NCBI RefSeq assembly: GCF_002113885.1
Contig: NW_018406672.1
Span: forward strand, 1,868,420 to 1,932,419
Length of the DNA: 64,000 nt
DNA from: Mizuhopecten yessoensis
Taxonomy: Eukaryota
Direction of reading: 5' to 3'
The notes beneath the pieces were generated by a model. The model was not told the DNA's origin. It did no database searches and saw only the letters and a program-made list of their open reading frames with translations. The position numbers and the translations under genes were made by a program. Below are positions 1 to 64,000 of the stretch, in pieces (within the stretch, counting starts at the first letter, position 1; each line of letters opens with the position of its first letter).

Positions 1-271
1 ATATGCTCCTTTGAATACATACTGTTATTACATCGATTAAGAAATACTTATACCAGTACTATGGGCAACTTGTTTCTGGAAATGCTGTTGATTTGAGCCA
101 GAATATTCATGCCAAGATTGTGAGCTGTTTCTGGTGCTAATGAACATGCTAAAGAATATTATAAAGTGTGATTTGGCCTTTTCCCTGTACCATTTCAATG
201 GTATCATTTAAACGTTAAAATGCAAATTGAACTACGAAAAGATTCTACACTTTTCTCCCCTTGTCTACAGT

Positions 272-394
272 CCAGGCCCACTTGTATAAAACATCTCAAC
301 TCTTGAGATTTCCTCAAGTCTAAAATTACCCATAGACAATACATTGCTTGAGATTTTCCTTAACTTTGAGATGTTTTATACAAGTGGGACCTGG
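272..394. mobile_element. Short MITE with terminal inverted repeats; second copy at ~21625-21748
   Basis: CCAGGCCCACTTGTATAAAACATCTCAA ... TTGAGATGTTTTATACAAGTGGGACCTGG inverted termini; a near-identical copy lies 21 kb away. Confidence 0.75.
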
Positions 395-844
395 TCCCTT
401 AAGGGTATCGGCATACAACTATAGAAACATAAGTGAACGCATACCACAGCAGAAACACGCCATGGCTAATGTTTGAAAACAGAAACGGAAAATTCAGTGG
501 AAAGAAACGAAATAAACACCACTATACCAACAATGCAAGTCATGATATAAATTAAATACGAAGCATGTCCAACAGACGCATTGAGTTTCAAATATTTAGA
601 ATATCTGATCCGAATCACATATTATAACAGGGAAGTACGAGACACATTTTTTTATTTTTTTTTACACAATTATTTTGTTCCGTGAGCAACAGACATATCA
701 GTATCTATGTCTATGTCGAAGTTATTTCTGCGGATAATACCTGTACCAAGAATATATATATAGGAAACTATATTTATTTTACAACAATAACGAAACAAGC
801 TATTGACAACTTATATTGTTGGTCCGGATGTTAGTGCGCGGTGA

Positions 845-994
845 GTTTTAATGTTGGAGGAAACCGGAGTACCCGGAGAAAACCCACGTGACCGGGAAAG
901 TGACCCCGTACATTTTCACGTTCGATCGGGGAATCGAACCCCGGCCGCTTTGGTGAAAGGCCAGTGCGCTATCCACTGCACCACCCGACCACCC
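845..994 (-). mobile_element. tRNA-derived SINE with V-type central domain
   Basis: Minus strand shows A box TGGTGCAGTGG and B box GGTTCGATTCC, followed by GGGTTTTCTCCGGGTACTCCGGTTTCCTCC (V-domain-like). Confidence 0.7.
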
Positions 995-3907
995 GAAAAA
1001 ATATATATACATGTAGTAAGCCAACTACACATTATCAAGAAGCCATGCTTTTGTGTGTTTTATGCGCATTAAACGTCCATTCCGACCGACTGTAATACGC
1101 TTATTAAGGCATAGGGTTTCTCCTTGCTCTAATGGACGGGATGTACTATCAAATGAAAGGGTTCGAGGTTTACCTTGCCTCGTCGTGCAAAGTCAATACC
1201 TAGGTTTAAGCACATGATAAATAGCGTGACACGTGATAGCTGTTTGACAGAATATTGATTTTTAAGACAGATACTTATGTGTTCATGTCCAAAACTATTT
1301 TTATCCATTTATCTTCTGAATTTTCTCTCACTGCTGGTATTTATTGGACGTTCAGGACATCGCTAGTACCAGTAACATAGCCATAAAGGTTTACTCTACA
1401 AACACTAGATTCTTGCCGAATCAACCAAAACCAATCATTATCCTTTAATCCATTATGGACTAAACTTAATCACTGAGTAAACGGGTACGATGATTTATAA
1501 ATCATTTGTATTAATCAACTACAGGTCCCTACGCTGTTACGGAAACACCCGTCATCAACGAGATCGGGATTTTCCCGGAAAGTCGGTCAATCGATCGATC
1601 GATGCTTGATTCAGACCGGAAGATCGTGTCAGAAAGACTAGGCGTCTTAATCACGTGATATGTCAATCTTCATTATTTTTATCTACTGATCATAACAACT
1701 GTTTTACAATACAAAAGTTTTTTCTTTCTTTTTTTTGAAATGTTAAATCACGTAAGAATCATCCGATGCTGGTACCTCAATGAGGTGGTCTTATTTACAT
1801 GTATGCGTTTCAGATAAGAACACGGGGTTGAAAACCCAATAAAACATGTTATATGGGAGACTCTGGCATTGAAACAAAATTAATACTTGTTTTAATGATA
1901 TGTAGTGGTTTGTTATCAACAATATATAAGCCATTTATACATTGCTGTTTTACATTGTTGTTTGTTATTAATCTAAATTTGTTTCATGACAAGATTCGTT
2001 TGTCTACAGCATACATGTACATCGATAAATACATTTCATTTCTGTTATTGCTCATGCGAGTCCAGAAAATACATATTTGCGTGTTTCGGATTTTTTTTCT
2101 TGTGGAATATAAGGTAGAAGCGCGTAATATAGGACTGCGGCATTCACTGGACATCGTTAAGGTCAAACGTCCTTAATCCGACCCACCCTTATCAGACGTC
2201 ATACATATTGGTACTCACAAGTGTTATGTATACGAGTATGTTCCACACAACGTACTGAGGATCTGTCAGCCAGCTGTTTATCTGTAGAAGTACTGATAAA
2301 GGTACTTGACACACATGTATTGATGATGTAGACAACGTTCCATCAATTAATCGCCCCGTAGTATTCGGTCACTCTTCATTCATGGTAATACTACACGCGT
2401 AATAGAAATACTTCATGAGTTCTTATTGAAATTGGATTACAAAATTCAGTGACATTGTAACGATTATAAATGAAATAATCGATAACAACATAAAAACACA
2501 TTATATGACCCAACTGATTCATCGATAATCATAACTACAGTTGACTAATTTTAAAACCGAACGCGGCCATACGAAACGCCAGAGTCCAAATCAAACTGCC
2601 CGAAAAAATGGTAAGATCTTGAAGGATTTTTTATGAAAACATGTTGTAAAATACAAGAATAAGAATAAGATCTTTTTATAACTGCTTCCTCTCGGAAACG
2701 CATTGAAGCACATCGATACATACATTTTATACAATATTGGCTCTGGAAACGACTGGACCGGAAACACGCGATGTTTATGAGGGACCCGTTTACGTTTCAT
2801 TTTCCTTTATATCTGATCATAGTAATACTACATAGATAGTTAGCCCTAATAAGAAAACACACAATTATTGATTCCTCCCATTCACCACCAGCTAGCTGTA
2901 CTTACGTTTTCCCTCCTCTATCAGCCGACCAAAACGACAAACACACTGTTTAGTCATCAACCATGATCCGTCATATTCTTTGTTCAGCAGCGTTCACCAC
3001 ACAAACAGTCATCCTATGGCGCGCTGGCCATCATAACTTGAACATGTCCTTCACAGTTCGTCCACACGCCTCGGGAAATGCACGTCCATTTCGTAGGCTA
3101 GTACGCGACACTGGACATGTATGTGATCTGTGGTTGGGTTCGCCCGTAGTGAGACTAGAGAGCTCAGCCTCCGTACCGCGTAGTTCAGCAGCAGCAGTTT
3201 TCTGATCGATTTTAGTCCCAGTAATTGCTCCAGTAAAATTATTACGATACTTGCCGATCTTGGCATGCAAGGAGATACTAGAAATTTAACACTGAAACTC
3301 TTAACGAGAGCTGACTTCCGCGTCCCCGAGAGGCGAGAGGTTTATTGTCTCTTCCAAAACCGCATTTTCTTATTCTGTTTGTATTAAATATACATGACTT
3401 CTTATCTAATAAATAAGAGGTCCGGAGCATTTCAATGAAATCTTGCCAAGCGTTTGCTATGCCCATTCTACCGTGGGGAAAGACTCTCGACGGTGTCTGG
3501 TCAGACGATATCGGAAACACTCGGACTTATAGCATAATCAACTTAAATGTTCTGTTTTGTTTTATATGTCGGATATTACAGTGTATTGAATAACAATGGA
3601 AAGTGTCTACAAATATTTTTTGTTCAAGTTTTGAATATTTTTAAAATTAGTGTTTGGTTATTAAAATCAGTATAGCATATTTATCATTTTATCTCTGCCA
3701 TATTTAAAATATTACAGACGTTGCTCACCCTGTTGGTTTTCCGCATGCTCTTGAGACATATTATGCTTCAAACACTTGCCGCGATTAAACTAAATCATAA
3801 GTACTAGAAAATAAAGAAGATAGAACCAAACCATTACAAATAATTGATTTTATTACTATTTTAAAAACTCTTGCAACAAAATCATGTCAATCATTTAAAT
3901 GGTAAAT

Positions 3908-4413
3908 AACTTGAATCAACACAGTTCGATGCATAGGAACGCCTATAGTCTCATGGGGCACATAGCTCCGAACCGATACGGTCAGTTTGACAGAAGTGCC
4001 TTTCTTCGAGTCGGTTCAGTCAGATTATCAGTGCAACGGCACTTCCAAGTATCTAGTTCCAATTCGGCACGCAAACTTGCTCGAGTGTCTCTCTCTGTCT
4101 CGGCATGGTCATTTTGTGGTAGGTACAAGCTCCAAATTTAGAGGGCCAGTTTGACAGAAGTACTGTCTAAGCTCCAAATTCAAACGGATAATCTGGCAGA
4201 AGTTCATAGCTCCGAAATGGAATGGCCAGTCTGTGACAGTGCACAGCTCCGAATCGTCATGGTCAGTTTTGACTTTAGTGCCTAGCTTAGAATCGGCCTT
4301 GCTAGTTTGACAAACGTGCTTCGATCCGAATCGTCATGGACTGTTTGAGAGATTTCCCTCAACATGGTCAGTTTGAGGAGAGTTCAATGACTTGAATCAG
4401 CACGGCCTTTACC
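3908..4413. repeat. Diverged ~38-nt tandem repeat array (~13 units) in the putative 3'UTR, copy 1
   Basis: Units start at about 3908, 3964, 4002, 4055, 4091, 4128, 4170, 4208, 4245, 4284, 4322, 4360 and 4389. Plus-strand consensus AGCTCCGAATCGGCATGGTCAGTTTGACAGAAGTGCCT. Confidence 0.8.
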
Positions 4414-4694
4414 GTGTCTCTTCGATATGAGAAATAGTTTTCATCCAAAAGACTCTAGAGACGTCAGTCGTGAAACATTCTAGGAGTTCCTGCTGATTTT
4501 CCCTGCATGCGTATTCATCAGTTATCAGCATCTATAATATTATAGTTCATAATTTACCTGAATTCAAGCCGCGTTCAGGGTGAATCAAATTTTAAAACAA
4601 CAGTACAGGTCATAAAGAATTGACCATTACTAATCTAACCTCCTTGTCCAATCTAAAGCTGAACAGTCTTATACCTCGGTTCCCTGACCATTCC

Positions 4695-5965
4695 TTAAGC
4701 GAAACGCGTCCCCTTGTATTTCTTTATGTCCGTTGTTGTTGGAACCGGAAGTCCTGTGATGGGCGGAAGTATAACGTTAAGTACAGGGTGAAGTGTTGGT
4801 TCGTGCCGGGAGATGTGACGAAGAGGCTGTCCTACCGCGGAAATATTCCCTATCCGAGAGGTCCTCTTGTTGCATTTGTCCGTCAAAGACGGCAACGCTA
4901 TCTTGTTCATTTTATGGCCCAGCTTGTCCTGTGTAAATTGCTCTGAGCGGTTAGTGCTGTCCAGATATCCTTTTGTGACGTTTCTCTTCTTATCTACGGA
5001 CAGGCCAGCCACACTTATCGGAGGAAGTTCTGAAACAGCAGGTTTCGGTGCTACCGCATTACGCCAATAGTCATTTGTGTTTGTTAAGAGTTTCTCTGTC
5101 ATTTCTTGTTTTGGCGGTATTGCCTTCTTGTCATTCTGAGACATATTTTCAGTATTTGTTGAGCTGATCGGAGGAAGTTTCATTACATTCCTATCTTTTA
5201 GAATGTCCTTTCTCTCAATATTGTTCCAATTTGTTTGGCTTACGATCCTGTCATACTTCTTTGTTTTCCTTTTCCCGAAGGACACCGCGTTCCCGTTAAT
5301 TGGTGGTAAGACGCCGTTCTTCTGCTCGCCCAAGATTTCTTCATCAGGGAATTTTGAGTCAACGACATCACTACTGAATCGGTTGAAGAAGACATCATTT
5401 TTTCTATAAGCCTCGTATTCTGCATTCTTCTGATCAATCTCAGCTAGAAGCTGGTTAATGCCCGCGTCACGAGTTGTAGCAACAGGAGGACGGTTTGATG
5501 CTGTGGTGGTTTTACTTGTCTTAGTTTCTTCGATCTGCTTCTGAGCATCATTAATCACTTCCGGTCTCTTCTCATGTTGTCTGCTTATTCGAGGTAAAGC
5601 CGGTGCGGGCTTCCCTTTAGCATACAGTCCGGGAGTCAAGGTCTCGCGATTCTCTAGGAAAACGGAAACTTCTGTTTTCTCAGAATTTACATCAGTCTTG
5701 GCCTTTTTCTTGGCTCGACGACCCTTTTTGACCTTGCGGTCGACTTTTTCCTCTTCTCCAGTGACTGTCGTTTCCTGTGGTTTGGATTTATCGCCACTTT
5801 CACTTTTGGACGATTGCCTAGTAGGGAACTCTCTCGTGTGAAGGTTCAATTTAACAGCCATTTCGGCACTTCTTCGTTTTCCCGCCAAAGTCATGGCGCC
5901 ATTATACCCAGGAGGAAAGTTACCAGCTTTGCCTCTTGGTTGCCTCTTGATACCAAATTGAAGAT
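4695..5965 (-). CDS. Orphan Lys-rich LPPI-motif protein, copy 1 (main exon only; upstream exon lost at the assembly join)
   Basis: Open frame of more than 420 codons; acceptor TTCCTGTCATTCCAG at 5966; GCCATG at 5894; about 15 amino-acid differences from copy 2 with no stops or indels. Confidence 0.7.
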
Positions 5966-6372
5966 CTGGAATGACAGGAAGTAAACAGTCTTCGATTAAT
6001 ACCGATNTCGGAAACACTCGGACTTATAGCATAATCAACTTAAATTTTCTGTTTTGTTTTATATGTCGGATATTACAGTGTATTGAATAACAATGGAAAG
6101 CGTCTACAAATGTTTGTTGTTAAAGTTTTGAATGTTTTTTGAATAAGTGTTTGGTTATTAAAATGAATGTTACTTTAATGGCATATGTGTCACCCTGTTG
6201 GTTTTCCGCATGCTCTTCAGAAATATGATGCTGCAAACACTTGCTGCGATTTAACTAAATCATAAGTACTAGAAAATAAAGAAAATATAACCAAACCATT
6301 ACAAATAATTGGTTTTATTACTATTTAAAAAACTCTTGCAACAAAATCATGTCAATCCTTTAAATGGTAAAT

Positions 6373-6885
6373 AACTTGAATCAACACAGTTCGATACATA
6401 GGAACGCCTATAGTCTCATGGGGCACATACATTGTAGCTCCGAACCGACACGGTCAGTTTGACAGAAGTGCCTTTCTTCGAGTCGGTTCAGTCAGATTAT
6501 CAGTGCAACGGCACTTCCAAGTACCTAGTTCCAATTCGGCACGCAAACTTGCTAGAGTGTCTTTCTCTGTCTCGGCATGGTCATTTTGTGGTAGGTACAA
6601 GCTCCAAATTTAGAGGGCCAGTTTGACAGAAGTACTGTCTAAGCTCCAAATTCAAACGGATAATCTGGCAGAAGTTCATAGCCCCGAACTGGAATGGCCA
6701 GTCTGTGACAGTGCACAGCTCCGAATCGTCATGGTCAGTTTTGACTTTAGTACCTAGCTTAGAATCGGCCTTGCCAGTTTGACAAACGTGCTTCGATCCG
6801 AATCGGCATGGACTGTTTGAGAGATTTCCCTCAACATGGTCAGTTTGAGGGGAGTTCAATGACTTGAATCAGCACGGCCTTTACC
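6373..6885. repeat. Diverged ~38-nt tandem repeat array, copy 2
   Basis: Same units as 3908-4413. Lies between the stop codon (7168) and a minus-strand AATAAA (6314-6319). Confidence 0.8.
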
Positions 6886-7167
6886 GAGTCTCTTCGATAT
6901 GAGAAATAGTTTTCATCCAAAAGACTCTAAGAGCCGTCAGTCGTGAAACATTCTAGGAGTTCCTGCTGATTTTCCCTGCATGCGTATTCATCAGTTACCA
7001 GCATCTTTAATATTATAGTTCATAATTTACCTGAATTCAAGCCGCGTTCAGGGTGAATCAAATTTTAAAACAACAGTACAGGTCATAAAGAATTGACCAT
7101 TACTAATCTAACCTCCTCGTCCAATCTAAAGCTGAACAGTCTTATACCTCGGTTCCCTGACCATTCC

Positions 7168-9602
7168 TTAAGCGAAACGCGTCCCCTTGTATTTCTTCAT
7201 GTCCGTTGTTGTTGGAACCGGAAGTCCTGTGATGGGCGGAAGTATAACGTTAAGTACAGGGTGAAGTGTGGGTTCGTGCCGGGAGATGTGACGAAGAGGC
7301 TGTCCTACCTCGGAAATATTCCCTATCCGAGGGGTCCGCTTGTTGCATTTGTTCGTCAAAGACGGCAACGTTATCTTGTTCATTTTATGGCCCAGCTTGT
7401 CCTGTGTAAATTGCTCTGAGCGGTTAGTGCTGTCCAGATATCCTTTTGTGACGTTTCTCTTCTTATCTACGGACATCCCAGCCACACTTATCGGAGGAAG
7501 TTCTGAAACAGCAGGTTTCGGTGCTACCGCATTACGCCAATAGTCATTTGTGTTTGTTAAGAATTTCTCTGTCATTTCTTGTTTTGGCGGTATTGCCTTC
7601 TTGTCATTCCGAGACATATTTTCAGTATTTGTTGAGCTGATCGGAGGAAGTTTCATTGCATTCCTATCTTTTAGAATGTCCTTTCTCTCAATATTGTTCC
7701 AATTTGTTTGGCTTACGATCCTGTCATACTTCTTTGTTTTCCTTTTCCCGAAGGACACCGCGTTCCCGTTAATTGGTGGTAAGACGCCGTTCTTCTGCTC
7801 GCCTAAGATTTCTTCATCAGAGAATTTTGAGTCCACAACATCACTACTGAATCGGTTGAAGAAGACATCATTTTTTCTATAAGCCTCGTATTCTGCATTC
7901 TTCTGATCAATCTCAGCTAGAAGCTGGTTAATGCCCGCGTCACGAGTTGTAGCAACAGGAGGAAGGTTTGATGCTGTAGTGGTTTTTCTTGTCTTATTTT
8001 CTTCGATCTGCTTCTGAGCATCATTAATCACTTCCGGTCTCTTCTCATGTTGTCTGCTTATTCGAGGTAAAGCCGGTGCGGGCTTCCCTTTAGCATACAG
8101 TCCGGGAGTCAAGGTCTCGCGATTCTCTAGGAAAACGGAAATTTCTGTTTTCTCAGAATTTACATCAGTCTTGGCCTTTTTCTTGGCTCGACGACCCTTT
8201 TTGACCTTGCGGTCGACTTTTTCCTCTTCTCCAGTAACTGTCGTTTCCTGTGGTTTGGATTTATCGCCACTTTCACTTTTGGACGATTGCCTAGGAGGGA
8301 ACTCTCTCGTGTGAAGGTTCAATTTAACAGCCATTTCGGCACTTCTTCGTTTTCCCGCCAAAGTCATGGCGCCATTATACCCAGGAGGAAAGTTACCAGC
8401 TTTGCCTCTTGGTTGCCTCTTGATACCAAATTGAAGATCTGGAATGACAGGAAGCAAACAGTCTTCGATAAATACCAAACTACAGTTTTTCCTAACAGTA
8501 TCTATGTTATAACTGTGTATGTGTTTCTACAAATACATTTACTTCATACCTCAGGGTTCTGTTTCGCGAATGTCGTTAATTTGCTAGACAGCTGATCTCT
8601 CGAATTCAAATGGCTTGTGATTATCAATCGGGACAAAGTTGTGGACGGACTAAAGGAAAACTTTCAGTTAAGATTTTAATTTACACAGCATCTTATTTGT
8701 CATCCTCGGCTTAGTTAAGCTAAGAAACTGTAGTAAAAACTGAACCGGGTGCTGTATTGACTGACAAAAACTCAAGCTTTATAACTACACAACGATAACT
8801 GTCAATATTTGTTCAAGTTTCGCCCTCACAAATCTTCTTTAGCGAGATTTTTCCTTAACTTTCTAACACGGAATAAAGCATCACTTAATCTAAAGCACAT
8901 CCTAACTTAAGTTGTGGAACTCTAGTGAAACCCGGGTTAAGACCCAGTTCCACAAACGCTCCTAACTAACTCCAGCGATGTTTTTCAACAGAAACAAAAT
9001 AGGCCTAATTTCATTAACTACCGGAGTCAGCTGTTTGATATTGTTGTACACTCTGCAAACGGGACAAAGTCTTTGCCTTACTTCTGACCACATATTTAAT
9101 ACGCATGTATGGGTACGTATGTGTAATCGAGCCTATGGACTTTTCTACCGACCAAGGCACTGGGCTCAGACTAATTATTCCACAAGCTACGGGACTAATA
9201 CAATGATGTCAAGAACAGATTAAACAGTAGGATCCGTATAAGGGAGACAAGTGTTCCCCAATTACCCCCGGATATCTATATACACAAGTAACATGTTTTG
9301 TTGATGGAAAAGACTTGTGACACTTGGGTTAAGTTAAGTAGAACAATATTTTGCATTAAGTTCGAATTCTTACCGAATCGTTGAGAGTAAGGAGCTGTGA
9401 TCTCAAGTCTGTCCAGAGAGTCGGGAGTGTTAGCGCTGGTCAACCTTCGGACATTTCCCCCGGTCAAGATTTCAGGGAAGGCAGCTGTAAGAAGACCTGG
9501 ACCCTCGGGCATGCTTCGTCCACATTTTCGGCCCTGAACGTGACTTGCGTTCCTCAGAGACGACAAACCTCGGTTCTCGTGGATATCGGAATGGTTTATC
9601 AT
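7168..9602 (-). CDS. Orphan Lys-rich disordered LPPI-motif protein, copy 2. Model join(9602-9374, 8438-7168) = 499 aa, or 399 aa from the ATG at 8367
   Basis: Phase-1 donor TTCG|GTAAGA at 9373 joins in frame to the phase-1 acceptor TTCCAG|AT at 8439. Kozak-like GCCATG at 8367; poly(A) signal at 6314-6319. The ORF track's TTG start at 8478 falls in the intron. Confidence 0.7.
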
Positions 9603-9718
9603 CGTCTTGAATAGAGTATCTCGTGAAATTAAAAGTATTTTGAAGGAGCGAATATTTGCGTGTTGTTCTTTTCTGGTAGCCAGGGAAAGAATGGTGGGTT
9701 AATTGTTCCCCGAAGTTA

Positions 9719-9794
9719 TGACGTCATCAGGATTGTGACGTCACAGTAATTGTTAATCTCTTGCGTCAACATTGAAGGCGCTACAAAAATGGCG
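9719..9794 (-). promoter_or_regulatory. Promoter cluster: two perfect CRE palindromes, a CRE-like half site and a YY1-like motif
   Basis: TGACGTCA at 9719-9726 and 9736-9743, TGCGTCA at 9762-9768, AAAATGGCG at 9786-9794; about 115 bp upstream of the ATG at 9602. Confidence 0.6.
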
Positions 9795-10300
9795 ACATAA
9801 ACTTCGGTATGCCAGATACTATACTCTCAGATACCAATGTAAACGTCCGGAGCATTTCAATGAAATCTTGCCAAACGTTTGCTATGCTCATTCTACTGTG
9901 GGGAAAGACTCTCGACGGTGTCTGGTCAGTCGATATCGGAAACACTCGGACTTATAGCATAATCAACTTAAATTTTCTGTTTTGTTTTATATGTCGGATA
10001 TTACAGTGTATTGAATAACAATGGAAAGCGTCTACAAATGTTTGTTGTTAAAGTTTTGAATGTTTTTTGAATAAGTGTTTGGTTATTAAAATGAATGTTA
10101 CTTTAATGGCATATGTGTCACCCTGTTGGTTTTCCGCATGCTCTTCAGAAATATGATGCTGCAAACACTTGCTGCGATTTAACTAAATCATAAGTACTAG
10201 AAAATAAAGAAAATATAACCAAACCATTACAAATAATTGGTTTTATTACTATTTAAAAAACTCTTGCAACAAAATCATGTCAATCCTTTAAATGGTAAAT

Positions 10301-10813
10301 AACTTGAATCAACACAGTTCGATACATAGGAACGCCTATAGTCTCATGGGGCACATACATTGTAGCTCCGAACCGACACGGTCAGTTTGACAGAAGTGCC
10401 TTTCTTCGAGTCGGTTCAGTCAGATTATCAGTGCAACGGCACTTCCAAGTACCTAGTTCCAATTCGGCACGCAAACTTGCTAGAGTGTCTTTCTCTGTCT
10501 CGGCATGGTCATTTTGTGGTAGGTACAAGCTCCAAATTTAGAGGGCCAGTTTGACAGAAGTACTGTCTAAGCTCCAAATTCAAACGGATAATCTGGCAGA
10601 AGTTCATAGCCCCGAACTGGAATGGCCAGTCTGTGACAGTGCACAGCTCCGAATCGTCATGGTCAGTTTTGACTTTAGTACCTAGCTTAGAATCGGCCTT
10701 GCCAGTTTGACAAACGTGCTTCGATCCGAATCGGCATGGACTGTTTGAGAGATTTCCCTCAACATGGTCAGTTTGAGGGGAGTTCAATGACTTGAATCAG
10801 CACGGCCTTTACC
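10301..10813. repeat. Diverged ~38-nt tandem repeat array, copy 3
   Basis: Appears identical to copy 2, shifted by 3928 bp. Confidence 0.8.
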
Positions 10814-11095
10814 GAGTCTCTTCGATATGAGAAATAGTTTTCATCCAAAAGACTCTAAGAGCCGTCAGTCGTGAAACATTCTAGGAGTTCCTGCTGATTT
10901 TCCCTGCATGCGTATTCATCAGTTACCAGCATCTTTAATATTATAGTTCATAATTTACCTGAATTCAAGCCGCGTTCAGGGTGAATCAAATTTTAAAACA
11001 ACAGTACAGGTCATAAAGAATTGACCATTACTAATCTAACCTCCTCGTCCAATCTAAAGCTGAACAGTCTTATACCTCGGTTCCCTGACCATTCC

Positions 11096-13530
11096 TTAAG
11101 CGAAACGCGTCCCCTTGTATTTCTTCATGTCCGTTGTTGTTGGAACCGGAAGTCCTGTGATGGGCGGAAGTATAACGTTAAGTACAGGGTGAAGTGTGGG
11201 TTCGTGCCGGGAGATGTGACGAAGAGGCTGTCCTACCTCGGAAATATTCCCTATCCGAGGGGTCCGCTTGTTGCATTTGTTCGTCAAAGACGGCAACGTT
11301 ATCTTGTTCATTTTATGGCCCAGCTTGTCCTGTGTAAATTGCTCTGAGCGGTTAGTGCTGTCCAGATATCCTTTTGTGACGTTTCTCTTCTTATCTACGG
11401 ACATCCCAGCCACACTTATCGGAGGAAGTTCTGAAACAGCAGGTTTCGGTGCTACCGCATTACGCCAATAGTCATTTGTGTTTGTTAAGAATTTCTCTGT
11501 CATTTCTTGTTTTGGCGGTATTGCCTTCTTGTCATTCCGAGACATATTTTCAGTATTTGTTGAGCTGATCGGAGGAAGTTTCATTGCATTCCTATCTTTT
11601 AGAATGTCCTTTCTCTCAATATTGTTCCAATTTGTTTGGCTTACGATCCTGTCATACTTCTTTGTTTTCCTTTTCCCGAAGGACACCGCGTTCCCGTTAA
11701 TTGGTGGTAAGACGCCGTTCTTCTGCTCGCCTAAGATTTCTTCATCAGAGAATTTTGAGTCCACAACATCACTACTGAATCGGTTGAAGAAGACATCATT
11801 TTTTCTATAAGCCTCGTATTCTGCATTCTTCTGATCAATCTCAGCTAGAAGCTGGTTAATGCCCGCGTCACGAGTTGTAGCAACAGGAGGAAGGTTTGAT
11901 GCTGTAGTGGTTTTTCTTGTCTTATTTTCTTCGATCTGCTTCTGAGCATCATTAATCACTTCCGGTCTCTTCTCATGTTGTCTGCTTATTCGAGGTAAAG
12001 CCGGTGCGGGCTTCCCTTTAGCATACAGTCCGGGAGTCAAGGTCTCGCGATTCTCTAGGAAAACGGAAATTTCTGTTTTCTCAGAATTTACATCAGTCTT
12101 GGCCTTTTTCTTGGCTCGACGACCCTTTTTGACCTTGCGGTCGACTTTTTCCTCTTCTCCAGTAACTGTCGTTTCCTGTGGTTTGGATTTATCGCCACTT
12201 TCACTTTTGGACGATTGCCTAGGAGGGAACTCTCTCGTGTGAAGGTTCAATTTAACAGCCATTTCGGCACTTCTTCGTTTTCCCGCCAAAGTCATGGCGC
12301 CATTATACCCAGGAGGAAAGTTACCAGCTTTGCCTCTTGGTTGCCTCTTGATACCAAATTGAAGATCTGGAATGACAGGAAGCAAACAGTCTTCGATAAA
12401 TACCAAACTACAGTTTTTCCTAACAGTATCTATGTTATAACTGTGTATGTGTTTCTACAAATACATTTACTTCATACCTCAGGGTTCTGTTTCGCGAATG
12501 TCGTTAATTTGCTAGACAGCTGATCTCTCGAATTCAAATGGCTTGTGATTATCAATCGGGACAAAGTTGTGGACGGACTAAAGGAAAACTTTCAGTTAAG
12601 ATTTTAATTTACACAGCATCTTATTTGTCATCCTCGGCTTAGTTAAGCTAAGAAACTGTAGTAAAAACTGAACCGGGTGCTGTATTGACTGACAAAAACT
12701 CAAGCTTTATAACTACACAACGATAACTGTCAATATTTGTTCAAGTTTCGCCCTCACAAATCTTCTTTAGCGAGATTTTTCCTTAACTTTCTAACACGGA
12801 ATAAAGCATCACTTAATCTAAAGCACATCCTAACTTAAGTTGTGGAACTCTAGTGAAACCCGGGTTAAGACCCAGTTCCACAAACGCTCCTAACTAACTC
12901 CAGCGATGTTTTTCAACAGAAACAAAATAGGCCTAATTTCATTAACTACCGGAGTCAGCTGTTTGATATTGTTGTACACTCTGCAAACGGGACAAAGTCT
13001 TTGCCTTACTTCTGACCACATATTTAATACGCATGTATGGGTACGTATGTGTAATCGAGCCTATGGACTTTTCTACCGACCAAGGCACTGGGCTCAGACT
13101 AATTATTCCACAAGCTACGGGACTAATACAATGATGTCAAGAACAGATTAAACAGTAGGATCCGTATAAGGGAGACAAGTGTTCCCCAATTACCCCCGGA
13201 TATCTATATACACAAGTAACATGTTTTGTTGATGGAAAAGACTTGTGACACTTGGGTTAAGTTAAGTAGAACAATATTTTGCATTAAGTTCGAATTCTTA
13301 CCGAATCGTTGAGAGTTAGGAGCTGTGATCTCAAGTCTGTCCAGAGAGTCGGGCGTGTTAGCGCTGGTCAACCTTCGGACATTTCCCCCGGTCAAGATTT
13401 CAGGGAAGGTAGCTGTGAGAAGACCTGAACCCTCGGGCATGCTTCGTCCACATTTTCGGCCCTGAACGTGATTTGCGTTCCTCAGAGACGACAAACCTCG
13501 GTTCTCGTGGATATCGGAATGGTTTATCAT
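11096..13530 (-). CDS. Orphan LPPI-motif protein, copy 3; join(13530-13302, 12366-11096)
   Basis: Main exon translates identically to copy 2; exon 1 differs by four amino acids. Confidence 0.7.
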
Positions 13531-13646
13531 CGTCTTGAATAGAGTATCTCGTGAAATTAAAAGTATTTTGAAGGAGCGATTATTTGCGTGTTGTTCTTTT
13601 CTGGTAGCCAGGGAAAGAATGGTGGGTTAATTGTTTCCAGAAGTTA

Positions 13647-13722
13647 TGACGTCATCAGGATTGTGACGTCACAGTAATTGTTAATCTCTTGCGTCAACAT
13701 TGAAAGCGCTACAAAAATGGCG
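13647..13722 (-). promoter_or_regulatory. Double-CRE promoter cluster, copy 3
   Basis: TGACGTCA at 13647-13654 and 13664-13671; conserved between copies despite nearby substitutions. Confidence 0.6.
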
Positions 13723-15329
13723 ACATAAACTTCGGTATGCCAGATACTGTACTCTCAGATACCAATGTAAACGTTTCATTTTGCTTGTTAAGCGTTTTTT
13801 AAATCAAATTACAAACACACGACCAAAACATGCAATCAGATTAAAATCATCTGTTAGGCTCCGTTAACTTCGTACTACGCCAGAACCATGAAACAGATGG
13901 TCAAAACATGATATTTGCATTAAAAATATACCTTTTTCATTCAAAAATGGAATTACATACATTCACCTCAAACTAGTTTTTACGTTTTAGAAATTAGGAG
14001 ATGAAAGTATGGTATTAATACCAAGCACAGATGTGGTGGTGTGCTGTGTTTGTATCATCAAATCAACGTTTTGGATCAGGACTAGGCTTGAACATCCGGG
14101 TATACGTTTTAAATTTTTCATCTGTCTTTTTTCCCCACACTATTAAAAATGCACATTTCACAATGTCATGAGTGTTAACATCGTGTTTTTAGATGCATGC
14201 TCTTATTTATCATTTTGTAAGTAGCGCGTATTTGAATGAAAAGCGCATGTTTTTGAGATGTAAAACATTGAATATTGCAAAGCTTAACACGCCTTAGTCT
14301 GCGTCCTCCCAAAAGGGGAATGACACACTCTATATATGTATACATGTACTAGTTTATGTAACGTAGAGATCATGGGGCGAGGTTCTGTACTACGCCTCTA
14401 TTGTTCTATATACGCTGTCTCCAGCACACATACAACTTACCTTTTTACCCCCACCATTCCGATCACAATTTTCGAGGATAAAGTTCACTTATAATTTGTT
14501 CCAACTGTAGATTTCGTTTCTTTCTTTAAATTAAGTCCATGAACTAGTTGGACCCTAAACAACTGCATAGGGCATCACGTTTTGACACACAACTTTTGTT
14601 ATTTTTTCGAAAGTGAACACCCGAAGCAGTTTCAAAAATGTATGATAAACGTTCCAGATCGGTACCTCAAGTTATATATATGCCAGTGTTAAGCTACCGA
14701 TTAAAATGTCTATCATGGCCAATATTTTATTATAGAATAAATATCTATGTTAAAGTATTTCGTTGTTCCCTTGAATATATACAGTACTACACACAGCATA
14801 TCTATAACATGGACTAATCTTAAGGTTGCTACAAACAATTTTGTAAATATTTAAATATTCCCTCTGTGAATTGATATATCCATATCCTTAGTCGCAAACA
14901 AAACCCCTCATAATTTTCACCACCAACTAATTACCGTTTCAATTTCGAATTGCACACTACACGCTACCTTTATTGCACATACAACGGAATGCATCTGTCG
15001 CTATAAGTATTGAGATGCTTTTACCTAGTATTCGATCTCAGACATGAGTTACGTTCGCTGATACCAGGGGGCGCCAGTGAGTCTCACAGAGGATACCGGC
15101 GTGTAGATTCTATGTCATCGGTATAATTATCACGGGTGTATAAATCTTTTTATTTAATCAAACATGTATGATGGATAATAATATTCCGAGAATTTATTTG
15201 ATTCGTATTGCTGTAAGTGCCAATCGTATGATTCTGGAACCGTGTGCCATGAATTGAAGTGTCTCCTCATATTCTCACTTAATGTGACGAAAGACGTATA
15301 TTACACACCTTTATTAAAAATTCCATTAA

Positions 15330-15520
15330 TGAATGTCGATAAAAACGTGATTCTGGGGTTGTAATCATATCGGACCAATTCCATATCCTACTCCGTATCA
15401 GCCCGAAGTGCCTCCCTCGGGCTAATAGGAGAGAATCCGGCCCCTCGGGCTGATGTAGGCCGAGGGCTGATACGGGGTAGGATATGGAAACGGTTATATG
15501 GTACCCTTTTATCATATACT
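15330..15520. mobile_element. Palindromic non-autonomous DNA element
   Basis: TTCCATATCCTACTCCGTATCAGCCC ... GGGCTGATACGGGGTAGGATATGGAA inverted arms (15379-15489) with nested hairpins. Confidence 0.5.
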
Positions 15521-17042
15521 GCTCTATAACATCAAAAGTACATTGCATAAGCACTAACACATAAACTTGTAGAAATTGTTCTTTCATGAGCTTACCTATA
15601 ATCACATTCAACCTTAAATACAACTCAACCGTTAACAGAATACCATAAACACACCGATATGCAGTGTGTACACTACTAGTTTGGGATGTATTTTTTTGCT
15701 GAAAAGTGTGTAACCGGAAGTCAAACGGATATGGCGCGTGCCGGGAAGGTATGGCTCGTTTCGGGATATGGCTTATGCTTCGGTTTTATTTTGTTTAACG
15801 TCCTATTAACAGCTTAGGTCATTTAAGGACGTGCCTCCATATGTGTTGTATATGCGTGCTTGCGTGTATTTGCCGCAGTATCTATCGAACGTGCCATAAA
15901 ACAACCCACATTACGGATAAGTGTATGATAAAATGATAACACAGAAGAATTGTCAATACTCACTTTCACTAAATGTTCAGCATGGTTCAGTTTTACAGGG
16001 CCTTACGAGGAAAGAATAGGCCTGCTACGTGTACATCACACCGCATTGTTCGTAAGAGGCGACTAATGTGAGACCTCTGCCGTGCCTGGGATTTTCTTCT
16101 TTGTCATCTGCATCAAAGACACGGAAGAAACCAAATTGTTATGTCCCCATTGCAATATATGGGCTATATATATATGTGTGTTCCTACTTCTCTACTCTCC
16201 CTTTTCGACCGTGTCTCTTTTGGAACCCGTCTTCTAGCTGTTGCGCGGATGTTTAACCCCAAGCAAACAAACACGCAAACGAAATATAAGTGTTCTAGTC
16301 TACCAAGCTGTTTAGTTGCTCATCCGGAAGCGACATCGAGTCGTGACTAATGCTGATAACAGTGCATTTTCTTGCTTATAAACGAGACATTAAATCAGGA
16401 TAACCGGAGTCTTTATGTAGCTTGCAGATTCTCTTAATAATCTCCATTCGGAATAAAACAAAACATTGACAGATGGCACAAGGAAGGTGCGAGGTGAAGG
16501 TCCCCTCCCATCACACCAGGGGAGGATGCTGAGGATGCAGGACTTCATTTAAGAGCTTTCCAAATTGATAAAATTTGTTAGTTGGCGCGTGGCCTTACTT
16601 TAGTAAGAATTAGGATTGCATAATTTTCTTTAAAAGAATATCTGCGTTTAAATCCACTTGGAAAACACATACATCACTGTTAGAATCGGATCCTGGGGGA
16701 GTTCCAAGTCCGACATTAAACGTTATTATCAATTATGTACGGTAATCAGGCAGCGAGCAGGGAACTTAATTTAGATCTTAAAACCCGGAATGAAAAATAG
16801 GTTGAGAAATTTGTTATTGACGTTAAAAATCCATAGAGGCGTGGTGGACTGATGGAGATTAAATCTGTGCACTCATCGAGGTTCTGATAATGTGACTGTA
16901 GTACGCGAATAGTATGCGACTGGTTAGTCCGTTGTCTGTACAATGTAGCCCGGTAGAATGTCATGCTATATACCTGTCCAAGTTTTGCTATTTCGGTGAG
17001 ATGGTAGTTTAAAAGGACCCTTGCGTGGCCTTTAATGCAACA

Positions 17043-17127
17043 GCCATACCGGGGTTCGAACCAGGGACCCTCCGAACTCTAGACGGACGCTCTAACCAAT
17101 TGAGCTATCAGGTCGCCGACGATCGGT
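17043..17127 (-). mobile_element. tRNA-like fragment of the LTR family seen at 61367-63107
   Basis: Minus strand GATAGCTCAATTGGTTAGAGCGTCCGTCTAGAGTTCGGAGGGTCCCTGGTTCGAACCCCGG resembles the tRNA-like LTR core. Related fragments at ~18550-18650 and ~19625-19723. Confidence 0.55.
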
Positions 17128-19225
17128 AATTCGTGGCTGATAAGGCAGCTCCTGCGAATTCCTCAAAATTGTATCGATTAATCTATATGCTAATTTTATT
17201 AATTGAATATCTATGTACTGTATAGCGCTTTAGAGTAGCTTATGTTAGCTAGATAGATTACAAATTATCAACGTGGAGAGTTTAATGATTTGTAATACAG
17301 TAGGATAACATTAGTTGTGTCATAATAAGACGCGTGACCATGAATCATATCTAATGACCTTGTCGAGTCAATCATTTTACAGCGCCAAGGTTAAACTATA
17401 AACTCTTGGTCACTATAACTGTTTTTTAAGGTAGGTGACCCCCAGATAACAATTTCTCAACTATTTGAACTTTCAACTTTTATTGAAAGCGTTCTCGAAG
17501 CATAATCCTCAATTATAATGGGTGATTATAACGTTATATGATAATTAATCAATGCCAGAGGGAGCCGAGAATTAGTCACAGCATGTAATTTGATACCTTT
17601 CCTGATTGTGTAGGGAGTATTAATAGAACCCATAAAACGTCTATAACCCATCCCCCCCCCCCCCCCCCCCACACCTTTATTACACATCCGATAATGTCTC
17701 CAAAATACTATATGTCTTAATTATCAGGCCCCTGTGAGCTTTCTTTTGTGGAGTTATAATCATCACAGGGTATAGTGTGACCAAAAACGTTATATTTTAC
17801 GAATGGATTACGTCAAACCGTCTCCATTTGTAAAATGTCCTAAAATATTCATATGTATTGTAATTTATATACTCATACCTACATTTATGTATACTATTTA
17901 TTTTATTGGTGGCGATATTACATGTACATCACAAGCATGTATTATGGACACACTCGCGATCGGTTGTACAGTGTCCAGGTTTTCTCTATAGGGACCAGTC
18001 GAATCGATAGTATCTTGTCCCTGTGGTTCTCACCATGTATATGATACATATGCATAAGATATCAAATATGATATATATACTTTAGACACATACACTTACT
18101 CATGTACATGCATCATGTTCCCCGTCCACAGGGACCTGTAAATAAAGACAAAGCATCGTTTTCAATTTACGAAGACGGGGGTGTAAATACATGTTTATAC
18201 AAAACACATAGAACGCACAGGGGCTCGGTTTCGGGATATTTTTGGTTAATAATAAACCTATACACATCAGTAAATTACAGCAACACTTTTTATCCGGTGT
18301 TTGAGAGAAAAGTACTCGTTTTTGACCACAGGGGGCCGAGAATCATGTTTGGACCTAATTCGGCTAACCTCGGATGCTTCCGATACCCTTCTTTGTAGGT
18401 ACGGAATCTGCCGAGTTATGACGAGTAGTTTGGATCTATCCTGATGTGTAGAGAGTAATATTAGGCGTTTTAAGGGTTAAGACCAATATCTACCTATCAG
18501 GATAGGACCACACGTACCAACAAACTAAAACAAATCCTCCAGCCCTGTGTTTGCAGATTGGTGAGGACCAGCTGGCAGCGAGTCCGTTTAGTGTTCAGAG
18601 GTCCCGGGTTCGAATCCCGGTCTGGTCTCATTGATTTTGTCTTCTTTTATATGTATGACAGATATTGTATGAAAACAAGTAAGTCTTGCTTCTCGCCATT
18701 CGTCAGTAGTATGAGTACATTGTAGGGGTTTTGATTGTTGAGATTAAGACCTCACTTCTGGGGAAGATGCTCCTTTCTAGACAGTTTCTGGGAGAGGCTT
18801 CGTGATGGAGGGGAAACAACTCCTACAAATAGATGCTTCACATTTGGAGAGCTAATCCGGAATCTGACTCATACAGTGCAGACTGAAGCAATCATGTTTT
18901 TCCAATACTATTATTATATTATATGAATTAAGGGTTTTAGATATGAGCACATTAGTATGTCTACATGTTATCTTGCAATTTTAGGAATCCGGTTACTGTA
19001 CTGATAAACCGCAAGGTTAAAGCTTCTCGATTTAGGAAAAACAACATATATCCCCCGTTACCTCAAGCATATAAGCTTATTTGAGTAGGTGGTGTAATAT
19101 TATGGATTCTGTAGACTTTATGGTGATTCCCTTCAATTTAATACCATGGTTTTGAAATTACACATCACACATGAAGCTTTCGAATAAACGAGTTATCTCC
19201 CGTTGAACCACCAGCTTACGGTTCA

Positions 19226-19310
19226 TCATCCTCGATACTCCAGGGGTTACGCTCACTTATATGTTCTCTAGAGAGCGTAAGTGAGCGTAATCCCTGCAGT
19301 ATCGGGATGA
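19226..19310. repeat. 85-bp imperfect palindrome (MITE-like)
   Basis: TCATCCTCGATACTCCAGGGGTTACGCTCACTTA ... TAAGTGAGCGTAATCCCTGCAGTATCGGGATGA. Confidence 0.7.
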
Positions 19311-19905
19311 CCTTTTAGGCAATGCTATAGGTATACTGCTATTTCAGACTTATAACCTCGTGCTCTGTCGTTTATCTTTTTGTTTTTACAGAAAACAATA
19401 AAACGGATATACTCCGTATTCCTCTCCTAGACTGACGTCGTAGTGCAGAATCTGGGCGCCGACTACATCATCAAAAGTTTCATCAACGCCTTAACATATC
19501 ATATTTAATCCATATTTATCGTATTACTTGAATAGACTGTTCGTCATTCTCACAGCAACTGCACACTATACATAAATTATATTACTTAAGTATACGTTAA
19601 CCATTTGCAGTTTTCTCAACCCGGTGACTAGATCAGGATTCGAACCCGGGACTTCATAATGTAATGGATTTGTACTATCGCGCTAACCGAGTGACGGAGG
19701 TGTCCTGGCCGATCTGTGCTACAGTTCTATCCAATCGGAAGTTACTGTTTATAGGGGGAATACCACAGAGCAGTGGTATAGGGGTCCATAAAACTCTTTA
19801 ATACGACGACGATGAAAACATAAATAAAGACTCGTTCAGACAACCCTGATCGCTCTCCTTGGCTCATTTTTTTTCTGACAATCCCTGACCATTCTATCGG
19901 TCCTG

Positions 19906-20039
19906 CCACAGGGGTTCGTTACAAATGTCTGAAATACACATATGCTATAATGATATGGGTCACAGCACAAATAAACATACTGTGACCCATATCAGTATAG
20001 CATATGTGTATTTCAGACAGTTGTAACGAACCCCTGTGG
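19906..20039. mobile_element. Foldback MITE with 60-bp arms; second diverged copy at ~23064-23191
   Basis: CCACAGGGGTTCGTTACAA...GGGTCACAG, a 14-nt loop, then CTGTGACCC...TTGTAACGAACCCCTGTGG; about two mismatches. Confidence 0.8.
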
Positions 20040-20404
20040 TCTCGACCTCCTTTTCGGGCAATCCATTTGGCGTATAGGCTGTCTGTACCATGTGAGTATT
20101 TTAGGTTTAAACACAATTACATATATATCCCATCGCCTATTCGTCTCTTCCTCATTGTAACGCACCACAACCAAAGCGCATGGGACTTTTTCTTTAAACA
20201 TACTGCTGTGTTAACTGACAATTTCAATGTTAAAATATTCATTTGTCACTTCGCATACATGTCAGGAATTTGCGGCATGACTTCGAATATTATTATTGTA
20301 TATAAGGATTGAACGACACTCTTTCCAATGTTCATACTGTCATGAACATTGAAAAAAGTATATATACATGTATATACATTCTAAATAATAATAATATTAA
20401 TTCG

Positions 20405-20700
20405 AGGTTCTTATATACCGCTTTATCACAACCAAGTTCGTAGGTCGTCTCAAAGCGGTTCACAAATTATTATCCGTGGTTACAGGGCCTTTGCAACCAG
20501 ACAATACCTTTCTCAACTCCCTGGGGAGTATACCGCCGGTGCTGTCATTTCGGCGCTCACATGTAGCATTCTACAATTCTAGCGCTGCCAAACCACGTAC
20601 TCATTTACAGCTGAGTAGACTGGAACAAGCGGAGTAAAGTATATTGCTCAAAGATACAACACAGTACCGTGCCGTGACTCGAACCCGCAACTCTTCGGTC
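20405..20700 (-). mobile_element. SINE with Deu/Nin- and CORE-like domains
   Basis: CTCAACTCCCTGGGGAG, TACTCATTTACAGCTGAGTAGACTG and TTGCTCAAAGATACAACAC blocks; B-box complement GACTCGAACCC; L2-like tail. Confidence 0.55.
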
Positions 20701-22345
20701 ATTATTGATTTAATTATTGGTATTCCCTAATATTTCCGATATCGAAGTGTCAGTTCCGTCAGTGCAAACAAGATTCCTGGAACAGCCTAACGTCACCAAA
20801 ATGTTTGCTACTAACGATTGTCTCACGTTACTAGATGCGGAAGGAGAAGCTGCAAAATGACGCCGATCAAATTGCATTCATAGCCTTTAAACGCAATTTC
20901 TTCTGGCCATGCTCATAAAGGAACTAGCAGTTGGAATATAAATATATGGTTTTACGTCATAAAGAGAGCAGTTGTAATGACAAGCGGGAAAAACATCAAA
21001 AGTGGGCGTCAGTATCGTAATAGGATATTTATCTCCAAACTTTAGCCGATATAGTTTACTACATAATTTAGAAGATAATGTGATTTCATTATTTTTGTTC
21101 TCAAGTACTAAAAGACAATCTTAAACTAAGGTTCGTCAAAACCCCTTTCTAATCTCACAGAGACTGCGCCGTATGTACTGTAAAAGAATCATATGTATGG
21201 TTACAAGCGTGAACGTATTTAACCTCGCATTGAATTGTACAGACTTATTGAAAACCACATATTGTGATTTAAAATCCATTCGTTAATCAGAGACTTCATT
21301 GTGAAGTGTATCAGACTAAAGAGTTAATATACGTGTACGTGTACCAACTGTTATGTAAATAAAAGGTTTACCGGCGGGGATCCGACTATAGGCGAATTGA
21401 AGTGGTGACAAGTTATTTACAATCCCGCAAGTATATGTCTGTTTCCTAACAATGCAAGGGTGGTGTTTAAACCCGTATTAAAGGTCAAAGTCCTACTAAC
21501 ACGTACTGTATAAAGGACGTATCATTTAACAATACTGCACTCAACTTTGTAAACAAATTACAGGTTGTACAATAAGGAGACGATGTTATACCTGTCGTTT
21601 TGCCGTTATACATGTACGACTGCACCTGGGCCCACTTGTATAAAACATCTCAACTCTTGAGATTTCCTCAAGTTTAAGATTTCCCATAGACAATACACTG
21701 CTTAAGAATTTCCTTAACTTTGAGATATTTTATAGAAGTGGTCCCTAGAGGATATATAAGGAAGTTAAGTAAAAATAAATTGACATTTTTAAGAGATTTT
21801 AGAAGCAGAATTTTCGAGAGAAATTCAGTCATTATAATAGGCTGATCCTTCCCTTTAAATCTTTCTACTCTCTGATATGATAGTCTGTCTTGAATAGCAT
21901 TTCTTTCTGTTTGATAAATCGGGAACCGTCGGCACTTTCCGTGAACGAGAATACGCGTAACCAAGGGAGATAACCAGTCTGAAAAGGGAAAAAGATCACT
22001 AGTTAACCTGCAAAGGATCGTGCAAGCTACAAGGTTATTATTAAAAGTCATATAATTGGTCGTTTGATAATGATGATGACGCTAATGTTATTTCCTTTTC
22101 TTCGTGACGTCTTAATGAAACTTTCGCTACTAAAAGCGAAATTCCCAAAAAAACAATCATGATTACAAAATGTATGGGCTAATTTACAGACTGGATGGGT
22201 TTGTACAAGGGAGAAGACACTGAATTCGGAAACGCAGTGTTGCTGCTTATTTAAAAAATATTGGAAAACGACCCGCTGGCGTTTTACCACAAGAAATCAA
22301 ATATATATGGAGTTCCTTTTTTTGTTCTCTAATGTCAACAGTGCC

Positions 22346-22597
22346 GGGCCCGTATTCATGAACTGTTCTCATGCTCAAGCACAGGTTCTGTGCTCAAACC
22401 AACTTGTATATAACTCCCGTAGATCATGTGACACCGTCAAAAAGTAAGTTTTAACATTTAAACCAGTGTTCGGCTTGAACTGTGCTAACATTCTCCAAAT
22501 CATTGATGAAAAATGATGTTTTATTTACTTATTACTGGCGTGGAAGTGGGCTCGAGCACAGAATCCGAGTTTGAGCATGGTTTCATGAAGACGGGCC
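22346..22597. mobile_element. MITE with GGCCCGTATTCATGAA terminal inverted repeats
   Basis: GGGCCCGTATTCATGAA...CATGCTCAA at the left end and TTGAGCATGGTTTCATGAAGACGGGCC at the right end. Confidence 0.7.
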
Positions 22598-24249
22598 TTT
22601 GAGTCGACCATTACCAATACATATCTTTCCTATTGCAGTATTGTCACGCAAGAAAGCAGCGTCCTTTATAGCAAATATCTCGCTATTAAAGACAACAAAT
22701 TACAAGGAGCCAGGTAATATAAGAATGGTATTTTAATGAACACTGTTCGACTCCCAACTTTCACCGTAATGTATAAATACGACACACACTTCATACATAA
22801 AATCAATATAGGAACAATTTTAGTATATATAGAGCATCACACAAAAATCGAAAAGCAAAATCGTCCATGAGCATCAAAGCGGAAATAGATATTTGGACTA
22901 CTTCATTGAATACTCTCTTTAATCGTATATATAGGTTATATTGATATAACAAACAGGTATGTTAACAGCAGCATTCATCTCATAGTAGGAACAGGAAACC
23001 GGTCGAACCGGAAGTGAGGTTGAACCGGGACCTCAATGACCATCCTTCGTCATATCCGTCCAACCACCGGGGTTCGTTACAAATCATACACATAATTATG
23101 CTATACTGATAAGGGTCACAGTACACCTACACATCAGTACATGTATAGCATATGTGTATTTAAGACATTTGTAAGTAACGAGCCCCTGTGGTAAAATCAA
23201 TTAAAACTACCTCTCAGTTCATTTAAAATTACACTGATATAGATTATTGAATTCTATTTCAATCCTGTTCTCACATCTATTCAGTTCCAATCATCAATGG
23301 TTCTTAAACAGGATGTCGTATCGGTTACCGATTAGACCCGTTAGTTACATTCCTAATTACAAACGGTTTAAAAACCAGGACAATTTGGTCAAAGTCTGGT
23401 CAACTTAACGATGATTTAGCAGAAAATTATTATAATGCAAAATATTTGTCAAAAGTGTTGAATTGATATTTGAAAAATACATGGTTTATGACTCTACAAC
23501 TTTATCAAAACTATGACACATTAGAAGTAATTTAAATATATTTCAGAAGATTTTTTATAATTCAATATTTTATCAAGTTGATGAAACTTTGCACACCGTA
23601 CGCTACAAAGTACACATACAAATCTGGGTAAGGAAAGCATTGTTCGCCTATAGCAATATCACATAATGTTATGATGTTATCAGGAATTTGGAGTAAAGAT
23701 TAAGACAATAGACCGTTTAACAGACCCAATGTACGATTTAGGTCCTTAGAAATTCGTATTTTTCGTATATATACATTAGCATAATAACAAAGATAAAATC
23801 TCTCATATTTTTCTTAGCTACCATGTACTTGAACTATATACCCAGCTGTAAGAGAGAAGTGTTACCGCATTCAATACTTCTCCATGGTCGAATTCATACT
23901 ATGACCTTGATATAAAATCATACCTTTATAGCATTACAAATTTAATAAAAAAAAATCCGTTGTAAATGTCAGCGAACTATAGCGTCATGCTTGTGTGTAA
24001 TACTCGTCTATTGCCGTTTCAATTTATGACGAGTTTGGTGTAACGTTATATATCCATACATAGCACGTTCAAGATTCAAACCCAAACAATCGTTCATCAG
24101 AAAAATAAAGCCACACCCTACTTTGAATGTATATAACAGTATAAATTGCACACGGGCTTCTTCACAACCAATGAACGTGTGATGACCACGAAACTCGTGT
24201 ATAATGCGCAGCACCGCCATGTCACTCACACAATATATTGCACTAAGAG

Positions 24250-26232
24250 TTAGGCTGAGGAGTTGGACGAACCATGGTCATCAGCCTTCCTTCGATACTG
24301 GAATATCCAAACTGTCGATTTTGTATCGCCTACCCAAAGATATCCTTCCTTGTCTAGAGCGAGCGCGTTCGGTCCACGAATTCCGTTTTTCTCTGTGAGT
24401 AAAAAGCCAATGAACTGACCACTTATGTCTAACAGATGTACTGCGTGGTTACTCCAGTCCGACACGATAACGTGACCGTATTTGTCCGATACGACGCCGA
24501 ACGGATTGAAATCTTTCTTCATGACGACCTCCTTAGGGCCCGTGTATGTCTGTTTGACGACGCCGTCCATTGTCAGACTCGTGACCCTGACATTGGTCTC
24601 CTCGCGATCTGTCACACAAATGTCCCCTATCATATTCTCGTAAAGCCGGTAGGGGGCGCAGAACACTTCATTGAAGCCGTTATCTTCTATCTGGTCCAGC
24701 ACCGTACCATCTTCCTTTATACGAATCACCATGCGACGAGACGTTTTGGAACGTGTTGTGACGTAACTATCCACTGCACACACCAGTAGCTCCTTCCTCT
24801 TACTTGAGTATGTCATTCCGCCTGGATACCAGTTCAGCTGTACAAAGTCGGTCGGTTTGAGGTCATTGTCCAGTTTGACAATCTTCTTCCCGTCGTAACT
24901 GGACACTAGAATTTCGCCATTAGGCTTTACACAGATGTCGTCGACTTGTACTGGTAAGGTTACCGTGTTCTTCTTTTCCCCCTCCCTAGTCCATAGCTCC
25001 ATCTTGGTGGTCCCCCACCCACAACATATCCACGCCTCCTTTTCAGACACGGGCGCAATTGCGTGAATCGTATCCATGGTGTCAGACACCTTAAAACTGT
25101 ACATAAGTGTCACATCAAAGGTCAAGGCCATTCGGAGACCCCATGGAATTGGCAGCAGAGGCATTTTGACGTCGCTTTCATCACAATACCCTATCATTTC
25201 ATACAAATTCTTGCCCTCCATATCACCGGGATGGAAGTTGCTGCTTTCACAGCAGATGAGACCGGAAGAGGGGACTTCTTGGTTTATCCTCTTGAATCGG
25301 TTCTGTAGTTTCGCGCAGATCATGACAAACTCGCTGTCGCTGGCGAGACTGGTGATATCCTCCGACGAACTTGTCGTGTATGACAGAGATTTCAGGAGTC
25401 TCTCTATCAGGCTGATGTGTTTGTCCAGTCGCTGGTTCTCTTTGTCTTCGCTCTTCTGAACCTGTTCTTCCAACGTCTTACTAATCTTTTCTATCTCGTC
25501 ATGCAGCATCTGACATCGTGCTTTGATTTCCTTGATGCTATCTGAAGAATAATCGCCGAGCATCTTCTTAGACGATTTAACTTCCTCTAGATATTCCTCA
25601 AGAACTGGCAAATACTCATGCATACTTTTGATAATGGGAGATATAATGTCTTTCTTTTCCTTGGCACCATCGCCGATGCTCTTGTATCGGTGCCCCTTGT
25701 GATCCGACACTTTCGATACACACTCTTTACAAACCGGCATCTCGCAAAGCATACAGTAAAATTTTGTCTCTTCATTTTTATGTTTTTCACAAAACGATTT
25801 ATGAGTCAAATTCGTGATCGTCTTGTTTTCCGTTTTGCACAGCTCTATGAGATGGTGCTCTTTTGTTGTGTCGGATTCAAAATGGCGGCCTGTGCACGCG
25901 CTACAGTAGTTACACTCGCATTCTAAACACCTCGAGCTCGCGCTCTCTTCCTTAGTTTTATCACACGTGTCACACGTGGAGATAGTCGAGAACGCGGCAG
26001 TTGCCTGAATGGCCCGGATGTAAAAGTTCTCCGGATAAGCCTTAGTTCCAGCCTTCGGAATTCCTATTTCCGTTTGACACAGGGGGCAGGGGAGAGTCAA
26101 TTTGTATTTCTTGGTAGATATCAGTTTTTCTATACATTCCCGACAGAAACTGTGAAAGCAAGTCAGAATCCTGGGATCTCTGTGGCGTTTTAAACACAGT
26201 CCACACTGCAGTGGGTCGTTCAGGTTCGACAT
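24250..26232 (-). CDS. TRIM-NHL-like E3 ubiquitin ligase (RING, B-box1, B-box2, coiled coil, NHL-like beta-propeller), 660 aa, intronless CDS
   Basis: C3HC4 RING (CGLC..CFHSFCREC..CPLC); B-box1 (CDTC..CLEC..YCSAC..H..HH); B-box2 (CEKH..YCMLCEMPVCKEC..HKGH); helical region; NHL-type repeats (PFGVVSD..VIVSDWSNHAV, GPNALALD..LWVGD). 5'UTR acceptor TTTCAACAG at 26335. Confidence 0.93.
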   Translation of the reverse strand: MSNLNDPLQCGLCLKRHRDPRILTCFHSFCRECIEKLISTKKYKLTLPCPLCQTEIGIPKAGTKAYPENFYIRAIQATAAFSTISTCDTCDKTKEESASSRCLECECNYCSACTGRHFESDTTKEHHLIELCKTENKTITNLTHKSFCEKHKNEETKFYCMLCEMPVCKECVSKVSDHKGHRYKSIGDGAKEKKDIISPIIKSMHEYLPVLEEYLEEVKSSKKMLGDYSSDSIKEIKARCQMLHDEIEKISKTLEEQVQKSEDKENQRLDKHISLIERLLKSLSYTTSSSEDITSLASDSEFVMICAKLQNRFKRINQEVPSSGLICCESSNFHPGDMEGKNLYEMIGYCDESDVKMPLLPIPWGLRMALTFDVTLMYSFKVSDTMDTIHAIAPVSEKEAWICCGWGTTKMELWTREGEKKNTVTLPVQVDDICVKPNGEILVSSYDGKKIVKLDNDLKPTDFVQLNWYPGGMTYSSKRKELLVCAVDSYVTTRSKTSRRMVIRIKEDGTVLDQIEDNGFNEVFCAPYRLYENMIGDICVTDREETNVRVTSLTMDGVVKQTYTGPKEVVMKKDFNPFGVVSDKYGHVIVSDWSNHAVHLLDISGQFIGFLLTEKNGIRGPNALALDKEGYLWVGDTKSTVWIFQYRRKADDHGSSNSSA

Positions 26233-28889
26233 GCTGGATTTCAGATGTTCGGTTTACGTCGATAAATTCCTTTTAAAGTTGTATGGTATGTATGCCAGGC
26301 GAGACGTGGTGGTTATGTTTTAATCGAACACCACCTGTTGAAATGCGAAACAGACAGAACTGATGATAATATAGTACATTTCTACATTCTTTTACATGAG
26401 GTAATCGGGTAAATAGTTGAACAAGGAACATACTTAAATTAACGAGGATATCGGTATACATGAATGGTTGAACATCGCCAAATACAAAAGCGTTTGTTGG
26501 TTTGACGTTAAAATGCGCGTCAGAACCTGCTACTTGTGAGTAGTGGCTATGACAAGGATTTAAACTGATCGATTTGGTAGTTGTGAAATAGAATACATAA
26601 TGATACAAAAATGGACCGACAGTACAATGCATATATATTTAACACAAGGCTTACCCAATGTGTCGTAGACTCCTCCCTGTTACCCTACCCCGATTCCCCA
26701 GGCAGCTGGAGGGCGTGGTCCATCCGTAGTATTACGTATTTTGGTGTCGTATCCTAAAGACGTACCCCGACTAGAACTGGCTGACTATCAAGCTTCTTAG
26801 GAACTCGCGATCGTCGCATACACCCATACACGCTCAGGTCAGTCGAGTCATGGTTCAGCTCGCTCGGCGCTTTAAGGTATCGATCTTTTTCGTTAAGGTA
26901 TGTTTGTATACCTGCATTATGCACGGCTCGTGATGACAATGCCCTATATACGCCTTCGCGTAATCTACATAACGTACCTATACATACCTGGGCAGAGGGG
27001 GCCGTGATATATCGATCTTAACGGGTTTAAACGTATACTGTGTGAGGCACATTGTAGCTAATATCAATCAACAACTCCTTACCTTGAAACATAAGCTCTA
27101 TAGAGATCATGTTACCGAAGTTTGGTTAGTTTTCATAGTCCTTAACAGGGTTCATACACTACTGTAGTTTCTATATATGGAATCTTAATAAGTTATTTCT
27201 GAAACCTTTTTTTTTTTAATTTTGTCTGAGGCGTTATGGAATTGGTCATCTAAAAAACATATTATGTGCACATAGGAGCAAATTTTATAACAAGTTGATA
27301 TGACTGGCCGTCACACTGTCGTTGTTGAGGTTTAAATCGCTGCAATCATATACACTATCACGTTACATGTATAATCGGCAAAAACTGTAAACGGATATAG
27401 GCGATAAAGTACAAGTACCTGTACCTGTTTATCGATTAATTACACCTTATGAGAGGAGTTATTTTGTATATCCGGTTGCAAGCACAGGGCCTTGACACTA
27501 TATTCGGAAGTACATGCATATGAACGTCGGTATAACAGAGGATAGTTGTTATTTTTGCTTTCTATTGTTGAACTGATGCTAATTTAACAAATTGTAAGTA
27601 TGTGAAGTTTATATATAAACAATATTATGGGTTTCTACGTCTTACGTTATGCCGAGTTATATTAAGCATAAAGAAAATAGATAAACTAGGCCCATTTATT
27701 GTGCCAAGTCCCTGTGCTTGCGGAGGCATACTTATGTGTAATTATCTTTTTTTTCAGAATGTATTACCATTTAAACAAATTAGCGTGTCTTTCGCCATGA
27801 ACGTAAATTGGTGCTAACTACCTTTTTTATACTGTATTTGAACCGCAGGCTTTAACGTCTATATATCTATAAACGTTTGAATACGCACAATTACCTTACG
27901 AAAGAAGTATTTAATTTTATTTCTGTACTTCGACTATGATCGTATCTTATCTAGTCTTTAATTGAAAAATTCTTCAAACAAGTGCGTCTGTGTGTAATAC
28001 ATATATCAGTGTATGATACTGTATGTGTAATGCAAGCGCCAAAGTGCCATTATTAAACTAAAACCAATTAACCGAGATAGTTTTCCACAAACTCTGACGA
28101 TAAATTCTCCAACTTACTTCTTTTTAAATGAGTCGTGATGGCGAATCCATAATGCAATGTACGTGTAAAAATAAAACAGTTATCAATGTTTTGTCACAAA
28201 TGCTAATATCGGCCTTTTAATTATTTTACTGTGGAGCTTTAAATATTTCAGTTTTAGTAAATAATGATTGAATAATAGTCAAGGGTGACGTCCGAATATT
28301 TACTAGTATTTTCCATTAAGAATATGTTAAACTTATCGATGGAAATTATAATCCATGTATTACCCGTCGTATTCAGTTGAGGCAATATACATAATATATT
28401 CAACTTAATTAAAATATCGTATACATCCTATTTGAATAAATGAAAGATTAATTATGCTTATAAATCTTAACACCTGCTTTCAGTCGGCCTTAACGTTCAT
28501 TAACCTAAGTACGTGACAAATTTAAATCGGTCATGGTCCGATGATTGCTTTATCAATAGTTTTATTTGTCAGAGCGCAATAGAACCTGGTTATATATTGT
28601 ACGTGTCACCAGTGATCAACGATTAAAAAAATCAATGCACTTTATTAAATCATTTAAATTAATAGCCTTATGGATCATTGAAACGTTCACGGCTATGGTA
28701 TGGTCTTGAAATGAACGTTTGTATTTACCTGAAGGGCTGAATCGTTTAAGTTACAAACAGGACATCCCTTCCTTCCTGACCCCTGTAATGATACGATCCC
28801 TTACTTGACAATATACTATTTTGCCTCTGTCCATATTAAATTATTTTATTAACGGGGAACCGAAGCAATTCCCTGTTTGAATCAGTTTT

Positions 28890-29300
28890 AGTATATCTAT
28901 CGTTACGTAGTATAACAGCTTATGTCATTTAATTTATAAGGACGTGTCTCCATGTGAGTTATGTCGGTGTGCTGGAGGCAGGGCATATATATGCATATTT
29001 GCTGGTGTATAGCTGTCTTTCTGGGATACAAATGTAGCTCAGATCCGATGCCGAACATTGGAGTGCTACCTCAATGTAATACCATGTCGATGGCACCCAG
29101 CATAGCATTTCACCCAGTCACACCATACCGACAAAGGGTAAACCTGTTGTTGCGATTGCAATTACACTGTCAATTTTTAACCAGGAAATAACAACTACCA
29201 TTTTAAGGACTTCGGTATGTCCCGGCCTGGGGACAGAACCTAATTGCCTTCATCACTTGAGCGGACGATCAACAATCAATACGACCAAAAGTGAGGTGAG
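28890..29300 (-). mobile_element. Decayed SINE with Meta-like domain
   Basis: CACCCAGTCACACCATACCGAC block; the tail TAACAGCT..GTCATTTAA..GGACGTG is shared with other SINEs in the window. Confidence 0.45.
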
Positions 29301-30987
29301 CCTAACAAAGCGTTAGGGATGTTATTATGGGGGTAGTAAGAAAATGTAAAGATCCAAAATATTGCAATGGTTGCTGGAGATATATTGTGTCCCCAAGAAG
29401 TCTCAAGAGGACACAAAAGCAAATCCCGATTCTGCATAGGGTTCCCACGTTGGCTGCAGTGGACGATATGATATAGGCCTAGTAGCATGTAATGAGTATG
29501 TATAGTTAACGTTGCTAATGTTCAAATGGAAACTAATGATGTGCACCTCTGAATTGTAGTCGATATGTGTTTTTCGTATGAAAGTAAAAGTAAATTTAAT
29601 GGTCAGCCGCATAATTCCAACTTTATGAAGAACTCTCATTTCTCAGTAGTAACATACCCCAACTTCCCTTGTTATGAAGTTCACGTGTCTCGCCTGGTCC
29701 TAAATATCAGGATCAGGATTTTCTTGATAGATATATAATCATATGTACAATTAAAACTTGCCACAGATGCTCCGTTTTTTTTTTTTACACTTTTTGTCTT
29801 ATTTGTTTATTTATTAAAAAAGATGAAGTCAGACAAAGGATAGGATTATCTAAATAACTTATTATGTCCTCTCAAAAATTAAATAAATAGTTAACTCGGG
29901 TCTCGACTGACCATCTTCCCTAAATATTAAAAAAATATCGGACTTAAGCAACGCTACTCCTAGCTACATTTATTACTAGTTAGAACTACATATCTAATAT
30001 AACCTGGGTAGAACTGTATGACTACTAGTTAACTTGGACACGTGCGGAATAATTAAATATAGGAGAAAGGGTCGATCAATTCAATCGTATGTGAATCACC
30101 GATTCATCAAAACGAAAGTAGAGGTAACAGACACTGGAACTCTTTCTTGTGGAGATAGAAAACTGCATGCAAGTGTGACCTTCACCCGTAATAAACCCGC
30201 TGCTGTCAATGGGGATTCTGTCAAAGGTGGGTTTATATTTCATGTACTGCAGATTTAATTCGTTGTGAGGTCTCTCACTTTCTTGCTTGGAAATTATTTC
30301 AACTATAATAAGTGCAGTCATCTTTGGAGTGGCTTATGTTAGCTTATTTTAAGTTTTCATCATATTTAGCCGGAGTGATCACATATTCACTGACTGCGGC
30401 ATCTTTTCAGAGGCTGACCATATCATCAGCCAAGACAAGATGAAGGTTGTGACGAAGACTTAAAACATAAGCTGATGCAAAAATGATAACAATGTTAATT
30501 TACTTATCCAGCTGCATTGCTAAACAGTTTGAGCCTTAATTTGTGGTTCTTTTGGCCTGAACAAAATTAGCATAGGCCGTGATGACCATTGTCCGTGCAC
30601 GATATTACATATCACTGTCATCATATTAGCACAGGAGTCTGGCGTGTCCAGCACCTGTGCTTAAGGTGGAATTGCCGAATAAGCAAGAATAAAATTAAAC
30701 TGTTTAACAGTTATATGCTTTACGTTTTTACCAACAATGTTTTATTTTTTAATTTACCTGGAATTGGAAAGTAAATTTGCAATCAATTATTTTAAAATGA
30801 CAACATACAGTAGCACAGGGACATGAGAATTTGTTGTAATAGTCGTCTTTATTTGCGATACATGACAACCCGGGTTCTTTTCTTTTAGTTAAGTTTATTA
30901 CTTGTAAAACCCCTGTAACATGAAATACATCATATGATATTACTATACATATTGTAACAATCATACAATCACATAAGCTAAAACATG

Positions 30988-33932
30988 TCAAACAACTACC
31001 TGGCTATAGCCACTCTTTCCTTCATCACTCTCTCGAAGTATGATGTATATGAATGTCAATGTTGGGTTGCATTGACTCTGTACGATGAATACGTCAGGCT
31101 CCCAGCGATCTGCTAGGTTGTGTCGTCCATCAAGGACAAGTACCTTAACAAGAATGCGGTCTCCCGGTTCCAAAACGACTTCTCTACTATGTAGATCGTA
31201 GCCTGCCTTCTGGGGAGTCCCGAGCCTTCTTACTCGCTAAGCTGAACGAATGTGACATCCGGTTCCTCATGTTTTTGACATAATCCGGCATGTTAGTTGG
31301 GGAAATTTCCTCGTTTACTTGATCCACACAATAGATCAATGGGCAATCGTGGCTATATCGTCCAAACATTGGCTGAAATGGCGAATAACCCATCGTCTTA
31401 TGCCCTGTACAGTTGTACGCATATGTGAGAGCACCCACAAAGCTCTTCCAGTCTTTCTTTTGATGCGGTTCCAATGTGCCAAACATCAGGGTCCTGTTGA
31501 AGCGTTCGCACATTCCATTTCCGCTAGGATATGGTATGTTGTCGTTCTCGATTTAGTAATATGAAATGTGTCGCACAAACTTTTTATTACTTTCCCCTCA
31601 AAGTTAGCTCCTTGGTCGGAATGTAATTTCCACGGAATTCGGTAATGTTCAATAAATCCCTGCAAAGCCTCCGCTGTCGCTGAAGCCGATTGATTTCGAG
31701 TTGGAATGGCTTTGGCACATCTAGTAAAATGGTCAGTGATCACTAAAACATCTTGTGTAATGAGGTCAGGACCTTCTCTCGCAAGGCAACCGGAAGTACA
31801 AGTTGGTCCACATCGGTCTCACCATCAGATACCCGTCTATATAGCACACCACGTTTCAGTTTCCAGCTATCCCAGCATCTGTTAAGGGTAGCGTTTTCTG
31901 GTATAGCTGATAACCTCTTCCGTATTGGCTTTAGATTCGTCCTTATGATGGGAAGCCATTCCCCAATAACCTCGTCCCCCGCCTGAAGAGTTCCATCACT
32001 GGTGGGGTGTCATGGTTTGGAAACCATGTTCGTGATCAACGTCAAGCATATCCAATACCTCTGTTGATAAGCTCAAGCTTTGCACCAATGATCCATTACA
32101 AAAAGTTGCTCCTTTACAGACGGCTTGGACAGATTCTGATGATATGTTACATCCCGGAAGCCGTGACAAAGCTATACTTAATATCAAAGTTGTATGCCGC
32201 TAGAGCAGACAACCACCTATGTCCCGTCGCGTCAAGCTTAGCTTCTAACAAAACGTAGGTCAGCGGGTTGTTGTCCGTTAAAACGGTGAACGTCTGTCCA
32301 TATAGATGGTCATGGAACTTTACGGTAACTGCCCATTTTAACGACAGGAATCAACTTTATGAGCCGGGTAATTCCTTTCTGCCTTGCTCAATCCTCGACT
32401 GGCGTAGCAAATAGGTCATAACTGTCCATCTTGCTCTTGATATAGAACGGCTCCTAGTTCTAAGGTACTTGCATCGGTGTGAAGCTCAAACGGCTGACTG
32501 TAGTTAGCATATCCAAGCACAGGTGGATTGCATAACGCTTCCTTCAGGCCTTTTAACGATGTATCATGCTCCGATGCCCATGTCCACTTAACGCCATTTA
32601 TCTTAGTCTTTGTCCTTCCTTTGTTCTTCTTTACTCTGGTCGGTGGTAACAGGTCAGTTAAAAGGTCTCGCACTCTTCGAAAAATCCTTTACAAACTTCC
32701 TGTAGTAACCAGCAAAACCTAGGAATTGACGGAGTTCTTCAGGATTAGACGGTGTCGGCCAGTCTCGTACCTTCTCAAACTTCTTGGGATCTGCCTCAAT
32801 GCCTTCCGGTGTGACGATGTGTTCAACATAGGCAACTCTGTTCATAAAGAACTGGCATTTCTTAGGCGCAAGCTTCAAACAGTTGTCTCCGAGTCTCTAA
32901 AAAACCTTTCCTAGTCATTCCAGGTGCTCCTCATGCGTTCGCGAAAAGATGATTAAATCATCAAGATATATCAGGCATATAGCTAAGTGTAGTTCTCCCA
33001 TGCATCTTTCCATCAGGCGTTGAAACGTCGATGGAGCGTTTGTAAGTCCAAAAGGCATCCTCGTGAACTCATAAAACTCCAGTGGGCCGACGGTAAATGC
33101 AGTTCGCTCCTTATGTTCTTCCTCAAGCTCAACCTGATGATAACCTGACTTTAAATCCAGCACAGTAAAGTAGTGTGATCAAGCTAAACAGTCCAGGATG
33201 TCCTCTACTTGTGGTAACGCGTATGAATCCCGAATGGTGCGTTGATTTAACCGTCGGAAATCCACACAAATCCTCAATGATCCATCTTTTTTCCTCACCA
33301 GAACAATGTTCGATGACCAAGGACTGTAGGTTAATTGGTTTGATGACTCCCGCAGCGAAAAGTTGCTGAAGATGAGTCTTTACTTCGTCATACATAGAAG
33401 GTGGTATCCGTCTATGGCGTTGTTTAAAAGTAACTGGATCCGTCAAATCAATTTGATGTTTCACAAGATTAGTACATCCGTGGTCAGTATCTCCGTGTGA
33501 AAATATATCCTTGTATCCCTGAATGAGTTTCGTTCCTAGCTGTAGTTCCTCCTCCGTAACAGCTGAATTGGTAAAGTCCATCTTATCCATAAATGACTTC
33601 GGTACTCCCACCTCTCCATCAACAGTAGGAAGTTCCTGGACAATCACTGGCTGTATCTCGCATAAAATTGCCCCGGGAGGAATGATAAACGTATGTGTTG
33701 TCAGATTGGATAATTAAACGTCCAATGTATGTGTACTGTCGCAGTCATATGAAAACACTGTAGGTGTAACATCAATATCCGTGGACAGCTTGGATCGTTC
33801 CGTGGGCTGCATGATGGCACAGGTAGTTGGATACCTGTTGGCTATATTTGGACCATCACTGATGTGTTTAGAGTGACTTTTTTCATGTTTTAGGGAGTTT
33901 ATATCCATTTTCGGTAAAAATCCCTGTAACAT
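30988..33932 (-). mobile_element. Decayed Ty3/Gypsy pol remnant (RT-RNaseH-integrase); no gag or LTRs recognisable
   Basis: Fragmented ORFs: LDLKSGYHQ/RMPFGLTNAPSTFQRLM/YLDD (RT); KKCQF/FLGFAGYYRKFV; HTDAS (RNase H); HSDQGANFE and CERFNRTL (integrase core). The order RT-RH-IN is Gypsy-type. Many frameshifts and stops. Confidence 0.93.
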
Positions 33933-33958
33933 GATTTATTACTCTTAGCACCACAGTT

Positions 33959-34170
33959 CAGGTCCAAGTATAGCTGTATCAAATTTTCAGGTCCCTGTGT
34001 AAGTACCAGTCTAGGTCCAAGTATAGCTGTATCAAATTCTCAGGTCCCTGTGTAAGTACCAGTCTAGGTCCAAGTATAGCTGTATCAAATTCTCAGGTCC
34101 CTGTGTAAGTACCAGTCTAGGTCCAAGTATAGCTGTATCAAATTAGCAGGTCCCTGTGTAAGTACCAGTC
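33959..34170. repeat. 53-bp tandem repeat, about 4 copies
   Basis: CAGGTCCCTGTGTAAGTACCAGTCTAGGTCCAAGTATAGCTGTATCAAATTCT; GGTCCAA recurs at 33961 and 34014. Confidence 0.95.
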
Positions 34171-34361
34171 AATCAGACTGTCATGACTGAAAGCACAATT
34201 TCTGTGCCTGTCATATTAATTATGTATTTATGATTACAGGTTTCCCATTAACACTGAAACCAGTCTCGATCGTTACCAGTAAAGTTTGGCCGACAGAGAA
34301 TGCTTGTTAAAGTATATATATAGAACAGAATATACTCAGTGAAACGGTTACACCACCAAAG

Positions 34362-37300
34362 ATGTCAATCAAAACAATAAGACAGGATGTGTATGCAGAT
34401 GAACAGAAGGAGGATATTGGGGCAGTTGTACGGCGCAGCATTGGATTGCCAGAGGTATATTACATGTATAACTTAATACAGACATATATAATACAGAAGT
34501 CATAGTTGCAACATTGAAATGGCAGAAGTACACAATGAATTTATAATTTCCAAATCTCCAGCTGGACTAGTGGTTCTATAAACAGCTTCTGTAGCCCGAT
34601 TGACTCGTCAAATTTTGATGAACTAAAAGGTATATAATCGTCATATTTGGCTGGAGGCTTCCTGAGATGAAGCCCAACAAAGTTTAAAAATGAAAATGAC
34701 CTCGACGTACTTTCAAGGTCACAGCAGTCAAATATGTCAAAACGCTTCAAACGACTTCTTCTGAAGAATTAAAAGGTATAGAATCTTCATATTTCGCTGT
34801 TGGCTTCCTTGGATGGAGCCCGATAAAGTTTGAGAATGAAATTGACCTTGACTTACTTTCAAGGTCACAGCGGTCAAATATGTAAAACATTTCAAACGAC
34901 TTCTTCTGATGAATTAAAAGGTATAGAATCTTTATATTTGGCTGTTGGCTTCCTGAGATAGAGCCAGACAAAGTTTGAAAATGAAAATGACCTTGACATA
35001 CTTTCATGGTCACAGCGGTCAAATATGTTGACTTCAAACAACTTCTTCTGAAAAACTAAAAGGTATAACATCTTCATATTTGGTTGATGGCTTCCTGGGA
35101 TGGACCCCAACATATTTTGAAAATGACCTTGATGTACATGTATTTTCAAGGTCACAGCAGTCAAATATGTCAAAACACTTCAAACGACTTCTTCTGAAGA
35201 ATTAAAAGGTATAGAATCTTCATATTTCGCTGTTGGCTTCCTTGGATGGAGCCCGATAAAGTTTGAGAATGAAATTGACCTTGACTTACTTTCAAGGTCA
35301 CAGCGGTCAAATATGTCAAAAACATCAAACTGCTTCTTCTGAATAATTGAAAGCATAAAATTATAATATTTGGCTGGTGGCTTCCTAGGATAGAGCTCAC
35401 CAAAGTTTGTGAATGAAAATGACCTCAACCTACCTTAAAGGACAGAGATCAACAACATTTTAAAGGATTTGTTCTCAAGAACCAAATGGAATGGATTCAT
35501 AAGATTTGGCTGGTAGCTTTTTGGGATAGAGATAACAAAGTGTGAGAAGGAAAATGACATTGACCTACTTACAAGGTCACAGGGAAAAATATGTCAATTT
35601 ACTTCTGAAGAAGAACCAAAAAGCATAGAATCTTATAATAATATTTGGCTGGTAGTTTCAACAGATGGAGCCGACAAAGTTTGCGAGGGAAATATTTGTA
35701 GTGCAATATACTATTGAATGAGAATATTTTGCTTTAACTGCTTAAATATTCAGGTGAGCAATACAGGCCCTCTGGGCCTCTTGTTTAAGGGTGAATTTAA
35801 GGCCCTTATTCCCCCTAAGATAATTTCTGCTAAATTATCCCAATATCAATGCAAAAATCACTTTATTTTCCCAAAATCATGTTTTCTTTATGGGTGACAT
35901 TTTTCCAAAGTCGCAAGACACAGGTCCCTGTGGAGAGGAGGTAGAAAAATCACTGCTCTAAGTAATACATTGTAGATGAATGCTGGAGCTGTGAAATAGC
36001 AGCAGTACAATCTAGCAAAGCAATGGTATAGTAGTAAAAGATGAGAACTTGAAAAGCTAAACTTCAACTTTTATTTTGTACATATTTTTTTTTGCCAAGG
36101 TTGATTACTTGGATCCGTTTCTGATGCTGGATGAGTTTTATGTGACGCCTCCAGCAGGGTTCCCCGACCATCCTCACAGAGGGTTTGAGACCGTAAGTAT
36201 AGAATGAGATACATATTTACCCTTTCACCCCTTATGTAACTTAAGTAAACTCTTCCATGCATTGATCTGGATGAGTCCATGATGGTCTACAGTGGTGAAA
36301 GGGTTAAAATGAAGTCCTTTGAGAATATATTTACATAGCTTAAATTTCTTATGTTTTACAGATATTTTAAAAACTATGATTGAGCTTCACTTTAATAATT
36401 ATTGCACTGTAATCATGTTGAATTGTTAATTTGTAATCTACAGGTATCATATGTACTGCAAGGGGCCGGGATGCACGAGGATTGTTGTGGCCACAAGGGG
36501 ACGCTACACGCTGGTGATGTACAGGTGAGAACACCAGTGACCAGGTAGCTGACCTATATAGTCAGTTTTATAGGGCATTATTATAGTCATCTCAGGACAC
36601 AGGAAACCACCCATAGCATGTCAGCAAGAAGTACTTTTCTTCAGGTGGCAGGTGATTTTAGAATCTTACTAGTCCCTGCAACAAGTAGAAACAGATGAAA
36701 ACTTTTTTATCAACAAAAAATAGATTTTCATGATTTATTTGTATGTCATCATCTAGTTTTTGGCTGTATATTTATTATACAAAGGTCAAGGTCACATTGA
36801 GGTGTTAAAACAAACGTGGTGCTTGTCTTGACAAAAACTATAAATGAACAGTTGAACATATTTTCATGAGACGCCTTCATTTCTGAACAGCTAAATATAA
36901 TTATATTGACTCTTGTGCTTGAACAGTCAAGACCACAACAAGGGGTCAAATGTCATATCATTTATATTATTTTTGTACGAGCAGTGGATTTTGAATTAGT
37001 TACATGTACTTTATTGGTTTAATGGTAAATAAGAGGTGGCTATATCATGGTTAGACAATACTCCAGAAAGCTTATTTATCAAACTAAACATGAACATACT
37101 TGAACGGATTTGACACTTCTGTCATGTAGTTCTTTATGACACGATATTATTTTGGTACATTAAGACTTTAAAATGAAAAAATACTCAAAGGGATGTAAAC
37201 GCAAGGTATAAATCTTATTTTGTTGTCTGAGAAATAAATTGGACAATTTTTAGCTCACCTGCCCGAAGGGCAAGTGAGCTTATGTCGTGGTGCGGCGTCC

Positions 37301-40300
37301 GTCGTCCGTCCGTCATCCGTCCGTGTCCGTCAACTTTTCCTTTAAACAACTTCTTCTGAAGAACGGACAAGCCTAGAGTCATGATATTTGGCTGAAAGCT
37401 TTGTTGGTAGGAGCCCTACAAAGTTTGAGAACGAAAATGACCTTGACCTACTTTAAAGGTCACAGGGGTCAAATATGTCAAAAACTTCAAACGACTTCTT
37501 CTGAAGAACTAAAAGGTATAGAATCTTCATATTTGGCTGATGGCTTCCTGGGATGGAGCTTAACAAAGTNNNNNNNNNNNNNNNNNNNNNNNNNNNNNNN
37601 NNNNNNNNNNNNNNNNNNNNNNNNNNNNNNNNNNNNNNNNNNNNNNNNNNNNNNNNNNNNNNNNNNNNNNNNNNNNNNNNNNNNNNNNNNNNNNNNNNNN
37701 NNNNNNNNNNNNNNNNNNNNNNNNNNNNNNNNNNNNNNNNNNNNNNNNNNNNNNNNNNNNNNNNNNNNNNNNNNNNNNNNNAATGACATTGACCTACTTA
37801 CAAGGTCACAGGGAAAAATATGTCAAGCAACTTCTGAAGAATCAAAAAGCGTAGAATCTTGTAATAATATTTTGCTGGTAGTTTCAACAGATGGAGCCAA
37901 CAAAGTTTGCGAGGGAAATATTTTTAGTGCAATATAATATTTAATGAGAATATTTTGCTATGACTGCTTAAATATTCAGGTGAGCGATACAGGCCCTCTT
38001 GGGCCTCTTGTTTTTTTAAATCTGCACCAAACAGCATTAGATTTTTGCATAAAATAGAGTTATTCCCAGTGCAAAACCTGTCTGATCATAAATGACTCCT
38101 GCTCACAGAAGAAACTTAAAGAACTTTATCGAAAGCAAACAGGATGATGTTAAGGTAAAGTGCATGGTGTGTATTTGTTTTGAAGTGGATGACCGCTGGT
38201 CGAGGGATTGTCCACTGTGAGATGCCCCACGGCACCGAGGAGGTGCATGGCCTACAACTGTGGGTTAATCTAGCCAGCAAGGACAAGATGATTGAGCCAG
38301 CCTATCAGGAACTCCTGGACAAAGACATTCCACGGGTCACTAAGGACAATACCACTGTCAAGGTCATCGCTGGGGAATCCCAGGGTGTTGAGGTCAGTTT
38401 GTGTGATAGTAGTGGGTACAATATCCTGCTATTTATATTTACACATGAAAGAAGAAACTGTTTTCCCCACTATAATGTAGGTCTGCGACTGTACTTGTTT
38501 GTATCTGGTCAAATCCTTACCAACAGTTTGACATGCATTGAAATTTTTGAAATTGCAAATGTACTCAGACAAATCCAGATTTTTTCTGTTGTGATGAATT
38601 TGCAGTTTCCAGATTGTTGGGTATCCCTTGTTTCTTTACTACGTGGGTGTAATACTGTTTTGCTGTTATATGAAAGTTGCTGATCTACCAGTTTGTGGAA
38701 AATGGAAAATAAAACTGCCACAAAAATGGCCTAGATTCATTCAAAGCCTATAAATTATTTAACACCAGGGTTTTCTGTAGGGAGATTCTTAAACATTTTG
38801 TCGACAATGATTAGAAGGAGTGGGAATGGGAAAAGTGCTGTATTGTGTGGTCTGTGAGTCATTAGTAATCAATAAGGAAGGTTCAGTTCTTTACTGAACG
38901 AAGAATATGATGGTTAAGTCAGTTTTACTAAATCTCATCCCCTTCACTGTTTAATGGGGCCGCGGTGGTCAAGTAGTTAAGGCGTCCGACATTCTGCTAC
39001 CACTAGCCTTCCACCACTGGGTCGCGGGTTCGAAGCCTACGTGGGGCAGTGGCCAGGTACATGTACTGGCCATAGGTCGGTGTTTGTTCTGTGGGAACTC
39101 TGGCTTTCCTCCACCACCAAACCACCATAGCTGTTAATAGGATGTAAAAAACATACAAACCAAATTCACTGTTTCAAATTGTTAGAAGAAATGTCACGGC
39201 CACTAGATTGTGAACGTAAGAAATGTCACGGCCACTAGATTGTGAACGTAAGAAATGTCACAGCCACTAGATTGTGAACGTAAGAAATTTCACGGCCACT
39301 AGATTGTGAACGTAAGAAATGTCACGGCCACTAGATTGTGAACGTAACTCTTTTTGTTTTAGTCACCAATGCTGACCAGGACACCAACAATATATTTAGA
39401 CTTCAAGATGCAGAAAGACGGCAAACTGGTTCAGCCAATCAAGAAGGGCTGGAATACTTTTGTTTATATACTTAGCGGTAAAGCCACGTTTGGTAAGTGT
39501 CGGCTACATTTTACATTTAAAGTCTGAAATTCTGCCTGGGCTCAACCTAACATACACTTAAACATTAACTATTAAAACAGGCTGGTAACCTCAACATTTT
39601 ATTTGTTAAATCATAGCTCAACTCTCCTTAGGAGGGAGACTCCATCACTTTGACCAATCTCCCTCGAAACTCCCTCATTCAAGTCCAAACTCACACGAAC
39701 TCAAAAACTACATCCTGTGGCCAAATGAACTCCTGGTTACTGCAGGGTGTGTGTAATAATCATAACAAGTGTGTCTGAATCAAATGAATGCTCTTTGGAG
39801 TTATTTTGATACATAAAAGGTGAGAGATAAATTGAGCAAAGCAATTTCAGTCACATTTCATGCATTTTGTCCCTCATTGGAAATGTGGAATGAGGGAGAT
39901 CTCCCTCACTGGGGGTTTCAGAGATTGACACCTACTTTGTATGTTGTATTATCTAAATCTCATGAAAAAATATTGAAACCGTTGTTTGCATGTTAAGGCA
40001 AGGATATTTCAGACATATGACCGGTAATGTTTTTAGGCTCCACAACAGTATTGTTACTGTGCTTTGAAGACTTGGTAATAAAGACTGGATTCTATGTATG
40101 TGGTATATGAATACCACTAATTCTACTAATACACGTCTGCTGTAAGAATGTTAATGCAAGGGGTTTAAATTTGGAAATTAACACTCCCCAAAATAAAGTA
40201 TATTGAAAGTTTATTGCACTTGCACAAAAAGATGAAAAAAAATATTAATATATTTGCCGAATATGATAGGTATAAAGTTGAAGGTAAATGACCAAACAAT

Positions 40301-42634
40301 GATGTACTATTGGTTTACCAAGTAATATAAATAAAAAACACTTAAGGATCCCCATAACACTGCGTAACACTGCAAAAATCTGTAACTATGAAAGGGAAAA
40401 TTTCCTTCCCCCATGATGATAAATCATTTCTAAAAAGAAATTTTGCTGATCTTTTATGAACAATGTGAAGATGGATACATATAAAATGTAGGGCCTGTTC
40501 AAAAACAAAATCAACAACAGTGTTCAGTATGAAAACTTTCAGGGGAATCTTTTAGAATTTTTGCCTGAAATTGGACAGTGATCCCTAATCTGTTCAAATA
40601 GTTGGTTTCCACTATAATTTTGTACGGAAAAAATATTTTGCCAACACAAAATACAATAATCTTGTAACCCAAATACAACAGAAGCTTGTTAAATTATTAG
40701 ATAATCCTGAAATCACACTTTCTGACTGTATGGTAATAGGGACTAAAGGATTGAGCAGGAAAATTATTTTGTCCAGACTCCTGCATTTGTAAGAGTTTTA
40801 CTGTATTTACAAACATTATACTTACATTTTCAATTGTTTCTTTTTTATGTAGGACCTGAAGGGAAACAGACCGAGGGATGCCCACATCATGCCCTCATTC
40901 TCAGTGAGGAGGGCGACAACTTAGTCGCTGTAAACAAGGTAAATCTCGACCCTGTAAAACTAAACTGGTTCGTGATCAGAGTTGTGCGAGTATTTGTGCT
41001 GTCTTACTTTTAAATTTTCATATTTATTAGTTCATCTGTCATGACGTGCCAGGTAAAGATATGTCACAAATTTTAACTTGTGCTATTAAATTTGTTTAAG
41101 CGAATGTCCTTGGCCTATACTTTCAAGGTTGCATGGGTGTACACCAAAAAATGCTTAAAACTTTGAACAACTTAACCCAACTGTTCATTCGAAGTTGTAT
41201 TAAAAGTCAAATTGTGTTTAATGATTTATTTTAATACAAACAAAATAATTACTGATTTGGTTGATCCTGTGCGCATGCATGCTTTGATCCCGTCCAGAAC
41301 ACTCATTTGAATATAATGTTGGTGCTATAGATCTGTCATCTCTCTTCATTGTCACATATACAACATTTGCATTTTAAGTTCCACTAGACAGATTTAAACC
41401 AATAATTCCTCTCACGACTTGTACCAAGTGTTACTTGATGCACCATCAGAAATCTATATTGGACGTGACCTCCTGTGATTGGCCGGGATATTTTCACCTT
41501 AACTTCAACAAGAAGTGATAAAAATGTACCTGCAATAAATTTTGTCACTTAGGATTTGTTTCAGGTTGATTTGATGCTATGTGGTGCAGCCCTGTGTATT
41601 TATTTTTTTATTTTTCAGGGACCAGAGGAATGTCATTTTGTGTTAATAGGTGGTCAACCTTTAAATGAACCAGTTGCTACCCACGGTAAGTGTCACTGTA
41701 AACGAGAAATAAAGACTGATCTATTATATATATATATAGGATCTTACATGAGTTTCCATTTCATATGAGATTTATGAAAAGAATCTAAGAAGTTTTAAAT
41801 TAAGCGAGCCTCTAGATCTGGCAAGCTAAAATGAAAAATCTGTGACCAAGTTTCATAAATTCATATGATATGAAATGAAAACAAGTGTAAGATCCTTTTT
41901 ATCACATAATCAAGATTTGAAGAAGGTAACAATCACAACTGCATGAGGATAGGTTTCTTCAATTTATTAAGTACCTGTCGACCGGTTTCCCCCTTTGGTA
42001 GGCTTCTTCAGGAAAAAAAAAAAAAATAACCCCTAAATTACTAAAAATGAGGGGCTCTATTCTATTAATAACATATTTGGCATTATGACGTCATGCCCCG
42101 TACGTTTATAACAAGCGAGATAACTCTTACGCAGTTCTTATCAAGTATTCTCATATTTATCCATGTCCATGTCATCTCGGTAAATCCTTCACGGTCAGTG
42201 TTTAATTCTTTTATACACATCTACAGTTACATATTGTTCTGTTTCTGCTTAACGCTTATTCTAGTTCGTCTAGACAAAGTGTCTCCCCTGGCTGGACCTT
42301 GAAAATGAATGGATGACCATAGCTGTTAATCCTTTCACCCCTATGTTACTTTAGTAGACTCTACTATACCATGCATTTATCAGGATGAGTCCATTATGGT
42401 CTACATTAATGGTGAAATGGTTAATAGGTCTTAAATCACAAACAAACAAACAAACTATAGGACCAATGATGTTTTCACAATAAATATTGATATTCATGTC
42501 TTGATTTATTTTTAGGTCCATTTGTGATGAATACTGAAGATGAGATTCAGCAAGCCATTCTTGACTACAAGCTGAAACAAAAAGGATTCGAGATCGCTAA
42601 AACTTGGAAGTCGGACTATCTAACAAATCGGTGA
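34362..42634 (+). CDS. PIR: Pirin paralogue A, 291 aa; exons 34362-34454, 36100-36192, 36444-36524, 38186-38392, 39363-39492, 40853-40938, 41619-41685, 42516-42634
   Basis: All introns are GT-AG with consistent phases (total 876 nt). Motifs [57 protein letters not shown]; Fe ligands His/His/His/Glu are intact. Confidence 0.93.
34615..35785 (+). mobile_element. Helentron/HINE-type non-autonomous element with ~145-bp internal tandem repeats (5' end missing), intron 1 of pirin A
   Basis: AAACGACTTCTTCTGA recurs at 34749, 34894 and 35182. 3' end CAGGTGAGCAATACAGGCCCTCTGGGCCTCTTGTTT (subterminal IR plus hairpin). Confidence 0.75.
37247..38013 (+). mobile_element. Helentron/HINE-type element of the same family, spanning the assembly gap
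   Basis: TTTTTAGCTCACCTGCCCGAAGGGCAAGTGAGCT, (CGTC)n microsatellite, internal repeats, 3' end CAGGTGAGCGATACAGGCCCTCTTGGGCCTCTTG. Confidence 0.8.
37570..37781. other. Assembly gap (212 N)
   Basis: Run of N inside a tandem-repeat element. Confidence 1.
38956..39164 (+). mobile_element. tRNA-derived V-type SINE with 10-bp TSD
   Basis: GGGGCCGCGGTGGTCAAGTAG (A box), GGTTCGAAGCC (B box); TTCACTGTTT at 38943-38952 and 39165-39174. Confidence 0.8.
39186..39346. repeat. 32-bp tandem repeat, 5 copies
   Basis: AAGAAATGTCACGGCCACTAGATTGTGAACGT x5, ending just before the exon 5 acceptor of pirin A. Confidence 0.95.
41975..42013 (-). ncRNA. Decayed Penelope-type minimal hammerhead ribozyme motif
   Basis: Minus strand CTGAAGA-A-GCCT-ACCAAA-GGGG-GAAA-CCGG-TC, followed by AATAAA. 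The stem II closing pair is a G-G mismatch. Confidence 0.45.
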
Positions 42635-42769
42635 CGTTTCGTCATTTGATAGTGTGTAATGTTTAGAAAGGATTATTACCGTGATATGTACGTGGAATGT
42701 GCTTCGGAATGCTGTACTGGGTTGGATGATATAATGTTGACTTATATGAGTGTGCTACAAGGTAATTAA

Positions 42770-42852
42770 CCCTTTCACCCCTATGTAACTTTAGTAAACT
42801 CTTCCATGCATTGATAGGGATGAGTCTATTATGGTCTACAGTGGTGAAAGGG
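42770..42852. mobile_element. 83-bp TTAA-flanked (piggyBac-type) MITE; other copies at ~36220-36303, 42330-42420, 46090-46180 and 58897-58979
   Basis: TTAA-CCCTTTCACC ... GGTGAAAGGG-TTAA. Confidence 0.75.
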
Positions 42853-43249
42853 TTAACCTTCATATGGGTCAATGTCACAGTTACAAGTAATTAACTATCA
42901 AGTGTAATGCTTCAATGACGTCTTTTTGAGGTTCCAGAAATTTAGTTTTTTGGTATATGTCACGTGTCAAAACGTAGATAATATTCTGAGAAATTTATAG
43001 CGTTTCAATTTTTATATGGCCATCAAAAATGGAGCATATTATATGTTATTGGACATTATTGTAGAATATAGTTTTTGAGTAAGACAAAGAGTGAATTTAA
43101 AATTCAGAAATATTGTTGCTCTGCAAATTACACTCTGAAACTGAATCGGAGACCTACACAGACACATATACCCTAAGTAGTCAGATAGATATGCTCTGGT
43201 CAGTCGCTTTCAAACCAGTTTCAACCAAAACGGGAAACACCACGGTTTC

Positions 43250-43625
43250 CGCTGCTTGAATATTAATTTCATGATGAAAATTATACAGCATCCTGAGCCT
43301 CCTTTTTAACATCAAGTGATAGCTAAAGGAGAAGACGAGGGGCCCACAGAATCAACTAAATTCACACCAGCAAAAATCTATATATAAACACTCGTTCTTC
43401 CCCAGGACTATTGTAAATTGGAATTCCCTACCAAGTTATCTAGCACAGGAGCAAAACCTAAACTCATTAGGTGTGCCCTTGCTAGTTTCAACTTACCCTA
43501 AATTATTTCCTGTTTTTATCTTATAGTGAAAAATACCAAAACACTTTGTTTTTTAATGTCGCCTCCTAGGACAATATGCACTCAAACCTTTGAGTCTGAT
43601 CCTTAATATGGAAAAAGAAGCAGAA
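43250..43625 (+). mobile_element. 3' remnant of a non-LTR retrotransposon (LINE)
   Basis: 43383-43433 translates as YKHSFFPRTIVNWNSLP, a typical LINE ORF2 C-terminal motif; GAA-rich tail near 43615. Confidence 0.65.
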
Positions 43626-44627
43626 AATGTGTAAAATAACACAGAGGTAATTCAAAGCTGTATACGGTATTTGTCACCCTACATTTATGTAATTAACATT
43701 CAATTGTGACTTTGACCCATGTATTGAAATGCGTAAGTGTAGCTTTTGTAAATCTGTCTCTGTGACCCCGCGTTGGAGCTTAGAAGGCACCGTATACAAG
43801 GTATAATATAATGTTGTATAATTATCAATGTTTTTAAGTGCAAATTGGTAGGTTTATGAATTCTATTTATAGCAATGTATAAAGAAAACTGTCGTAGCCC
43901 TCCATTGTTTGTGGGGACACCCCATCTCTGTGTGTGGTGCCATGATCCTTTAATACCTACCCTGAATGAACCAGCAAGGGCCTATTTGTTTATGCCGAAC
44001 ATTCGGTTTTTCTGTTTTAAAATGCAACATTTTCGGGTATATGCAGGTCTTGCAATGCTTTGTCAAGACTCATCTGAAAACATTATCAGATTAATTAGTC
44101 CGACTTTACTTTAAAAACAAACAACCTTTAGGATCGCGATTAACGAAAGCGGCCCTGTTTACAGATTACACAGGTTCCGTTTTTTGTAGATCATTGGAAC
44201 TAAACTGACATTTATACTTTACAATGGTACAAACTTTATGATGGTGTAATTTTGTAAGATTTCTATCGTTGGAAATAATTTGGCTAGTGAACCATTTTAT
44301 TGACTTGTATTCTGCTTCAGCAGGCTGTAGTATCTAGATTTCATAAGTGATGATATCATGATTTTTGTACTTATGTGTATGTTCACCAGGCAGTAGTTTT
44401 TTTCAAATGATCCACAACTTGCCAAAGTCAGAAATAGCATTATTTTTTGTTTTCCTTTTCCGACTTAGTCAAAGATTAGGTAATACACACAGCAGCTTTA
44501 GTGTATAGGTGGGTGTTTATCCTTACTCTTGCCAAAATATAAAACCTTGTATTTGAAGGATGCTGTATCAATCCTTTAGATTTATTTTGTACTTAGCTCA
44601 GTCTGTTGGTCTCTTTTGAACTAATTA

Positions 44628-45490
44628 TCCCTGTAGTGGTCGTAGCCTACTTTTGAAGTAAGCACCCTGTATAGTAGCTGTAGTCTACTCAAACTTTTGA
44701 AGTAAGCACCCTGTGTAGTGGCTGTTGTCTACTTAAACTTTTGAAGTAAGCACCCTGTATAGTAGCTGTAGTCTACTCAAACTTTCGAAGTAAGCACCCT
44801 GTGTAGTGGCTGTAGTCTACTCAAACTTTTGAAGTAAGCACCATGTGAAGTGACTGAAGTCTACTCAAACTTTTGAAGTAAGCACCCTGTATAGTAGCTG
44901 TAGTCTACTCAAACTTTCGAAATAAGCACCCTGTGTAGTGGCTGTAGTCTACTCAATTTTTTGAAGTAAGCACCCTGTATAGTAGCTGTAGTCTACTCAA
45001 ACTTTCGAAATAAGCACCCTGTGTAGTGGCTGTAGTCTACTCAATTTTTTGAAGTAAGCACCCTGTATAGTAGCTGTAGTCTACTCAAACTTTTGAAGTA
45101 AGTACCCTGTATAGTAGCTGTAGTCTGCTCAAACTTTTGAAGTAAGCACCCTGTGTAGTAGCTGTAGTCTACTCAAACTTTTAAGGTAAGCACCCTGTGT
45201 AGTGGCTGTAGTCTACTCAAACTTTCGAAGTAAGCACCCTGTGTAGTGGCTGTAGTCTACTCAATTTTTTGAAGTAAGCACCCTGTATAGTAGCTGTAGT
45301 CTAGTCAAACTTTTGAAGTAAGCACCCTGTGTAGTGGCTGTAGTCTACTCAAACTTTTGAAGTAAGCACCCTGTGAAGTGACTGAAGTCTTCTCAAACTT
45401 TTGAAGTAAGCACCCTGTGAAGTGACTGAAGTCTACTCAAACTTTTGAAGAAAGCACCCTGTGTAGTTTACTCACACTCTTGAAGCAAGT
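44628..45490. repeat. 44-bp minisatellite, about 19-20 copies
   Basis: GAAGTAAGCACCCTGT(A/G)TAGT(A/G)GCTGTAGTCTACTCAAACTTTT; period 44 (44655, 44699). An isolated unit lies at ~46011-46052. Confidence 0.97.
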
Positions 45491-48054
45491 TTGGCCTTAA
45501 CTCATTCACCCCTGAAGACACATTTGAACTCTTCTAATTCAGAGGTTGGAATAGTTCATTATGAAATTTCAGGGATGAATCAGTTTAAAGCTACCGTATA
45601 ATGGGTCATTTAAGGGGGCTTAAATTTTCGAGATTTTGATCCAAACCTCGAAAATTATATTTACAAGGATTATAATGCAATGTAGACATGTGAAGTAACT
45701 TTAGTTTCATGGCGTTTAAACACGAGACGGGCACTCAGCATATACACTGTCAAATTGAGCCTTATTGAACATGCAACCACAAGTAAGTGTAATTTGTTAA
45801 CAAATCTTCAGAAAAAGTATTAGATGTGCGATATAACCTAATTTTAAACATCACTTCTCTTTATGTAAATGAATCGTCACAACCACGTACGCGCTATTCC
45901 ATGACGCCATTACGGTTATGAAGTTTATCATCACGACTCATTATTTTCACGATCTCTTTATTGACCCGAAAGTATCGTCACCGCAGAAATATCCTGCTAT
46001 ATGTATAATTCTGTGTATCGGCCGTAGCCTACTCGCACTTTTGAAGTAAGTATATGGCCGTGTAGGTCTACAGGCATTAGGTTTGTAAAACTTCACCCTT
46101 TTATCCCTATGTAACTTTGATAAACTCTACCGTGCATTGATATGGATAGGTCCATTATGGTCTGCAGTGGTGAAATAGGGTTAATAACACTTTTATATAA
46201 AATCATGTTTTGTACAAGTTGACAGTTAAGTGTATGTTTCTCTCTGTATTTTTACTTTTGTCACCTCTTGAACACTGTGGGTGGAACAGTTGGGATTTTT
46301 TTTAAAGGGATCAATTTTTTATTGTTGATTTTTTTTCTCTACATAGAAATGTATCGGGTGGCATAAGCTATGTAATTGACAAAGTGACTACAGATATATT
46401 CAATATAGTTGTAAATGATCGGCCAATTCGATAATCAGATACAATCTACATTTTAAGAGCAACTGATGGAACAGTTTGGTTATTGTTTATTATTTTGAAA
46501 ATACGTTTTGTTCAGTAATTTGAGCAAACCTTTTTATCAATAAAAGACTGAGATTATGTTTAAAATATAAAACCTGATATCAGAGTGAAGATGTGAAGAA
46601 GGATGTATGCAAAGGTTGGCTTTGTGTACCTTATAGTGACTTGAGTCTCCAATCAAAACAAGTCCCACCAAATATACCTGTAAACTTCAGTTTGAGCAAT
46701 GTTTAATATTTTGTTATTAAGTTAATACATCTTTTTTGAAGACAATTTCAAAAAGCATAGCAGATGACATACATTTGTATTGTTCACATAATTGAAAATA
46801 AGGCTAATAATTAATTTTTCAAGGGAAATAACTCTGAAACAAATTACAGATGAAAAGCATGAAGTAGCATATATCCTTAAGCTTATATTGGACTACTCGG
46901 TTCAACAATCTGTATATTAAAGATATATCTATAAATTTTCATGCAAAAAATATGAATTGTTTTTGTGAAATTATATCGTTCGTTAAGGATGCTGCACCGT
47001 ACAAAATACAAAAAAAGCATTTAAAAAAAAATATGCACAATCGTTTAATATTTTTAATTCCATACATTTGTACAAGTTTTACTATTACAAAATATATACC
47101 AGACAACATTAATGCATTTCCTGAATATGATATTAAAACCAACCAACTATTGCATGATATTTCATGTTCAGAGTTTGCAAAGCTTAATTGCAGTGAGAAT
47201 TAATCAATTGATAACGAGGTCTGCAACTTTTATTATTATTTTTGTTATGAATTTTACAATTTTTTATTTATAAGATGTCTTTGTAATGCATTTCCCATGT
47301 CATGTTTTTTCTTTCTATTTTTAACTGCGTACATTTTTGTTTAAGCTTGTGTAGCCAGTATACAGCTACAACAAGTCGCTGTCTGTGCATAATGCTAATT
47401 ATAACCGTTCATGATACTCTGAAATTCTAGGAGTCCTAGCTAGCTTTTTGTGTTTGTATAGCCCACGTTTCCTCTGGCACCGACACCAGACTATCTATGG
47501 GTGTCATAATATGCCAAGAGTGTATCCCGATATATTGGCATAGGAAGGATGTGCTCAATTTTATAATAAGTTGTTGTCAGAATGTTATCAAACTTAATCA
47601 TATATAATATAATATGGATTACATAGATTTAAGATTTTTGTCAAACCAACCATCGATTACAAAATTTGAATTATTAAAAGCCTTCTTTATGCTTATTGGC
47701 ATATATCTGTTAGAATTTGTAGTAATTTGCAAAGTTAAAACACCAAGCAGATACATAAAAATATGCTTTTGAAAAATATTGCAATACAGCAATATTTCAT
47801 CTCTGTATTGTGGTACGATACGATATACCTGTGTATTGCGATATACCTGTTTTCCGATATATTGTGACAGCCCTATACATCTATCTGTTAAAATGTCTTA
47901 AAAGTCTTGTATCAGGGCGAGAGGAATCTCCGGCTAATGTTTGTGTTGCCATTAGGCTGAATATAATGTGTATTTCAGGTTTCTAGTGTCCAAACCCTTT
48001 GTAAAGTCTTCATCCTTGATATTGTTCATTGTAACGATATGCTTTTCTGGAAAC

Positions 48055-48279
48055 TTGGTTTGGTTTGTTAGTGTTTTACGTCCTATTAATAGCTATGATC
48101 ATTTAAGGACGTGCCAGGTTTTGGTGGTGGAGAAAGCCGGAGTTCCCAGAGAAAAAAACACCGACCTACGGTAAGTTCCTGGTGACTGCCCCACGTAGGT
48201 CTTGAACCAGCGACCCAGTGTTGGAGGGCTAGTGGTAGCAGAATATCAGACGCCTTAACCACTTGGCAATCGCGGCCCC
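48055..48279 (-). mobile_element. Full-length tRNA-derived V-type SINE with 11-bp TSD
   Basis: Same family as 38956-39164; TTTCTGGAAAC at 48044-48054 and 48280-48290. Confidence 0.85.
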
Positions 48280-49139
48280 TTTCTGGAAACAAATGTTTTC
48301 GTTTTTACATTTTGTCTAATCACAGTGTACCTACCTTTACCGGATTTGACATTTTGAAAGAAAACCTGAGACATGGCATTGTTTCATCGGCTATTTTTTT
48401 AATTTTTTTAGAGTTTAGAGTTTGTCACATGTAATGATAGTTGCTAGTATATTCCTACCCGTGCCAGCCCCCCTATTGTTTTACTGGTGTAATGCCATGA
48501 CGCCTGTTGTATGCGAGGACATGTACTTATAAGTCGCAGCCTCAGAAGGACTTGTAACCTTTATATGTTACAGGATTAACTATTATTGTTGTGTTGCTAA
48601 ATAAAATATACAGTTAAATGTAGCTTGTGTTTATAGTTGTATTTTAGAGACCATATCATATGGAGCAGAAGGGCAAAGCCTTATGTTTGGTAACTTGAGA
48701 ATCTTCCCCCATCAGGTTGAGATTCCCCTATCTCAGCCCCAAGGGGGTGATCATGAGGGATTCTCTTACTAGTCTTTTGAATTCCAAGGTTAGGACCATA
48801 ACTTCCACGGTCTATTTTTAGTAACAGTGACCTTGACCTTAGAATTTTTTCTTAACCCTTATTACACATCACCATTTAACAGTGAATCATCAAAATTAAT
48901 CAATATTTGTTAATTTGAATAAGAAAAGTAATCATTAAACAAAAGGCATTTGAAATAGATCTGCAAGTATCTTGCACAGTAAAATGATTTAGTATTAAAG
49001 GAATAAACTTAATGTAACTTGAAGGGGGGGGGGGGGGGGCTTGGTGAATAACCCCATACCCCCACTTTGATTGACCAGGAATTGGTGGGAGCGAGGGGCA
49101 TGTGGATTGGAAGAATCAAGTGAAGAGTTTATATGCTGC

Positions 49140-49565
49140 AAGTCACACGTTGCGTAAGTCAGAGGTCACAGTGACCTACATATGGTATGCGACACACTGC
49201 CTTCCATGCATGTACCCACAAACCAAGATTCATAACCGTAGGTGAAATAGTACGGGAGATATGCTCCGGAAACCTTATGGACGACATTATGTAGGTCTGA
49301 GGTAACAGTGACCTACATTTGGTATGCGACACACTGCCTTCCATGCATGTACCCATAATAAACCAAGATTCATAACCGTAGGTGAAATAGTATGGAAGAT
49401 ATGCTCCAAAAACCTTCTGGCGACATTATGTAGGTCAGAGGTCACGAGATTCATAACCGTATGTGAAATAAGTACGGGAGATATGCTCCGGAAACCTTTC
49501 GGATGGACGGACGGACGAACCATACACTATATACCGCCGACTTCGTCGAAGCGGAAGTATAATAA
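49140..49565 (-). mobile_element. HINE-like element with ~137-bp internal repeat
   Basis: Duplicated GTATGCGACACACTGCCTTCCATGC block, (GGAC)n microsatellite and terminal hairpin CCGCCGACTTCGTCGAAGCGG. Confidence 0.55.
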
Positions 49566-51228
49566 CCTATACATATTTGTATGCAAAACAAATGTTTCTA
49601 AAGATATTAAGTCATGATCACAATGAAGCATAAAACATGTAATGAAACCCTTGATACACATGGACGCTTGAATAGTACCACAGATTAATTAACACATACA
49701 TTTACATGTACAGACAATTGCAAGTGAATGAAATAAGGCAACTATAGCTAGTTGCAAGTTTGCTCATGAAATGCGTCAACATATCTTGAATTGAATTTTC
49801 ACAAAATGCTTGTTAATGCAAATAATTGTGGTAAATAGCTGCTACATGTTAATCAGGGAGAGTGAATTGAAATTGAGGATACATACAACTTCATAAAATA
49901 CGGTAATGTTAGTTGGTAAATATCAAACATATTTACCTGGTGGTCTGGGGTAGTACGCCTTCGACATTGCATGGTCACAGATCGGCTGTACCTACATGTA
50001 AATGTCCATCCTGCAAATACAAATAACATATATGCATGATTATCTCCCTTAAAATGAAAAATAAAAATTTGAACAGTTGGTGATTACACTTGAAAAAGAC
50101 TTGAATCGTGAAATCAGATTAAACTGGCATTATAAATCTTTTTATTTTTTATTTTTTGTAATGATCATTAACTTTTTTAATTGATTTTTTTTTTAAATTT
50201 ATATAGTGTATATCAAAAACATTTGACTAAAATCAGTGTTTCTTTTATGTTATCTATTAGTTTAATAACTAGTGACAAACAAAAGAGGTGAGTTCACTTT
50301 GTAGAACTTTAAAACAGCTATTTATCTGGTAAACAGTGATGAAGTCTCTTCCACATGATCACCGATCAATTTTATTAACTAGAATCAAGAACCTTAAGAT
50401 TATTTTCTAGAAATGATTACAGTTTTCAAAAGGATCAATATCCACAAGGTTAAGTGGGATTGATATGTACACTAATATATGCATACCAAGAACCGCTGGC
50501 GGACTTCCCATGCAGTTCTCATGGACGATGCTGTAAAGAAGAGTGAAGAATTACAAATACATTTTGTCAGTTCATGGGGCCTGTGACTTTGGAATTGGAA
50601 AATTTGTGTTGCAGTTAACCAAACTTATGGGAGTGTTTCCCAAATTTTACTGATAATTGACTTTTTTTTAAAAGTCTGATCTTAAAGATTAAGTATCCTT
50701 ATTTATGAGAAAGATTTTTCATTTAAGATGTTAGATATAAGATGAAATTTATTTATTTATTAATGATTTAAATTGAGAAATTTTAAAGAGATTCTTTGGA
50801 AAAAATGCAGTGTTATCTATTAAAACAGCCTCTGAAAAACAAGAAGTGTTATACTAGAGCAGAGGGGGAACAAAAATCAGAATTGCAAAGGGCTATAACT
50901 CTAGTTAAAGTGGATGCAGGATCCTGAATTTAATATCCTTGACCTCATGCTGATTTAATATATAACTTTGGGAGGAAAATGCATGTTGAGGCAAAGTAAA
51001 ATCCTACACCTGTAGTATAAGGAGTTGTGGAATGTTTACCAAATGTTATGACTATAATTATAAAGACTCTATGACCAAGTATTAAACAAAGCGTAGCTGA
51101 ATCGAGTCATTTCGGTAGATATATAACAACTATTGTACATAGGCTTACAGCGTAGCCGAATCAACATCGATTTTCGTGGACAACTCGTACACATTTTACA
51201 CCTTTGTGTGCATACGCTTCACTGGCCA

Positions 51229-51324
51229 TTTGTCTGATGAAGGTGACAGTGTACATATCGTACTATAGTCATCGAAACGTCACACAGAAAATCTTATTGG
51301 TTGTGTAAAAAGAACTTTTCATAA
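51229..51324 (+). ncRNA. Penelope-type minimal type I hammerhead ribozyme motif within a ~95-bp repeat
   Basis: TGT-CTGATGA-A-GGTGAC-(agt GTAC atatc GTAC tata)-GTCATC-GAAA-CG-TC-ACA. Complete core, 6-bp stem II, palindromic ACGT stem III, TGT/ACA stem I; predicted cut after C51281. Confidence 0.7.
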
Positions 51325-51624
51325 CCCAACTGAACAAGTTTTGTTTTAATGTGAATTGCATTCAAACAACATTTCTGCCTTTATCGAAGATTTTTTATCC
51401 ATTTTATCCATTTAAGCGAATTTAAGTAAATTTATTTCCCTTTCCTGCTATGATCGATCAATGATCCATGGTCGTTGATTGAGATTTCAAAAGAAAATTT
51501 GTGATTTTCACCAAATGTATCTTTCTTTATGATGCTCAACATTAGGGGGACACTTGTCACACTGAAGTTTTTATTCATGTGACGTCATAGCTTCTCGCAC
51601 TAGTCCAAGTGTCTTTTGTATAAA

Positions 51625-52435
51625 AACAAGAGGCCCAGTATTGCTCACCTGTATCTTTTGTTACATAAAACTGACATATAGGTAACTTCAGACCGAATTC
51701 GGTAACTAGAACACAAGACTTTTTAACATCTCTTAAACAGTTCTTAAGATATTGTTGTTTGAAATTTGAAATTTGAATTTTAAATCTTTTAACCTATGTT
51801 GACCTTTGACTCCGGCTAGCACTTAAAGTTAACGTTTGACCTCATTACTGTAATTAAGAAAAAAAATCACACTGCTGATCTACAAAATATACCCAAGTAT
51901 CATAACTCTAGCGAATGGTTTTAAGATATTGTTGTTTGAAGTTTTTAACAAATTTGACCCCTGTGACTTTATAATTAGGTCAAGGTCATTTAATGAGGAA
52001 ACTTTATTGCATTCCATCCCAGGTACCTACTGGTTAAATATCATGACCCTGGGCCTTGTATGGAATTTGAGAAAAAAATTGTTAAAGCTCTTAACCCATG
52101 TTCACCGTTGAACCCCGACTAGCACTTCAATTTGACCTTTGACCTTAATGCTGTTATACAAAAAAAACGATTTACACAACACAGCAGATCTACATAACAT
52201 ACCAAAGTATTATGACTTTAGTCCAAATGGTTCTTAGGATATTGTTGTTTGAAGTTTTTTACATACGTGACCCCTGTGACCTTGAAACTAGGTCAATGTC
52301 ATTTTAATGAGGAAACTTTACAGCACTTAACCCCAGGTACCTAGCTACTGGCCATATATCATGACCCTAGGTCCCACAGTTCTTCAGAAAAAGTCGTTCA
52401 AAAGAAAAAAGTTGACGGGCCAGGTGAGCTAAAAA
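51625..52435 (-). mobile_element. Helentron/HINE-type element
   Basis: AACAAGAGGCCC..TTGCTCACCTG at the left end, CCAGGTGAGCTAAAAA at the right end; internal diverged repeats. Confidence 0.7.
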
Positions 52436-54321
52436 TCGGTTGTACATTTATGGCGTCTTATAATTACAAAAGCTATATATACGTCTATATAGGCCTAATA
52501 TTAATTATATAATAGATCATATACTTTGATGTGCACGATAATTGGTCACACCACGGACTTAGATAGCATCTATCTAATTCCGTGTTCACACACACAAAAA
52601 AAGTGATAATTCGCCAAAAGATGCATAAAAAGGCAATCAATATCAGAAACCATAGATATAATGTATAGGTCAGTATCAATTTAACAACGTGATCGACGCA
52701 TATTTTGCCATAATGTAGAAAATATATTAAACTTACCCTATAATGTCAGTCCATGAGAGTTGAAAGCACGGGAAGTTGTAACGCGAAGCTCGAGCTTGTT
52801 TTATGTGCATGTGACCAAGTGAATTTTCATTGGTCTAAAGGTTAGCACGAACTCATCAGTTTTCCATTAAATTCAATGACGCCGAGAACGAGGGGTTTTC
52901 GTCTGCTGGATAACCGAAATACGCGGTAGTGAAGCGGACGTAAAACATATCAATCAATCAATCAATCATTGAACGAACATGTACCTCTAGAGATCTGCTG
53001 ATGGACATTTTATATGGGATTATTTAGTGAACAAACACCTAAATCAGTGTCTTTTCTACTAGAAATCACAGGCGGACCTGATAATTTTGTTACACCTCAT
53101 GATATTTGGACCTAAACTAAGGTGTTTACAGTAATTTTTCACGTTTTAGGGGTTTAGATCAATTTTCGGTAAAAACGCCACCCCTAATAATGGTGGTAAC
53201 ACGCGTACGTATATGTATATGGGCTAGAAATACCAACCGTTTTAGTCTACAACCTGTATGAACCCCAGCATGAATTCCGTGGCACTCGAGCGTCACAAAA
53301 CCATTCTTTTTCATTTTTGACAAATTATTTGCAAGAAACCAATAGTAAATATATTGCATTTAACAGATATAACCCAGGGGTATAAAAAATAATATTATAA
53401 CAAATGTGTGTCGAGAGAAGAACGGTACAAGTGTAAATAAACGTTCTGTGTAATTTTTGTGTGTTTTAGAAATATATCTTAATACATTTCTCAGTGTACT
53501 TTATGTGAATTCGAAACCTTTGTTATTTTATGATATGAAAACTAGCGGAGCACGAGACGACTTCTTAACTCACATGATAGTGGAAGGCCGTCGCGGGAAA
53601 TCTGGTACGACATGCATGCTTTATGTAAAATGCTTTAAAATGCTATACGTTAGATGTGAAATGCGTAATGTGTAATTCTTCATGCATGCGACAAGCGAAA
53701 TTAACAGGTAATTAATTTTAATTTATCTTCATAATAGTCTCGTGAAACGCAATTATTTGAAAACCGTACTTTCAGAACTTGCCATATTTGAACAATCTAT
53801 TTTTTTCCAAAGTAGATCACGGAATTAGAATAGTTATCTAAGTCCGTGAGTAGATACAGTGGAAGTCTGTCTAGTTCTCTGTCTAATTCAATGTAACGCA
53901 AATGTATCAGATGTAACTAGATAGCCTAAATGGTGATTCCGTGATTTCTGTAAAAAGCATGTTCAAAGCAATTATCAATATTACCTATTTCGCAAGACCA
54001 CGGAATTAATCTAAGTCCGTGGCAAGACGTACGCGTATCTTTAGTTTGTTTGCCTTTCACAAGACGCATGGACTGGAGCATTTAGTTGTCGCATGAGCAA
54101 CACACATAAAGCATTTCACATACAGCATTAGCGTGAAGCATTTTACATAATTATCACGAAATAGTTTATTACGAGGTAACGTTATGGTGAAATTTGATGA
54201 TAATGTGCCATAATACATGCACCTGCAAAATGATATCGTATATGATGTTTCAAAATATATCTCATAGTAGGTATGGTATCATAAATAGTTATGATGTATC
54301 TTTAATGATATGGTATATATA

Positions 54322-54364
<43 letters not shown>

Positions 54365-54433
54365 CTTTTATGCCTATCTGATCCACGTTCGAAGCTTTCG
54401 AATTTCGCGCCATTTAACATCTGAATCTAGTGT

Positions 54434-54692
54434 AAAACGAAAGTAGAAACAAAAATGTTGTTATTAACATCATAGGGGTGTAAGTTTTAAATTAGCCCGC
54501 ACATTATATTCATACATTACGTCTCTTCCAAATAACATATAGCAATCGTGGAATTGTTAACAATATACACAGCGTGCATGCATATGATTCAGCATATTTT
54601 TACATGACCGTTACATATAATGACCTTATACCGAACGAGAATATACTTCCGGGTCAACATTAATTACTCTTGCTACTCAGTCTCAGGTAAGT
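54434..54692 (+). promoter_or_regulatory. Putative promoter and non-coding first exon of pirin B
   Basis: ISRE-like AAAACGAAAGTAGA (54434-54447), ETS-like ACTTCCGG (~54645), strong donor CAG|GTAAGT at 54687; matching acceptor TTTTCAG at 55909. Confidence 0.45.
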
Positions 54693-55568
54693 GATGCACG
54701 TTAGGGCGATTTAGTGGTATTTTTTTATCGGATTAATGGCAAGACATGAATTGAGAACGCTGTTTGTTGTGTAAGAAAACTGTCAAGTGAAGTCATATTG
54801 GTTTTGGTGTTAAACAGGTCAACCGTACAGTTAGCCTAATTATGTCACCGGCTGGGAGGTCAGATTGGATGTGAACATACGGATCGTAATGACATCATGA
54901 AAAATAAAGCTGAGTCGAGAAACTAGAACGGTCTATTGTTGACAGGTGAGTATATATACTCCTGTTGCAGTGCAGTTAATGCAAACTTTACATGTCCAGT
55001 AGTAGAACGTCTGATAAACCTAAACCCAGAGGAATAAATGGTACTTTAATCAATCCATGAAGGTGAGTATCATATATTTTTTCATTTATTTTACATGCTT
55101 CTGTGCCAGATACATGATCTGAGTCGACTTTAAGCTGTGGGTATTTCTCTTAATTTATCACAACAATTTTTAGCGAACTGGGAAGCTGGGGGTCGCTGTC
55201 CCCGGTGAAAGCAAATGATTATCTTCTCTATCTATTACAAATTGTGTACAAGTCCTTAGGCCTCCCTGTGGTGACAGTGAGCTAGAACCTGAGAAAAGGG
55301 ATCTTTGAGAATGTCAGTATTTCACTGAAACAGCCAAGAATTTTGGTTTGATCCCCAGGGGTGGCGGAACAAAGAGTGTGATGTCTGATGGGGTTAGTTG
55401 TTATCCCTCTGATGTCGCAGTGGTTTGCCCCTGCATACTTATAGCCAACTCTCCCTATTTAGGAGGGAGACCCCATGATTTCAGACCCTAACATTGAGCA
55501 ATTTGTACCAGTGAATTTGCTAAACTATTCCTATTTTCTAAGTTCTGATGATTTCATTTGAAATATGA

Positions 55569-55866
55569 TATAGTAGGACGAGTAAAAGTAATAAAGATAG
55601 TGCCGTCGCTGGGGCTCGAACCAGCGACCCTTGGCTCTCCAGCCTAATGCTCTACCGCTGAGCTAAAGGGAAATTCCCTACAGCTGACTCTTGTAAGGCA
55701 GCCTAATCATTGCACTTCTGTTACACTATTCCCCCTTTTTCAATCAGCAACCCAGGTTCTTTGACTCCCCGCCAAGGGTTCTCCTACCTTGAACGGGGAG
55801 GCCCCCCCGGGTCAACGGCACCAATTTGTAGTAGGAAGAGGAATAGTGATAAAGATAGTACCGTCT
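55569..55866 (-). mobile_element. Miniature LTR element (terminal-repeat retrotransposon in miniature) with tRNA-like LTR, Helenus-like
   Basis: Minus strand: truncated 5' LTR ending CCTACTACA (55827); PBS TGGTGCCGTTGACCCGG (from 55823); PPT GAAAAAGGGGGAA (55741-55729); 3' LTR TGTAAC...(A box TAGCTCAGCGG, B box GGTTCGAGCCC)...CCTACTATA (55725-55569). Confidence 0.75.
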
Positions 55867-55920
55867 CATTTGTTTATCATTGTTTAATTTTGTGTTTGTT
55901 CATTTTCAGACTTCATTTGA

Positions 55921-58900
55921 ATGTTGTGTGGTGTTCTGAGGATAAGAACACAAAATTCACTACTTATCTTGACTGCTGTGTTAGCAATTCTCAGGACCTT
56001 CCACGCTGATGTACCGGTCAAGAGTTGTAACTTGACCAGTCAATATAGATCCCTTGTTCCTGCACTGACTCAAACTGACCAGTACTGTTCTGTTATTGCT
56101 ACGATGACATCCAAGTCGGTGGTCAAATCTGTCCTTAGCGTGGAGCAAGATGAGGGTGTGGGTGCCCGTGTGCGCAGGAGTGTCGGGCGTGCAGAGGTCA
56201 GTCAAAATTCATGTTCATTAGAAACACAGTTCATTGGGACTACCAGAAATCATTATAATTAAAGGGTGAAGTAAACATTACAGTCTTTAAGAGATGAAGG
56301 GTTTTGATAATTGACACAAATTCTTAAATCATCCACTCAAATTCTGTGTGTCACATTCAGTCTTTTAATTCATTAAATGATATATTTGTTCGCAGTTACG
56401 GAATCTTGATCCATTCCTGATGTTGGATGAGTTCAAAGACAAACAGCCTGGAGGATTTCCAGATCATCCCCATAGAGGATTCGAAACTGTAAGATATCCA
56501 TACCAGGGGTAGTCCTGGAGGAAAGCAATAAAGACCAATGGACCCCCCCACCCCCCCAAAAAAAATGAATTTGGCCTGTTATGTTTTCTTTTCTCTTGAA
56601 TTTTTAATAGAATGGCCCCTGTAATTTTGTATATTGACAAAACAAATCTAAAAATGGCCCATTGCTCTCAGCTACAAGGATTTTACATGTATACAACATA
56701 CCACATCTAACCATGTAAGCCATTCTAAGTGCCCTGTGCTATTTTCATATGAAGAACACTCATTGTTGCCACGGTCAGTTGATGAGAGCTCTTGTTTACG
56801 TTGCATTCTTCCTGCTCCGTTTCATTTCCACCTGTACGTTACTTACAGGTAACCTACATCCTGAAGGGCGCCATCAGACATGAAGACTTCTGTGGCCATG
56901 CAGGTACAATTAACGAAGGTGACCTACAGGTGAGTCTATAGCCATGACATGTAGCCTGACTATAAATGTAGACCTGATAGGTGTCGTTACTGCGTAAGAT
57001 ATAATGGATCTTACTTGAGTTTCTTTTGAATACAGTATATATTTCGTGAGTATGGCAGAATACCAATGTTATACTCATTAGTACGAAGCAGGTGGGAAAA
57101 TTATTAGTACATCCAGCTTCTCATTTCCGTGTGTGTAAGATAGAGCTGCCCAGGGTAAAAAAAGGAATAAGGAAATTTCTATCCTACACACCATTTCACG
57201 TGACATGACGTCACAATAGCTCAAAATTTGGAAATTCTTAGATGCCACGATGCGGAAAAGGTGACGTGATGAAATTAAAACCTTTTACATTATAGTTACC
57301 GTATACTTTAGAAACATGTTATTCATTTTTCTGCACAAACTCTGTTTGCTAATATGGGGTTTGCTAAATCTGTCTGACAGATTCGTTTTCGTCTAGAAAA
57401 ATATTTTTAAAATGTTGGCAAGTCCAAACACATTTTCATGGTTTCTGAGTTTATATTGGTGGTTGGAATGAGAGAAAAATACCCTTTCAGGCCAAAGTGT
57501 GTATGAAAGGGAAATTCCACCCTCTGGATCTTCAAATTTGGCATATTTACGGTTAATAACTTTGACCTTGGCCTGTTTTGATAAAGACTGACTGTTTTTC
57601 CTGTTTTAGTGGATGACCGCCGGTCGAGGTATTGTCCACTGTGAGATGCCGTGGGGTGACGGAATTACCCATGGCCTCCAGCTGTGGGTCAATCTGTCTG
57701 CTAAAAACAAAATGATCAAGCCGGCCTACCAAGAATTACTGGACAAGGACATTCCTCGGACCACCAAGGATGGGGTCACTGTCAAGGTCATCGCTGGAGA
57801 AGCTTTTGGCATTAAGGTATAAGATTTGGTATTTGTTTTATCCCGGTGTGTTGGTCAACATGTTAAAGTCCAATATTTTAACTTAATTAAATTGTTTAAT
57901 GTGTTGTATTGTTTTAGTTTTAACTGATAACCAAATCGTAATAAAATATTTTGGCCTTTGATATTCCGGCTTTGCATATTGTAGAGTTATCTTCTCTTGT
58001 GAGCAGGTATTGATTGTTACGTCATTGGTTTGTGAGAGTAACGTCAACAATTTTTGAGAAAACGACGTAATTTTTTCACGCAAACCAATGACGTAACAAT
58101 CAATACCTGCTCACAAGAGAAGATAACTCTGCAATTTGCAAAGATGGAAAAAGTATTAGACTAATGATTAGAATCATTGGTGTGATGTAACACAATCAAC
58201 ACAAACCTTTAAACTCAATCACCCCTGACATTTTATAATGAACTATTCCAACCTTTGAATTGGAAGAGTTCAAATGTGTCTTCAGGGGTGAATGAATTGA
58301 TGTTATTTGTCATAATTCTATAATTCATGTAAGTTTCTAGTGATATTTCAGTTTTCCCATGACATCAGAACATTAACATATCCTAGTTTTTGTCCTAGAT
58401 TTCTGAAGGGTCAATGTTTTGTGCTAGAGGAAATTTCCCTTTAGCTTAACTAGTAGAACAGCGGACTGGGAAGCTGGAGGGCGCTGGTTTTATCCCCGGT
58501 GTAAGCACACTACTCGCTTTCCCATTTCAGTAGTGAAATATTTCTTTTTTAATATCCTTTTTTTAGCATTAAGTATTTAATTTGTTCTTGTCTGTAGTCT
58601 CCTGTGTACACACGTACCCCAACTATGTACCTGGATTTCAAAATGGATCCTGGCACGAAACTAGCCCAACCCATACCAAAGGGGTTCACATCATTTCTCT
58701 ACATCTTACAAGGAACTGGACACTTTGGTAAGTCTGTAAAAATTAAACTGTTGTTAATATTTTCCTTAACATAATTCAATTCCTACATAATCAAGGATAT
58801 CTTGTGTCCAAAATACTGTTAACTGGGAAAGTTAGTTCTAAGCCTCAATAAATGATTTTTACATCGTAATAGTTTAGATCTGTCCAGTGTTTAAAACCCT

Positions 58901-61320
58901 TTCACCACTGTAGACCATAATGGCCTCATCCAGATCTATGCATGGTAGAGTCTTCTAAAGTTGCATAGGGGTGAAAGGGTAAGTCTATAGTGGTAATAAA
59001 ATGTATGGTTTTAAAATGTGAACCAGGCATAATTCCTGTCTAGAGTTCAGCTCCCGGGATCAGGCATGGTCTTAAAATAATTTCATTATTTATCTTATGG
59101 TGGAACAAGAATTGGTTTAATCAAATTCCGATGTGTAGTAGCTAGTAGAGATACAATTTGTCAATTGCCATGATCTTTGTCTTCTTACCTCCCTTGTTTT
59201 TTGCTCTCTTAGAGTACAAGATACTCCAATTTTTCCGCGGATGAAGAATGGTGTAGAATGTTTCATTGATCAGTTCTTTATGATTATAAGCCTTTATAGG
59301 GACAAGGTTTATAAATTATTGGAAAGTTTATAAGATGTCAGTATACCCTGACATTTCCTTCAGATTCCTTTTAAGGTTGTCTGATGAAGGTGACAGTGTA
59401 CATATCGTACTTAGTCATCGAAATGTCACATAGAAACTCTTATTGGTTGTGTAAAAAGAACTTTTCATAATACCCTGACTTTTTATTCTGTAGGGGACAG
59501 TGCACACCAGAAGGAGGTCGACACCCATACTACCGCAGTGCTGAGTAAGGAGGGGGACCAATTAGAAGCCTACAATAAGGTAGTAATGGGAATCTTTTCC
59601 ATTTTCAAAATTAATTATCGGTGGCGCATTACCGATTGATTATTGATTATACGTATACCAGGTAATTGATTTTATAGATAAACTTTAGATAAATTTAAGT
59701 TGTGTGCTTTTCTTGTCGAAAAATCTAGTAACTTTTGAAAGAGTATTTTAATTAAGGAAACATCCAGTTTTAAAGCCAACCTACATTGTATTTCCAAATT
59801 CATTTTCAATGCAACTTATATATTTATCAGACCCATATTTTATTACCAGAAAAACAATTTTGTGGTGATAATCATCCTAGTTAAAGTTAAAAGGCTAGAA
59901 TTACAAGTTTTTTTTAAGAAATATTTTTAAGGTAAAACTTTTAAAACATTGTTGGTTTCTAGAGAAGAGAGGGCCGGCATTAGACAGTGTTGGCATACAA
60001 GAGGGGGGAAATGGCAAGGCTAATAGTCAGGGATCCCGATTAGAAAGGGCTGGATGAGATAGGTTATACCCTGTAATACATTGGTAATGGACCCAACAAG
60101 TGTATATATGTGTATTTAGCAGAATTAACTATATAGACTTTTAACGTCCTTGACTTTTGTCATGTTTCAGGGTAAAGAGATGCTCCACTTTGTTTTGATA
60201 GGAGGGGAGCCACTGAACGAACCAATAGTTCAACATGGTGAGAACTTAATCTTTGTAAATTTAAAAAAACAAAATGTTTGCAATTTTTGGTTTTCTAACA
60301 ATTGAAAGATTGGAGAACAAATGAAGTCTAAAATTAATCAAAAATTTTGGAATTGGAAGGACACATTGTATTGTCTTTACTATCGGACAAAGGTAATAAC
60401 ATGAAATATATTTCAATTCTATATCAAAATTTTACTTAATCCATAAACAATGTACGTTTTAAATGGGTCGAAATGTTTCAAGACAGACTGCAGGTTCCAA
60501 TCGTCAAGTTATATAACTGGGTGAGGCGCTCAGTCATAGCTTGACAAATTTAGGGACCATGTTTAATGCAAACATTATTTTTATAAAAAGTAAAACTTTG
60601 ATAAACTGATGAACCTTATTAAATATTTTTTTTAATACTGTGCAAATGGCCTGGGTTTTAATTACCGTAAAACTTGATTCTAAGCAATCTTATATTCCAA
60701 GGGTTATTTTGGCATTACAAAAGTGTTCGGCACTCAAGGAATAGGTATATATAAAGTAATTACGAAGAAGAAATAAAGACCTTGAAAAAATAATGGTAAT
60801 AAGAGAGGAGGTTAATGATACATGGGGCAATGTATCAAGGTTTAAGTGTAAATTTCCCTCAAATCCTAACTGTTGGGAAACTTTGACGAAAAAATGGTTT
60901 TGAAATCATATCTGTCTTTATTAGCAAAAAAATATTGAACTTGTTAATTGGCTGTGAAACAATGCGAAACAACAAAAAAATGTGAAAACCCCCTACAAAA
61001 AAAATGCTCAGTTTTCCTGACCAGGTCCTGACCGCAACAAATGCCTTACTTTCAATATGTAATCAATGTTATAGTTCTTGTCAAGTTTTGCAAATATATT
61101 TCTTCAAGTCTAGACCTGCTTTCTTCAAAACTTTCAAATGAACTATAGAAATGAGAATTTTGACCCCATCTCTGACCAACATGTTTTAGGTCCATTTGTG
61201 ATGAATACCAACCAACAAATACAGCAGGCTATCGATGATTACCGAAACGGTAAAAACGGATTTGACGGGGTCAGAACTTGGCAGTCGGAATACGTGAAGA
61301 AACAGAGAAGCCAGCACTAA
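55921..61320 (+). CDS. PIR: Pirin paralogue B, 295 aa from ATG 56104 or 356 aa from ATG 55921; exons 55921/56104-56196, 56396-56488, 56849-56929, 57610-57816, 58598-58727, 59494-59579, 60171-60237, 61190-61320
   Basis: Internal exon sizes (93/81/207/130/86/67) match paralogue A. Motifs [56 protein letters not shown]. Confidence 0.95.
57964..58149. mobile_element. Long palindromic MITE in intron 4 of pirin B
   Basis: AGAGTTATCTTCTCTTGTGAGCAGGTATTGATTGTTACGTCATTGGTTTG has a perfect reverse complement at ~58081-58130. Confidence 0.8.
59378..59470 (+). ncRNA. Second copy of the hammerhead-bearing repeat, in intron 5 of pirin B
   Basis: TGT-CTGATGA-A-GGTGAC...GTCATC-GAAA-TG-TC-ACA; highly similar to 51231-51324 over ~93 bp; C>T change in stem III. 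Confidence 0.6.
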
Positions 61321-61366
61321 CATACATGTAGGTCATGTTTGTTATCAGATTTATCACTTTAGCTAC

Positions 61367-63107
61367 TGTAGCGGAACTGAGCTTGGTTGATCATCGGTGT
61401 ACATGTACCTACCTCAATTGGTAGAACGTCCGTCTAGAGGTCAGAGGGTCCCAGGTTTGAACCCCAGTCTGGCTGTTCATTTTTTCTCTCTTCTAATACA
61501 TTTGGTGCCGTGACTTGAAGACACACGAGACCCTATACCATCTTCCGTGTGTATGTTTCGTTGGGCACCAAATGTAGTAGGAGCGAAAACAAGAGGCCCA
61601 GAGGGCCTGTATCGCTCACCTGGATACCAAAGCAATTATGGCAAAATATTCTCCGAATGAGATCAAGGGAATATGCTAGACCCCAAGGCCAATCCTTGAA
61701 GCATATCTGTATTAGATTCTTCATGCCCAGCAATTTTATGTATGGTTATGGGGTGGGGATCTCAACTGTTTCCAAGCTTTGACTCAGAAACTAGGTCCCT
61801 AGGGTTGTGGCCAGACCCCAGGATCAATTCTAATATCGTGACTGCCTTTGTCTCTTTTTGCCTAGCATTTGTATATAAAGTTTTGGGGTGGGGATCTCAA
61901 CCATTTCAAAGTTATGACCCAGGGGTTAAGTCTCCAAGGGTGGGGCGGTCCCCAAGGCCATCCTGGAAACATAAGTGCAATCATCTCTTTATACTCAGTA
62001 ATTGTATATACCATTATAGGGTGGGGCTCTCAACTGTTTCCAAGCTGTGACTAACAAACTAGGTCCCTAAGGGTTCGGTCAGACCCCAGGGTCTATTCTG
62101 ATATCATGACTGCATTCGTCTTTTTATGCCCAGCATCTGTATATATAGTTTTGGGGTGGGGATCTCAACAATTTTAAAGTTATGGCCCAGGGACTATGTC
62201 TCCAAGGGTGGGGCAAGACCCTAGAGCCATCCTGGAAGCAAATGTGCATTCTTCTCTTTATACTCAGCAATTGTATACCACGGTTATATGGTGAGGATCT
62301 CAACCATTTCCAAGTAATAATCTTTTTTTGGCCCAACCCCTTAGCCCGGGGAGTCAGCCCCACCATTTGTACAATTTTAAATCCCTGCCTCCCATGAATG
62401 CTTCCGACCAAATATGATCAATATCCATGGCATAGTTCTTCAGTAGAAGTCGTTTATAGCAATATAGCAAAATTGACCCCTTTTTGGCCCCGCCCTCAGC
62501 CCCACCATTTGTATAATTTTGAATCCTCACCACCTAGGGATGCTTCCTGTCAAATATGGTTGATATCCACCTCTAAGTTCCAGAGAAGAAGTCGCATAAA
62601 GCAATATTGCAAAATTGACCCCTTTTTGCCAAGTACGCCTCTCAGCCCCCTGGGGGGTCAGCTCCATCATTTGTACAATTTTGAATCCCTGACACCTAGG
62701 GATGCCTCCAGTCAAATATGGTTGATATCGACTTCTTAGTTCAAGAGAAGTCGATTAAAGCAATATAGCCACATTGACTCCTTTTGGCCCTGCCCCTCAG
62801 CCCCCTGGGGGGTCAGCCCAACCATTTGTACAATTTTGAATCTCCACCACCTAGGGATGCTTTCAGTCAAATTTAGTTGAATTCCAATCAGTGGTTAAGA
62901 AGAAGAAGTCGTTTAAAGAAATTGTTGACATACGGACGGACGGACGCAACGGTATGGCATAAGCTCACCTTAGTCCTACGGACCAGTTGAGCTAAAAATG
63001 CACGTCCAAACCAGGATTCGAAACTGGTACCCTCCAAACTCTTAACTGGCGCTCTACCAATTGAGGTACCTGGTCGCCGATGATCGACCTAGTCCAGATC
63101 TGCTACA
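61367..63107. mobile_element. Inverted pair of tRNA-like LTRs, each followed by a PBS; right LTR interrupted by a HINE
   Basis: Plus LTR TGTAGCGG...TAATACA (61367-61500) with TGGTGCCGTGACT (61503-61515). Minus LTR TGTAGCAG...CCTACTACA (63107-61573, split by an insertion) with TGGTGCCC (from 61570). Confidence 0.65.
61588..62998 (-). mobile_element. Full-length Helentron/HINE-type element with internal repeats
   Basis: AACAAGAGGCCCAGAGGGCCTGTATCGCTCACCTGG ... (GGAC)n ... AGCTCACCTTAGTCCTACGGACCAGTTGAGCTAAAAA; inserted in an A-run. Confidence 0.8.
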
Positions 63108-63169
63108 GTTGTACAAACTGCATTGAACAAAACTTGAAATAGTGCTGAATTGCACTGTGAAATGTAACA

Positions 63170-63310
63170 CAGCAGTCGCCAGGTACTTGACGTAGGTCGG
63201 TGTTTTTTCCTCGGGGAACTCCGGCTTTCCCCCAACACCAAAACCTGGCACGTTCTTAAATGACCATAGCTGTAAATAGGACTTAAAACACAAACAAACT
63301 AAATCAAACT
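63170..63310 (+). mobile_element. 5'-truncated V-type SINE
   Basis: Matches the 3' half of the SINEs at 38956 and 48055. Confidence 0.7.
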
Positions 63311-64000
63311 AAAGTAACAATGCTTGCCAGTTTCACAAGATAGATAAGACCTGAACTTAGAACTATGTAGGTCAGGGCACCACTGTTATCATGGGATATT
63401 TTTGCACTACAGAAGTTTTCACTGGTTTTTCGTGTTGAAATAATGTAAAGGAATGCACAAACATATTGATGCAATATACAGTGAAACTTCGATAAGTTGA
63501 ACTTCGAAGAAAATCAAATTTCTCATTGTGTGGAAAAACAGCAAGATCCGGAATCTTTTCCTTATACACAATACTACTGATATTCTATTTATGAATTATA
63601 CTTTGATGAGTTGAATTTCTTTTCTGTTTTGAACAACAATCAAGGTCCTATCGTTTGGAAAACATTGAAGATTACAATTACCTGTACAAGAATGTTAAAA
63701 AGTCCTGCAATCATTTTACCACCTGAATATGTAAATTACAGTTTATAAATACAAATGTACATGAAAGATATTTTTCTAATTGCATTAAATCAAATGTTTA
63801 TAGATTTCAAATTGAACTTTTTGCCTTTGAACAGGCAAACTGGTGTATAAATAAATGGAACTTTTTTTTAATTTCTTTAAATCCAATGTTTTCAGATTTC
63901 AATTCAATTTTTTGCCTTTTTTTTGTGTTCCGTCCTTTACAATCAAATAGTCTTATGCAGTTTATACTGGATCTCGAAGATGTTAGAAATTCAACAAATG

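What the first reader, a model, noticed from the sequence alone, without database searches (positions are those of the whole stretch)
3908..10813. Hidden array of ~13 diverged 38-nt repeats in the putative 3'UTR of every cassette copy
Seen in sequence: between the stop codon and AATAAA, each copy (3908-4413, 6373-6885, 10301-10813) has mostly 36-42 nt units. Better-conserved blocks (AGCTCCGAAT, GGTCAGTTTG, GTGCCT) appear to alternate with two more variable ~6-nt segments. The period is not a multiple of three, so it is non-coding. On the mRNA strand the consensus AGGCACTTCTGTCAAACTGACCATGCCGATTCGGAGCT contains mini-hairpins GTCA-AAC-TGAC and CCG-ATT-CGG. The units are far more diverged from each other than the 3.9-kb copies are, so the array is old yet has kept its phase. 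Inference: a multimeric RNA element (translational-control or localisation sites) or a precursor of phased small RNAs. The conserved/variable alternation loosely recalls dual-spacer guide arrays, but a decayed minisatellite remains the null model.
Basis: partly seen in the sequence, partly recalled or inferred. Interest (0 to 1): 0.7.

Follow-up and report, generated by a model that had tools for sequence, protein, structure and literature searches.

The report
Old decayed minisatellite in scallop 3'UTR
The 3' untranslated end of a scallop-specific gene carries a real, transcribed array of about a dozen worn-down 38-base repeats that four scallop genera share, but it has changed about as fast as silent DNA, so it is most likely an ordinary ageing minisatellite, not a hidden RNA device.

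Summary
The array is real. Lag-38 autocorrelation beats 1000 shuffles, there are 7 clear units plus about 5 degenerate ones per copy, and the coordinates are as given. The genome is Mizuhopecten yessoensis. The gene has two exons on the minus strand and encodes a 499-aa protein with no Pfam match. Its stop codon is at 4695/7168/11096, not near 4413, and AATAAA is at 3849-3854/6314-6319/10242-10247.

Spliced RNA contigs run unbroken from the coding end through the array, so the array lies in the 3'UTR. A homologous 36-38-nt array sits at the same place in Pecten maximus (37 nt x 21 copies, re-amplified), Argopecten irradians and Ylistrum balloti. It is therefore older than the split of these genera.

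Every test for constraint came back neutral or weak. Units of different species are 55-62% identical, about the same as four-fold sites of the gene. Paralogue divergence in the array (2.4%) matches dS (2.8%). The mini-hairpins are not kept, RNAalifold finds no pairs, and folding z is +0.6. Column unevenness is weak and partly CpG decay. The unit is not dispersed in the genome.

Verdict: an ancient, neutrally decaying 3'UTR minisatellite. A multivalent regulatory role is not excluded (about 0.25). The scan has noted other 3'UTR minisatellites elsewhere in this genome.

The parts
3966..4421 (-). Array, cassette copy A: 12-13 diverged 38-nt units. The clear units are at 3964-4377, and degenerate remnants reach 3905.
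6438..6894 (-). Array, cassette copy B (remnants reach 6373). An RNA contig covers it without a break from 7309 down to 6435.
10366..10822 (-). Array, cassette copy C, identical to copy B.
6895..7167 (-). Proximal single-copy 3'UTR of copy B. It contains a block (about 6955-7049) that still aligns in all four scallops.
7168..7170 (-). True stop codon TAA of copy B (A: 4695-4697; C: 11096-11098). All orthologues end at the same position.
6314..6319 (-). First AATAAA after the array in copy B (A: 3849-3854; C: 10242-10247). In the other three species a poly(A) signal likewise follows 40-120 nt after the array.
7171..8438 (-). Exon 2 coding part, copy B.
8439..9373 (-). Intron (GT..AG on the minus strand), skipped in an RNA contig of run X4.
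9374..9603 (-). Exon 1 of copy B, as far as the RNA contig reaches. The start codon ATG is at 9602-9600.

Best explanation
This is an ancient minisatellite that is carried in the 3'UTR of a Pectinidae-restricted gene and is transcribed as a passenger.

Inferred history: a unit of about 37-38 nt (mRNA-strand ancestral consensus close to AGACACTTCTGTCAAACAGACCGTACCGATTCGGAGAA) was amplified head-to-tail, by slippage or unequal exchange, between the stop codon and the poly(A) signal. This happened in or before the common ancestor of Mizuhopecten, Pecten, Ylistrum and Argopecten.

Since then, in M. yessoensis and Y. balloti, the units have simply decayed by point mutation and small indels at about the neutral rate, with CpG sites decaying fastest. 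They became too unlike one another for further slippage, which is why the phase is still visible although TRF no longer sees the array. In P. maximus (37 nt x 21 copies, 93%) and A. irradians (72-nt double unit x 3.2 copies) single units were re-amplified later.

Shown: the array exists, is in the mRNA, is shared by four genera, is unique in the genome, has no conserved structure, and changes at a neutral-like rate. Inferred: the mode of origin, and the absence of any sequence-specific function.
For: - Array and period.
- In the mRNA. Contig 6435-7309 is unbroken, the splice 8438|9374 has GT..AG ends, and there is no intron or intergenic coverage.
- Orthologous arrays on the same strand and at the same place between stop and poly(A) signal. 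Wrap-around scores are 198-1232 against a shuffle maximum of 38.
- Neutral-like rate between species: units of different species are 55-62% identical, and units within the M. yessoensis array 61%. Four-fold sites of the same gene are 57-59% identical among My/Pm/Yb (K4 0.60-0.64). The simulated substitution probability that reproduces the unit-to-consensus identity is about 0.27-0.32 (K about 0.33-0.41). That matches the per-lineage K4 of about 0.3.
- Neutral-like rate between paralogues A and B: array 2.4% (11/457), against dS 2.8% (8/283), dN 1.5% and proximal UTR 1.5%.
- A single-copy block in the same UTR is better kept (72.6% My-Pm) than the array units.
- CpG columns are the least conserved and carry TG/CA replacements.
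- No structure. No Rfam match.
- Tandem arrays are frequent in this genome. The same 64-kb window holds five other sizeable ones. Earlier scan notes report other 3'UTR minisatellites in this genome (those notes are unchecked).
Against: - The array has persisted at the same place in four genera from two subfamilies.
- It was independently re-amplified in two lineages.
- Per-column conservation is more uneven than a uniform star-like decay model in every species. The unevenness is weakly but significantly shared between species (mean Spearman 0.205 against 0.006 +/- 0.056 in simulations). It is still 0.16 (permutation p about 0.02) after the CpG columns are dropped.
- Units of A. irradians are more like those of the other species (55-57%) than four-fold sites are (42-47%). 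Alignment bias and recent re-amplification could explain this.
- The rate tests have low power: about 80 four-fold sites and 11 paralogue differences.
- Run X1 shows few differences from the reference within the array. Paralogue mapping makes that uninterpretable.
Confidence: 0.6

Rival explanations
1. Multivalent cis-regulatory 3'UTR platform. Each unit carries a short linear motif (the best-kept columns are AG.CA..TCTG.CAAA and GATT...A) that is bound by an RNA-binding protein or a small RNA. Selection acts on the number of adequate sites, not on each unit. Units may therefore decay and be replaced by re-amplification, and the array tunes translation, stability or localisation of the mRNA.
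For: The array is in the mRNA. It has been retained between stop and poly(A) signal in four genera. It was re-amplified in P. maximus and A. irradians. There is weak shared column unevenness beyond CpG. The re-amplified P. maximus unit is closer to the ancestral consensus (32/38) than most decayed units (19-31/38).
Against: Unit divergence equals four-fold and synonymous divergence, both between species and between paralogues. No motif is kept in more than about 85-90% of units. Nothing like the unit occurs elsewhere in the genome, so no regulon is visible. A single-copy block in the same UTR is better conserved.
Confidence: 0.25
2. Precursor of phased or repeat-associated small RNAs (piRNA- or siRNA-like), or an array of small hairpins that is processed from the 3'UTR.
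Against: There is no excess folding energy on either strand (z +0.60 and +0.25). RNAalifold finds no pairs in 35 units. The hairpin pairs are broken in most units and in the dominant P. maximus and A. irradians units. The only double change (G-C to A-T at columns 28/32) is two CpG transitions. The RNA contig spans the array intact at a depth at least equal to that of the CDS.
Confidence: 0.04
3. Remnant of a mobile element that carried an internal satellite, as in the tandem-repeat-bearing MITE/Helitron-like elements of bivalves, and that inserted into the ancestral 3'UTR. This concerns origin only.
For: An 18-nt direct repeat flanks the array (3905-3922 / 4386-4403, 16/18 identical). Bivalve genomes are rich in such elements (own knowledge).
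Against: The flanking repeat is itself a degenerate piece of the unit (GTGCTGATTCAAG aligns to GT.CCGATTCGGAG), not a target-site duplication. BLAST of the array finds only the cassette copies and two small contigs. The 21-mer core with up to 3 mismatches matches at control level (20 against 17). The ancestral 27-mer has no match. The age of the array means that old dispersed copies could have decayed beyond detection.
Confidence: 0.06
4. DNA-level element (an array of binding sites for a DNA-binding protein, a terminator/pause region, or a recombination hotspot) that acts on the tandem gene cluster.
For: The array lies about 0.7 kb upstream of the next copy's start in the M. yessoensis tandem cluster.
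Against: The other three species show a single gene copy in the fetched loci yet keep the array. Rates are neutral-like. There is no test of binding.
Confidence: 0.05

Closest known systems
3'UTR minisatellites/VNTRs, e.g. the 40-bp VNTR in the 3'UTR of human SLC6A3/DAT1 (own knowledge; a paper on it was listed)
   Same: It is a head-to-tail array of units of about 40 nt. It lies between stop codon and poly(A) signal, is transcribed with the mRNA, sits at a single locus, and differs in copy number between lineages.
   Different: Here most units are old and about 40% diverged from each other. No length variation was seen within the species. The array is shared by genera whose silent sites differ by 0.6-1.1 substitutions per site.
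Exon-edge and stop-codon minisatellites noted elsewhere in this same genome by the scan (s1-510891, s1-517157, s1-535770)
   Same: They are tandem arrays in 3'UTRs of Yesso scallop genes, and were judged by-products of a repeat-rich genome.
   Different: Those units copy the exon end or the stop codon and look young. This unit has no detectable source in the gene, starts about 275 nt after the stop codon, and is ancient.
Multi-site regulatory 3'UTRs and repeat RNAs: lin-14/lin-41 microRNA site clusters, and Xenopus Xlsirt 79-81-nt repeat transcripts used in RNA localisation (own knowledge)
   Same: They have many copies of a short element in one transcript.
   Different: Those sites are kept by selection or have a shown partner. 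Here no partner is known, the units evolve at the silent-site rate, and no structure is conserved.
Tandem-repeat-bearing mobile elements of bivalves (pearl / MITE-like / Helitron-related satellite carriers; own knowledge)
   Same: They are short-unit tandem arrays embedded in unique DNA of a bivalve genome.
   Different: This array is not dispersed, since only the cassette copies match in 988 Mb. It has no termini and no target-site duplication.

Membership tests
Minisatellite (tandem repeat, unit 10-100 bp, single locus) | Head-to-tail units of constant period | tested here: met
   Spacings are 37-42 nt. The lag-38 autocorrelation is reached by 0 of 1000 shuffles. There are 12-13 units by wrap-around alignment.
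Minisatellite (tandem repeat, unit 10-100 bp, single locus) | Confined to one locus, not a dispersed family | tested here: met
   Only the cassette copies and two small contigs match. Core-motif matches are at control level. The ancestral 27-mer has 0 matches.
Minisatellite (tandem repeat, unit 10-100 bp, single locus) | Copy-number turnover by slippage or unequal exchange | tested here: met
   Between species the arrays have about 13, 17-22, 20-25 and 36 units. There are young re-amplifications in P. maximus (37 nt x 21.3, 93%) and A. irradians (72 nt x 3.2).
Minisatellite (tandem repeat, unit 10-100 bp, single locus) | Length polymorphism within the species (VNTR) | tested here: inconclusive
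   Contigs of two other individuals (X1, X4) cross most of the array without unit-sized indels. Two runs, with paralogue collapse, are too few to decide.
Selectively constrained cis-regulatory 3'UTR element | Present in the mature mRNA | tested here: met
   X4 contig 6435-7309 is unbroken. The exon 1-exon 2 joint 8438|9374 has GT..AG ends. There is no coverage of the intron or the spacer.
Selectively constrained cis-regulatory 3'UTR element | Present in orthologues at the same position | tested here: met
   L025, L026 and L027 carry arrays between the stop codon and the first poly(A) signal, on the sense strand.
Selectively constrained cis-regulatory 3'UTR element | Evolves more slowly than neutral sites | tested here: not met
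   Units between species are 55-62% identical against 57-59% at four-fold sites. Between paralogues the array differs by 2.4% against dS 2.8%. Power is low.
Selectively constrained cis-regulatory 3'UTR element | The same positions are conserved in independent lineages | tested here: inconclusive
   Mean Spearman between species is 0.205 (simulations 0.006 +/- 0.056). It is 0.16 (p about 0.02) without the CpG columns. Single pairs range from -0.08 to 0.41.
Structured RNA repeat / small-RNA precursor array | Folding more stable than shuffled sequence | tested here: not met
   z is +0.60 on the mRNA strand and +0.25 on the opposite strand.
Structured RNA repeat / small-RNA precursor array | Base pairs kept, with compensatory changes, across units and species | tested here: not met
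   RNAalifold predicts 0 pairs in 35 units. Hairpins are intact in 1-7 units per species. The only double change is explained by CpG decay.
Structured RNA repeat / small-RNA precursor array | Small RNAs mapping in phase | not testable with these tools
TE-borne satellite (MITE/Helitron-like carrier) | Many dispersed copies with shared termini and target-site duplication | tested here: not met
   The array is not dispersed. The flanking 18-nt direct repeat is a degenerate piece of the unit.

The most novel reading that the evidence does not exclude
The array is a multivalent regulatory platform maintained by selection across Pectinidae. The mRNA of this lineage-restricted, basic, disordered protein would need many weak copies of a linear motif (around UCUGUCAAAC / GAUUCGGAG) for a scallop RNA-binding protein or small RNA. 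Lineages would restore site number by re-amplifying a good unit when decay goes too far, as in P. maximus and A. irradians. This would be birth-and-death evolution of 3'UTR sites, which can look nearly neutral per unit.
Probability: 0.2. Interest if true: 0.55.

Novelty: new member of a known kind. Interest (0 to 1): 0.25.

Why it matters
As it stands, this is a tidy worked example and not a discovery. It shows that a tandem array can stay recognisable and in phase after about 0.3-0.4 substitutions per site per lineage, because it becomes too diverged to slip. It also shows that such fossil arrays escape TRF yet can be dated against silent sites of the host gene. The work corrects the gene model around the array (true stop codon, poly(A) signal, two-exon structure, a chimeric database protein). 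If the minority reading were true, the array would be a rare case of a multi-site 3'UTR regulatory module traceable across a molluscan family, with natural gain and loss of sites to exploit experimentally.

Tried and rejected
- TRF on the window misses the array.
- Rfam at a permissive threshold over 3400-10000 gave no match.
- Pfam on the ORFs, including the 92-aa ORF inside the array, gave nothing.
- A period of 37-38 nt in all four species excludes a coding repeat.
- The target-site-duplication idea for the 18-nt flanking repeat was rejected, because the repeat is part of a degenerate unit.
- The dispersed-family idea was rejected.
- A second 38-nt minisatellite that shares a 15-mer (L014) has only one other copy in the genome and a different unit layout. 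It is probably chance.
- A search for unit-by-unit orthology between species, using a collinear chain of shared derived states, gave no signal. It therefore cannot tell a frozen array from one that has turned over.
- Searching the C-terminal 160 aa alone, to catch partial transcript ORFs from further scallop species, gave no hits. No closely related species pair was available.
- Two raw RNA-seq runs of the species laid 0 reads on the gene. This is uninformative, because the tissue is unknown.
- The literature search for conserved 3'UTR tandem repeats in bivalves found nothing specific. Divergence times of the genera were not stated in the text of the papers read, so age is given in substitutions per site only.
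- The large representative protein search was not used, as the claim does not rest on the protein.
- The single N at 6007 was avoided in all calls.
Full report
**What the window is.** The assembly has 987,588,634 bases in 82,659 contigs. These are the figures published for Mizuhopecten yessoensis (PMC7191990). The best protein match is 'hypothetical protein KP79_PYT12443 [Mizuhopecten yessoensis]'. Positions 3420-13774 hold a tandemly repeated cassette with a period of 3928 bp. It carries a gene on the minus strand.

**Gene model.**
- The long ORF (4695-6017, 7168-8478, 11096-12406) has no Pfam family.
- The database protein P0001 and its orthologues in Ylistrum balloti, Pecten maximus and Argopecten irradians (46-48% identity) all end at the same C-terminus.
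- Contigs of run X4 cover 6435-8438 and 9374-9603. They skip 8439-9373, whose ends read CT..AC on the plus strand, which is GT..AG on the gene's strand. They leave the intron and the spacer uncovered, so X4 is spliced RNA.
- The gene therefore has two exons. In copy B the ATG is at 9602-9600, the intron is 9373-8439, the stop TAA is at 7170-7168, and the first AATAAA is at 6319-6314.
- Run X1 covers everything and contains the 9935-to-6008 junction. It behaves as DNA and confirms the tandem arrangement in another sample.
- Copies B and C are identical over 2.4 kb, and copy A differs by about 2%. Copy A lacks the intron and exon 1 next to a single N at 6007.

**The observation.**
- The repeat finder gives seven copies in register, spaced 37-42 nt apart.
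- A unit HMM finds seven full units and one partial unit in each copy, and nothing comparable elsewhere in the window.
- The autocorrelation maximum is at lag 38 (0.371). None of 1000 dinucleotide shuffles reaches it.
- Wrap-around alignment to a cyclic consensus resolves 12-13 units (6894-6438 in copy B), most of them 35-42 nt long.
- The 18-nt direct repeat that brackets the array is a degenerate part of the unit, not a target-site duplication.
- The array as described is therefore real.

**In the mRNA.** One 874-nt X4 contig runs from 7309 (inside the CDS) to 6435 without a joint. Its depth is at least that of the coding contigs. The array is thus part of the 3'UTR. It starts about 275 nt after the stop codon and ends about 50-120 nt before the poly(A) signal.

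**Related sequences.**
- The array occurs nowhere else in the genome apart from two small contigs that look like extra or allelic cassette pieces.
- The 21-nt core with up to 3 mismatches matches at control level (20 against 17). The ancestral 27-mer has no match.
- The three orthologous loci are collinear with the cassette. Each has a homologous array on the sense strand between its stop codon and the first poly(A) signal.
- P. maximus has 37 nt x 21.3 copies at 93%, plus decayed flanking units, about 36 units in all.
- A. irradians has about 20-25 units, including a 72-nt double unit x 3.2 copies.
- Y. balloti has about 17-22 decayed units that TRF does not see.
- Wrap-around scores are 198, 210, 350 and 1232, against a shuffle maximum of 38.
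- The species consensus sequences differ at only 3-6 of 38 positions.
- The array therefore predates the split of these genera, which belong to two subfamilies (PMC7191990).

**Is it constrained?** Five tests were run.
1. *Rate between species.* Aligned units of different species are 55-62% identical. Units within the M. yessoensis array are 61% identical and those within the Y. balloti array 55%. Four-fold degenerate sites of the same gene are 57-59% identical among Mizuhopecten, Pecten and Ylistrum (K4 0.60-0.64), and 42-47% identical in comparisons with Argopecten. The substitution probability needed in simulations to reproduce the unit-to-consensus identity is 0.27-0.32, or K 0.33-0.41. 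This is about the per-lineage K4. An array that was homogeneous around the time of the common ancestor and has decayed neutrally since then fits these numbers.
2. *Rate between paralogues A and B.* The array differs by 2.4%, dS is 2.8%, dN is 1.5%, the proximal UTR differs by 1.5% and the distal UTR by 2.7%.
3. *Column pattern.* The variance of conservation exceeds that of uniform star-like decay in all species (0 of 60 simulations). The profiles correlate weakly between species (0.205 against 0.006 +/- 0.056). The six CpG columns are the least conserved and carry TG/CA replacements. Without them the correlation is 0.16, with permutation p about 0.02. Shared ancestry of units also inflates the variance.
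4. *Structure.* Folding z is +0.60 and +0.25. RNAalifold finds no pairs in 35 units from four species. The two mini-hairpins are intact in a minority of units and are broken in the dominant P. maximus and A. irradians units. The one double change is two CpG transitions. There is no Rfam match.
5. *Internal control.* A single-copy block of the proximal UTR (about 6955-7049) still aligns in all four species, at 72.6% between Mizuhopecten and Pecten. That is better than the array units.

**Conclusion.** The best-supported explanation (about 0.6) is an old minisatellite that arose in the ancestral 3'UTR and has since decayed at the neutral rate. It survives as a phase-preserving fossil because diverged units no longer slip, and it was re-amplified in two lineages. 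The main rival (about 0.25) is a multivalent platform of weak linear sites under selection for number instead of sequence. Retention, re-amplification and the weak shared column signal are compatible with that rival, but the rate tests give it no support. Small-RNA precursor, mobile-element remnant and DNA-level readings are each unlikely, for the reasons listed under the rival explanations.

**Context.** Tandem arrays are common here, with five other sizeable ones in this window. Earlier notes of this scan describe other 3'UTR minisatellites in the same genome (those notes are unchecked). The closest known kind is the 3'UTR VNTR, such as the 40-bp repeat of human SLC6A3 (own knowledge). This array is an old, decayed member of that kind, shared across genera.

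**Limits.**
- The rate tests rest on about 80 four-fold sites and 11 paralogue differences.
- Alignment to a consensus inflates identities somewhat.
- Transcription of the array is shown only for M. yessoensis, and from contigs, which cannot show transcript ends.
- Small RNAs, binding partners and within-species polymorphism were not testable.

Noticed in passing
window 6008-8490 vs 9936-12418; 3420-6006: Cassettes B and C are identical (0 differences in about 2.4 kb). Copy A differs by about 2% in the transcribed part, but by 10.6% plus many indels in the 310 nt downstream of the poly(A) signal. Copy A lacks the intron and exon 1 next to a single N at 6007. This points to either a very recent duplication with gene conversion or a partly artefactual assembly. 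A DNA-like run does contain the 9935-to-6008 junction.
   Followed up: partly
window 13302-13530 and 4695-5977 (protein P0001): The database protein KP79_PYT12443 joins the exon-1 variant found at 13530 with the exon-2 variant of copy A. It therefore looks like a model spliced across different cassette copies.
   Followed up: partly
window 9841-9929; L025 21728-21814: An 89-nt non-coding block lies 300-400 nt beyond the poly(A) signal and is 77.5% identical between M. yessoensis and P. maximus. That is better than silent sites. Its function is unknown.
   Followed up: no
window about 6955-7049 (copy B proximal 3'UTR); L025 19828-19922; L026 about 12040-12080 and its 117-nt duplicate; L027 about 12975-13010: A single-copy 3'UTR block with the core GATGAATGCGCATGCG ... 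CAGGAACTCCTG is kept in all four scallops. It is a better candidate for a functional UTR element than the array. In Y. balloti it lies inside a 117-nt tandem duplication (L026 12000-12234).
   Followed up: partly
L014 1465-1649 (G000:C2941:1118563-1118747): Another local 38-nt minisatellite (4.9 copies, 85%) shares the 15-mer GGTCAGTTTGACAGA with the array unit but is otherwise different. Only one other copy exists in the genome. The shared 15-mer is probably chance.
   Followed up: yes
window 33960-34170, 34616-35425, 39186-39347, 44649-45467, 61718-62880: Five further tandem arrays (periods 53, 146, 32, 44 and 135-155 nt) lie in the same 64 kb. This shows how repeat-rich the genome is.
   Followed up: no
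L025 10225-18673: The single intron of the orthologue is about 8.4 kb in P. maximus, against 0.94 kb in M. yessoensis and about 0.64 kb in Y. balloti.
   Followed up: no
window 51229-51324: Another first-stage note flags a minimal hammerhead ribozyme here. It was not examined.
   Followed up: no
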